DNA of 64,000 bases from Laetmonice hystrix (Eukaryota). The notes beneath the pieces were generated by a model. That model was not told the DNA's origin. It saw nothing but the letters and a program-made list of their open reading frames with translations, and made no database searches. The DNA is taken from contig OZ249438.1 in NCBI GenBank assembly GCA_965235115.1, positions 43,586,001-43,650,000 of the forward strand. Direction: 5' to 3'. Position numbers and translations under genes: made by a program. Below, piece after piece: positions 1 to 64,000 of the stretch. Position 1 is the first letter of the stretch. The number at the start of each line of letters is the position of its first letter.

Positions 1-228
1 GATCAAGTGTAGAGCTTTGATTAGCCTCCATACAGCGCCATGAACTGATCAAGTGTAGAGCTTTGATCAGCCTCCATACAGAGCCATGAACTGATCAAGT
101 GTAGAGCTTTGATTAGCCTCCATACAGCGCCATGAACTGATCAAGTGTAGAGCTTTGATTAGCCTCCATACAGCGCCATGAACTGATCAAGTGTAGAGCT
201 TTGATCAGCCTCCATACAGCGCCATGGA
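1..228. repeat. 46-bp minisatellite, ~5 copies, open at the window edge
   Basis: Unit gatcaagtgtagagctttgattagcctccatacagcgccatgaact. Confidence 0.95.
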
Positions 229-338
229 ACATGCAATCACTGATTGTAGTCCCCAAAGATTTGTTTTTGAATTGTGCTCTCCTCTTACTTTCTAATAACA
301 GTCCGATCCATTTTTGCGATTTGCCTTGCGATGCCTTG

Positions 339-797
339 CTAAAGTGATTCCGGTGAGGATATAGCATACTAAAGTGATTCCGGGGAGGATATAGCATACT
401 AAAGTGATTCCGGTGAGGATATAGCATACTAAAGTGATTCCGGTGAGGATATAGCATACTAAAGTGATTCAGGGGAGGATATAGCATACTGAAGTGATTC
501 AGGTGAGGATATAGCATACTAAAGTGATTCAGGTGAGGATATAGCATACTAAAGTAATTCGGGTGAGGATATAGCATACTAAAGTAATTCAGGTGAGGAT
601 ATAGCATACTAAAGTGATTCAGGTGAGGATATAGCATACTAAAGTAATTCAGGTGAGGATATAGCATACTAAAGTGATTCAGGTGAGGATATAGCATACT
701 AAAGTGATTCAGGTGAGGACATAGCATACTAAAGTGATTCAGGTGAGGACATAGCATACTAAAGTAATTCAGGTGAGGATATAGCATACTAAAGTGA
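339..797. repeat. 30-bp minisatellite, ~15 copies
   Basis: Unit aaagtgattcaggtgaggatatagcatact; source of ORF 113..787. Confidence 0.97.
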
Positions 798-1450
798 AAT
801 CACTAAGAAATGGATTCTCGCCAGATTTCTCGATGTTCACGATTTCGTCTCCATTTGACAATCGAGAAGACATGAATGATAATTCCTCAGTATCAGGTTT
901 CACGTGTTGTCGTGTCAATATTTGTGTTTAATTCTCGCTCGGTATGGAGACTCTATGATTGTCAGCCTCCGCTGTCGAATCGTGATCTGAACCCAGTCAG
1001 GATAATTTCTAATGAATAATGTATTTTATAGATACGCGGTATTAGGGGATAACTCGCATTCATTTCATGTCCACCGACTGCGGCGGTGTCCATGAAAGAT
1101 TCATGTCAACCATAGTTATGACTATGCAAAGATTCATGTCGAAATTTCTGGTGAATAGATCATGTTAAACGCACCGAGTGGGGAGGTTCAACTCTTTATG
1201 GGAATCATCAAAAAATTTTGCGTTATTCTTGGCAAAATCGTGAAATAAAATTGAGAAGGAAGCTATCCTTTTGAACGTGTATATTCAACATTTACTGCAT
1301 ACATTGTATGATGGAATCGCTGGACGCTGTTATTCAATCCTTGACAACCCTGAAATATTTGTTCAGTTCTTAAAATGCGAAAACAGGGTTTGATACCAGG
1401 AAAGACACCTTTAATTCCCGAACGGTGCTACACGTCGCCTGCTGGGAAGG

Positions 1451-1491
1451 TCAATCTATATTCAAATACTGAGCTCTACTGAATAATCTCC
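1451..1491 (-). CDS. Candidate terminal coding exon (WRLFSRAQYLNID*)
   Basis: Acceptor ttctatctgttgacag, phase 1, stop TGA at 1453-1451. Confidence 0.18.
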
Positions 1492-1540
1492 CTGTCAACA
1501 GATAGAACGCCCAACTTGTACCGCATTAATCAGCATGTAC

Positions 1541-2682
1541 GATGACTAATCCCACCACTAACCTAACACATACATTCATGTTTCCTTCCATGGCACGATG
1601 ACTAATCCCACCACTAACCTAACACATACATTCATGTTTCCGTCCAGGGATGGCACGATGACTAATCCCACCACTAACCTAACACATACATTCATGTTTC
1701 CTTCCAGAGATGGCACGATGACTAATCCCACCACTAACCTAACACATACATTCATGTTTCCTTCCATGGTACGATGACTAATCCCACCACTAACCTAACA
1801 CATACATTCATGTTTCCTTCCATGGCACGATGACTAATCCCACCACTAACCTAACACATACATTCATGTTTCCGTCCATGGCACGATGACTAATCCCACC
1901 ACTAACCTAACACATACATTCATGTTTCCTTCCATGGTACGATGACTAATCCCACCACTAACCTAACACATACATTCATGTTTCCTTCCATGGCACGATG
2001 ACTAATCCCACCACTAACCTAACACATACATTCATGTTTCCTTCCATGGCACGATGACTAATCCCACCACTAACCTAACACATACATTCATGTTTCCTTC
2101 CATGGCACGATGACTAATCCCACCACTAACCTAACACATACATTCATGTTTCCGTCCAGGGATGGCACGATGACTAATCCCACCACTAACCTAACACATA
2201 CATTCATGTTTCCGTCCAGGGATGGCACAATGACTAATCCCACCACTAACCTAACACATACATTCATGTTTCCTTCCAGGGATGGCACGATGACTAATCC
2301 CACCACTAACCTAACACATACATTCATGTTTCCGTCCATGGCACGATGACTAATCCCACCACTAACCTAACACATACATTCATGTTTCCTTCCATGGCAC
2401 GATGACTAATCCCACCACTAACCTAACACATACATTCATGTTTCCGTCCATGGCACGATGACTAATCCCACCACTAACCTAACACATACATTCATGTTTC
2501 CTTCCATGGCACGATGACTAATCCCACCACTAACCTAACACATACATTCATGTTTCCTTCCATGGTACGATGACTAATCCCACCACTAACCTAACACATA
2601 CATTCATGTTTCCTTCCATGGTACGGTGACTAATCCCACCACTAACCTAACACATACATTCATGTTTCCTTCCAGAGATGGC
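1541..2682. repeat. 56/60-bp minisatellite, ~20 copies
   Basis: Unit gatgactaatcccaccactaacctaacacatacattcatgtttccttccatggcac. Confidence 0.97.
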
Positions 2683-2941
2683 CACTCTCCAGGCCGGGCT
2701 GTTAAAGACGTCAGCCGCGCTCCGAGCGGAGGTTTGCCATACAACCCATTCAGATGGATAGGGTGTTAAGTCAGAATGATAGGAGCCAGTGCTCCCCGTG
2801 AGGTCGTGTACGCCCTCGTCAATACGACACGATTCTGACTGATGTCGATGAAGCTGGTCCCTCGGAGCGCGGACCCGATTACTGCACTCGAGATGGCACT
2901 TCCCTAACTCATTGTGTTCATCAGCAATCTTAGCGACGTGT
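2658..2941 (-). CDS. Candidate exon (HVAKIADEHNELG...SGRKHE), in phase with the previous candidate
   Basis: 284 nt open, phase 2 to 1; weak acceptor gcgctag, donor gtatgt lying in the first unit of the 56-bp array. Confidence 0.25.
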
Positions 2942-3105
2942 CTAGCGCATCAGTGCGTCAATATTGGCCGGCACCACTTCCACTGAAGATAGAACCCAAA
3001 CATATATCCAGGCCAGGAATCTGGAATTAATCATTGATTTCCAGGATTTCTATAACCACAAACCATTGGATAACGTAGGACGGCAGGCGACAAACACCGA
3101 CTAAC

Positions 3106-3341
3106 CGCAGGAAGTGTGTGTTGATAACGGTATAGAAGGTCCATGATAAAGAACCATCCTCGGCCGACAGAACACAAAAGTGGGAATCACTCGTGGGCGG
3201 CCACCGCAGGAGTTGTGGGAAACGCCGGGATTTCAAGGGCTCCAAGGCAATCAAGACAAGGCACTCGCAAGTTTTCAAACCCCGACAGGGCCTTATTAAG
3301 TGAGGAAAATTCGGTTTTCTGACTATGGAGGAGCAGTCGGC
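3106..3341 (-). CDS. Candidate exon of an unidentified minus-strand gene
   Basis: Acceptor tattttcag, donor gttagt, 236 nt open, phase 0 to 2. No homology recognised. Confidence 0.22.
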
Positions 3342-4059
3342 CTGAAAATACTTCAAAGCATCTGCTTCATGTAGCAGAAAATGAAATGACAGTCCCCCAC
3401 GGCAGGGTGTCGTGCCAAGTTGCCAAGGTCCACGGAAACAACCAGAACATAATAGTGCAGAAAATGTAAATGATGAGGATCAACAGAATGCAGTGTGAAT
3501 GGTAGGTGTACTGGTTGTAAACGCGCTAAGTGTGTGTGTGTGTCAACTCGGACCTGAATCCGTCCTCGGAATACACATTGCTAGCATCGATAGATTGGAT
3601 TACTGCAGCAGCGCGATGATTGTGTAACATGTAATCGGAACATTGATAACTGAGGTAGAATATCAAGACAGGTACAACAGTGGGTGGCTTCACTCGGATA
3701 CACACCGAACCAAAGACAACCGCTAACCGTACACACAGTGAACGGTGTTGACCTTGGCTGAGAACCCTTCTCCACATCCACACGACCCGAGCAGCCATTT
3801 ACCTCCAGGGCCGGACCTCCGGGCAGCACGAGGTGTTAGTAGTGATGAGTTGGCCCCAGCTAAACCCCACAGATCTCTAACAGTTTGGCATGCGGGGGGC
3901 GACGTCACACGTGGATTGCCCCGACATTCATGCAATATTGATCAGCTGAGCCGGGCGCTGGTTGGGGTATAACTAGGAGAACTCGACCCGACGAGAAGTT
4001 GGCCTCTGATCAGGCCGGGTCAGTGAGGGGGCATATGGTACGGAGGACGGCGGGGGTAG

Positions 4060-4352
4060 GGCTCAGACAGGAAGGGCTCAGCCAGGAGGAGCTCAGCCAG
4101 GAAGGGTTCAGCCAGAGGGAGCTCAGACAGGGCGGGCTCAGCCAGGACGGGCTCAGCCAGGAGGAGCTCAGCCAGGACGGGCTCAGACAGGAGGAGCTCA
4201 GCCAGGAGGAGCTCAGCCAGGAAGGGCTCAGCCAGGAGGAGCTCAGCCAGGAGGGGCTCAGCCAGGAGGAGCTCAGCCAGGACGGGCTCAGCCAGGACGG
4301 GCTCAGACAGTACGGGCTCAGCAAGGACGGGCTCAGTCTGAACGAGCTCAGC
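4060..4352. repeat. Degenerate 15-bp repeat, ~19 copies
   Basis: Unit g(a/g)gctcagccagga(g/c/a). Confidence 0.92.
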
Positions 4353-4723
4353 CAGGACGGTCTGCAGGGCGGGCGGGGAACTAAGCTGAGGTGCACGTGT
4401 TCCGAGACCATGGTCGACCTGGAAGGGTACCTCATCCTGGTCGTGCAGACGATCGACGGAAACATCCGACTGTTCGGTAGGTCGCTCCTTGTCGTCGTGT
4501 TTGCTAGGACAGTCATGTTGTGCTGTGGAAGGGTGGGGTGTCTAGAAATCGTTGTGGTGACTTAGTTGGTGGTTTTTTAAACACTTTTCTTGTAGGTCTT
4601 TAGAAATGGAATATATGGATTACATTGATTATGCGTGGATGATGTCATCATTCACGCGTGTGGAATCGTTTCTTCATTTAATTTTTAACAAAATGTTACC
4701 CCAGTGCGGCTGGTCCTTCCTAC

Positions 4724-5058
4724 CCCGACCCGCTGCCCGGACAGACCCGCTGCCCGGACCGACCCGCTGTCCGGAGCGACCCGCTGCCCGGACCGACCCG
4801 CTGCCCGGACCGACCCGCCGCCCGGAGCGACCCGCTGCCCGGAGCGACCCGGTGCCCGGAGCGACCCGCTGCCCGGACAGACCCGCTGCCCGGACAGACC
4901 CGCTGTCCGGAGCGACCCGCTGCCCGGACCGACCCGCTGTCCGGAGCGACCCGCTGCCCGGACCGACCCGCTGCCCGGACCGACCCGCTGCCCGGACCGA
5001 CCCGCTGCCCGGACCGACCCGCCGCCCGGAGCGACCCGCTGCCCGGACCGACCCGCTT
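4724..5058. repeat. GC-rich 17-bp minisatellite, ~20 copies
   Basis: Unit gacccgctgcccggacc. Confidence 0.96.
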
Positions 5059-5185
5059 CCACCTGTTTGAACTATTAATGACCTGTGGTCCGGCCGACCG
5101 GCCTCACACTGATGGATGTTCGTATAAACCGTTCACAGCCTGGGGAGTTTCATGAACACTTTGGCTCGGGTGGAGCCCATTGGGA

Positions 5186-8100
5186 CATAGGTTAGACACG
5201 TTGGTGTGGGCAGTGAGTATAGGGGAGAAAGTCCTTTAATAGAGACGTTGGTGTGGGCAGTGAGTATGGAGGAGAAAGTCCTTTAATAGAGACGTTGGTG
5301 TGGGCAGTGAGTATGGAGGAGAAAGTCCTTTAATAGAGACGTTGGTGTGGGCAGTGAGTATGGAGGAGAAAGTCCTTTAATAGAGACGTTGGTTGAGCAG
5401 TGGGTATGGAGGAGAAAGTACTTTAATAGAGACGTTGGTGTGGGCAGTGAGTATGGAGGAGAAGGTCCTTTAATAGAGACGTTGGTGTGGGCAGTGAGTA
5501 TGGAGGAGGAAGTCCTTTAATAGAGACGATGGTTCGGCAGTGGGTATGGGGGAGAAAGTCCTTTAATAGAGACGTTGGTGTGGGCAGTGAGTATGGAGGA
5601 GAAAGTCCTTTAATAGAGACGTTGGTTGAGCAGTGGGTATGGTGGAGAAAGTACTTTAATAGAGACGTTGGTGTGGGCAGTGAGTATGGAGGAGGAAGTC
5701 CTTTAATAGAGACGATGGTTCGGCAGTGGGTATGGGGGAGAAAGTCCTTTAATAGAGACGTTGGTGTGGGCAGTGAGTATGGAGGAGGAAGTCCTTTAAT
5801 AGAGACGTTGGTGTGGGCAGTGAGTATGGAGGAGAAAGTCCTTTAATAGAGACGTTGGTGTGGGCAGTGAGTATGGAGGAGAAAGTCCTTTAATAGAGAC
5901 GTTGGTGTGGGCAGTGAGTATGGAGGAGAAAGTCCTTTAATAGAGACGTTGGTGTGGGCAGTGAGTATGGAGGAGAAAGTCCTTTAATAGAGACGTTGGT
6001 GTGGGCAGTGAGTATGGAGGAGAAAGTCCTTTGGTGTGGGCAGTGGGTATGGGGGAGAAAGTCCTTTAATAGAGACGTTGGTGTGGGCAGTGAGTATGGA
6101 GTAGAAAGTCCTTTAATAGAGACGTTGGTGTGGGCAGTGAGTATGGAGGAGAAAGTCCTTTAATAGAGACGTTGGTGTGGGCAGTGGGTATGGGGGAGAA
6201 AGTCCTTTAATAGACACGTTGGTGTGGGCAGTGAGTATGGGGGAGAAAGTCCTTTAATAGAGACGTTGGTGTGGGCAGTGAGTATGGAGTAGAAAGTCCT
6301 TTAATAGAGACGTTGGTGTGGGCAGTGAGTATGGAGGAGAAAGTCCTTTAATAGAGACGTTGGTGTGGGCAGTGAGTATGGAGGAGAAAGTCCTTTAATA
6401 GAGACGTTGGTGTGGGCAGTGAGTATGGAGGAGAAAGTCCTTTAATAGAGACGTTGGTTGAGCAGTGGGTATGGAGGAGAAAGTACTTTAATAGAGACGT
6501 TGGTGTGGGCAGTGAGTATGGAGGAGAAAGTCCTTTAATAGACACGTTGGTTCGGCAGTGGGTATGGGGGAGAAAGTCCTTTAATAGAGACGTTGGTGTG
6601 GGCAGTGAGTACGGAGGAGAAAGTCCTTTAATAGACACGTTGGTGTGGGCAGTGAGTATGGGGGAGAAAGTCCTTTAATAGAGACGTTGGTGTGGGCAGT
6701 GGGTATGGAGGAGAAAGTCCTTTAATAGACACGTTGGTGTGGGCAGTGAGTATGGAGGAGAAAGTCCTTTAATAGAGACGTTGGTGTGGGCAGTGAGTAT
6801 GGGGGAGAAAGTCCTTTAATAGACACGTTGGTTCGGCAGTGAGTATGGGGGAGAAAGTCCTTTAATAGACACGTTGGTTGGGCAGTGGGTATGGAGGAGA
6901 AAGTCCTTTAATAGAGACGTTGGTGTGGGCAGTGTGTATGAAGGAGGAAGTCCTTTAAGACATAGGTTAGAGACGTTGGTTGGGCAGTGGTTAGACACGT
7001 TGGTTGGGCAGTATGTATCAGAGGAGAAAGCCCTTTAAGACATAGGTTAGACACGTTGGTTGGCCAGTGGTTAGACACGTTGGTTGGCCAGTGGTTAGAC
7101 ACGTTGGTTGGCCAGTTGTTAGACACGTTGGTTGGGCAGTATGTATCAGAGGAGAAAGCCCTTTAAGACATAGGTTAGACACGTTGGTTGGGCAGTGGGT
7201 ATCAGAGGAGAAAGCCCTTTAAGACATAGGTTAGACACGTTGGTTGGGCAGTGGTTAGACACGTTGGTTGGGCAGTGGTTAGACACGTTGGTTGGGCAGT
7301 ATGTATCAGAGGAGGAAGTCCTTTAAGACATAGGTTAGAGACGTTGGTGTGGGCAGTGGTTAGACACGTTGGTTGGGCAGTATGTATCAGAGGAGGAAGT
7401 CCTTTAAGACATAGGTTAGAGACGTTGGTGTGGGCAGTGGGTATCAGAGGAGGAAGTCCTTTAAGACATAGGTTAGAGACGTTGGTGTGGGCAGTGAGTA
7501 TGGAGGAGAAAGTCCTTTAATAGACACGTTGGTTCGGCAGTGAGTATGGGGGAGAAAGTCCTTTAATAGACACGTTGGTTGGGCAGTGGGTATGGAGGAG
7601 AAAGTCCTTTAATAGAGACGTTGGTGTGGGCAGTGTGTATGAAGGAGGAAGTCCTTTAAGACATAGGTTAGAGACGTTGGTTGGGCAGTGGTTAGACACG
7701 TTGGTTGGGCAGTATGTATCAGAGGAGAAAGCCCTTTAAGACATAGGTTAGACACGTTGGTTGGCCAGTGGTTAGACACGTTGGTTGGCCAGTGGTTAGA
7801 CACGTTGGTTGGCCAGTTGTTAGACACGTTGGTTGGGCAGTATGTATCAGAGGAGAAAGCCCTTTAAGACATAGGTTAGACACGTTGGTTGGGCAGTGGG
7901 TATCAGAGGAGAAAGCCCTTTAAGACATAGGTTAGACACGTTGGTTGGGCAGTGGTTAGACACGTTGGTTGGGCAGTGGTTAGACACGTTGGTTGGGCAG
8001 TATGTATCAGAGGAGGAAGTCCTTTAAGACATAGGTTAGAGACGTTGGTGTGGGCAGTGGTTAGACACGTTGGTTGGGCAGTATGTATCAGAGGAGGAAG

Positions 8101-10000
8101 TCCTTTAAGACATAGGTTAGAGACGTTGGTTGGGCAGTGGTTAGAGACGTTGGTTGGGCAGTGGGTATCAGAGGAGGAAGTCCTTTAAGACATAGGTTAG
8201 AGACGTTGGTTGGGCAGTGGGTATCAGAGGAGGAAGTCCTTTAAGACATAGGTTAGACACGTTGGTTGAGCAGTGGGTATCAGAGGAGGAAGTCCTTTAA
8301 GACATAGGTTAGAGACGTTGGTTGGGCAGTGGTTAGACACGTTGGTTGGGCAGTATGTATCAGAGGAGGAAGTCCTTTAAGACATAGGTTAGAGACGTTG
8401 GTTGGGCAGTGGTTAGAGACGTTGGTTGGGCAGTGGGTATCAGAGGAGGAAGTCCTTTAAGACATAGGTTAGAGACGTTGGTTGGGCAGTGGGTATCAGA
8501 GGAGGAAGTCCTTTAAGACATAGGTTAGAGACGTTGGTTGGGCAGTGGGTATCAGAGGAGGAAGTCCTTTAAGACATAGGTTAGAGACGTTGGTTGGGCA
8601 GTGGGTATCAGAGGAGGAAGCTCTTTAAGGCATAGGTTAGAGACGTTGGTGTGGGCAGTGGTTAGACACGTTGGTTGGGCAGTATGTATCAGAGGAGGAA
8701 GTCCTTTAAGACATAGGTTAGAGACGTTGGTTGGGCAGTGGTTAGAGACGTTGGTTGGGCAGTGGGTATCAGAGGAGGAAGTCCTTTAAGACATAGGTTA
8801 GAGACGTTGGTTGGGCAGTGGGTATCAGAGGAGGAAGTCCTTTAAGACATAGGTTAGACACGTTGGTTGAGCAGTGGGTATCAGAGGAGGAAGTCCTTTA
8901 AGACATAGGTTAGAGACGTTGGTTGGGCAGTGGTTAGACACGTTGGTTGGGCTGTGGGTATCAGAGGAGGAAGTCCTTTAAGACATAGGTTAGAGACGTT
9001 GGTTGGGCAGTGGTTAGACACATTGGTGTGGGCAGTGGTTAGACACGTTGGTTGGCCAGTGGGTATCAGAGGAGAAAGCCCTTTAAGACATAGGTTAGAC
9101 ACGTTGGTGTGGCCAGTGGGTATCAGAGGAGAAAGCCCTTTAAGACATAGGTTAGAGACGTTGGTTGGGCAGTGGTTAGACACGTTGGTGTGGCCAGTGG
9201 GTATCAGAGGAGAAAGCCCTTTAAGACATAGGTTAGACACGTTGGTGTGGGCAGTGGGTATCAGAGGAGGAAGTCCTTTAAGACATAGGTTAGAGACGTT
9301 GGTGTGGGCAGTGGGTATCGCGGGAGGAAGTCCTTTAAGACATAGGTTAGAGACGTTGGTTGGCAGTATGTATCAGAGGAGGAAGTCCTTTAAGACATAG
9401 GTTAGACACGTTGGTTGGGCAGTGGGTATCAGAGGAGAAAGCCCTTTAAGTAATAGGTTAGAGACGTTGGTTGGGCAGTGGTTAGACACGTTGGTTGGGC
9501 AGTGGTTAGACACGTTGGTTGGGCAGTGGTTATACACGTTGGTGTGGGCAGTGGTTAGACACGTTGGTTGGGCAGTGGTTAGACACGTTGGTTGGGCAGT
9601 GGGTATCAGAGGAGAAAGCCCTTTAAGTAATAGGTTAGACACGTTGGTTGGGCAGTGGTTAGACACGTTGGTTGGGCAGTATGTATCAGAGGAGAAAGCA
9701 CTTTAAGACATAGGTTAGACACGTTGGTTGGGCAGTATGTATCAGAGGAGGAAGTCCTTTAAGACATAGGTTAGAGACGTTGGTTGGGCAGTGGGTATCG
9801 GAGGAGGAAGTCCTTTAAGACATAGGTTAGAGACGTTGGTTGGGCAGTGGGTATCAGAGGAGGAAGTCCTTTAAGACATAGGTTAGACACGTTGGTTGGG
9901 CAGTGGTTAGACACGTTGGTTGAGCGGTGGGTATCAGAGGAGGAAGTCCTTTAAGACATAGGTTAGAGACGTTGGTTGGGCAGTGGGTATCAGAGGAGAA
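5186..10000. repeat. 4.8-kb composite satellite (47-bp, 56-bp and 24-bp related units)
   Basis: Shared core gacgttggt(g)tgggcagtg; 47-bp units on the left, 56/24-bp units on the right. Confidence 0.97.
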
Positions 10001-10700
10001 ATCAGCAGGAGGTCAGTGGATGTGGTGTGTTCGTGGGGGGTCGGTGTTGTCATGGTGCGAGGACGCAGGCGTGACCTTTGAGGTGAGTCCGTCAGAAAGA
10101 GCTTGGTTTTCGTTAATCTGTACGGTCGGTAGCCACGAGATGAAGTGAGCCCTCGAGGGAGGCAGCAATTTACCCCACCCCCGTCCGCCTCCAGCCTGGC
10201 CCGGGCGGCCATTGATCTTTCTCTACAGATAACTTAGTATGCATTTATTCCTTCTCAGAGCCGTTCTTCATGGAATTCTCCTACTGAAGTCTTATTCAGA
10301 CTATCATTAAAAAAACAAATTTACATCATGCTACATGAATATGCATACATCAATGCAGCTGGATATTGGTCACCGTGAGAGGAACGCCTGCGCCATTTTA
10401 TAAAAGGTATCTTTTTTACCCTGTTGATTTGTCGGCCTGCCAGCCCTTCCGGGTACATGTGGGTCTGGGATGGTTCGTGTGTATGCCAGTTCTTTCATCT
10501 GGGATTGGTGCTTCAGGGACATACTTGTATATCCTAAACTTGATTATAGCAAAGGTGCTACGATATGATGAAACCTCTGGAGACCTCAGGCTCCTCAGCC
10601 GAGTTATTGAAAGGACTAGTGTGAAAAGGTCAACCGTTTATTTCCAGTCTGGGAGCCGGAAATTGAGGCCCAGTGTGGCGGAGAGTGGCGGAGCACTGGA

Positions 10701-10809
10701 CCGGAAGCGGAAAACCGGCCCGTGACGGCGACACGTGGGTCCCGTCTCCGCCAAGCAACCCGCCACGGTAAATGAGCGATAATTAGGTAAAATGGCAGGG
10801 CTCCACGTG
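10701..10809. promoter_or_regulatory. Promoter-like cluster: ETS ccggaag, two cacgtg, YY1-like aaaatggc
   Basis: Motifs at 10701, 10732, 10789 and 10804 in a CpG-rich patch; motif match only. Confidence 0.35.
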
Positions 10810-12579
10810 AAGAGTGACAAATGATCGTTCTGTATCTCATAGTTGAGCTATTTGTATAGACTGACACGAACTACCAATGTCATCTAGTCCTACTCTGTCA
10901 CCAACGGTCGTTTTTATAGATCGGTTTACGATACCAGTCTCGACAAAAACATTACATTAATGTGTCGCTTTCATACTAGATCTAGAAGGGCGAGCGGTTG
11001 GTGGCGGTTTGTAAACCTACGGGACATCTTTATGTGACGTGTGAATCAAGAGAAAGCACCGTGTCCGTAAAACCAACCAGACTATAGAAGGGTCTTGTTT
11101 CGTTACTAGGACCTTCTTGAACTTGATTGCTTGATCTTAGAACGTCTTAGGAATATCTTATAGAGGTTATAAGATTCCTTAAATTCAAACTAGATGTTCT
11201 AAAACACATCAGGTGTGCCACTTTAACTCCTTATCTATATTCATTGACCCCACTAGTGAGCTCATTCAGCGTATATCTCATTGAAGGCAAAATCGTTTAT
11301 TACCCAAAATGACGGTCGTTTTTTAACGTGTTGTATCATTTAAGTTACTTTCATATTAAGATCTGCGTCCAACGCCTTCGCCCGGCTGTAGTTTCACAGC
11401 ACAGCACGAGGACCGAGACGGAACGTTGAGGTCCGAGTGGGAAGTGGGGAGGAACTCCTGTTCGGCCTGGCATACACCCTTTTAAATTATACCTGGGTAG
11501 AGTCCAGGAGTTCCAGGGGTATATTTAAAAGTATACCCCGCTGTAGAATCCACGAGTTTCAAGAATTTTCCCCTGCCTCGAAAAAAATTGAAACTGGGCG
11601 GGGTCCAATTCCTACCGTTCGAAGATCTGGCGTCTGGAGAACACACGATAACCCATTGAGAGACAACTGATTTGGAACCTTGCCGCAGATTGAGCCCACT
11701 GACGGGGTACGGGTTCTATTGCTAGATCCCGTTAGAAGAGTTGTGTCCACCTATCGCCGAGTTACACCCTCACCTCTCCAAGTGGACACACACCAACCGA
11801 GCCGAACTCTTCGTACTGTCAGGTTTTCAACAGCGTCTGTTTCCAGACTACGACCGAACGTGGAGACCGGTGCCTCGTAGTTCCCTACATTACTACAGCA
11901 GTGCTAACTGCTATATATAACAACCTCCAGGTCGGGGACCATAGAAACGGTGTTTGTATTACACACCTCACAGTTCTGCTGATGTAAACAAAATTCCGAC
12001 GAAATTTCAAGTCTTGAAGTACTAAAAATCTTTCGTAGATATTAAAACTAGAGGTTAACACACATTTTGTATCAATAAAATTAGTTTTACGAAACCTAAA
12101 TGGAAATTATGAAAACCACACAGCAAAATAGCGAGGTGTGTCCTCTGACGTAGCCGTACCCGCTCGGACCACTTTGAGAAGCATTTGATATGCAAATTAA
12201 GGTGCCAGCCCGAAGGTCAGGCTATTATTGTAAGCTCTATTGTTCTCACGCCTCTTGTGCTCACTGCCCTGTGCCGTACAAAGCGCCGGGTATTGTCGGA
12301 AACCGTGTACAGGTCCGTGTAAATGGCCATCGTCAGCTAGCACTCACAAAATTATATGATGGGGGGGGGGGGGGTGTTACAAAATTAGTTTGTAGTTTTC
12401 TGTAAAGTTAAGAAGTGGGTTAAACCTTATTAAATAACGTCTACTTTAACAGGTGTCGGGAACACACCCGCCTTGTCAGATACAGGAGCTTGTGTCTGAC
12501 AGATGCCAGGGTCAGGACATTTTCTTTGTAAACAACCAATCTGTCCACCCATTCATTATACGGTATGCCTTAAATTCGC

Positions 12580-13060
12580 GCCACATTCGGGAGGGAATTT
12601 CAAATTGACCAAAATTTTTACAGAATGCCGTGCGAATACTTAGAATGCGCTTCGAGCCCGCCTCGAATGATCCTTCCACATTCCGCGTGTATTAGCTCTC
12701 GAATGCAGCTCGAATGTAGTTGGAACACAGTAGGAATATTTAGAATGGGGTTAGAATGCAGTCAGAATATTTAGAATGCACCTCGAATGCCGTACGAGTG
12801 CGGTTCGATTGCTGCCCAAATACCGCCCGAAGTCTGGTTGGAAGGTGCCTCGAATTCTGTACGAATTCACCTCGAATGCGGTCAGAACGCTCCCGGAATG
12901 GTCGCCGAATATGGTTCGGACGTCCAAGAATTCAAACAGAATGCAGCTCGAATACCTAGAATGTACTTCGAATGTATTTAGAATGTAATACCAATGTCCC
13001 GAGTATAGATTCCGGCAGCAATCGAGATGCATTCGAGGGGCATTCCGGCTCATTCGAGGC
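12580..13060. repeat. Degenerate array of (tc/ta)GAATG motifs, probably a remnant of a transposon subterminal region
   Basis: About 20 irregularly spaced gaatg-like motifs on +, with inverted cattc copies at both ends; no TIR or TSD found. Confidence 0.5.
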
Positions 13061-13317
13061 GCATTTGGGACATCCTGGCAGGATTTGAAGTGGCTTGCCG
13101 TTTCGATTCTCCCAGACTATAGACGCTATACTCACGCCTGCCACTATAGACAATAGATTGCTGAGTCAGTGGATCTAATTATGGAGACGTAACGAATGGG
13201 ACACCAGTCAAACCAACATGGCTAGCAGTAGATACATGTACATGTATGGTTTAATCTCAACATTACGTAGTTTTTGTGAAGTGCCGCTCAACCGATAAAT
13301 AGACACGGGAAGAATTC

Positions 13318-14663
13318 GATACACGTCCATGGCCTGGGTCTATGAGATGAAACAGTAGATACACGTCCATGGCCCGAGTCTCAGAGATGAAACAGTAGAT
13401 ACACGTCCATGGCCCGAGTAGATACACGTCCATGGCCCGAGTAGATACACGTCCATGGCCTGGGTCTATGAGATGAAACAGTAGATACACGTCCATGGCC
13501 CGGGTCTCAGAGATGAAACAGTAGATACACGTTCATGGCCCGAGTCTCAGAGATGCAACAGTAGATACACGTCCATGGCCCGAGTAGATACACGTCCATG
13601 GCCCGAGTCTCAGAGATGAAACAGTAGATACACGTCCATGGCCCGAGTAGATACACGTCCATGACCAGAGTAGATACACGTCCATGGCCCGAGTAGATAC
13701 ACGTCCATGGCCCGAGTAGATACACGTCCATGGCCCGAGTCTCAGAGATGAAAGAGTAGATACACGTCCATGGCCCGAGTAGATACACGTCCATGGCCCG
13801 AGTAGATACACGTCCATGGCCCGAGTCTCAGAGATGACACAGTAGATACACGTCCATGGCCCGAGTCTCAGAAATGAAACAGTAGATACACGTCCATGGC
13901 CCGAGTAGATACACGTCCATGGCCCGAGTAGATACACGTCCATGGCCCGAGTCTCAGAGATGAAACAGTAGATACACGTCCATGGCCCGAGTAGATACAC
14001 GTCCATGGCCCGAGTAGATACACGTCCATGGCCCGAGTAGATACACGTCCATGGCCCGAGTAGATACACGTCCATGGCCCGAGTAGATACACGTCCATGG
14101 CCCGAGTAGATACACGTCCATGGCCCGAGTCTCAGAGATGAAACAGTAGATACACGTCCATGGCCCGAGTAGATACACGTCCATGGCCCGAGTAGATACA
14201 CGTCCATGGCCCGAGTAGATACACGTCCATGGCCCGAGTAGATACACGTCCATGGCCCGAGTCTCAGAGATGAAAGAGTAGATACACGTCCATGGCCCGA
14301 GTAGATACACGTCCATGGCCCGAGTCTCAGAGATGAAAGAGTAGATACACGTCCATGGCCCGAGTAGATACACGTCCATGGCCCGAGTAGATACACGTCC
14401 ATGGCCCGAGTCTCAGAGATGATACAGTAGATACACGTCCATGGCCCGAGTCTCAGAGATGAAAGAGTAGATACACGTCCATGGCCCGAGTAGATACACG
14501 TCCATGGCCCGAGTCTCAGAGATGAAAGAGTAGATACACGTCCATGGCCCGAGTAGATACACGTCCATGGCCCGAGTAGATACACGTCCATGGCCCGAGT
14601 CTCAGAGATGATACAGTAGATACACGTCCATGGCCCGAGTAGATACACGTCCATGGCCCGAGT
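13318..14663. repeat. 23/40-bp composite minisatellite
   Basis: Core gtagatacacgtccatggcccga with optional gtctcagagatgaaaca. Confidence 0.97.
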
Positions 14664-14980
14664 CGGAGGCACACATCAGAGCTGTTATTTATCATCCATC
14701 ATTTTGAGGTGATAGATTGTAGCCGACCCGAGCCAGGCGGCTCTAGTCGAGGATTGTCTGAGGATCATCAGTGTAGAACACAGATGTGGACACTTCTATT
14801 AGATTCATTCGCTGCCACTGAATGGAACCCATTCATGGAGGAAAATGTGGAATCAGGAGAGAATGAATATTAAATCAGTTTGGATTATCGTGAAATGCCC
14901 TTGAAGCGGGTGTCCAGAAAGTTGGCCTGTCGTACTGTTGAGGTTAACATATGGTGCCATTCAACAGGCAAGTGATATCT

Positions 14981-15205
14981 TCGGAGTGCGGCATTGAGTG
15001 CGGAGTGCGGTATTATCTTCAGAATGCGGTATTATCTTCAGAATGCGATATTATCTTCTGAGTACGGTGTTATCTTCGGAGTGCGGTATTACCTTGGGAG
15101 TGCGGTATTATCGTCGGAGTGCGGTATTATTGTCGGAGTGCGGTATTATCCTCGGAGTGCGGTATTATCCTCGGAGTGCGGTATTACCTTCGGAATGCGG
15201 TATTA
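14981..15205. repeat. Degenerate 19-bp repeat, ~11 copies
   Basis: Unit cggagtgcggtattatc(c/t)t. Confidence 0.9.
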
Positions 15206-15538
15206 ACTGCTCCCTGCGGTATTGTAGTGATCACGGCCACGCGTGCACTTCTAGACATCGGACTTTTTTTAGGGGGTGGGAAGGGGTTAAATGTTGGCTA
15301 ATTGTAATCGATACGGCCCACATTGAGCAGGTAATGGGTTTACTGGGGCTGTATTTGCACTGGTCCCAGGCTGAGTTTAGATGTATTCACAGCGGTATTT
15401 ACAGACTCACCGTCTGGCAGAGATGCTCAAATAGCCGGGGGCATTATTACACGAATACCGGAAATTACTCTACCACTGGCAGGCGTGGGAGAGAATCTAA
15501 GTCGAAGTAATAAGGGAAGATGGTGTGGCTAACTTTAA

Positions 15539-15878
15539 AGGTGCTATTCGTGAACAAAAATTCAATTTTTTTATTTTTAATTTTGTTGACGTTTATGTGA
15601 TCCCACCTATCATGGAAATAGATTCACAACAAAGGAAATCAAAATTTTTCATGGATAACGGCACAAATGGGGCTCTCTCAGAAGGCCTGTGGAGACCCTG
15701 ACAGGCCCCACCATAGGAAATGGCTCTATCTCGGTGCGCACCGAGATAGGTTTCAAATGCTGCACACAAACTAATAGAAGGTTTATCAGGCCAATGGTAT
15801 CGGTAGGAATTGTTTCTAGTACTATGTGCACAATGTATGATAGGAGAAATGCCATTCTGTGCGAGACGAATAGCACCT
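15539..15878. mobile_element. Kolobok-like non-autonomous DNA transposon, 340 bp
   Basis: Perfect 13-bp TIR aggtgctattcgt/acgaatagcacct with TTAA on both sides (15535-15538, 15879-15882). AG..CT ends with a TTAA TSD fit Kolobok rather than piggyBac. Confidence 0.88.
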
Positions 15879-16226
15879 TTAAGAAGATCTCGGACTGATT
15901 TTGTAAGGATCTTTTAAATGATCCTTTTATTGCCAGGGAGCGGTAATTGCACATTCATGAAGTGAGAGATTCAGTCAATTTGTTCAGTTCAATTTGTTAA
16001 AGCTGTGATGTTTTTTTTGCTATGAGTAGTGCGACAATAAATGTTGTCATTTAATAAGGTGATAGTCTTGGATTCGATGTAGCATCCCAAGTTTAACTGA
16101 CGGGGGGGGGGGGGGCGATGAAACAGTAGATACACGTCCATGGCCCGAGTCTGAGGCACATCATATCAGCGATGTAGTGTTATTTATCATTTATCGTTTG
16201 AGGTAATAGATTGTAGCCAACCCGAG

Positions 16227-16561
16227 CCATCCCTGTCCACATCACGTCATTGGCCAGCCACCCTGTCCACACCACGTCATGGGCCAGCCACCCTGTCCAC
16301 ACCACATCATGGACCAGCCATCCCTGTCCACACCACATCATGGGCCAGCCATCCCTGTCCACACCACATCATGGGCCAGCCATCCCTGTCCACACCACAT
16401 CATGGGCCAGCCATCCCTGTCCACACCACATCATAGGCCAGCCATCCCTGTCCATACCACATCATGGGCCAGCCATCCCTGTCCACACCACATCATGGGC
16501 CAGCCATCCCTGTCCACACCACATCATGGGCCAGCCATCCCTGTCCACACCACGTCATGGG
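16227..16561. repeat. 31-bp minisatellite, ~10 copies
   Basis: Unit gccatccctgtccacaccacatcatgggcca. Confidence 0.96.
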
Positions 16562-17008
16562 AGGGCCAGTGATGTGGTGTGTATCCGTACCGTATGGCTC
16601 CGATGCTCTGACTTGCTTCGTTCCAAGTGAGCACCACATGTTTGGACCGAGATGATGGTAAGAAGTCTGTGGATGTCTCTGGCCCATGATCTTAGCTGAG
16701 TGCTGAGCCATTAGCAATCTTCCTCCGCCTCCTCCTGCCCACTCCCCACCCCCACACCAGCGCCAGGCTGGTCTGTCCTACAAACACACGTTTCAAACCA
16801 TCTACAAATCGAATCTGATGTTCGCTCGTGAGGCAACATGAACACTCCAAGTCCACTGTCGGCGGGCGGCTGGCGGTGGTCGGGCTGTCGATCGCCAGGC
16901 CCAAGGTGTATGGTGTTAAAGGATTGGGAGGACTGGTGGGCAGCCAGGTGTAAACAAGGTTTGTCCATGGGGATGTCCTTGTGGATGCGGACCACCTACC
17001 TCCCATTA

Positions 17009-17662
17009 CATCTAGTTTTGTAAAGTGGGAGTTTACTAACTTGAGCCTGTTGTATTAACAGCTAGTCTTGTAAAGTAGGAGTTTCCTAACTTGAGCCTGT
17101 TGTATTAACATCTAGTTTTGTAAAGTGGGATTTTCCTAACTTGAGCCTGTTGTATTAACATCTAGTTTTGTAAAGTGGGAGTTTACTAACTTGAGCCTGT
17201 TGTATTAACATCTAGTCTTGTAAAGTAGGAGTTTCCTAACGTGAGCCTGTTGTATTAACATCTAGTTTTGTAAAGTGGGAGTTTACTAACTTAAGCCTGT
17301 TGTATTAACATCTAGTCTTGTAAAGTAGGAGTTTCCTAAGTTGAGCCTGTTGTATTAACATCTAGTCTTGTACAGTAGGGGTTTCCTAACTTGAGCCTGT
17401 TGTATTAACATCTAGTTTTGTAAAGTGGGAGTTTACTAACTTAAGCCTGTTGTATTAACATCTAGTCTTGTAAAGTAGGAGTTTCCTAACTTGAGCCTGT
17501 TGTATTAACATCAAGTCTTGTAAAGTAGGATTTTCCTAACTTGAGCCTGTTGTATTAACATCTAGTCTTGTAAAGTAGGAGTTTCCTAACTTGAGCATGT
17601 TGTATTAACATCTAGTTTTGTAAAGTAGGAGTTTTGTAACTTGAGCCTGTTCTATTAACAGC
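17009..17662. repeat. 50-bp minisatellite, ~13 copies
   Basis: Unit catctagt(t/c)ttgtaaagt(g/a)ggagttt(a/c)ctaacttgagcctgttgtattaa. Confidence 0.96.
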
Positions 17663-18055
17663 TTCCAACAAGTAAATTATTGGGAGATTCCCTATCCCTA
17701 TAGGACATTCTATAGTCCTAATTTCACCACGGAACTCCCGAAATCTTCAAGTGGTATTAGTGTTTTCTCAATTAGGAATTAATAGGGTACGATTGTGTCT
17801 TATACTCGGGGTGGATCCCGGATTTTGCAGTGGGGGGGGGGGGGGGGGGGGGCGGCGATACGGCAGCGATATGAATTGGGACAATAATTTGTTACGGAAC
17901 GGTTGTGGCCTCTAGTTAAACCAAACTTGATGTTGTAGTCGTTGTGAGTCGCGTGATGTAGTTGTCAGGACAACCGCCCACAGAGATTGACCCAATTGGT
18001 GGGAGCAGTGAGGTTAGATTGGAGAGAGGAAATGCCTCGTTCTCATTCGTATAGA

Positions 18056-18086
18056 CCGGAAGCCCGTGGTCACGTGACATCACGTG
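18056..18086. promoter_or_regulatory. Promoter/enhancer-like cluster: ETS ccggaag, gtcacgtgac (USF/TFE-type E-box), second cacgtg
   Basis: Three motifs within 31 bp; motif match only. Confidence 0.4.
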
Positions 18087-18599
18087 GACAGTCATATGCT
18101 TACTTCTCGCTAATTGAAATCCATCTCAGAAAATCTACCTTTACGTGGAAAAGCAGAACGAACGGAGTTTGATTGCAGTTTTGCTGCAAATTGAGAACCA
18201 CGGGGGTGGTAAAAACTGAAGCGAGGCTCAGAAAATCAGTTTAAATGCCGTGAATTTTGCCGTTACTGTGCTAGTAATGATTCTGATGTCTTAATTACCA
18301 GAACAGGTCTCAGTTACCACGAGAAATCGATCTAGATTGGTTTGCGTGAATATGAACCGTCCTGTCAAGTAATTCATAATGAAGCTGACTGAAACAACTG
18401 AATATTTGAATAAGGCGGCGTCCTTGCAACAACAAAAAACATTCCCCGCTATAAAATCTAAAACTACCGAGTCAGAACTTGAATCAATACACTTCTTTGC
18501 CTGGATCTTAACCTCATCAATTTTCAAACTGATTGCTTTGCAAATCTGTTTCATTTTGCAGCTGTCTTCTATTTCTTTGAGTCGGTTACTCGTGAAAGA

Positions 18600-18962
18600 A
18601 GATAATGAATACGGTAACAGTTCAAATATAGATTTGCACCGGTTACACAGGGATAATGAATACGGTAACAGTTCAAATATAGATTTGCTCCGGTTAGACA
18701 GGGATAATGAATACGGTAACAGTTCAAATATAGATTTGCACTGGTTAGACAGGGATAATGAATACGGTAACAGTTCAAATATAGATTTGCACCGGTTAGA
18801 CAGGGATAATGAATACGGTAACAGTTCAAATATAGATTTGCACCGGTTAGACAGGGATAATGAATACGGTAACAGTTCAAATATAGATTTGCACCGGTTA
18901 GACAGGGATAATGAATACGGTAACAGTTCAAATATAGATTTGCACCGGTTAGACAGGGATAA
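18600..18962. repeat. 54-bp minisatellite, ~6.7 copies
   Basis: Unit gataatgaatacggtaacagttcaaatatagatttgcaccggttagacagg plus flanking bases; period 54. Confidence 0.96.
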
Positions 18963-19707
18963 GTTGCAGTTTCTTCGAGAACTTTCTTCCATTCAGTGTG
19001 GATCTCAATGACATGATTTGGAAGTCTGAAATTAAAGCCAATGGTAAATTTAACTTTAATTTCGCTTTCTGTGTGGGAGATGTCTTCTCACGATGCCACC
19101 CCGACCTCTTGCTGATTTCAATTGGAACGTTACACGTTTTGAAGATTCATTGTTGCCATGGCTACGTGACTGGTCTGATCCCCCGGTGTTTATTTCTATC
19201 AAAGGATCCAGACAGACTGATGAAAGGGCACGACCTTGATTTACATGTCACCCCTGGTCAAACAGATAACGATAACAGCAAGATGTGGAGGGAACAATCT
19301 GCAGACTTTCTCTGGATAATTTCTGCAACATCCCTTGTAGATATCGGTCGGATATTTTCTTAAAACACAGTCCAATCAATTCTTAAAAGGAAGAAGCGAA
19401 TCTAGTTTTGTCCTGGAGGAGATTTGGCTGTCAATAGCCACTGGCATATCTTGATGTTGGGTCAAAGGTTACTCCAGATAGCGTCCAATCGGAACTTAAG
19501 TCATCTAAAGCCGAGAGGTGGTTGTGGGCGATAAGGGGGCGCCTGGGTGAGTAGTAAATAAGGTGTTAAAACGTGAGACCGAGCGTCGGGTAAAGAAACC
19601 CCATCTGATGGACACACGCCCTAGATCTGGCCATAGGCCGACGCTTACAGACCGGGATTACGTGACGCTTGTAGTCTACACCAGTCTACGCCACAATAAG
19701 TTGGACA

Positions 19708-20521
19708 TTTGGTGGCGTTTGTAGCCATTTGAAGCTGCACCGCAATAAAGTTAGGATTTGGTGGCGCTTGTAGCCACTTCAAGCTACACCACAATAAAGC
19801 CAGGCTTTGGTGGCGCTTGTAGCCACTTCAAGCTACACCACAATGAAGTCAGGGTTTGGGGGCGCTTGTAGCCACTTCAAGCTACACCACATAAAGTTAG
19901 GATTTGGGGGCGCTTGTAGCCACTTCAAGCTACACCACAATAAAGTCAGGATTTGGTGGCGCTTGTAGCCACTTCAAGCTACACCACAATAAAGTCAGGG
20001 TTTGGTGGCGTTTGTAGCCACTTTAAGCTACACCACAATAAAGTCAGGGTTTGGGGGCGCTTGTAGCCACTTCAAGCTATACCACAATAAAGCCAGGGTT
20101 TGGTGGCGTTTGTAGCCACTTCAAGCTACACCACAGTAAAGTCAGGATTTGGTGGCGCTTGTAGCCACTTCTAGCTACACCACAGTAAAGTCAGGGTTTG
20201 GTGGCGCTTGTAGCCACTTCAAGTTACACCACAGTAAAGTCAGGGTTTGGTGGCGCTTGTAGCCACTTTAAGCTACACCACAATAAAGTCAGGGTTTGGG
20301 GGCGCTTGTAGCCACTTCAAGCTATACCACAATAAAGCCAGGGTTTGGTGGCGTTTGTAGCCACTTCAAGCTACACCACAGTAAAGTCAGGGTTTGGTGG
20401 CGCTTGTAGCCACTTCAAGTTACACCACAGTAAAGTCAGGGTTTGGTGGCGCTTGTAGCCACTTCAAGTTACACCACAGTAAAGTCAGGGTTTGGTGGCG
20501 CTTGTAGCCACTTCTAGCTAC
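19708..20521. repeat. 49-bp minisatellite, ~16 copies
   Basis: Unit tttggtggcgcttgtagccacttcaagctacaccacaataaagtcaggg. Confidence 0.96.
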
Positions 20522-20775
20522 GCCGCCCCCCCCCCCCCCCCCCCGGTGAAGGCATTCCCGCCTCAGAAATATTTTACACCATTATCAATCCCAAGCAAGG
20601 CGGTAGGATGGCGAGAAAAGGCGAGAAATTAGAGTTTGAAATTTCTTCAGGGATTAGTCGTGGCATGAAGAGCCCGCTTTGATCATATTTGGTTTTATAG
20701 ATAATAAGGCTTGCTTTCCCGAGGCTGGAAGATCTGCTCATGTATGCACCATTAAGTGTGCAACACGCCGTGTGG

Positions 20776-21006
20776 CCTTCTGGGAGTAGTAACTGGGACT
20801 AGAATCTACAAGATCTGAGCTACGTGTCGGTACCTTCTGGGAGTAGTATAACTGGGACCAGAATCTACAAGATCTGAGCTACGTGTCGGTACCTTCTGGG
20901 AGTAGTATAACTGGGACCAGAATCTACAAGATCTGAGCTACGTGTCGGTACCTTCTGGGAGTAGTATAACTGGGACCAGAATCTACAAGATCTGAGCTAC
21001 GTGTCG
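20776..21006. repeat. 59-bp minisatellite, ~4 copies
   Basis: Unit ccttctgggagtagtataactgggaccagaatctacaagatctgagctacgtgtcggta. Confidence 0.94.
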
Positions 21007-21136
21007 CCACCGTTTGTTAGCTCGTCGTGTCGTTAACACCAGTGTGTTTTCAATGGGGTGTTTAACGTTCGGTGAGAATGGAACACACCCTGATCAAGGT
21101 TTGAGTGATACCAACGTGGATTACTAGGGGTGTTTA

Positions 21137-21333
21137 TGTGCCGGTCCAGTGGGTAGACCGTCAACCCGATGTGCCGGTCCAGTGGGTAGACCGTCAACCC
21201 GATGTGCCGGTCCAGTGGGTAGACCGTCAACCCGATGTGCCGGTCCAGTGGGTAGACCGTCAACCCGATGTGCCGGTCCAGTGGGTAGACCGTCAACCCG
21301 ATGTGCCGGTCCAGTGGGTAGACCGTCAACCCG
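21137..21333. repeat. 33-bp minisatellite, 6 copies
   Basis: Unit gtgccggtccagtgggtagaccgtcaacccgat. Confidence 0.96.
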
Positions 21334-21816
21334 ACACGCTCATCTCTCCCACTTTACGGACAACCTTACGGACATTCAAACTTAGAAAAATAATGTTGCC
21401 ATCAGGAACGAATCCCTAGTATTGGAATGGGGATGTGAGGTCCAAGGGGGAGGCTGGAGGTCCAGCAGTGTTAGATTAAGAAATAGCTCTCCCTGTGCCT
21501 GTTTTCCACGAAACTCCAGTCGTGAATATCATATCGTCCTTTAACTTCGTGCGAGAAGACATGTTTTAACATTACGTGACTTTCAAATCTTTCAAATGGT
21601 GGCTGAATTGAATTTGCTGGAGAGACAGAAGTTGCAGACAAGGATATTGCCATTGATTATGCCTGCGGTATTAATCGCAGCTCGCTATAAATGGACACTA
21701 ATGCCCACAGGTAAGGGAGGGGCCTTACCACCCGCCTCAAACGGTGATTACATATTGAGACTGAAAATCGATGCTACATTATATTCTTTTACTGCAGCCG
21801 TCCATACTATCCTTAT

Positions 21817-24800
21817 ACAGATCAGTGCATTCAGGACCTTACATTGATGGCGTACTTATAGTGATATCTTTGACACAGATCAGTGCATTCAGGACCTTAC
21901 ATTGATGGCGTACTTATAGTGATATCTCTTACACAGATCAGTCCATTCAGGACCTTACATTGATGGCCTACTTATAGTGATATCTCTTACACAGATCAGT
22001 GCATTCAGGACCTTACATTGATGGCGTACTTATAGTGATATCTCTTACACAGATCAGTACATTCAGGACCTTACATTGATGGCGTACTTATAGTGATATC
22101 TCTTACACAGATCAGTGTTCAGGACCTTACATTGATGGCGTACTTATAGTGATATCTTTGACACAGATCAGTGTTCAGGACCTTACATTGATGGCGTACT
22201 TATAGTGATATCTCTTACACAGATCAGTACATTCAGGACCTTACATTGATGGCGTACTTATAGTGATATCTCTTACACAGATCAGTACATTCAGGACCTT
22301 ATATTGATGGCGTACTTATAGTGATATCTCTTACACAGATCAGTGTTCAGGACCTTACATTGATGGCGTACTTATAGTGATATCTCTTACACAGATCAGT
22401 ACATTCAGGACCTTATATTGATGGCGTACTTATAGTGATATCTCTTACACAGATCAGTGTTCAGGACCTTACATTGATGGCGTACTTATAGTGATATCTC
22501 TTACACAGATCAGTACATTCAGGACCTTACATTGATGGCGTACTTATAGTGATATCTCTTACACAGATCAGTGTTCAGGACCTTACATTGATGGCGTACT
22601 TATAGTGATATCTCTTACACAGATCAGTGTTCAGGACCTTACATTGATGGCGTACTTATAGTGATATCTCTTACACAGATCAGTGCATTCAGGACCTTAC
22701 ATTGATGGCGTACTTATAGTGATATCTCTTACACAGATCAATGTATTCAGGACCTTACATTGATGGCGTACTTATAGTGATATCTCTTACACAGATCAGT
22801 GTTCAGGACCTTACATTGATGGCGTACTTATAGTGATATCTCTTACACAGATCAATGTATTCAGGACCTTACATTGATGGCGTACTTATAGTGATATCTC
22901 TTACACAGATCAGTGCATTCAGGACCTTACATTGATGGCGTACTTATAGTGATATCTCTTACACAGATCAGTACATTCAGGACCTTACATTGATGGCGTA
23001 CTTATAGTGATATCTCTTACACAGATCAGTCTATTCAGGACCTTACATTGATGGCGTACTTATGGTGATATCTCTTACACAGATCAGTGTTCAGGACCTT
23101 ACATTGATGGCGTACTTATAGTGATATCTCTTACACAGATCAGTGTTCAGGACCTTACATTGATGGCGTACTTATAGTGATATCTCTTACACAGATCAGT
23201 ACATTCAGGACCTTACATTGATGACGTACTTATAGTGATATCTCTTACACAGATCAGTGTTCAGGACCTTACATTGATGGCGTACTTATAGTGATATCTC
23301 TTACACAGATCAGTACATTCAGGACCTTACATTGATGGCGTACTTATAGTGATATCTCTTACACAGATCAATGTATTCAGGACCTTACATTGATGGCGTA
23401 CTTATAGTGATATCTCTTACACAGATCAGTGCATTCAGGACCTTACATTGATGGCGTACTTATAGTGATATCTCTTACACAGATCAGTGTTCAGGACCTT
23501 ACATTGATGGCGTACTTATAGTGATATCTCTTACACAGATCAGTGCATTCAGGACCTTACATTGATGGCGTACTTATAGTGATATCTCTTACACAGATCA
23601 ATGTATTCAGGACCTTACATTGATGGCGTACTTATAGTGATATCTCTTACACAGATCAATGTATTCAGGACCTTACATTGATGGCGTACTTATAGTGATA
23701 TCTCTTACACAGATCAGTGTTCAGGACCTTACATTGATGGCGTACTTATAGTGATATCTCTTACACAGATCAGTGCATTCAGGACCTTACATTGATGGCG
23801 TACTTATAGTGATATCTCTTACACAGATCAATGTATTCAGGACCTTACATTGATGGCGTACTTATAGTGATATCTCTTACACAGATCAGTGCATTCAGGA
23901 CCTTACATTGATGGCGTACTTATAGTGATATCTCTTACACAGATCAGTACATTCAGGACCTTACATTGATGGCGTACTTATAGTGATATCTCTTACACAG
24001 ATCAGTCTATTCAGGACCTTACATTGATGGCGTACTTATGGTGATATCTCTTACACAGATCAGTGTTCAGGACCTTACATTGATGGCGTACTTATAGTGA
24101 TATCTCTTACACAGATCAGTGTTCAGGACCTTACATTGATGGCGTACTTATAGTGATATCTCTTACACAGATCAGTACATTCAGGACCTTACATTGATGA
24201 CGTACTTATAGTGATATCTCTTACACAGATCAGTGTTCAGGACCTTACATTGATGGCGTACTTATAGTGATATCTCTTACACAGATCAGTACATTCAGGA
24301 CCTTACATTGATGGCGTACTTATAGTGATATCTCTTACACAGATCAGTGTTCAGGACCTTACATTGATGGCGTACTTATAGTGATATCTCTTACACAGAT
24401 CAGTGTTCAGGACCTTACATTGATGGCGTACCTATAGTGATATCTCTTACACAGATCAGTGCATTCAGGACCTTACATTGATGGCGTACTTATAGTGATA
24501 TCTCTTACACAGATCAGTGTTCAGGACCTTACATTGATGGCGTACTTATAGTGATATCTCTTACACAGATCAGTGTTCAGGACCTTACATTGATGGCGTA
24601 CTTATAGTGATATCTCGTACACAGATCAGTGTATTCAGGACCTTACATTGATGGCGTACTTATAGTGATATCTCTTACACAGATCAGTACATTCAGGACC
24701 TTACATTGATGGCGTACTTATAGTGATATCTCTTACACAGATCAGTACATTCAGGACCTTACATTGATGGCGTACTTATAGTGATATCTCTTACACAGAT

Positions 24801-25178
24801 CAGTGTTCAGGACCTTACATTGATGGCGTACTTATAGTGATATCTCTTACACAGATCAGTGTTCAGGACCTTACATTGATGGCGTACTTATAGTGATATC
24901 TCTTACACAGATCAGTGTTCAGGACCTTACATTGATGGCGTACTTATAGTGATATCTCTTACACAGATCAGTGTTCAGGACCTTACATTGATGGCGTACT
25001 TATAGTGATATCTCTTACACAGATCAGTACATTCAGGACCTTACATTGATGGCGTACTTATAGTGATATCTCTTACACAGATCAGTACATTCAGGACCTT
25101 ACATTGATGGCGTACTTATAGTGATATCTCTTACACAGATCAGTGTATTCAGGACCTTACATTGATGGCGTACTTATG
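21817..25178. repeat. 56/58-bp minisatellite, ~58 copies
   Basis: Unit cagatca[gtg/gtaca/gtgca/atgta]ttcaggaccttacattgatggcgtacttatagtgatatctcttaca. Confidence 0.98.
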
Positions 25179-25785
25179 GCTAAGGCTAAAAATGTGTATT
25201 TACTATTTTCAGTACTTTGTTTAGTTAAAGGGCACTATTAGAAATTAAAATTATAACCAAGTCCCAGTCAGCCGCCGGCCAGCGTCCAGTCTCTACACCC
25301 AGTCCCAGCTGTCTCGGAAGCCAGTGATCGCGGAGTCTGCCCCAAGTACCGAACCAATCACCGTGTCTTGTCCTGCATCTCAATGCACCATTCCGCGGGG
25401 CTCAATCTAATGAGTGACTGGGGCTCATCTAATGAATCACTGGGGCTCATCTAATGAGTCACTCTCCACAATCCATGTAGACTGATACCAATATATAGCT
25501 CTAATCTACATTTATTGATTCCCCAGGAGACTGAATACCAGTGAAGTAATCGCTGCCAGGGTTTCTAATCCAGTGACATCATTACAATAAAAATATCTTA
25601 TTTAGACATGCAGTATATTGAATCATATATCATAACGTTGGTTATTTGTATGAGGGGAATGAAGAACAAGAAAATATACATAATGTTTGACAAGATAAGC
25701 TACTTGTAAATTCGTCATGTTTTAATGTCTCAGGCAAAGGTTTGGAAAATGGAATTGTAACTCCGTAAATGTAATCTCACGGGGG

Positions 25786-26498
25786 GCTCAGTAGGCCTAC
25801 GTAACGTTTCTATCGAGCTCAGCCCATGATATCGGACATTTGGCAGTCACGATGGGTGGGTGGGTGGGTGGGTGGGGGGGTGGGGGGGTCGGTAAGCTTA
25901 GTAGGCCTACGTAACGATGATATCGGACATTTGGCAGTCACGATGGGTGTGTCTGTGGGTGGGTGGGTGGGTGGGGGGGTCGGTAAGCTTAGTAGGCCTA
26001 CGTAACGATGATATCGGACATTTGGCAGTCACGATGGGTGGGGGGGGTGGGGGTGGGGGGTGGGGGTGGGGGGGGGGGGGGTGGGGGTGGGGGGTGGGGG
26101 TGGGGGGTCAGTAAGCTCAGTAGGCCTACGTAACGTTTCCATCGAGCTCAGCCCATGATATCAGACATTTGGCAGTCACGATGGGTGTGTCTGTGGGTGG
26201 GGGTGGGGGGGGGGGGTCGGTAAGCTCAGTAGGCCTACGTAACGTTTCCATCGAGCTCAGCCCGCCATGATATCGGACATTTGGCAGTCACGATGGGAGG
26301 GGGGGGGGGTCGGTAAGCTCAGTAGGCCTACGTAACGTTTCCATCGAGCTCAGCCCATGATATCAGACATTTGGCAGTCACGATGGGTGTGTCTGTGGGT
26401 GGGGGTGGGGGGGGGGGGGGGGTTGGTAAGCTCAGTAGGCCTACGTAACATTTTCATCGAGCACAGCCCATGATATCGGACATTTGGCAGTCACGATG
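25786..26498. repeat. Variable-length repeat with a G-rich cassette, ~7-8 copies
   Basis: Conserved gtaagctcagtaggcctacgtaacg...atatcggacatttggcagtcacgatg separated by variable G/GGGT runs. Confidence 0.92.
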
Positions 26499-27340
26499 CA
26501 GGTGGAAACGGTCTTAAATCAGCAGTAGTTTTTTTTTCACCCGTTGTACTCCCACGCCATGTAGACACTGTAATTCATTGCCGGCATTTTCCAAATCATT
26601 GCAGCCAAAGGCTGTCTGCCGCTGTCGTGATATCCTATCCGCTACGATTGTTACGGACCAAATTGGGTTCAATTTCCTGCCAAGTGCGATCCGTATTGAA
26701 GCCCGGTGTTACACGGGACCTGCTTGAATGTTGTCATGCTGCAGACCTTACGACACCTACCTAATATTTCCATAACTATTCGCTTAGATGAGGTGACTGC
26801 GGGCTGAATACAGTTGTTACATATATTTTATATCATAGATTATATTATACTATAGATTATATTATACACCTCGCGGTCACTAACAGTTCATGGGGGCGGG
26901 GGTGGTATCTCCAATTAGATTAGACCGTCGGGTTCATAGTTTATAGCATGGAATGCTGTGGATGAACAAGGGGCACTGTTTATGACATCTATGAAAATAA
27001 ATCGATAATACAATATCCTTGCTGTATACATTAGTAGAGATACCTGGTAGACTGGGGACTGGGGAGACTGACACGATCACTGCCTACCTGGTAGGCAAAC
27101 TATCACACACCTATACAGTAAACCAGCCCGAGCGAAAGCCACTGCACTTATAAATAAAGTGGCACTGACAGAAATTGATTTTCGTATTTTTTGATTACCT
27201 CATACTCAGATCTTATGTCTCAAATCTTTCATTCCATTTGATGACAGGAGAAGATAATGCCACGAGTGGTCCACAACCGTGTATAATTTCTTCAATTGTC
27301 ATTCGTCTTGATTGATTACCACAACTTGAGGCTAGAATGT

Positions 27341-28230
27341 GGGGATTTCACGTTGATGATCAGGACTGGAAGCCTAGGACTGGACAGGGATTTCACGTTG
27401 ATGATCAGGACTGGAAGCCTAGGACTGGACAGGGATTTCACCTTGACGATCAGGACTGGAAGCCTAGGACTGGACAGGGATTTCACCTTGACGATCAGGA
27501 CTGGAAGCCTAGGACTGGACAGGGATTTCACCTTGACGATCAGGACTGGAAGCCTAGGACTGGACAGGGATTTCACCTTGACGATCAGGACTGGAAGCCT
27601 AGGACTGGACAGGGATTTCACCTTGACGATCAGGACTGGAAGCCTAGGACTGGACAGGGATTTCACCTTGACGATCAGGACTGGAAGCCTAGGACTGGAC
27701 AGGGATTTCACCTTGACGATCAGGACTGGAAGCCTAGGACTGGACAGGGATTTCACCTTGACGATCAGGACTGGAAGCCTAGGACTGGACAGGGATTTCA
27801 CCTTCACGATCAGGAAGCATAGGACTGGACAGGGATTTCACCTTCACGATCAGGACTGGAAGCCTAGGACTGGACAGGGATTTCACCTTCACGATCAGGA
27901 CTGGAAGCCTAGGACTGGGCAGGGATTTCACCTTCACGATCAGGACTGGAAGCCTAGGACTGGACAGGGATTTCACCTTGACGATCAGGACTGGAAGCCT
28001 AGGACTGGACAGGGATTTCACCTTCACGATCAGGACTGGAAGCCTAGGACTGGACAGGGATTTCACCTTGACGATCAGGACTGGAAGCCTAGGACTGGAC
28101 AGGGATTTCACCTTCACGATCAGGAAGCATAGGACTGGACAGGGATTTCACCTTGACGATCAGGACTGGAAGCCTAGGACTGGACAGGGATTTCACCTTC
28201 ACGATCAGGACTGGAAGCCTAGGACTGGAC
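27341..28230. repeat. 45-bp minisatellite, ~20 copies
   Basis: Unit gggatttcaccttgacgatcaggactggaagcctaggactggaca. Confidence 0.97.
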
Positions 28231-28924
28231 CTCCGATATGGAAGGTCGATGTAAAGACGAGCCCACAGTAAGCATAATTTCACAGAAGATGTAAAGAGTA
28301 CGAAGATACGTCAAGGAACAATTCCCCCCTCCCACATTACGATGGCGGGCTGGCATGTCGCAGCAATGATGTAATGTGTCAGGTAGCAGTGAAACCCGCC
28401 CCCCGGAATCAGCATCAAGGAGGACAACACGCCATTAACTGACAGTTTGTGTAGCCTGGTCCCCAGGTCTATATTGACTACGTGAGCCTGGTGAAGGCTA
28501 ATCGAAGCTAACAGTTAGTGCTTCAGTCCACGCATACACGTACTTTCCTCTCGCATTCTCTCGCCCTGGGCTGTGAGCATGACGTTCGCCTTCCGGTTGT
28601 ATGGAGTGGAGCAGGGAATGCTGGGTAGGGTGGTTGGTAGGATGAACTCCGCTTTCGTAGCTTTGTGGGCGACAAGACTGTGAGGCCTTTATGTGTGCGC
28701 AGGGGGGGGGGGGGAGGCAGGACTGTGAGGCCTTTATGTGTGCGCAGGGGGGACATCAAAAGACATCACCTGTCATTTCGTGTTGCCATCAGAGAGCTAT
28801 GACGGCCTGTCTCGTGTCATCTCCCGTCTTTCAATGGTTGCCGTCTCGGAGATACATGCCCTCGTCGTCCTTTCAGCTAGAGCAGCTGTTGCTGGTAGAA
28901 ATATTCACCACTCCTGTCTGCATG

Positions 28925-30590
28925 CCAGTCGGTGTCTCCTGGTGAAAGGTGCCAGTCGGTGTCTCCTGGTGAAAGGTGCCAGTCGGTGTCTCCTGGAGAA
29001 AGGTGCCAGTCGGTGTCTCCTGGTGAAAGGTGCCAGTCGGTGTCGCCTGGAGAAAGGTGCCAGTCGGTGTCGCCTGGAGAAAGGTGCCAGTCGGTGTCTC
29101 CTGGAGAAAGGTGCCAGTCGGTGTCAGGTGCCAGTCGGTGTCTCCTGGAGAAAGGTGCCAGTCGGTGTCTCCTGGAGAAAGGTGCCAGTCGGTGTCTCCT
29201 GGAGAAAGGTGCCAGTCGGTGTCGCCTGGTGAAAGGTGCCAGTCGGTGTCAGGTGCCAGTCGGTGTCGCCTGGAGAAAGGTGCCAGTCGGTGTCGCCTGG
29301 AGAAAGGTGCCAGTCGGTGTCTCCTGGAGAAAGGTGCCAGTCGGTGTCAGGTGCCAGTCGGTGTCTCCTGGAGAAAGGTGCCAGTCGGTGTCGCCTGGTG
29401 AAAGGTGCCAGTCGGTGTCAGGTGCCAGTCGGTGTCTCCTGGAGAAAGGTGCCAGTCGGTGTCGCCAGGAGGAAGGTGCCAGTCGGTGTCTCCTGGAGAA
29501 AGGTGCCAGTCGGTGTCGCCTGGTGAAAGGTGCCAGTCGGTGTCAGGTGCCAGTCGGTGTCGCCAGGAGAAAGGTGCCAGTCGGTGTCGCCAGGAGAAAG
29601 GTGCCAGTCGGTGTCACCTGGTGAAAGGTGCCAGTCGGTGTCAGGTGCCAGTCGGTGTCGCCAGGAGAAAGGTGCCAGTCGGTGTCGCCAGGAGAAAGGT
29701 GCCAGTCGGTGTCGCCTGGAGAAAGGTGCCAGTCGGTGTCACCTGGAGAAAGGTGCCAGTCGGTGTCGCCTGGAGAAAGGTGCCAGTCGGTGTCACCTGG
29801 AGAAAGGTGCCAGTCGGTGTCGCCAGGAGAAAGGTGCCAGTCGGTGTCTCCTGGAGAAAGGTGCCAGTCGGTGTCTCCAGGAGAAAGGTGCCAGTCGGTG
29901 TCGCCTGGAGAAAGGTGCCAGTCGGTGTCTCCTGGAGAAAGGTGCCAGTCGGTGTCTCCTGGAGAAAGGTGCCAGTCGGTGTCTCCTGGAGAAAGGTGCC
30001 AGTCGGTGTCTCCTGGTGAAAGGTGCCAGTCGGTGTCGCCTGGTGAAAGGTGCCAGTCGGTGTCTCCATGAGAAAGGTGCCAGTCGGTGTCTCTTGGAGA
30101 AAGGTGCCAGTCGGTGTCTCCTGGAGAAAGGTGCCAGTCGGTGTCGCCTGGAGAAAGGTGCCAGTCGGTGTCTCCTGGAGAAAGGTGCCAGTCGGTGTCG
30201 CCTGGAGAAAGGTGCCAGTCGGTGTCGCCTGGAGAAAGGTGCCAGTCGGTGTCACCTGGAGAAAGGTGCCAGTCGGTGTCTCCTGGAGAAAGGTGCCAGT
30301 CGGTGTCACCTGGAGAAAGGTGCCAGTCGGTGTCTCCTGGAGAAAGGTGCCAGTCGGTGTCGCCTGGAGAAAGGTGCCAGTCGGTGTCGCCAGGAGAAAG
30401 GTGCCAGTCGGTGTCGCCTGGAGAAAGGTGCCAGTCGGTGTCTCCTGGAGAAAGGTGCCAGTCGGTGTCTCCTGGAGAAAGGTGCCAGTCGGTGTCTCCT
30501 GGAGAAAGGTGCCAGTCGGTGTCGCCTGGAGAAAGGTGCCAGTCGGTGTCGCCTGGAGAAAGGTGCCAGTCGGTGTCGCCAAGAGAAAGA
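28925..30590. repeat. 27-bp minisatellite (17-bp truncated variants), ~60 copies
   Basis: Unit ggtgccagtcggtgtc(t/g/a)cc(t/a)ggagaaa. Confidence 0.98.
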
Positions 30591-30717
30591 TTCCCAACGG
30601 ATTGCAGTTATTTCGGGCCACGGTGCATGTCAAAATGTCCCTTTTATCCCAGATAGGACCTCATGCCCTTTGGAACAGGCCTTGTGATAATATCGTGCAA
30701 AACGTATACTTCTCTTT

Positions 30718-30878
30718 TGATCAGTTTATGAATAGTGTGGATTGTCCACTTCAGGGTGATCAGTTTATGAATAGTGTGGATTGTCCACTTCAGGGTGATC
30801 AGTTTATGAATAGTGTGGATTGTCCACTTCAGGGTGATCAGTTTATGAATAGTGTCGATTGTACACTTCAGGGTGACA
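30718..30878. repeat. 39-bp minisatellite, 4 copies
   Basis: Unit tgatcagtttatgaatagtgtggattgtccacttcaggg. Confidence 0.94.
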
Positions 30879-31047
30879 AAGTTTGCAGAGTGCCCGGCAC
30901 TCCTATGTTGCCTATATTTTTCTTGCTATCCTATGAATTCCCATATTTCGGAAAAATTCAATTCCCGATAAAAGTACTTAATAACTAGGCCTATAAGTGT
31001 GTTTATTTGCAATTTAAGAAGCTACAATGTACTTCGATCGTGCTATA

Positions 31048-31525
31048 CAGGGTGTCTCAAAAAAATGGTAATCCAAAAAGAAAGGGCTTTTGTGACCAGC
31101 TATAGGTAAATTTAGAGAAGATAAATGGCTGAATCATAAAGTACTGTTCATGAGCTTTCCAGTGACACCATCCTGACCTTCCTGTGGTCGCGCATTGCCG
31201 AACTGTGGGGTTTTAAAAATGGGACATCAGAATCCAAAATTTACAACTGGGATATGGTTGAAATTGACACCAAAACAACGCCAAAGATTCGTCAGAGATT
31301 TTATTTACAGAACATGTAACAGCCATAGGCGTGCCAGTTTTACGTAAACCAGATTTGATGCGGGTACAATCTTGCACCATCATTCACGGACCAACCCCTT
31401 CAACATGTCACTGGAAAGCTCATGAACAGTACTTTATGATTCAGCCCTTTATCTTCTCTAAATTTACCTATAGCTGGTCACAAAAGCCCTTTCTTTTTGG
31501 ATTACCATTTTTTTGAGACACCCTG
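31048..31525. mobile_element. Tc1/mariner-type MITE, 478 bp
   Basis: 120-bp TIRs starting cagggtgtctc (31048-31167, 31406-31525) with one mismatch; TA on both flanks. Confidence 0.93.
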
Positions 31526-31764
31526 TAGATCTAATCGCCTATAAAATGACAAAAATTGCTCCTATAGGCCTATATTCCTATAATTTTGTTTTGAACAGTC
31601 CTATATTTCTATAATATTTTTTGTGTAAACTGCTGGGCACCCTGAGTTTGGCTTCATTCCCATTTGTGAGGTTGCGTGTTATATTTCCTTCGGATGTCTC
31701 ATTTACAATTAATCAATAACGTTGTAGCCTTCCTTGACTGCAGTGACGTTTCTAACCATAGCCA

Positions 31765-31819
<55 letters not shown>

Positions 31820-31932
31820 CTCTCTCTCTCTCCCTCGCTCTCTCTATCGCTCTCTCTCCTGTCTTTTTCTCCCTCTACCCGTCTGTCTCGCTGTCGCTGT
31901 CTCTGTCTCTCTCTGTCTCCCCTGTTCTTTCT

Positions 31933-31972
<40 letters not shown>

Positions 31973-32001
31973 ATCTGTGTCTCTCTGTCCGTCTCTCTCT
32001 C
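31765..32001. repeat. (CT)n microsatellite, degenerate; partial paralog at 39589-39711
   Basis: Direct reading. Confidence 0.95.
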
Positions 32002-32009
32002 AGATAATA

Positions 32010-32156
32010 CTATGCTATGACGGACTGAATCTCGGTTCCTTTTCTGATATCGTACTTAGCCTGGGCCCTGGTGTCAGTGAGGGACGTCATTTTGTGAAGA
32101 CCTCGCTGTTAATCTAATCCCCGAGAATCTGTGATAATGTAAGTTATTTCTGTCAT
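32010..32156 (-). pseudogene. Possible decayed SGNH/esterase-like transposon ORF fragment (MTEITYIITDSRGLD*QRGLHK...); paralog at 39715-39861
   Basis: Hydrophobic strand followed by DSRG right after a Met, resembling SGNH block I; in-frame TAA in both copies. Motif resemblance only. Confidence 0.25.
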
Positions 32157-33169
32157 TGTCGGCTGTACGAGTACTCCATCTTGATGTATGAGGTCCGCCA
32201 GGCTCTGTGGACTGAGATAGCACAATCTACATAGCGTCATGAGTCGTTCACATACAGGACTGCCATGGGTTGCCAACTGTAGATATCGTTGGTCTACTGA
32301 TTTAGATATCGGGTTAAGAGGCGACCAATGTACACAGAGCGTAAACTAGGACCGTTTACAGATATTCTAATGGCCACTGAAGGAAACCGATCGAAACTAT
32401 CTGAAGGCGGCTTTAGCAACATCTTCAACTTCAGAGCAGGAGGGCCGTCAATGGAAGTGTTTGCAGGACAAGAACGAAGAGCTGTTGGTGGAGGCTGGCT
32501 CTGGTTGGGATATCTGCTGGTATCCGCCACAGGCAGGCGGGTTGGTGGGTGGGCTGCCCCCCTCCGCCCTCACTCAGTAATAGGATCTACATTTATCGAT
32601 GTTTTATGGATATCCAACTAGTGTCCCAGGTCCGGGAACCGTGTGGGTGGACTAGGTGGACTCTTCAACCAATGAGATCGGAAGAAAAAAAGGACATTTA
32701 TAGGGAACTCTTTGTGGCAGATGTTGGAACTGGTGATAAGCAAACTGTTCGGCCTGAGTTTACACAGGGGAATGAAACAGGAGGGTAAAAGGTCTGACTA
32801 GGGTACTCGCTGTTTCTATGTCACATTCCTCAGACGCTGCGTCCACTCGGTTTCAATGCAAAGCGCTCAGCAATCTATGTTTTGTTGACTTGGAAATTAA
32901 GTTAAGGCACGTATATGGGACAAATTGAATGATAAAGGGGGGATCGGCTGGCAGCGTTCGCCTCCTCCTCATGGCTGCCATTTTCTTGGTCAATGCATTC
33001 GATTCATGGATACATTGGGTGAGAAACATCCCGTAATATTCGGAGGATTAGAGGAAGGCGAGCACATTGCCGCTCATTGAATCCTGTCAGTAAATATAGA
33101 TGCTGTAGAGTTCAGTTATAGAGTTCAGTTATATCCCTAATAATGTAAAAAAGTCCGCATGTGTTTGAG

Positions 33170-33698
33170 CCATCCGATAGACGTTGGGGTTAGCGCCATG
33201 TATCTGAGCATGGCGCCATCCGATAGACGTTGGGGTTAGCGCCATGTATCTGAGCATGGCGCCATCCGATAGACGTTGGGGTTAGCGCCATGTATCTGAG
33301 CATGGCGCCATCCGATAGACGTTGGGGTTAGCGCCATGTATCTGAGCATGGCGCCATCCGATAGACGTTGGGGTTAGCGCCATGTATCTGAGCATGGCGC
33401 CATCCGATAGAGTTTGGGGTTAGCGCCATGTATCACAGCATGGCGCCATCTGATAGAGTTTGGGGTTAGCGCCATGTATCTGAGCATGGCGCCATCTGAT
33501 AGAGTTTGGGGAGCGCCATGTATCTAAGCATGACGCCATCCGATAGAGTTTGGGGTTAGCGCCATGTATCTGAGCATGGCGCCATCCGATAGACGTTGGG
33601 GTTAGCGCCATGTATCTGAGCATGGCGCCATCCGATAGACGTTGGGGTTAGCGCCATGTATCAGAGCATGGCGCCATCTGATAGAGTTTGGGGGTTGG
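33170..33698. repeat. 46-bp minisatellite, ~11.5 copies (duplication copy 1)
   Basis: Unit gccatccgatagacgttggggttagcgccatgtatctgagcatggc. Confidence 0.96.
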
Positions 33699-33718
33699 GG
33701 TAAATTCAGCCTTAGTTG

Positions 33719-34147
33719 CAGAGTATGTGAAAGTGCCAAAATTTCTGCAGGACCTGCGGTCCTGCAGAAGTAACAAGTCTGGGGGACCTACCAGAGTTCT
33801 GTCTGACCTACTGAAATACGTCACTTTTCAAAAATTACACAAAAACGCATGCTCATGAATATAACACGTCTTTATTATGCTGGTGTCATTACCAGGTGCA
33901 ATAGAATAAATGTATAAATAAATAAAAATGTATATCTGTGCTCTGGTTGGCTAAAGGACAGTGTAGTGGAGTCTATTGCATGTAGTGGAGCAGCTTCTCC
34001 TCAATCGATGCCTACTTGGGACTTAGGTGGGTACATAACAGCCAAATGTGTGCGGGACAATCGGGCCTGCTAAATGGGAAGGTCTGTCGGACCGACGGGT
34101 TTTTAGCGGGTCTCGGGCCGTCGGTCCCACGGTGTTCACATACTCTG
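33719..34147. mobile_element. 429-bp non-autonomous TIR element with 6-bp TSD (hAT-like ends)
   Basis: 13-bp TIR cagagtatgtgaa/ttcacatactctg; tagttg duplicated at 33713-33718 and 34148-34153; empty site with a single tagttg in copy 2 near 41466. Confidence 0.92.
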
Positions 34148-35068
34148 TAGTTGATAGTGCTCTGGCTGCAGCCGTGCCCTGACTTGGGTACATTGTCCAC
34201 CGATTTGTAGGCGATTTACTGTCTCAGTGAAATGCACCGACATATTTCAAGGTTTGTCCAAGTCGCTATGCAGACTACATCATGTGTCTACCACGATTTT
34301 TAGATCACAAAAATAAAGTGAGGCATGTGGGTCAAATATGCATTAAGGAACTCGACCACCTTGCTGTTTCTGTTGTCAGTATCAAGCGTTGATGCGGAAA
34401 GAGTACAGCCATGGGGGAACTGTTCCGTTTTAAAATCCTGGGTTATAAAAATTAAACACGGTGAATAGGGATAATTTTTATTGAGAACTTTCAATCAGTT
34501 CTGTGTCAGTGCAGCCCGAGATGTGCCTACTGCAGCGTGATTGTGGCTGATTACCGGCGGAGAACCCTCCTGGGATTTGGCACGTCGATCGACGGGACAC
34601 TTGCATCACATTAGATTACACGTTTTGCTCCTCCGTATTGTCAATTAACATTTTGATGATTGATTCCATGTTTACGGCACCGTGACTACTTCAACTCTAT
34701 AATGGATCGCTGCTGTTACATGGAGCCGGCGCCAAGCTTAAGCAGTTTTAGATTTACTGATGATGGATTAAACCTACCACATCCACCTTTTAATAGATGA
34801 GTGGCGATTAACCAAATGGGCGCACGTATATCTCGAGGAGGGTTGTACTATTAATGCATATTCTGTAACTTGATTTTGAGGCGAGGAAGATTGTATTCAA
34901 AAGGCGTGGGTTTTCTCGGAATTTGTGACGTAAAGTGTTTAGCCCAGTTTGTGAGGTGATGGATGAGACTTGAGTTTGAGCCGTGAGAGAGGGCTGACAG
35001 ACGCCGAGCCGACAGGTGCGTGTAGGCTGCGTCTGTCGGCGCATTAACAACGGTAAGTAGTGATCTGG

Positions 35069-35503
35069 CGTCACACACCTCTCCCCCTCCGCCAGTCACT
35101 AAAACACTTGTCAATAAACACTTAACACTAGCTTCATAACGACACTGGCAAGGTCAAGTCACCTTCAATCACATGCGTCACACCCCCCTCCCCCCTCCTT
35201 CAGTCACTCAACACTTGTCACTAAACACTTAACACTAGCTTCATAACCACACTGGCAAGGTCAGGTCACCTTCAATCACATGCGTCACACACCTCTCCCC
35301 CCTCCGCCAGTCACTAAAACACTTGTCACTAAACACTTAACACTAGCTTCATAACCACACTGGCAAGGTCATGTCACCTTCAATCACATACGTCACACCC
35401 CCCTCCCCCCTCCGCCAGTCACTAAAACACTTGTCACTAAACACTAAACACTTAACACTAGCTTCATAACCACACTGGCAAGGTCAAGTCACTTTCAATC
35501 ACT
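35069..35503. repeat. ~108-bp tandem repeat, 4 copies (single copy in duplication copy 2)
   Basis: gtcacac starts at about 35069, 35177, 35284 and 35392. Confidence 0.92.
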
Positions 35504-35696
35504 CTGGGCTTTCAAACCAAGTACATGGATGCCAACAGGACACTACTATAATCCCACTCAAAAATACGTATAAAATGTCACAACAAATGTATGAGATTTA
35601 TAAGGTTATTGTCCTTGGAGAGGACGCCTTGGGAGAACCCATGACATTATTGAAGTTTTAACTGGGTTTATAACGCCATGTTCTTACTGCGAGCTG

Positions 35697-36414
35697 GGGC
35701 CAGTTTTTAAATCACAGTCTTATGCCTAAGCCAGCGTAAGACTGAGCCTAGTCTTACGTTTCTGTTTTTAAATCAGCTGACAGAGGCTTAGACTTTAAGC
35801 CTAGACTCAGCTTTGTAAGACAAGTGCCGAGCTGGCTTAGCATGCTTCAAATGTCTTTTTCCGAAGATTTAGACAAAATTGTTTCTTCCCATCACTATTC
35901 ATCGAGTTATTTTATATAAAAATCTGATGAGATCAACTTTTACACAGAATAGATTCGTATTAGTTGAAATATGCAACTTGACTACGGACTCGTTTCGCTG
36001 CGTCATCGTCGTTGTTGTGGTTGGCTTGGGCGGAAGTGCAACCTTTGACCTAAGACATGACCTCTGACCCACCTATGACCGATGACCCAGCAATTTTGAC
36101 GTACTCCTTTTTGTTACGTAAATCTAGATTAGCAGAGTCAAAGACAGCATCGCCTGACAGTTAGAGGTTGGCATTAACGAATTCTACGGACTTTTTCACA
36201 TTTTGCCATCACTGGGGCAAAATAATAGCTTTCAAAGATCATTCTACATTCTAATGTGGCGTTTCCATCATGGTGGGATCCGTGTTTTGTCGCCACCAGG
36301 CTTAGACTTACCTAAGCCAGGCAAGCATGCTGATTTAAAAACTGGAATTCAGGCTTAGACTTGGGTAAGTCTAGTCTTAGTCTTACCGAACCCATTTGAT
36401 TTAAAAACCGGCCC
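35697..36414. mobile_element. MITE M1 (PIF/Harbinger-related), ~718 bp
   Basis: TIR gggccagtttttaaatca / tgatttaaaaaccggccc; flanks ctg and cag; internal ctaag/cttag motif repeats. Confidence 0.85.
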
Positions 36415-36417
36415 CAG

Positions 36418-36566
36418 GGCCCCGTCTTACTAAGCCGGCGACATCGCCCGTCAAATGTCGCCAACGTTAAAGCAATGGGGCACGTCGCCAGAACAGGCGA
36501 CATATTACCTTATATGGGCCGGCGACGTCCCATTTGGCGATGTCGCCGGCTTAGTAAGACGGGCTC
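36418..36566. mobile_element. MITE M2 (PIF/Harbinger-related), ~149 bp
   Basis: About 30-bp TIR with core cccgtcttactaagccggcgacatcgcc; cag on both flanks; gtcgcc/ggcgac subterminal motifs. Confidence 0.85.
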
Positions 36567-36572
36567 CAGCTG

Positions 36573-37263
36573 GGCCCGGTTCCGTTGTCTACCTCTTTCC
36601 GTGAGCTGAGATGTTGTGAGCTGAGCAGCAGTTTCCTGCTTACGTGAGCAGTGCTCACCGTGAGCAGTAAATCGGGTTCCTTTGTTCACCCTGAGCACTT
36701 GCTCACATGAGCACTTGCTCACGGTGAGCAAGACACCGTAACTATGGATATATGACGTAACAGTTTATTGTCATCACTCAGATATGATGACGTCACAATA
36801 CTTTTGGAACTGTTCTAGATACAACAATAGGGCCTCATTTCTAACGTCACAATAACGCGTGTGCCTGTGGCCACAGTGTGAAACTGCCATGGGACAGAGT
36901 GGACACTGTCAGAGTAATTTTAGCAACAGGCTGCTCTAGAAATCCTTTTTAATTTCAGAAACGATATTTGCAGGCTTCTGGAGAACAACATTCTGCTCCC
37001 CGTGGTCAAAATAAGTAAAAGAAAGGAAGAAAAAAAATATGTAAATTTGAGTGAAATTCTCCCTTGCTCACGCTTGCTCACGACACCGTGAGCATCCTCC
37101 TTAGCTTGCTCAAGTTTCACGGCAATTTCGTGAGCAAAGCTCACGGTGAGCACTGCTCACAGTACACAAAGGAACCGGTGGACCGTGAGCAGCTCACGAA
37201 AAGTGCTGCTCAGCTCACGAAAATGCTGCTCAGCTCACGAAAATTGCACAACGGAACCGGGCC
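36573..37263. mobile_element. MITE M3 (PIF/Harbinger-related), ~691 bp
   Basis: Perfect TIR ggcccggttccgttgt / acaacggaaccgggcc; ctg on both flanks; dense gtgagc/gctcac subterminal repeats. Confidence 0.88.
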
Positions 37264-37266
37264 CTG

Positions 37267-37420
37267 GGCCCGGTTTCTCGAAAATACTTAAGTCTGAGTT
37301 TCACTCAACTTTACTCAACTCAGGAAATGGAGGATTCACATTGGCTAAAAACGTTCTTTTGAGTAGATTTGAGTGAAACTCAGACTTAAGTATACTTAAG
37401 TATGTTCGAGAAATCGGCCC
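37267..37420. mobile_element. MITE M4 (PIF/Harbinger-related), ~154 bp
   Basis: Imperfect 27-bp TIR ggcccggtttctcgaaaatacttaagt / acttaagtatgttcgagaaatcggccc; left flank ctg, right flank not matching. Confidence 0.78.
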
Positions 37421-38660
37421 TTAAGTATCTTCAATCTGTAGCAGGCTTCATGGCAATGAGGTCGATCCGTTTGAGATCGGAAGGCAGCCCCACCAATTAA
37501 ACGATTGGTACAAAAACGGAGGTAAAGGGCAGGGCACTGACTGACTTTAAGGGGGATGACACTAGGCCGGTGGTGGCAGCTGTCAAAGTGCATCATGGAC
37601 TTGCCGCATAACTCGCGCAATTTATGCCAACTCAGCTTGCTGGGGTTGATTTGAGCTTGGACTTAAATTGACTTGAACTTAGGGTAGAGGTGATGACAGA
37701 ATGAGTCGCCGGGTTAGCTTCCCCGACATTAACTGACGCGCTCTCCTCGTGTATTTGATCAAATCTAGGCAAATCCGACAAGGCAGGAACACAATACAAA
37801 CTACGTTAACGTCCTGTTGTGTTAGACGTGTCTAGACGTTGTAGTGTTGTGTTAGACGTGTCTAGACGTTATAGTTTTGTGTTAGACGTGTCTAGACGTT
37901 GTAGTACCGTTACTTATTTGAAGGGTGTGTCAGTAAAAATAAGAGCTAGCTGTGAGAAAGTATACAACACGCCGGTTTGATTGGTGCATGGCGTGAGAGA
38001 TGGTGTTTCTGATGACACCGCCGAGGGACAGGGGAAACGCGAGGAATGGGGAGGTTTATAACACCTGTGACCTCACAGAATGGTCACAGTAAGGTTGGGT
38101 ATGTATTACTGCATGTTCAGCTTGGCAACAATATTATCACAGATATAGCTTAGTCTGACAAGCTGAAACCTTATGCGAAAAATGGAAAAACTAAATTATA
38201 CTTGTCGTCACGCATCACAAAAGTCAGAGTTGATCGAAAAATGAAATATATAATGATAATCTGTGTGATAGTGTTCTGACCGTTCATATTGGCCTTCTAC
38301 TGGTGTTCTAACCGCCTGTATGATTGTGCTCTGATGTCTGGAGGGTAAAGTCTAGCCTTGCCTGGTTCCCACTAGGCCCTATATCGTACCATTCCCATGT
38401 GACAGTTGGTCCCCAGACATCAGTGAAAGTAGTATGTGAAAAGTAACGGTTATATCAGGCTACGACTGGAACTGCTCGACCAATCAGGGGAGCTGACAGT
38501 TAAACTTTCATTGAGAGGCAATCTCAGTTAACCCCCTTTTGATAGGGTAGTTTTCTGGGGACCTTTCCCATTTATCGTGTTACTGTGAACTAGCATCTCA
38601 TCACCTGTCAACAGGAGTATTTATATACCCATAGACGAGATCTCACCGCCACTGGCTTCA

Positions 38661-38864
38661 GACATTCGTCCCAAGGTAGACATGTATCATCTAGTGGTTT
38701 CTAGTCGTTAAGACATTCGTCCCAAGGTAGACATGTATCGTCTAGTGGTTTCTAGTCGTTAAGACATTCGTCCCAAGGTAGACATGTATCGTCTAGTGGT
38801 TTCTAGTCGTTAAGACATTCGTCCTAAGGTAGACATGTATCGTCTAGTGGTTTCTAGTCGTTAA
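38661..38864. repeat. 51-bp minisatellite, 4 copies (copy 1)
   Basis: Unit gacattcgtcccaaggtagacatgtatc(a/g)tctagtggtttctagtcgttaa. Confidence 0.95.
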
Positions 38865-39027
38865 AATCTCACAATTTGTTTCCATTGCAGAAGTTTTTAT
38901 GGGGGATTGTATAATGATTATCAAATTGTTACTTCTTGCGATACGGGTTTAAATACCACAAGGGCCTATGGCAGATCGTGGCCTTATAGGGTCAGACCCA
39001 AGTTTACAAATCCTGTTCATTGTGTGA

Positions 39028-39588
39028 CCAAACAATTAAATGTCTTGATACAGTAGGATGTTTCTGTGTCTCAGAATGCATTCTTAATATGTGAACAAAC
39101 AATCAAATATCTTGATACAGTAGGATGTTTCTGTGTGTCAGAATGCATTCTTAATATGTGAACAAACAATCAAATATCTTGATACAGTAGGATGTTTCTG
39201 TGTCTCAGAATGCATTCTTATGTGAACAAACAATCAAATATCTTGATACAGTAGGATGTTTCTGTGTCTCAGAATGCATTCTTAATATGTGAACAAACAA
39301 TCAAATATCTTGATACAGTAGGATGTTTCTGTGTCTCAGAATGCATTCTTATGTGAACAAACAATCAAATATCTTGATACAGTAGGATGTTTCTGTGTCT
39401 CAGAATGCATTCTTAATATGTGAACAAACAATCAAATATCTTGATACAGTAGGATGATTCTGTGTCTCAGAATGCATTCTTAATATGTGAACAAACAATC
39501 AAATATCTTGATACAGTAGGATGTTTCTGTGTCTCAGAATGCATTCTTAATATGTGAACAAACAATCAAATATCTTGATACAGTAGGA
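39028..39588. repeat. 64/67-bp minisatellite, ~8.5 copies (copy 1)
   Basis: Unit tgtgaacaaacaatcaaatatcttgatacagtaggatgtttctgtgtctcagaatgcattctta(ata). Confidence 0.95.
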
Positions 39589-40879
39589 TTCTCCCTCTAC
39601 CCGTCGGTCTCTCTGTCGATGTCTCTGTCTCTCTCTGTCTCCCCCGGTCTCTTTCTCCCTTCCTCTCTCCCTGTCTCTCTCTATCTGTGTCTCTCTGCCC
39701 CTCTCTCTCTCATACTATGCTATGACGGGCTGAATCTCGGTTCCTTTTTTGATATCGTACTTAGCCTGGGCCCTGGTGTCAGTCAGGGACTTCATTTTGT
39801 GAAGACCTCGCTGTTAATCTAATCCCCGAGAATCTGTGATAATGTAAGTTATTTCTGTCATTGGCGGCTGTACGAGTACTCCATCTTGATGTATGAGGTC
39901 CGCCAGGCTCTGTGGACTGAGATAGCACAATCTACATAGCGTCATGAGTCGTTCACATACAGGACCGCCATGGGTTGCCAACTGTAGATATCGTTGGTCT
40001 ACTGATTTAGATATCGGGTTGAGAGGCGACCAATGTACACAGAGCGTAAACTAGGACCGTTTACAGATATTCTAATAGCCACTGAAGGAAACCGGTCGAA
40101 ACTATCTGAAGGCGGCTTTAGCAACATCTTCAACTTCAGAGCAGGAGGGCCGTCAATGGAAGTGTTTGCAGGACAAGACCGGAGAGATGTTGGCGGAGGC
40201 TGGCTCTGGTTGGGATATCTGCTGGTATCCGCCACAGGCAGGCGGGTTGGTGGGTGGGCTGCCCCCCTCCGCCCTCACTCAGTAATAGGATCTACATTTA
40301 TCGATGTTTTATGGATATCCAACTAGTGTCCCAGGTCCGAGAACCGTGTGGGTGGACTAGGTGGACTCTTCAACCAATGAGATCGGAAGAAAAAAAAGGA
40401 CATTCATAGGGAACTCTTTGTGGCAGATGTTGCCTCGGAACTGGTGATAAGCAAACTGTTCGGCCTGAGTTTACCCAGGGGAATGAAACAGGAGGGTAAA
40501 AGGTCTGCCTAGGGTACTCGCTGTTTCTATGTCACATTCCTCAGACGCTGCGTCCACTCGGTTTCAATGCAAAGCGCTCAGCAATCTATGTTTTGTTGAC
40601 TTGGAAATTAAGTTAAGGCACGTATATGGGACAAATTGAATGATAAAGGGGGGATCGGCTGGCAGCGTTCGCCTCCTCCCGATGGCTGCCATTTTCTTGG
40701 TCAATGCATTCGATTCATGGATACATTGGGTGAGAAACATCCCGTAATATTCGGAGGATTAGAGGAAGGCGAGCACATTGCCACTCATTGAATCCTGTCA
40801 GTAAATATAGATGCTGCAGAGTTCAGTTATAGAGTTCAGTTATATCCCTAATAATGTAAAAAAGTCCGCATGTGTCTGA

Positions 40880-41447
40880 GCCATCCGATAGACGTTGGGG
40901 TTAGCGCCATGTATCTGAGCATGGCGCCATCTGATAGAGTTTGGGGTTAGCGCCATGTATCTGAGCATGGCGCCATCCGATAGAGTTTGGGGTTAGCGCC
41001 ATGTATCTGAGTATGGCGCCATCTGATAGAGTTTGGGGTTAGCGCCATGTATCTGAGCATGGCGCCATCTGATAGAGTTTGGGGTTAGCGCCATGTATCT
41101 GAGCATGGCGCCATCCGATAGCGTTTGGGGTTTGCGCCATGTATCAGAGCATGGCGCCATCCGATAGAGTTTGGGGTTGGCGCCATGTATCACAGCATGG
41201 CGCCATCCGATAGAGTTTGGGGTTAGCGCCATGTATCACAGCATGGCGCCATCCGATAGAGTTTGGGGTTGGCGCCATGTATGAGTATGACGCCATCCGA
41301 TAGAGTTTGGGGTTAGCGCCATGTATGAGTATGACGCCATCCGATAGAGTTTGGGGTTGGCGCCATGTATCAGAGCATGGCGCCATCCGATAGAGTTTGG
41401 GGTTGGCGCCATGTATCAGCATGGCGCCATCTGATAGAGTTTGGGAG
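40880..41447. repeat. 46-bp minisatellite, ~12 copies (copy 2)
   Basis: Same unit as 33170-33698 with a different variant pattern. Confidence 0.96.
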
Positions 41448-43088
41448 TTGGGGTAAATTCAGCCTTAGTTGAGAGTGCTCTGGCTGCAGCCGTGCCCTGA
41501 CTTGGTACGTTGTCCACCGATTTGTAGGCGATTTACTGTCTCGGTGCAATGCACCGACATATTTCAAGGTTTGTCCAAGTCGCTATGCAGACTACATCAT
41601 GTGTCTACCACGATTTCTAGATCACAAAAATAAAGTGAGGCATGTGGGTCAAATATGCATTAAGGAACTCGACCACCTTGCTGTTTCTGTTGTCAGTATC
41701 AAGCGTTGATGCGGAAAGAGTACAGCCATGGGGGAACTGTTCCGTTTTAAAATCCTGGGTTATAAAAATTAAACACGGTGAATAGGGATAATTTTTATTG
41801 AGAACTTTCAATCAGTTCTGTGTCAGTGCAGCCCGAGATGTGCCTACTGCAGCGTGATTGTGGCTGATTACCGGCGGAGAACCCTCCTGGGATTTGGCAC
41901 GTCGATCGACGGGACACTTGCATCACATTAGATTACACGTTTTGCTCCTCCGTATTGTCAATTAACATTTTGATGATTGATTCCATGTTTACGGCACCGT
42001 GACTACTTCCACTCTATAATGGATCGCTGCTGTTACATGGAGCCGGCACCAAGCTTAAGCAGTTTTAGATTTACTGATGATGGATTAAACCTACCACATC
42101 CACCTTTTAATAGATGAGTGGCGATTAACCAAATGGGCGCACGTATATCTCGAGGAGGGTTGCACTATTAATGCATATTCTGTAACTTGATTTTGAGGCG
42201 AGGAAGATTGTATTCAAAAGGCGTGGGTTTTCTCGGAATTTGTGACGTAAAGTGTTTAGCCCAGTTTGTGATGTGATGGATGAGACTTGAGTTTGAGCCG
42301 TGAGAGAGGGCTGACAGACGCCGAGCCGACAGGTGCGTGTAGGCTGCGTCTGTCAGCGCATTAACCACGGTAAGTAGTGATCTGGCGTCACACACCCCTC
42401 CCCCCTCCGCCAGTCACTAAAACACTTGTCACTAAACACTTAACACTAGCGTCATAACCACACTGGCAAGGTCAGGTCACCTTCAATCACTCTGGGCTTT
42501 CAAACCAAGTACATTTAATGGATGCCAACAGGACACTACTATAATCCCACCCAAAAAACGTATAAAATGTCACAACAAATTTATGAGATTTATAAGGTTC
42601 TTGTCCTTGGAGAGGACGCCTTGGGAGAACCCATGACATTATTGAAGTTTTAACTGGGTTTATAACGCCATGTTCTTACTGCGAGCTGGTATCTTCAATC
42701 TTCAATCTGTAGCAGGCTTCATGGCAATGAGGTAGATCCGTTTGAGATCGGAAGGCAGCCCCACCAATTAAACGATTGTTACAAAAACGGAGGTAAAGGG
42801 CAGGGCACTGACTGACGTTAAGGGGGATGACACGAGGCCGGTGGTGGCAGCTGTCAAAGTGCATCATGGACTTGCCGCATAACTCGCGCAATTTATGCCA
42901 ACTCAGCGTGCTGGGGTTGATTTGAGCTTGGACTTAAATTGACTTGAACTTAGGGTAGAGGTGATGACAGAATGAGTCGCCGGGTTAGCTTCCCCGACAT
43001 TAACTGACGCGCTCTCCTCGTGTATTTGATCAAATCTAGGCAAATCCGACGAAGCAGGAACACAATACAAACTACGTTAAAGTCCTCT

Positions 43089-44409
43089 TGTGTTAGACAT
43101 GTCTAGACGTTGTAGTGTTGTGTTAGACGTGTCTAGACGTTGTAGTGTTGTGTTAGACGTGTCTAGACGTTGTAGTGTTGTGTTAGACGTGTCTAGACGT
43201 TGTAGTGTTGTGTTAGACGTGTCTAGACGTTGTAGTTTTGTGTTAGACGTGTCTAGACGTTGTAACGTTGTGTTAGACGTGTCTAGACGTTGTAGTGTTG
43301 TGTTAGACGTGTCTAGACGTTGTAGTGTTGTGTTAGACGTGTCTAGACGTTGTAGTGTTGTGTTAGACGTGTCTAGACGTTGTAGTGTTGTGTTAGACGT
43401 TGTAGTGTTGTGTTAGACGTGTCTAGACGTTGTAGTGTTGTGTTAGACGTGTCTAGACGTTGTAGTGTTGTGTTAGACGTTGTAGTGTTGTGTTAGACGT
43501 GTCTAGACGTTGTAGTGTTGTGTTAGACGTTGTAGTGTTGTGTTAGACGTGTCTAGACGTTGTAGTGTTGTGTTAGACGTTGTAGTGTTGTGTTAGACGT
43601 GTCTAGACGTTGTAGTGTTGTGTTAGACGTTGTAGCGTTGTGTTAGACGTGTCTAGACGTTGTAGTGTTGTGTTAGACGTGTCTAGACGTTGTAGTGTTG
43701 TGTTAGACGTTGTAGTGTTGTGTTAGACGTGTCTAGACGTTGTAGTGTTGTGTTAGACGTGTCTAGACGTTGTAGTTTTGTGTTAGACGTGTCTAGACGT
43801 TGTAGTGTTGTGTTAGACGTGTCTAGACGTTGTAGTGTTGTGTTAGACGTTGTAGTTTTGTGTTAGACGTGTCTAGACGTTGTAGTGTTGTGTTAGACGT
43901 TGTAGTTTTGTGTTAGACGTGTCTAGACGTTGTAGTGTTGTGTTAGACGTGTCTAGACGTTGTAGTGTTGTGTTAGACGTGTCTAGACGTTGTAGTGTTG
44001 TGTTAGACGTGTCTAGACGTTGTAGTGTTGTGTTAGACGTGTCTAGACGTTGTAGTGTTGTGTTAGACGTGTCTAGACGTTGTAGTGTTGTGTTAGACGT
44101 GTCTAGACGTTGTAGTGTTGTGTTAGACGTGTCTAGACGTTGTAGTGTTGTGTTAGACGTGTCTAGACGTTTTAGTTTTGTGTTAGACGTGTCTATACGT
44201 TGTAGTGTTGTGTTAGACGTATCTAGACGTTGTAGTGTTGTGTTAGACGTGTCTAGACGTTGTAGTTAGACGTGTCTAGACGTTGTAGTGTTGTGTTAGA
44301 CGTGTCTAGACGTTGTAGTGTTGTGTTAGACGTGTCTAGACGTTGTAGTGTTGTGTTAGACGTGTCTAGACGTTGTAGTTTTGTGTTAGACGTGTCTAGA
44401 CGTTGTAGT
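43089..44409. repeat. 30-bp minisatellite (20-bp variants), ~46 copies; only ~3 copies at the paralogous site 37819-37906
   Basis: Unit gtgttgtgttagacgtgtctagacgttgta. Confidence 0.97.
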
Positions 44410-45176
44410 ACCGTTACTTATTTGAAGGGTGTGTCAGTAAAAATAAGAGCTAGCTGTGAGAAAGTATACAACACGCCGGTTTTATTGGTGCATGGCGTGA
44501 GAGATGGTGTTTCTGATGACACCGCCGAGGGATATGGAATGGGGAGGTTTATAACACCTGTGACCTCACAGAATGGCCACAGTAAGGTTGGGTATTTATT
44601 AGTGCATGTTCAGCTTGGCATGTTGGGTATTTATTAGTGCATGTTCAGCTTGGCAACAATATTAACACAGATATAGCTTAGTCTGACAAGCCGAAATGCG
44701 AAAAATGGAAAAACTAAATTATACTTGTCGTCACGCATCGCAAAAGTCAGAGTTGATCGAAAAATGAAATATATAATGATAATCTGTGTGATAGTGTTCT
44801 GACCGTTCATATTGGCCTTCTACTGGTGTTCTAACCGCCTGTATGATTGTGCTCTGATGTCTGGAGGGTAAAGTCTAGCCTTGCCTGGTTCCCACTATAT
44901 CGTACCATTCCCATGTGACAGTTGGTCCCCAGACATCAGTGAAAGTAGTATGTGAAAAGTAACGGTTATATCAGGCTACGACTGGAACCGCTCGACCAAT
45001 CAGAGGATCTGACAGTTAAACTTTCATTGAGAGGCAATCTCAGTTAACCCCCTTTTGATAGGGTAGTTTTCTGGGGACCTTTCCCATTTATCGTGTTACT
45101 GTGAACTAGCATCTCATCACCTGTCAACAGGAGTATTTATATACCCATAGACGAGATCTCACCGCCACTGGCTTCA

Positions 45177-45685
45177 GACATTCGTCCCAAGGTAGACATG
45201 TATCATCTAGTGGTTTCTAGTCGTTAAGACATTCGTCCCAAGGTAGACATGTATCATCTAGTGGTTTCTAGTCGTTAAGACATTCGTCCCAAGGTAGACA
45301 TGTATCATCTAGTGGTTTCTAGTCGTTAAGACATTCGTCCCAAGGTAGACATGTATCGTCTAGTGGTTTCTAGTCGTTAAGACATTCGTCCCAAGGTAGA
45401 CATGTATCGTCTAGTGGTTTCTAGTCGTTAAGACATTCGTCCTAAGGTAGACATGTCTCATCTAGTGGTTTCTAGTCGTTAAGACATTCGTCCCAAGGTA
45501 GACATGTATCATCTAGTGGTTTCTAGTCGTTAAGACATTCGTCCCAAGGTAGACATGTATCATCTAGTGGTTTCTAGTCGTTAAGACATTCGTCCCAAGG
45601 TAGACATGTATCGTCTAGTGGTTTCTAGTCGTTAAGACATTCGTCCTAAGGTAGACATGTATCGTCTAGTGGTTTCTAGTCGTTA
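45177..45685. repeat. 51-bp minisatellite, 10 copies (copy 2)
   Basis: Same unit as 38661-38864. Confidence 0.96.
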
Positions 45686-45842
45686 GAATCTCACAATTTG
45701 TTTCCATTGCAGAAGTTTTTATGGGGGATTGTATAATGATTATCAAATTGTTACTTCTTGCGATACGGGTTTAAATACCACAAGGGCCTATGGCAGATCG
45801 TGGCCTTATAGGGTCAGACCCAAGTTTACAAATCCTGTTCAT

Positions 45843-47081
45843 TGTGTGAACAAACAATCAAATATCTTGATACAGTAGGATGTTTCTGTGTCTCAGAATG
45901 CATTCTTATGTGAACAAACAATCAAATATCTTGATACAGTAGGATGATTCTGTGTCTCAGAATGCATTCTTAATATGTGAACAAACAATCAAATATCTTG
46001 ATACAGTAGGATGTTTCTGTGTCTCAGAATGCATTCTTAATATGTGAACAAACAATCAAATATCTTGATACAGTAGGATGATTCTGTGTCTCAGAATGCA
46101 TTCTTAATATGTGAACAAACAATCAAATATCTTGATACAGTAGGATGATTCTGTGTCTCAGAATGCATTCTTAATATGTGAACAAACAATCAAATATCTT
46201 GATACAGTAGGATGTTTCTGTGTCTCAGAATGCATTCTTAATATGTGAACAAACAATCAAATATCTTGATACAGTAGGATGTTTCTGTGTCTCAGAATGC
46301 ATTCTTATGTGAACAAACAATCAAATATCTTGATACAGTAGGATGTTTCTGTGTCTCAGAATGCATTCTTATGTAAACAAACAATGAAATATCTTGATAC
46401 AGTAGGATGTTTCTGTGTCTCAGAATGCATTCTTAATATGTGAACAAACAATCAAATATCTTGATACAGTAGGATGTTTCTGTGTCTCAGAATGCATTCT
46501 TATGTGAACAAACAGTCAAATATCTTGATACAGTAGGATGTTTCTGTGTCTCAGAATGCATTCTTATGTGAACAAACAATCAAATATCTTGATACAGTAG
46601 GATGTTTCTGTGTCTCAGAATGCATTCTTAATATGTGAACAAACAATCAAATATCTTGATACAGTAGGATGTTTCTGTGTCTCAGAATGCATTCTTATGT
46701 GAACAAATAATCAAATATCTTGATACAGTAGGATGTTTCTGTGTCTCAGAATGCATTCTTATGTGAACAAACAATCAAATATCTTGATACAATAGGATGT
46801 TTCTGTGTCTCAGAATGCATTCTTATGTGAACAAACAATCAAATATCTTGATACAGTAGGATGTTTCTGTGTCTCAGAATGCATTCTTATGTGAACAAAC
46901 AATCAAATATCTTGATACAGTAGGATGTTTCTGTGTCTCAGAATGCATTCTTATGTTAACAAACAATCAAATATCTTGATACAGTAGGATGTTTCTGTGT
47001 CTCAGAATGCATTCTTATGTGAACAAACAATCAAATATCTTGATACAGTAGGATGTTTCTGTGTCTCAGAATGCATTCTTA
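45843..47081. repeat. 64/67-bp minisatellite, ~19 copies (copy 2)
   Basis: Same unit as 39028-39588. Confidence 0.96.
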
Positions 47082-47678
47082 GCAGGTTGAAGATCTAAAG
47101 TGATTGTTTTGGGCGGCACCGTGAAAACTCATTAGTGTTCATCTTTAATCCACATAATACGTAATCCTCTCATATTTTTTATCCCTTCTTTACAAGATTA
47201 TCAAATCTAGCCGCCATAATTTGATGCAATATGAGCGCACTACCGTGCCCAGGCAAGTTAGGTTTGACTCCATTTGATGACAGTGTTTCTCACATTTAAT
47301 GTCCGACTCAGAAATCTTTATATAAACAAGGTCATGTTTACTCTACGTTTACTTGCTCCACGTTGGTGTCGTCTGATTGGTTACATTTGACAGCGGCTCT
47401 GTGTTGCCGTCTTACTAATGAAGTATCACGTTTTCCCGGTTGTAGCTACTATTGTGAACTGTATGGTAATCTGACTGTACTCGTTAACTGGGCGACATGA
47501 CAAGGATGTGCTGTCTCTCCCCGTGCTCATAATGCCAATTTACTGAGATCAGACAGCCATAACACGGCGCCTTGACCTCCCGCCGCCCGCCTCCCGACGG
47601 CCACTCGCCCGCTGTCAGATGGAGATTGGGGGCGCGCCACTGTCTCACGATAGACGCTTGGTGTCCTGCTCACGAGCT

Positions 47679-47692
47679 CCGCTAGAGGGCGT
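47679..47692 (+). promoter_or_regulatory. CTCF-like site ccgctagagggcgt
   Basis: Close match to the CTCF core CCRSYAGRKGGCRS; similar sites at 49125-49138 and 59237-59250. Confidence 0.35.
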
Positions 47693-48285
47693 ACATAGTG
47701 GGCACGGGAAGCTGGAGAGTTAAGGTCAACAGAAGTCAACTCGTTGATGTCTCAGGCGTCAGCTGATCATTGGTTTAACAGGCTGCGTTCAACTTGACGG
47801 ATCCCGAGCGTTACAAAGAGCGTCAATGCCTTTCATGTTGACACGAGTCTCTCAGAAACATAGCGCCAGATCATGTTTTGTGGGCATAACAGAGGAAAAG
47901 AAGAGAGAAAAGGAATTCATTTTTAGCTAAAGGCAGACCGTATTGAAAATATTTCTTTGAGGATAATATTTAGCACAATATACTTAGGCTACAGATCTGA
48001 TTTTCAGATATAAAGTACATTGTACAAATGGAAGGTTACGGTTTAAACATTGGTCTAGTAGACACCCTCATCACTACCTCTCTCTGCCCCCCCCCCCCCC
48101 CCCCCCACTAACGGCAGCAGAGGCGGGGATGTTGTCAGCAACGTGTGGTTGACATGAAGTGTTGACCTGACACACCGCGCCGACATCATCAGAGACAACA
48201 CAACCGGAAGTTGTCACGGAGCGCCACCTAACGTCACGCCAGCCACAGACAAGGAACTTCCGACTGATGGCAGCGGCGCCATGCA

Positions 48286-48643
48286 ATCAGCTCCCTCTGA
48301 CGGTGGACGGTTCAGTCAGCTCCCTCTGACGGTGGACGGTTGAGTCAGCTCCCTCTGACGGTGGACGGTTCAGTCAGCTCCCTCTGACGGCGGACGCTCC
48401 AGTCAGCTCCCTCTGACGGCAGACGGTTCAGTCAGCTCCCTCTGACGGTGGACGGTCCAGTCAGCTCCCTCTGACGGTGGACGGTTCAGTCAGCTCCCTC
48501 TGACGGTGAATGCTCCAGTTAGCTCCCTCTAACGGTGGACGGTTCAGTCAGCTCCCTCTGACGGTGAATGCTCCAGTCAACTCCCTCTGACGGTGGACAC
48601 TCCAGTCAGCTCCCTCTGACGGTGGACGCTCCAGTCAGCTCCA
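48286..48643. repeat. 29-bp minisatellite, ~12 copies
   Basis: Unit tcagctccctctgacggtggacggttcag. Confidence 0.95.
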
Positions 48644-48930
48644 GTATGACGGTGAACGACTGAGGTGGGCCAGAAGTTGGGACTGAGGTGGGCGTAATGA
48701 CCTGAGAAGCAGGGAAGGCAGATTCTCTAGGTGAATGAATATTGTTTTCATTCAGGGTGAGCATGAAGTTACTATTTCTCCGAAAACCCATCACGGTTTT
48801 TATCGAAGTGTAGCACCCTAGGTTCGGTTACATTACCATAGCAACGACCCACGTACCCAATCAGCACTGAGGAGAAGAGTTCACTGGGAACATTTCATGG
48901 GAATGTTACGATGTTAAATATTGCACGTGT

Positions 48931-48933
<3 letters not shown>

Positions 48934-48961
<28 letters not shown>

Positions 48962-48962
48962 C
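48934..48962. repeat. (CA)n microsatellite
   Basis: Direct reading. Confidence 0.95.
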
Positions 48963-49385
48963 AAAACGTTGACCTCTGACCTGGCAGTCAGCGGTGTACT
49001 GTCACTGCTCTGATTGGTTTCACAGTAGCGTTACAAACGATCTCCTCCCTATCTACCTGTCTGGGTCCGTCAGTGGCTGGAGGGGCTGCCAGGCGGCAAG
49101 CCCACCAATCAGACGGCCAGGTTACCGACAGAGGGCGCTGAGGGCGGCACGAGCGGTGGTTAACTGGTTGCCCTGCAGTCCTTCATCCAGATTGGCCATG
49201 TCAGCGCTCACTCGTGTCAGCAGCCACCGCTGCATGGAGCCACTGCGGCCGGCGCGGGCATGCGCATTGATTGGGGCGACGTCCTGATTGATTCCGTGAG
49301 AGCACACAAAAATTACATCACTACATCTGAGGTGTAAAGTAGCACCCTGTCTCCTCCATCCGAGCTACACACCAACTCCGCCTAC

Positions 49386-49505
49386 CTTAACATCACTGCC
49401 ATTGACTGAGCAAGACATGCAATTGTCGGTCAGATGTGGAGTTCCATTGAGTGAACGAGTCGGGGTCACAGGCTGACCGGATCCACACAGCATGGCAGTG
49501 ATTAG
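49386..49505 (-). CDS. Candidate 120-nt phase 0-0 exon (LITAMLCGSGQPVTPTRSLNG...GSDVK)
   Basis: Acceptor gttttcacag, donor AAG|gtaggc, open frame. No homology recognised. Confidence 0.2.
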
Positions 49506-50063
49506 CTGTGAAAACTTCCTCTCATACCTTCTCTTATGGAAACATCGTACAAAAAATTGGATAACTAATGGACAATTTCTATTGAATTGCCTTTCATTTG
49601 GAACAGCTCAAAAGTGTTTTGCTTGTATACACAATATTGACTTTTTTTCTTTTTGTTCCTAGTTTGTCATTTTCTTTAATTAATGTATTTATTTATTTAT
49701 TCAAAACAAGTTTTGATAAACTCAAGTTGCTATAAACTCCACAGATTAGTATCCCATTCCTGTTAAAGATGAATGTGTCCATTGTGAGCAGAATCTGCTA
49801 GAGCTCAATGTTAGGTTTAGAAACAGACGTGGATGTCATGACGATTGTCGACAGGTACTTGAGGAGGAGGAGTACAGTGGTATCAGAGGGGTGTAGGGTT
49901 ACTCTGCAAACACAGGGGGCCCTGATTACAACTGGCAGAGATTACAACATGTTAACTCGGGTAGAAGGGATTTCCATAATGAAAGCGACACCTGTGGGAC
50001 AGTGAGGTCTAGCGCAGCATCCCTTGACTGTTGGCACATGGATCACCCACAGCTGTGCACAGA

Positions 50064-50393
50064 TTGTGTTCTCATCAGTCGGTCTTTATTCGCACAATTT
50101 CCTTGTGTTCTCATCAGTCGGTCTTTATTCGCACCATTTCCTTGTGTTCTCATCAGTCGGTCTTTATTCGCACCATTTCCTTGTGTTCTCATCAGTCGGT
50201 CTTTATTCGCACCATTTCCTTGTGTTCTCATCAGTCGGTCTTTATTCGCACCATTTCCTTGTGTTCTCATCAGTCGGTCTTTATTCGCACAGTCGGTCTT
50301 TATTCGCACCATTTCCTTGTGTTCTCATCAGTCGGTCTTTATTCGCACCATTTCCTTGTGTTCTCATCAGTCGGTCTTTATTCGCACCATTTC
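50064..50393. repeat. 39-bp minisatellite, ~8 copies
   Basis: Unit ttgtgttctcatcagtcggtctttattcgcaccatttcc. Confidence 0.96.
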
Positions 50394-51064
50394 AAGGTCA
50401 ACTTTTCATTATTCCTATCATGTTACATTCCCTACAAGATAACGACAAATCCCTCATCCGTGCACCAAGTGTTGACTTTCTGACATCTTTGAGATCTTAT
50501 TGATGAATCCGCGGATAGATGTTAGATCAGTATTAACATGTGGCGAGCTCTTTGAAATCATAGGTGACTGTTAAGGCTGAATTGTTATTTTGGTCTTTGT
50601 TTTGATATAGACCTACATGTATAACAGAGTGTTACAAAATACCACATTTATAATGCTACCCAAGTCAACGATGAGTTATTGAGAGTTCAAGTAGAAATAT
50701 GAGACGCGGACTCCGGTGAAATGTTCTGGAATGTCTCCCCTAGATTCAGGAGTTCGTTTACCCCTCTTCCCCATGTCAAATCCATATTGTCCGTAACGTA
50801 TTTTATTTCTCTGATTCAAGCACTGGGCACGATCTGTCGGTAGAGTAAGCCTATTTGTCTTCAAAGTATTTTGCGGAGTCGTTCGGTTACCGGAAGCCGG
50901 GGCTGGACCGACCACTTCCGGTGGTAGTATCCGGGTCGTGGTAGATGTAGAGGAATGACAAACAGGACTGGTAATGGAGGTCCCTGGCGGCCCCAGTACT
51001 CTGTCAATCTCCACCACATTCTGTCAGTCTCATTCCACATGGGAGGCAACCTTCTCTAGGATAG

Positions 51065-51441
51065 ATATCATACAAATTTCCATTCCTGCTGGGCAGGACG
51101 TGGGCCCAGTTTTATATCATACAAATTTCCATTCCTGCTGGGCAGGACGTGGGCCCAGTTTCCATTCCTGCTGGGCAGGACGTGGGCCCAGTTTTATATC
51201 ATACAAATTTCCATTCCTGCTGGGCAGGACGTGGGCCCAGTTTCCATTCCTGCTGGGCAGGACGTGGGCCCAGTTTCCATTCCTGCTGGGCAGGACGTGG
51301 GCCCAGTTTCCATTCCTGCTGGGCAGGACGTGGGCCCAGTTTCCATTCCTGCTGGGCAGGACGTGGGCCCAGTTTCCATTCCTGCTGGGCAGGACGTGGG
51401 CCCAGTTTCCATTCCTGCTGGGCAGGACGTGGGCCCAGTTT
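51065..51441. repeat. 33-bp minisatellite with longer variants, ~10 copies
   Basis: Unit tttccattcctgctgggcaggacgtgggcccag. Confidence 0.96.
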
Positions 51442-52015
51442 TGTAAGGTATGCCCTCTGGATCAAAGGCTCGGTCGTTCAGTAATGAAGGTACAAGTTCA
51501 GTAATGAACGCTTGGATCAAGTGGTGTGCCGCCCCCGCCTCACTACGTCACGTGACAAGGCCAGCGTTCTGCGCGGCGTACCAAGGACGGGATAGTTATG
51601 TCAGCGACGTGCCGAACGGAACAACGCCGTGATATTGGAGCGGGACCGGGAGGGGGCGGTCCCGGAGTAAACCTAAACAACCCCCGGGTTGATTGCTGTA
51701 TTGAGGTTGGCATTGTGGACTGGAGGTTGGGAGGAAGTCGAGCAGAATGCCACATCGTAAATCTCATTACCTCCAGGTCCCCCTACCCTGACCAGCCTAC
51801 TCCCCTCGTCCTCGGCTGTCGGTCCAGGCGAATGGCGCCCTGATCAAATTTGACTAGAGTACAGATATTTACAGTGAGTCACTTCCAACATTTAAATATG
51901 AAATCCCGAGTGAGATACCGTACCAGTGCGGCAACTGTTTCCTATCTACAATGGGACTTCGCCCATCAATGATTGAAGGGCCATTTAGTTTATCTTTGTG
52001 ACAGGAGGTACTTAC

Positions 52016-52291
52016 GGCAAGTGGTCAGGGTAAGAAATATTTGATGACAATGAACATTTCTGTCCGTCCCTTGCTGTGTACCTATCCTTCTCAGCTTGGA
52101 TCCAGCTATCCGTGAGGGCATTGGAAGATGGGCAGAATATCCATTGCCTGTTCTACCCATTGTGTATGCGGAACAGGGCCTGGATTTGATGGAAGACGAA
52201 CGGAAGGACATCGACAGTCTACCAGGGACACTGGACCCTCTCTGATTGCGTTGGAAAGAGGACGGACATCGGTGTATGGTTGTACATGTAC
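52016..52291 (-). CDS. Candidate 276-nt phase 1-1 exon, unidentified
   Basis: Acceptor tagcag, consensus donor gtaagt, 92 codons open. No homology recognised. Confidence 0.2.
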
Positions 52292-54905
52292 CTGCTAGCT
52301 ACCTTTTTACAAAATAGAAATGTGTTTTTCTACTTCTATTCGGATTCAGTGGTGTCACGACTTCGTCTGACGTCACTCGTATAACGTTAACGCAGTAATT
52401 TGATGTTTGAAAAAGGGAACTATTTTTTAGTTGTGTTGTAGCCTGAACATGGATGGTCATGTTTCGTTATGGTGAGAGCATATAGAATCGGTATAGGATA
52501 TTCTCTGTCACGTGAAATACATGATTATTGAGGGAGCGTTTCACAAACAGCGACTGAGCAACAAATGGTGGATGGAGAGTCTGGCGTTCCGGTCGGCCCG
52601 TCTGTCAGTATCAGTGAAACGGTCCCCAGATGGCAGACGATGTTTTATAATCCAATAAACACCTTTTGATTGCAAGGAGGTGCCTGAAGGGAGAAATAAA
52701 CTTCCGTGGGGTTCCCAATAACCTTCAGCAGAGGGCCTGAATTGAGAAATCAAACACAGACCTCTTTCTCGTGTGTACTATTTTCCATTTTCACCATGTT
52801 TTCGCCGTTAAGATGGCGTTCGTAAAATGACGAACGCTGACTGATGCACTGACGAAACATCCGGTCACATCCAACCGTGCCAATCACTGCAGGACTTATC
52901 CAGGTTCAAACTGTCGACCCTGGTGACTACAAAAATGGTGAAAGGGAGAAAAAGGAAACAGTCTGCCTGTTGGAGGAGACGTGTGCATGGGATGATAGCA
53001 TTGTTGTACACTAACGTGAAAGATTTCAAAAAACCTTGTGATTGTCAAATTTCGAACTGGAATCCTTCACGCGGGAAGCCAGCGATCTGCCTTATCATTT
53101 GGACACAGCTCGCTCGCTGTTTCACAATATTTTGGTCCCGAAGGAAGTTGGTGTGAGACGGAAAATAACCAGAAAGAAATCAAAAACAGATCCTGAATGG
53201 CGAGAAATGAAGAGACAGAAAGCCGAACCAGTTGTTCCCGAGAACGGACTCCCGTTTTCCTTTTTTTTTATGAAGGTGAATTAGTCTGGTCACAATCAAA
53301 TCATGCCGACCGTATCGAGGCTAAGAGATTTTTTAGGTTGACCCCCCCCCCCCCTTATCAAACTCCTGGATCCCCCATTGTCGAATATATGCTTTCGACA
53401 ATGCCCTATCCTGAAGACTCTTCAGTATGGCTGTGTTTGTAAGAGCTAGGTCTGATGGAAGTCGTAAACACTGAGAGGTCGTAATGCGTAGATCATGATA
53501 CTTAAGAATTTAACACCTGGGTAAGATGGGATCCATGAATATTTTATTAGCTCTATTATAGAATGGCAAAACAGGATCGTAATATCTACAGAATATTAAC
53601 ATGCATCTTGATTAAGCATTAGACAGTAGAATTGAATTACATTCCCATCTTGTATTTTGTTTGTGCTTTAAGTCGCAGTGCCGCAAGACGAATTCAATTT
53701 CCTTCATTCTTGGTTAGAAGATACAATAAAAGCATTGCGTGACCGAAATATACCAGAGCTATGGGGAACATGTCATGCCACTGTCCAGGCAAATGTAGGT
53801 TAAACTTAATTCTGGAAAAACGATGTGAAATCTGCTGTATGCTGTAATTTCTAACACGAGAAAATTACAGCGCTGATTGACTGGATCATGGTCGGGATAT
53901 GAGTACTCTAATGGAGGCTCCAAAACTGGTCTATCCATCACGTGATGGTTAGGCTGCCTTGGACTGGTGTGAGTGGTAAGATTAAGATGTCGTAGTCAGT
54001 CAGTGCCACTAGTCGAGGGCTCTTTCATCACCCCGACCCTCACCGGCTGTGTCTGAAGCACGGTACAGCGGTAGGCAGACACCTCAGCTCCAGTGATTGG
54101 GGTTATGAGACCAGATGAAGTGGCCACAGGCTGGCAGCCACAGAAATATGTCATCATCAGGAGGCCCCACTGATATATCGATGTGCCGGGGGCCCAATTT
54201 GTAAAGGGTGTCGCCCACAAAAGAAATGTTGCATGTCAATGGCCCTTTACTGTGGCAGACTTCCTGGCACCTCACAGATACCTGTTCGCGACGCGGGCCG
54301 ACTGAAAGCCTTCCAATGTAATATCTGGTATTAAAAGAACATTTTACCAAAGTGATGGATCCCAAGAAGTGTTGTAAGAGCTATAGAATGCGTAGCCTTA
54401 ATGGAATTATGATAATCGCATAATCTCCCGGAGTTGGCGTAGTCTGAAGGGCATCGATTGATTTTTCTAAATTCACGGCCCGACAAGAAATCTTGAGAGG
54501 CTTTACAACACACAAGAGACTTTTGTTCTTTACTGTGTGGCGATACGGAAAGCGGTGTAGATTGTATATTTAGACTTGAAAAGGCCTTCTTATAAAGGGT
54601 AATCAGGAAAGTTCTTCTGGCATAAAAAAAAGCTTCCTTCTTTTGTCAAGGAAATTGGAGGTGCAGAGTCGAAGACCTGTATGAAACTCTTTTTGCAAAA
54701 CAGATTTTGCTGTTAACTGTGAGACCATACACTATTGAACGTATTGAACCACAGAATCTGTTTCTTGTCTGCAACCAAACGACGTGGTAGAATGAGAGGC
54801 GGCGAAAGAAATTAAGACTGATCTTGGCATTGTTGCATTATACGTGGAAGCCAGTGGAAGGTTAGGGACAGGTTGGGAGGTTTCTAAATACAACGCCATT
54901 GCTAG

Positions 54906-55350
54906 TATCGCCGGTCTGATATTCGTTGTGGGGCGACCATCGCCGGTCCGATATTCGTTGTGGGGCGACCATCGCCGGTCCTGCGTTGTGGGGCGACCAT
55001 TGCCGGTCCTGCGTTGTGGGGCGACCATCGCCGGTCCTGCGTTGTGGGGCGACCATTGCCGGTCTGATATTCGTTGTGGGGCGACCATCGCCGGTCCGAT
55101 ATTCGTTGTGGGGCGACCATCGCCGGTCCTGCGTTGTGGGGCGACCATTGCCGGTCTGATATTCGTTGTGGGGCGACCATCGCCGGTCCGATATTCGTTG
55201 TGGGGCGACCATTGCCGGTCTGATATTCGTTGTGGGGCGACCATCGCCGGTCTGATATTCGTTGTGGGGCGACCATCGCCGGTCTGATATTCGTTGTGGG
55301 GCGACCATCGCCGGTCTGATATTCGTTGTGGGGCGACCATCGCCGGTCCT
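54906..55350. repeat. 28/32-bp minisatellite, ~14 copies
   Basis: Unit gttgtggggcgaccatcgccggtc(tgatattc/ctgc). Confidence 0.96.
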
Positions 55351-56065
55351 GCATACTTTATTGGACGGAGTTCTACATACGATATTACGTTTAGACCGCA
55401 ATGTCTCACGATGACGTCAGATTATGTTATACAATTATCCCAGCCATATCTAAGCTAGTTTCAGTCTCTATGTGATTTGTACTGATACATATTTGGACAT
55501 TTTCGGACTCGAACAACTTTGTAGAACGTTCGTCGTTTTATATTAAACCGTGATGTCGAACGTATTGTCTTGGTGAGACCTCGAGGTTTAGTTTTATTAG
55601 TTATTTAAGAAGGGATAAATGTAAAAAAAGAGATGTAGAACATCATGAGAATGAAACAGTCCTGTAGGATTCTCCAGGCAATATTTATCATCCTTAGCCC
55701 GGCACTGATGTGGACAGGATTGAGGATATCGCCTACCAGTCAGGACGAGGTGACATTGAAGGGACCCGCTCTAAATTTTGGACAGGATTTATCACACCTA
55801 GGGGTGTGGTTTCTCATCATGTCGTTAGCTTTTTCTCATCATGTCGTTAGCTTGTCGTATCGTTAACAACAATGTATTTTTAATGGGGATTTTAACGCAC
55901 GGACAGGATAACGATAAATGAGAAACGCATACCAGAGGCCTTTAATTGTTCTGCTACCCTTTGTGATTATAACTTAGATTGTGCTTAGAACCTCTGATTG
56001 GCTGGTCACACCCGATGACCAGCCAATTGAAAGCCCTTTAGAAATGTCTGTCCTTGGTGGTGGTG

Positions 56066-56148
56066 GTGGTGGTGGTGGTGATGGTGGTGCTGCTGCTGCT
56101 GCTGCTGCTGCTGCTGATGGTGGTGGTGATGGTAGTGGGGGTGGTGGC
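56066..56148. repeat. Compound (GGT)n(GCT)n trinucleotide tract
   Basis: Direct reading; encodes poly-His/Gln on the minus strand or poly-Gly/Ala on the plus strand if translated. Confidence 0.93.
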
Positions 56149-56626
56149 TGTGCTGATCCGGGTCTGCTGATGACACTAGCCCGACAGCTCGCACGTACAG
56201 CTGGCTGGCTTTGAATCGGTCCCTGGTGATCACCTCAGCTGTTACAAATCACTCAGCCGTGTCATATGTGACAACCCCAAAACGAGCACAGAACACAGAA
56301 CGGTGGCGAAATTAGATCAACGTCATGCATTTAATATCAGATGGTGGCATTTGATGATGTGTTAAATAAACGAATAGTGTCACTTGAACAGGTTGCAGCA
56401 GCAAGAAAGGGAACTTTACCCGTGAACCGATCTCATGGAGCCGTTCGACAGGTGTGGTACAATATGAGATGGGCGTGGTTGGATTTCATACAATAATGTA
56501 TTACATATACATGATATACCATACTTTGAGTGTGCCAACCTATATACACTGCGCAAAAACATGACTCTTTCTGACAGTGATTTATAGCGAATCGTTCAGC
56601 TTGTTGCTAAGTGATCAAGACGTGTT

Positions 56627-56771
56627 GTAGTAGGTGGTTGTCTGACTGACCCCACTTCAGGTCAGTCCTGCATGGGTGTAGGTAGTAGGTGGTTGTCTGA
56701 CTGACCCCACTTCAGGTCAGTCCTGGGTATAGGTGGTTGTCTGACTGAGCCCACTTCAGGTCAGTCCTGGG
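56627..56771. repeat. Short tandem repeat, 3 copies of a ~41-bp core
   Basis: gtaggtggttgtctgactgaccccacttcaggtcagtcctg occurs three times. Confidence 0.85.
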
Positions 56772-57372
56772 TACATACGGATCTGTTGATCTGTTGCACC
56801 TCACACCCCTCCAGAGCACCTGAACCCTCCCCTGACCAGATACCTGACCAGGTACTAGCTGCCTGCCGCACAACCGCTCGGTTTGCGTTTTGTAATATAA
56901 CCACAGAATAGTTGATATAACTATATATCATCATCACAGTTATACATTATATAGCTCGGGGTGAAAGGTACATTATCATTATCATAGTAAATACATCATA
57001 TATGTTACGTTATATTTCGTCGTCATGAAGATGTATACGTGTTCCGGGATTTTAACTTACCAGGATTGGATTGAATCGAGACCATAGAACATTATGGTAG
57101 ATAGGCGACTGCGAAACAATAACTACCGGCCGTGACTCCAGGTGGCGCACTAGTCTGTAGCGGCCTCAGGCCCAATGGTAACACACCTAAAGTTGATGTT
57201 CTTCTAAATTGTAGGCTACACCTCTCGCTGGATTCGACCAATTATGAAATTCATTTTCTGTTAAAGAAAAAATGTTGACTAACCAGAAAATATGCCCTTG
57301 CATGGCAACGTTTACCACTCAGTCACAAAGATACAGAAAGCCCAGCTATAAACACTTTCCTTGGGAACTGTC

Positions 57373-57484
57373 TTGATATTACTGTTGTTGATATTACTGT
57401 TGTTGATATTACTGTTGTTGATATTACTGCTGATATTACTGTTGTTGATATTACTGTTGTTGATATTACTGTTGTTGATATTAC
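57373..57484. repeat. 15-bp minisatellite, ~7.5 copies
   Basis: Unit gatattactgttgtt. Confidence 0.94.
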
Positions 57485-57499
57485 TCATTGTGACCGCTA

Positions 57500-57609
57500 C
57501 AGTGTTGCCAACCATCCGTATTTTGTACGGGAACCTCCGTATTTTCAGCTCACGTTTTTTATACAGGTCCGTTTTCCGTATTTTTGGGGTCCCCAGGTTG
57601 GCAACACTG
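57500..57609. mobile_element. hAT-like MITE, 110 bp
   Basis: Perfect 14-bp TIR cagtgttgccaacc/ggttggcaacactg; internal ccgtattt repeats; no intact 8-bp TSD. Confidence 0.7.
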
Positions 57610-58075
57610 CCCCATCTGTTTAACCTTGCATGATTTGCATTCAGACTACTTCCCTCTCCCGAGGAGGGTTGGGGTTGGGGTGACCCGTGCGATCATCCCA
57701 ACTGTGGATCACTCGGTGCGCAAGTTTTGTTAGTAGGGGACAGCTGCGTTCGCGCTATCCCATCATTCATAAATGAAGAATAAGTCAAAGCTGAATTAAT
57801 TTCCAGGTGATTTGTAATTTGCAGTTTTTATAGTACCCAGCTCGGCACAAGTCAGCAGGCTGCCGAATAGTCCAGGGAAAGGACTTCCGTTTTCGTAACG
57901 CTATGGTGTGGGAGTGATACGGCCGTGGGGGATTCTATATCTATATTTTTACCCGTGACGTCACGGCAGTTCACCGACTTGAGCCCAATCCACTTTCCTT
58001 TTTTTAAAGAGATCATAACATTAATTATTGACGGTTATGCCTACTCTCCTACGAATCCGCGTATTTCAAGCTTAC

Positions 58076-58227
58076 TTGATCTTGAATCTATCCCACTGGA
58101 CTGATAAAACATTCTGTCGTATCCATAACATTGTTGTGCTAGGTCTGTTGTTGATTATGAGCCACAATGAGGCGATACATCCCATATTTTTCATCTCAAT
58201 GGACTGAGAACCGAGAACGACCGCCAT
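58076..58227 (-). CDS. Candidate first coding exon of an unidentified minus-strand gene (MAVVLGSQSIEMKNMGCIAS...WDRFKI)
   Basis: gtcATGGCG start, 50 open codons plus 2 nt, donor gtaagc, directly downstream of a CCAAT/NRF1/GC-box cluster. No homology recognised. Confidence 0.3.
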
Positions 58228-58270
58228 GACCGTGTTAGCATTGTTAGGGCGGTCGTTACTATGCAACGGG

Positions 58271-58305
58271 ATTGGGCGCATGCGTTGCCTCGCACTGCTC
58301 CGCCC
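58271..58305. promoter_or_regulatory. Promoter-like motif cluster: reverse CCAAT, NRF1 (gcgcatgcg), GC box
   Basis: attgg 58271-58275, gcgcatgcg 58276-58284 and ctccgccc 58298-58305 in a CpG-rich patch. Confidence 0.55.
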
Positions 58306-59174
58306 GCTCTGCCCCCATAATCCAAATAAGGGCATGATTTGATTCGCGTGCTCTCGTCTCTAGCCAAATAGGTAAACGCTTAATTTATTAATGAAAAAAT
58401 ATTGTCTATTTTGGACGCGCCATGGTACTAGACTGCTAGAAACCCCTTAAAATAGGCCTAATTGTTTTTACTCAAGTTTTGTTGAATTGACTGCGTTTAT
58501 TTCAATTTTCGGACAGATTTCCTTTAACTTAAATGGTGTGATCCATGTCATTCTACAAAAATGGCAACTCGATTATTTATGCTTAATCCCTTAGTTATAT
58601 CACAATTGGCAAAAACATTTCGATGGTATAGGGCTACCATTGTGGCGGCTGAAACCAAACCGGGTCGGGGTACCAGTCTACTGTTGTCAGACCATGACAG
58701 AGAATGTGTCATTCTCTCACTGGTCAGATGGTCGGGGTGGGGTCGGGGTACCAGTCTACTGTTGTCAGACCATGACAGAGAATGTCCCACTCTCTCACCA
58801 GATGGCAGCAAGAGCACTACGTGAGGCAGACGACTTTCAGCGGGCGGGAACCGAACGGCGAACAGTCAGGCTAGCGGATAAATAGGGAAGGGAGGGAGTT
58901 ATGCTTGTTCCTTCACATTTTGCTGATCTAAACCCTTGCCGGACCCATGCAACACCCTCATAGCAAAATGCAATGGGATATTGTATGTGGTATTCTAAGT
59001 TGGCCTTGACAATAGGCCCTAGGTCTAGGCTAGAAAGTCTAGGCCTAGCCTGTAGGCCCTATAACAATTGATGTTCCTAGCTTGGCCTTCACGGCAAACA
59101 TTTGCCCTCGGTAGGCTGGTAGAGTATTTGTTTGTTTCATAGTATTTTATGTCCTGATTTGTTTCCCATTGCAG

Positions 59175-59284
59175 GGTCGCCCGCTGACCGCTCGGAACTT
59201 GAGGTCGGAGACGAAATCGTGGAGGTGAACGGTGAGACGCTAGAGGGCGCCTCGCACGCTGAGGTCATCTCTCACATTCATACT
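59175..59284 (+). CDS. Internal exon of a PDZ-domain protein (C-terminal half of the PDZ domain): (G)SPADRSELEVGDEIVEVNGETLEGASHAEVISHIHT
   Basis: Acceptor tttcccattgcag and donor gtaagt; 110 nt, phase 1 to phase 0, open. Translation matches the PDZ signature GSPA-x-x-x-L-x-x-GD-x-I-x-x-VNG-x-x-L-x-x-x-x-H-x-E-V. Not in the ORF track because it has no start codon. Confidence 0.93.
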
Positions 59285-59579
59285 GTAAGTTCAACTCTCT
59301 AGAGCAGCTAGCCTACCTCTAGGATTATTTAGACCAAAAAATCATTTGTTGAGAAATTTGAGGTCGTCCTACAAACTGTTATAGATAACATTTTACCATA
59401 ATTGTGAATTGTAAGAGAAAAGAAAAGGACTTTGCTGTCATTGACGAGGTCTTTAAATTAATATCGAGGGTGACCTCGGCCTAATGTTTATAAACATGAA
59501 GAATTTTTAGTCCTTCAATGTGGCATTGTTGGAATCAGAACAGATCAGGTCGAGGAATGGGCAGTGACCGGTCGACAAG

Positions 59580-61084
59580 AATGGGGGAAAGGTGGGCCCT
59601 CCTTACAACACTTTATACCAGGAGATGGGGGAAAGGTGGGCCCTCCTTACAACACTTTATACCAGAAGATGGGGGGAAGGTGGGCCCTCCTTAACTTTAT
59701 ACCAGAAGATGGGGGAAAGGTGGGCCCTCCTTACAACACTTTACACCAGAAGATGGGGGAAAGGTGGGCCCTCCTGACAACACTTTATACCAGAAGATGG
59801 GGAAAGGTGGGCCCTCCTTACAACACTTTATACCAGAAGATGGGGGAAAGGTGGGCCCTCCTGACAACACTTTATACCAGAAGATGGGGAAAGGTGGGCC
59901 CTCCTTACAACACTTTATACCAGAAGATTGGGGAAAGGTGGGCCCTCCTTACAACACTTTATACCAGGAGATGGGGGAAAGGTGGGCCCTCCTGACAACA
60001 CTTTATACCAGAAGAGGGGGGAAAGGTGGGCCCTCCTTACAACACTTTATACCAGAAGATGGGGGAAAGGTGGGCCCTCCTTACAACACTTTATACCAGG
60101 AGATGGGGGAAAGGTGGGCCCTCCTTACAACACTTTATACCAGAAGATGGGGGAAAGGTGGGCCCTCCTGACAACACTTTATACCAGAAGATGGGGGAAA
60201 GGTGGGCCCTCCTGACAACACTTTATACCAGAAGAGGGGGGAAAGGTGGGCCCTCCTTACAACACTTATACCAGAATATGGGGGAAAGGTGGGCCCTCCT
60301 TACAACACTTTATACCCGAAGATGAGGGAAAGGTGGGCCCTCCTTACAACACTTTATACCAGAAGATGGGGGAAAGGTGGGCCCTCCTTACAACACTTTA
60401 TACCAGAAGAGGGGGGAAAGGTGGGCCCTCCTTACAACACTTTATACCAGAAGATGGGGGAAAGGTGGGCCCTCCTTACAACACTTTATACCAGAAGATG
60501 AGGGAAAGGTGGGCCCTCCTTACAACACTTATACCAGAATATATGGGGGAAAGGTGGGCCCTCCTTACAACACTTTATACCAGAAGATGGGGGAAAGGTG
60601 GGCCCTTCTTACAACACTTTATACCAGAAGATGGGGGAAAGGTGGGCCCTCCTTAACTTTATACCAGAAGATGGGGGAAAGGTGGGCCCTCCTTGCAACA
60701 CTTTACACCAGAAGATGGGGGAAAGGTGGGCCCTCCTTACAACACTTTATACCAGAAGATGGGGGGAAGGTGGGCCCTCCTTACAACACTTTATACCAGA
60801 AGATGGGGGAAAGGTGGGCCCTTCTTACAACACTTTATACCAGAAGATGGGGGAAAGGTGGGCCCTCCTTACAACACTTTATACCAGAAGATGGGGGAAA
60901 GGTGGGCCCTCCTTACAACACTTTATACCAGAAGATGGGGGAAAGGGGGGCTCTTCTTACAACACTTTATACCAGAAGATGGGGGAAAGGTGGGTCATGG
61001 GGGAAAGGTGGGCCCTTCTTACAACACTTTATACCAGAAGATGGGGGAAAGGTGGGCCCTCCTTTCCCCTCCTGACAACACTTT
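59580..61084. repeat. 44-bp minisatellite, ~34 copies, intronic in the PDZ gene
   Basis: Unit gggggaaaggtgggccctccttacaacactttataccagaagat. Confidence 0.97.
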
Positions 61085-62075
61085 ATAGGCTGCCTAAATA
61101 CCGGAACAGAAGAAGTGCCAAGTGGAATTTTCTTAATCAAGAAGAACAGCGTTAAAAAACAATAAATTGATTACCGTACGCTTCTTTGACTACCCCTCCC
61201 CCCAGCGTTCACCCCCTCCGAGGGTGCGATAATGAGGGTTGAGCGTCGTACCCTCATTATGTAATAAAACATTGGTGACCTACTGACGCCATGCTGACGC
61301 CTGTAGCATGCCTCAGTGTTTACGTTTGGGCGTGACGGGAGGGGCCCTCTGACCTGTATAAGCAGCCATTGTTGGCGGCCATATTGAATAGCAAGCATAG
61401 CTCGCGGTTGGCCGGGGGAGAGTGGACGGGTGAGCGGGCCACGACACCCACCCACCTCCGTCAGAACAGCCCGGGAGCTGGGCAGGCGACTACCTTCCGT
61501 ACCACCCAGCTACAACCATAGCTACAACCCAGTACGGCCGCCCAACCTCCATTCTTACGTGTTTTCTCATTCGAAGCGCTGACAGAGTAAGAACTTTGGC
61601 ACAGTTTCACCTGGTTTATTACGGGTAGGGCTGAGCAGCGAGCTAGGCCGACCAGCCGAGGCAGGGCCAGTGTGGGCAGGAGTCGGGGCCAAGGAAAGTT
61701 TTCTCACGTGAAAACTGGGGCAGAGTGTTAGTGGTGACGACAGCCCCGTGTCGTACCGTGCAGCCTGTGGTCGTCTGACCAACTTATACCAGCCCCCCTG
61801 TGTGGTTTCTGTGGAGCCGTGGGTCTCTGAGAACTGACCAGTGAACACAGACCGTGGAGTATACAAACTCGGGATTACACGAGGAGGGACACGGAGACAG
61901 TGGGTGGATAGCCGGGAGGAGTGTGGGCAGGGCGGTTTACCCCTACGTGTCGGGAGACGGACGGACTGTTGACGGTCTGAGACCAGACTTGTTCCGAGTT
62001 GTTGAACCACTGTAGTCTCCCTCCCCCCTTCAGGTAGACTGACAGTCACAGGACTATTTCTGTTTTACTTGACAG

Positions 62076-62133
62076 TGTATCAAATCCCGGACTATACAAC
62101 TCAGAGTGAAGCGAAGCTGCGGGGAAAATATTG
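62076..62133 (+). CDS. Next exon of the same PDZ protein: CIKSRTIQLRVKRSCGENI (final PDZ beta strand)
   Basis: Acceptor tgttttacttgacag and donor gtaagt; 58 nt, phase 0 to phase 1, compatible with the previous exon. The I-x-L-x-V-x-R pattern is the usual last PDZ strand. Confidence 0.85.
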
Positions 62134-62584
62134 GTAAGTACTGACAATGAAATATTATTCTCCCGATTTAACGAAGCAAATGAATATATGAATTATTGAT
62201 TCTAAATATAATTTTTATGTAGATTATGGTGAGCGGTCTCATTGTGTTCTAATATTGACATGTATGCATTTATTATTTTACTGTTATAACCAGAATATGG
62301 GTAAAAATCAGTCCTTTCCTTGGAGTGATTGCACCGTACAATTTTTTTTATTAATCATAGATGAAGATGCCAATATTGTGATTTTCATGACTGCATGATA
62401 TTTTTATGGTTTTTCCACCAAAAAAAAAAAAGTTAAACTGGACTGGAACAAAACAAATGAGTGTCAAATAATATGTTGTAGCATTGAGATAAAAACAGCT
62501 TAGTAAATGTTAGTAAGATAATAAGTGTTACTAGTACACGCATACTTTTGTGGAGGATTTTTTTTTAAATGACATTTGCTGAGT

Positions 62585-63612
62585 GAAATGATTGAGGTTC
62601 ACATTGCTGAGTGCTTGTTGACCGTCAGTTCAAGTTCTTGCAGCACCAATGGCCACATTAAGGATATGAAATGATTGAGGTTCACATTGCTGAGTGCTTG
62701 TCGACCGTCAGTTCAAGTTCTTGCAGCACCAATGGCCACATTAAGGATATGAAATGATTGAGGTTCACATTGCTGAGTGCTTGTCACCTTCAGTTCAAGT
62801 TCTTGCAGCACCAATGGCCACATTAAGGATATGAAATGATTGAGGTTCACATTGCTGAGTGCTTGTTGACCGTCAGTTCAAGTTCTTGCAGCTCATCAAT
62901 TGCCACATTAAGGATATGAAATGATTGAGGTTCACATTGCTGAGTGCTTGACTGCTTGTTGACCGTCAGTTCAAGTTCTTGCAGCACCAATGGCCACATT
63001 AAGGATAGAAATGATTGAGGTTCACATTGCTGAGTGCTTGTTGACCGTCAGTTCAAGTTCTTGCAGCTCACCAATGGCCACATTAAGGATATGAAATGAT
63101 TGAGGTTCACATTGCTGAGTGCTTGTTGACCGTCAGTTCAAGTTCTTGCAGCTCACCAATGGCCACATTAAGGATATGAAATTATTGAGGTTCACATTGC
63201 TGAGTGCTTGTCACCTTCAGTTCCAGTTCTTGCAGCTCACCAATGGCCACATTAAGGATATGAAATGATTGAGGTTCACATTGCTGAGTGCTTGTTGACC
63301 GTCAGTTCAAGTTCTTGCAGCACCAATGGCCACATTAAGGATATGAAATGATTGAGGTTCACATTGCTGAGTGCTTGTCACCTTCAGTTCAAGTTCTTGC
63401 AGCTCACCAATGGCCACATTAAGGATAGAAATGATTGAGGTTCACATTGCTGAGTGCTTGTTGACCGTCAGTTCAAGTTCTTGCAGCTCACCAATGGCCA
63501 CATTAAGGATATGAAATGATTGAGGTTCACATTGCTGAGTGCTTGTTGACCGTCAGTTCAAGTTCTTGCAGCTCACCAATAGCCACATTAAGGATATGAA
63601 ATGATTGAGGTT
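62585..63612. repeat. ~83-bp minisatellite, ~12 copies, downstream of the second PDZ exon and presumably intronic
   Basis: Unit gaaatgattgaggttcacattgctgagtgcttgttgaccgtcagttcaagttcttgcagcaccaatggccacattaaggatat. Confidence 0.97.
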
Positions 63613-64000
63613 TTAAGTGTTTATTACAACAAGGGTGTGCAGTGGCGGATCCAGGGAGGGGAGGTCACCCCCTTGTTGCAACACCTTTTTTAAATTTCTT
63701 ATAATGACTGCACAGGTCCTCATCCTAAATAATCAATTTTAACCTGTATTGACACATCCAGGCTTTAACAATAACCTGCAGTTAGTGATGCAGCACTGAG
63801 GAAGCAACATGTGTAGTAATTCACACACTTGTAATTTATAACATTTTACACCTGCAAGTTCAAAATGCATCCTAACAAGGAGGAAGTGGGTCGATCTTGA
63901 AATGATACTAGATAGAATGTTATGCAAGTGTCCCATTTCACTCCTACAGTCACAGTGACTCATTCAGATGGTCCACGGAGTTAAAGAATGGATGGACAGT

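What the first reader, a model, noticed from the sequence alone, without database searches (positions are those of the whole stretch)
35694..37424. Train of four different MITEs abutting end to end at CWG triplets
Seen: ctg-M1(718)-cag-M2(149)-cagctg-M3(691)-ctg-M4(154)-ttaa. The four elements have unrelated interiors, each with its own subterminal motif, but similar GG(G/C)CC-type ends. None is nested inside another; they are separated by only 3 or 6 bp. The whole 1.73 kb is absent from duplication copy 2 (gagctg|gtatc near 42688). Known: PIF/Harbinger-related elements make 3-bp TSDs, and CWG targets are described for the NuwaI group. Inference: successive insertions targeted the TSD next to an existing related end, implying transposase-guided self-targeting that builds composite arrays. 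The outer ends of M1 and M4 might also let the train move as one unit.
Basis: partly seen in the sequence, partly recalled or inferred. Interest (0 to 1): 0.78.

Follow-up and report, generated by a model that had tools for sequence, protein, structure and literature searches.

The report
Four different MITEs inserted end-to-end
Four unrelated small non-coding transposons with similar ends sit end to end at one 3-base target in one copy of a recent duplication. This is most likely repeated insertion into a preferred target that each insertion duplicates, a neat multi-family case of a known process.

Summary
At 35694-37424 four TIR elements (718, 149, 691 and 153/154 bp) abut, separated only by CWG triplets. 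Their interiors are unrelated and their ends are similar (GGSCC-R/C-GT).

- **Separate families.** Contigs from four public runs of one sample show each element is its own high-copy family.
- **Empty site.** The 1,728 bp are missing from the sister copy of a 7.7-kb tandem duplication (GAGCTG|GTATC). That empty form is also present in the contigs.
- **Family type.** M2 (CAG/CAG) and M3 (CTG/CTG) have clean CWG duplications, as in the NuwaI group of PIF/Harbinger-like transposons.
- **Irregularities.** M1 has inverted flanks (CTG...CAG). There are six triplets where serial reuse predicts five. M4's right end is damaged (CTT-AA).

The best explanation is serial insertion into one preferred triplet that every insertion duplicates. 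This is "double insertion", already known for P elements and MITE multimers, here with four families.

Active self-targeting and movement of the train as a unit are not shown. Typical M4 copies are solitary, in AC-CWG-GT-like targets. Genome-wide adjacency could not be tested with these tools. Two other unchecked notes of this scan report inverted CWG flanks on other DNA of this genome.

The parts
35694..35696 (.). CTG, left flank of the train; the only CTG of the empty site GAG-CTG-GTATC
35697..36414 (.). M1, a 718-bp non-autonomous element. Its TIR is GGGCC(A/G)GTTTTTAAATCA. The 14-nt motif CWGTTTTTAAATCA occurs terminally and about 65 nt inside at both ends. Its flanks are CTG...CAG (inverted, not direct).
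   Evidence: (I7, I10, I14, D10, D13). Multi-copy family: contigs of other copies, 84-97% alike, break at 36417/36418.
36415..36417 (.). CAG, shared by M1's right end and M2's left end; left copy of M2's TSD
36418..36566 (.). M2, a 149-bp MITE. Its TIR is GGCCCCGTCTTACTAAG..., with 28-nt perfect arms. The right terminus reads GGGCTC where the family has GGGGCC. It has a direct CAG/CAG TSD.
   Evidence: (I3). Family right end plus CAG comes from loose ends at 36563. Depth is 350-700 times that of the flanks.
36567..36572 (.). CAG (right TSD copy of M2) followed by CTG (left TSD copy of M3): the 6-bp spacer, one triplet more than serial TSD reuse predicts
36573..37263 (.). M3, a 691-bp non-autonomous element. 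Its TIR is GGCCCGGTTCCGTTGT, 16 nt (the 17-nt, 100% arms of I11 count one flanking base at each end). It carries many subterminal GTGAGC/GCTCAC repeats and has a direct CTG/CTG TSD.
   Evidence: (I11, I4-I6, D1, D3, D6, D9). Another copy, 98% alike, breaks at 36572.
37264..37266 (.). CTG, shared by M3's right end and M4's left end
37267..37419 (.). Its TIR is GGCCCG(G/A)TTTCTCGAA. This copy has a 10-bp internal tandem duplication (37385-37404) and has lost one G of the right TIR.
   Evidence: (I1, I2, I25). In each large run, 31-41 contigs leave the left end at 37266/67, and 13-16 in X1 and X2 leave the right end at 37417, into unrelated flanks. The family right end is ...CGGGCC + CWG + GT.
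37420..37424 (.). CTT-AA where CTG-G is expected. This damaged right-hand triplet creates another CTTAAGTAT motif like those inside M4.
   Evidence: (D12)
42683..42694 (.). Paralogous empty site GAGCTG|GTATCT in copy 2 of the tandem duplication, with no footprint
   Evidence: The same joint is seen in contigs of three runs (joint 35697->37427).
31867..47081 (.). Tandem duplication of a unit of about 7.7 kb (31867-39589 and 39589-47081), with 2.5% mismatches in aligned blocks; it frames the timing of the insertions

Best explanation
The 1.73 kb is a multimer of four different non-autonomous transposons (MITEs). All are of the CWG-targeting, GGSCC-ended kind described as the NuwaI group of the PIF/Harbinger-ISL2EU-Spy superfamily. 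Their similar termini suggest the same or closely related transposases mobilise them.

They arrived one after another at a single preferred target, ...GAG-CTG-GTA..., in copy 1. This most likely happened after the local tandem duplication.

Each insertion duplicates the 3-bp target, and the elements begin with G and end with C. Both new triplets therefore keep the core C-CWG-G, and the right-hand one also keeps the original GT half-site. One good target becomes two, and later insertions land exactly against a resident end.

**Shown**
- Four separate multi-copy families.
- The empty paralogous site.
- Direct CWG duplications of M2 and M3.
- M2's use of a CAG that exists only next to M1.

**Inferred**
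- The order of events: M1 before M2; M3 and M4 in either order.
- The shared transposase.
- The timing of insertion after the duplication.
- M1 came in with one extra CAG at its right end.
- M4's right junction was later damaged by error-prone, locally templated repair.
For: - **Anatomy and TIRs:**
- **No shared interiors:**
- **Separate families:** depth steps and loose ends fall exactly at the element boundaries, with heterogeneous flanks for M4 copies.
- **Empty site:** seen in copy 2 and in the contigs.
- **History check:** removing M4, M3 and M2, each with one TSD copy, gives GAG-CTG-[M1]-CAG-CTG-GTATC. Removing M1+CAG then gives the empty site exactly.
- **Target preference:** M4 flank consensus in other copies is (G)AC-CWG-GT(C), and the local site has CTG-GTA.
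- **Family definition:** NuwaI has a CWG TSD, TIRs mostly starting GGG, and occurs in animals.
- **Known mechanism:** double insertion at a duplicated preferred target gives tandem TEs with the target kept in the junction. MITE multimers and adjacent insertions are common in rice and maize.
- **Against independent random hits:** uniform use of the 222 CWG sites in copy 1 would put three later insertions against the train with probability about 2e-6.
- **Recent MITE activity:** another MITE (33719-34147) also entered copy 1 after the duplication.
- **No coding capacity:**
Against: - There are six triplets for four elements; serial reuse predicts five.
- M1's flanks are CTG...CAG, not a direct repeat.
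- The outer right flank is CTT-AA, not CTG.
- All read evidence comes from one sample, which may be the assembly's own source. These are contigs that break at repeats, so no contig shown bridges an internal junction. The only contig laid on the left flank (35510-35697) in X1-X3 is copy 2's.
- The direction of change, insertion in copy 1 versus loss from copy 2, has no outgroup.
- The target logo rests on run-level consensus strings with only 0.4-0.5 overall agreement.
Confidence: 0.6

Rival explanations
1. Active self-targeting. The transposase, or its Myb-like partner, bound to resident ends or subterminal motifs directs new insertions to the triplet next to a related end. Trains would then form far more often than target sequence alone predicts.
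For: There are three junctions in a row, involving four families with similar ends. Internal junction triplets (CC-CWG-GG) match only the core of the M4 target consensus, yet were used. Unchecked notes of this scan mention self-insertions of MITEs elsewhere in the genome.
Against: The consensus flanks of M4 copies are AC-CWG-GT, not GGCC-CWG-GGCC, so most copies do not abut a related end. Passive target duplication already explains tandem insertions in other systems. No enrichment test could be run.
Confidence: 0.15
2. The train is older than the duplication and was lost from copy 2 in one step. That step would be excision as a composite, using M1's left end and M4's right end with precise repair, or a clean deletion.
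For: Copy 2 has a clean single CTG with no footprint. PIF/Harbinger MITEs such as mPing are known to excise precisely (my own knowledge, not checked here). This needs fewer events after the duplication. The damage at M4's outer end would fit failed cuts there.
Against: - The parts compared are 97-99.5% like other family copies. That is similar to the 2.5% divergence of the duplication, so the insertions are about as young as the duplication.
- The outer flanks in copy 1 are not a TSD.
- Composite excision of 1.7 kb with four internal pairs of competing ends is unlikely.
- Another footprint-like site in the window keeps both triplets plus GGCC, so excision in this group does not look precise.
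Confidence: 0.1
3. The train, or the pair M1-CAG-M2, was assembled elsewhere and arrived as a block. The route would be composite transposition or capture as filler DNA during break repair.
For: There is an extra CAG on the right of M1/M2, and a non-TSD right junction whose CTTAAGTAT looks templated from inside M4. Both are marks of irregular joining.
Against: Block arrival still needs the same anomalies. M3 and M2 have perfect local TSDs that fit stepwise growth from the local CTG. Depth differs about 20-fold among members, and M4's flanks elsewhere are heterogeneous, so no abundant block exists.
Confidence: 0.08
4. It is one element with internal inverted repeats, or an assembly artefact.
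For: No contig shown bridges an internal junction.
Against: Depth changes stepwise at each proposed boundary. Other copies of each part end at those boundaries and continue into unrelated DNA. Each part has its own TIR pair.
Confidence: 0.02

Closest known systems
NuwaI group of the PHIS (PIF/Harbinger-ISL2EU-Spy) transposon superfamily (Han et al. 2015, PMC4482050)
   Same: It has a 3-bp CWG target duplication confirmed by paralogous empty sites, TIRs of 12-61 bp that mostly begin GGG, and animal hosts. Here, M2 and M3 have exact CWG duplications, and all ends read (G)GGSCC.
   Different: Only non-autonomous copies are seen here; no DDE or Myb/SANT partner was found. M2-M4 begin GGC unless the TSD's G is counted. 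M1's flanks are inverted (CTG...CAG). The paper did not survey MITEs or report multimers.
Tandem TE dimers by double insertion at one preferred, duplicated target (McGurk & Barbash 2018, PMC5932611; P element, hobo, R1)
   Same: A copy of the target site is kept in every junction. The dimers arise because insertion preserves and duplicates a preferred target, and they form quickly while the elements are active.
   Different: Those dimers are two copies of one family. Here, four different families share one site, giving a chain of four. One junction holds two triplets, and the triplets are not all identical.
MITE multimers and adjacent or nested Tourist/Stowaway insertions in maize and rice (Jiang & Wessler 2001, as summarised in PMC5172404)
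   Same: MITEs often land in or beside other MITEs by independent insertions; more than 10% of rice MITEs are in multimers.
   Different: Most of those cases are nested inside the resident element at AT-rich targets (TA, TWA). Here nothing is nested; every junction lies exactly at the terminal triplet. The original paper could not be read here.
Strong extended target preference of PIF (maize r locus; Walker et al. 1997, cited in PMC4482050; details from my own knowledge)
   Same: A short palindromic target extends beyond the 3-bp duplication and leads to repeated independent insertions at the same nucleotide. The M4 flanks suggest AC-CWG-GT.
   Different: The core is different (TTA in PIF, CWG here). 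The logo here is only a rough consensus from contig ends.
Spy elements (PHIS) and piggyBac, as comparison for the odd flanks (my own knowledge plus PMC4482050)
   Same: Spy inserts in the middle of a palindrome without duplication, so its flanks are inverted. piggyBac carries the flanking TTAA as overhangs. Either could give inverted or hybrid flanks like M1's CTG...CAG.
   Different: M2 and M3 here have ordinary direct duplications, and the empty site has no CTG-CAG palindrome. Neither model fits the whole train.

Membership tests
NuwaI group (PHIS superfamily) | Direct 3-bp CWG target site duplication | tested here: met
   M2 has CAG/CAG and M3 has CTG/CTG. Family-level flanks of M4 and M2 copies read CWG next to the GGCC end.
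NuwaI group (PHIS superfamily) | The same direct CWG duplication on M1 and M4 | tested here: not met
   M1 has CTG...CAG and M4 has CTG...CTT(AA). Other M1 copies also show CTG on the left (one copy) and CAG on the right (two copies).
NuwaI group (PHIS superfamily) | TIRs of 12-61 bp, usually starting GGG | tested here: inconclusive
   TIR lengths are 16-55 nt. M1 starts GGG. M2-M4 start GGC, and read GGG only if the last base of the triplet is counted.
NuwaI group (PHIS superfamily) | Autonomous partner with a DDE transposase and a Myb/SANT ORF sharing the TIRs | not testable with these tools
   There is no coding capacity in M1-M4. No such gene was seen among the window's long ORFs. The rest of the genome cannot be searched here.
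NuwaI group (PHIS superfamily) | Paralogous empty site confirming the duplication | tested here: inconclusive
   The empty site GAG-CTG-GTATC exists. The filled site as a whole is flanked by CTG...CTT-AA, and one extra CAG is present.
MITE | Short, with TIRs, and non-coding | tested here: met
   Lengths are 149-718 bp with TIRs. The longest stop-free stretch is 84 aa, with no Pfam match.
MITE | High copy number, with copies in unrelated flanks | tested here: met
   1,312-1,473 contigs were laid per large run. Depth is 45-1,600 times that of the flanks. In each large run, 31-41 contigs leave M4 into different flanks.
Double-insertion tandem (McGurk & Barbash) | A copy of the target site kept in each junction | tested here: met
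   The junctions are CAG, CAG-CTG and CTG.
Double-insertion tandem (McGurk & Barbash) | All junction copies identical to the outer duplication, with n+1 copies for n elements | tested here: not met
   There are six triplets for four elements. Two are CAG while the site is CTG, and the last is CTT.
Composite transposon (train moving as a unit) | One duplication flanking the outer ends | tested here: not met
   The outer flanks are CTG on the left and CTT-AA on the right.
Composite transposon (train moving as a unit) | Further copies of the same ordered block | not testable with these tools
   There is none in the window. Contigs break at repeats. The depths of the members differ about 20-fold, and M4's flanks elsewhere are unrelated.

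The most novel reading that the evidence does not exclude
The GGCC-ended CWG elements of this genome do not make their flanks by gap filling. Instead they carry the donor site's triplet as a 3-nt overhang and join it to the cut target by base pairing at the outer C and G, in a piggyBac-like way.

Flanks would then be hybrids of donor and target. They could disagree at the central base (M1: CTG...CAG), and a donor triplet could occasionally be kept in full (the extra CAG). Triplets lying against resident ends would be especially good 'sticky' targets, so that trains are built actively.

Two unchecked notes of this scan, on other DNA of the same genome, report the same inverted flanks.
Probability: 0.1. 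Interest if true: 0.7.

Novelty: new member of a known kind. Interest (0 to 1): 0.4.

Why it matters
This locus is a clean natural record of how a transposon's own target duplication can seed clusters. It has an empty sister site, four datable families and exact junctions.

If such chains are common, they would help explain how MITE-rich invertebrate genomes build composite repeats, fold-back structures and minisatellite seeds at hot spots.

The irregular triplets are the more interesting part: inverted flanks, one extra triplet, and damaged outer ends. If they recur genome-wide, they bear on the still unknown cleavage and joining chemistry of CWG-targeting PIF/Harbinger-like transposases.

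As it stands, the finding adds new MITE families and a four-family example to a known mechanism.

Tried and rejected
- **Other copies in the window:** none for M1-M4 (BLAST word 9). TIR 12-mers with one mismatch gave only two chance-like hits, at 10721 and 52180, which do not look like element ends.
- **Metagenome scan:** a scan of JGI metagenome contigs with M4's 19-nt terminus gave six loci. All are bare 18-24-nt matches with nothing else of M4, so they are chance hits.
- **Fetching other copies through translated ORFs:** the 69-aa frame spanning M1/M2/M3 found no protein. The 63-aa ATG ORF across the M1/M2 junction is not on record on any contig. This organism's repeats are evidently not in those collections, so I did not spend the other protein searches.
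- **Literature search for the four TIR strings:** no paper.
- **Rfam on the whole window:** nothing.
- **Pfam on long ORFs of the window and on all stop-free stretches of the train:** nothing meaningful.
- **Jiang & Wessler 2001:** not held.
- **Model: triplets belong to the TIR and there is no duplication (Spy-like).** It fits M1 at this empty site but fails for M2, M3 and M4.
- **Model: a 5-bp AGCTG duplication for M1.** It is formally equivalent at this locus, but it makes the element asymmetric and has no precedent in the superfamily.
- **Model: a fifth element excised between M2 and M3, leaving CAG-CTG.** This is possible but needs two ad hoc events.
- **Alternative parse of M2's right end** (GCC replaced by CTCCAG, giving five triplets).
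Full report
**1. What is in the sequence**

In order it holds:
- CTG (35694-96)
- M1 (35697-36414, 718 bp)
- CAG
- M2 (36418-36566, 149 bp)
- CAG-CTG
- M3 (36573-37263, 691 bp)
- CTG
- M4 (37267-37420)
- TTAA
- GTATC...

Each part has its own pair of terminal inverted repeats:
- M1: 21 nt at 95% if the flanking triplets are counted.
- M2: 28 nt, perfect.
- M3: 17 nt, perfect.
- M4: 55 nt at 71%, with a 35-nt core at 94%.

Each part also has its own subterminal repeats:
- M1: the 14-nt motif CWGTTTTTAAATCA, twice at each end.
- M2: GCCGGCGAC.
- M3: many GTGAGC/GCTCAC units.
- M4: ACTTAAGT.

BLAST of each part against the whole window finds no similarity between the parts beyond their ends, and no second copy in the 64 kb. 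Read inward, the eight termini share G-G-(G/C)-C-C-(A/G/C)-G-T. The longest stop-free stretch is 84 aa, and none has a Pfam match.

**2. The parts are separate mobile families**

Contigs of four public runs were laid on 35510-37900 at 80% likeness. All four runs come from one sample, which may be the sample the assembly was made from.

Summed contig depth in the large runs:

| Region | Depth |
|---|---|
| Both flanks | about 57 |
| M1 | about 3,000-11,000 |
| M2 | 20,000-40,000 |
| M3 | 2,600-11,000 |
| M4 | 60,000-92,000 |

The steps fall at the outer ends of the train. The tool warns that depth is not a copy number, so I use it only to say 'many copies, in different numbers'.

The loose ends say more:
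- In each of the three large runs, 31-41 contigs align to M4 up to 37266/37267 and then continue into unrelated sequence.
- 13-16 contigs in X1 and X2 do the same at M4's right end (37417).
- Other copies of M1 stop at 36417/36418, of M2 at 36563, and of M3 at 36572.

This rules out the idea that the 1.73 kb is one element with internal repeats.

The loose ends also give the family termini:
- M4 ends ...CGGGCC and is followed by CAG, CTG or CTA, then GT.
- M2 ends ...GACGGGGCC and is followed by CAG.

Compared with these, the window's M4 has lost one G of its right repeat, and the window's M2 has two changed bases in its last three (GGGCTC).

**3. The empty site**

The window contains a tandem duplication of about 7.7 kb (31867-39589 and 39589-47081), with 2.5% mismatches in the aligned blocks. 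The minisatellites inside it have changed length, as another note on this window says.

Copy 2 reads GCGAG-CTG-GTATCTTCAAT at 42680-42699, with nothing between CTG and GTATC and no footprint. Contigs in three runs carry exactly this form (joint 35697->37427 with the extra TATCTTCA of copy 2). The difference is 1,728 bp.

A second MITE is also present only in copy 1. It lies at 33719-34147, is 429 bp long, and has the TIR CAGAGTATGTGAA and a 6-bp duplication TAGTTG. MITEs have therefore been moving since the duplication.

Where the listed contigs allow a comparison, segments of M1 and M3 are 97-99.5% like other family copies. They are thus about as young as the duplication.

**4. Reconstructing the history**

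M2 is flanked by CAG and CAG, and M3 by CTG and CTG. These are ordinary 3-bp direct duplications.

- Taking out M4, M3 and M2, each with one copy of its triplet, leaves GAG-CTG-[M1]-CAG-CTG-GTATC.
- The empty site is GAG-CTG-GTATC.
- So M1 together with one CAG is what was added. Equally, CTG-M1-CAG was added with no duplication at all.

M1's flanks, CTG on the left and CAG on the right, are reverse complements of each other and not a duplication. The train holds six triplets where simple reuse of one duplicated target predicts five.

The empty site has no CAG. M2 can therefore only have entered the CAG that lies against M1's end, which places M1 before M2. M3 and M4 share one CTG, so one of them entered the other's flanking triplet. 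The order of those two, and of M1 against M3, is open.

At the right end one expects ...CGGGCC-CTG-GTATC. The sequence reads ...CGG-CC-CTT-AA-GTATC. This creates one more copy of the motif CTTAAGTAT, which M4 already carries twice just inside as a 10-bp tandem duplication at 37385-37404. Three lesions within 40 nt of M4's outer end look like error-prone, locally templated repair of a break there. That is an inference.

**5. Why the same spot**

The consensus of the flanks of other M4 copies is (G)AC-CWG-GT(C), a short palindrome around the triplet. Overall agreement of those strings is only 0.4-0.5, so this is a rough logo.
- The local site has CTG-GTA.
- A footprint-like CTG-GGCC-CTG-GT at 32061 and 39766 has the same right half.

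The elements begin with G and end with C. Each insertion therefore leaves two triplets that both keep the core C-CWG-G, and the right-hand one also keeps GT. One target becomes two.

This is the double-insertion mechanism shown for P elements, hobo and R1 by McGurk and Barbash. There, the target copy is kept in the junction, and site preference is the main cause of tandems. It also matches the frequent MITE multimers of rice and maize.

With uniform use of the 222 CWG sites of copy 1, three later insertions would all touch the train with probability about 2e-6. Strong site preference or active targeting is therefore needed.

The data here do not require active targeting. The M4 consensus flanks are AC...GT, not GGCC...GGCC, so typical copies are solitary.

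**6. Relation to known families**

Han et al. define NuwaI by the CWG duplication, TIRs mostly beginning GGG, a DDE transposase plus a Myb/SANT ORF, and animal hosts.
- M2 and M3 meet the duplication test.
- The TIR start is GGG only for M1, or for all four if the triplet's G is counted.
- The coding partner cannot be looked for with these tools.

I therefore call them NuwaI-like MITEs. None of the four TIR strings occurs in the searchable literature.

**7. What stays unexplained**

These items remain open:
- M1's inverted flanks.
- The extra triplet.
- The changed last bases of M2.
- The damaged end of M4.

Two other first-stage notes on other DNA of this genome report 'flanks that disagree at the central base (5 of 6 copies)' and 'GGCC-ended MITEs flanked by inverted CAG...CTG rather than a duplicated target'. 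They are unchecked, but M1 here is a third instance.

The three other M1-family ends visible also read CTG on the left (one copy) and CAG on the right (two copies). With so few copies this is only a hint.

A joining mechanism that carries the donor's triplet as an overhang would explain such flanks. I give it about one chance in ten.

**8. Limits**
- All read evidence is from one sample and consists of contigs that break at repeats. No listed contig bridges an internal junction.
- In the three large runs, the only contig on the left flank carries copy 2's variants. Reference-like depth is visible on the right flank (position 37546).
- Genome-wide copies could not be fetched. A metagenome scan gave only chance matches. 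Protein-based look-ups gave nothing.
- The key test, adjacency above background, was therefore not run.

**9. Verdict**

- Serial insertion against resident ends: yes.
- Guided self-targeting and unit mobility: not shown.

It is a new, tidy, four-family member of a known kind of event. The irregular flanks are worth a genome-wide count.

Noticed in passing
window 33713-34153 (empty site near 41462-41476): A 429-bp MITE (33719-34147) with the 13-nt TIR CAGAGTATGTGAA and a 6-bp duplication TAGTTG. It is present only in copy 1 of the tandem duplication; copy 2 has the clean empty site. It belongs to a different superfamily from the train (perhaps hAT-like) and shows recent MITE activity.
   Followed up: partly
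window 32061-32073 and 39766-39778: CTG-GGCC-CTG-GT in both duplication copies. It looks like an excision footprint of a GGCC-ended CWG element: both triplets kept, plus two bases from each end. About 0.1 such 10-mers are expected by chance per window.
   Followed up: partly
window 37385-37424: Three lesions are clustered at M4's outer end: a 10-bp tandem duplication ACTTAAGTAT, one G lost from the TIR, and the flanking CTG-G turned into CTT-AA-G. The last change creates a further CTTAAGTAT motif and suggests templated repair of a break at the element end.
   Followed up: partly
window 35701-35775 and 36331-36410: M1 carries the 14-nt motif CWGTTTTTAAATCA four times, terminal and about 65 nt inside at each end. 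The inner pair is itself bordered by CTG...CTG (35762-64, 36342-44). It is either a set of subterminal binding sites or an old nested element.
   Followed up: no
window 35510-35697: In the three large runs, the only contig laid on the left flank carries copy 2's variants (35589 T; 35608 C or G). Copy 1's own left flank is not seen, whereas its right flank is (reference-like depth at 37546). This may be a filter effect, or a hint that the filled copy is heterozygous.
   Followed up: no
window 3806-3860: A 48-bp stretch beginning GGCCGG and ending GGCCC, flanked by CAG and CAG. It may be a strongly deleted remnant of a CWG element.
   Followed up: no
whole window: A very high density of minisatellite arrays (for example 5193-10000, 21808-25177, 28923-30589, 59577-61064), and no recognisable gene, tRNA or Rfam family in 64 kb.
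   Followed up: no
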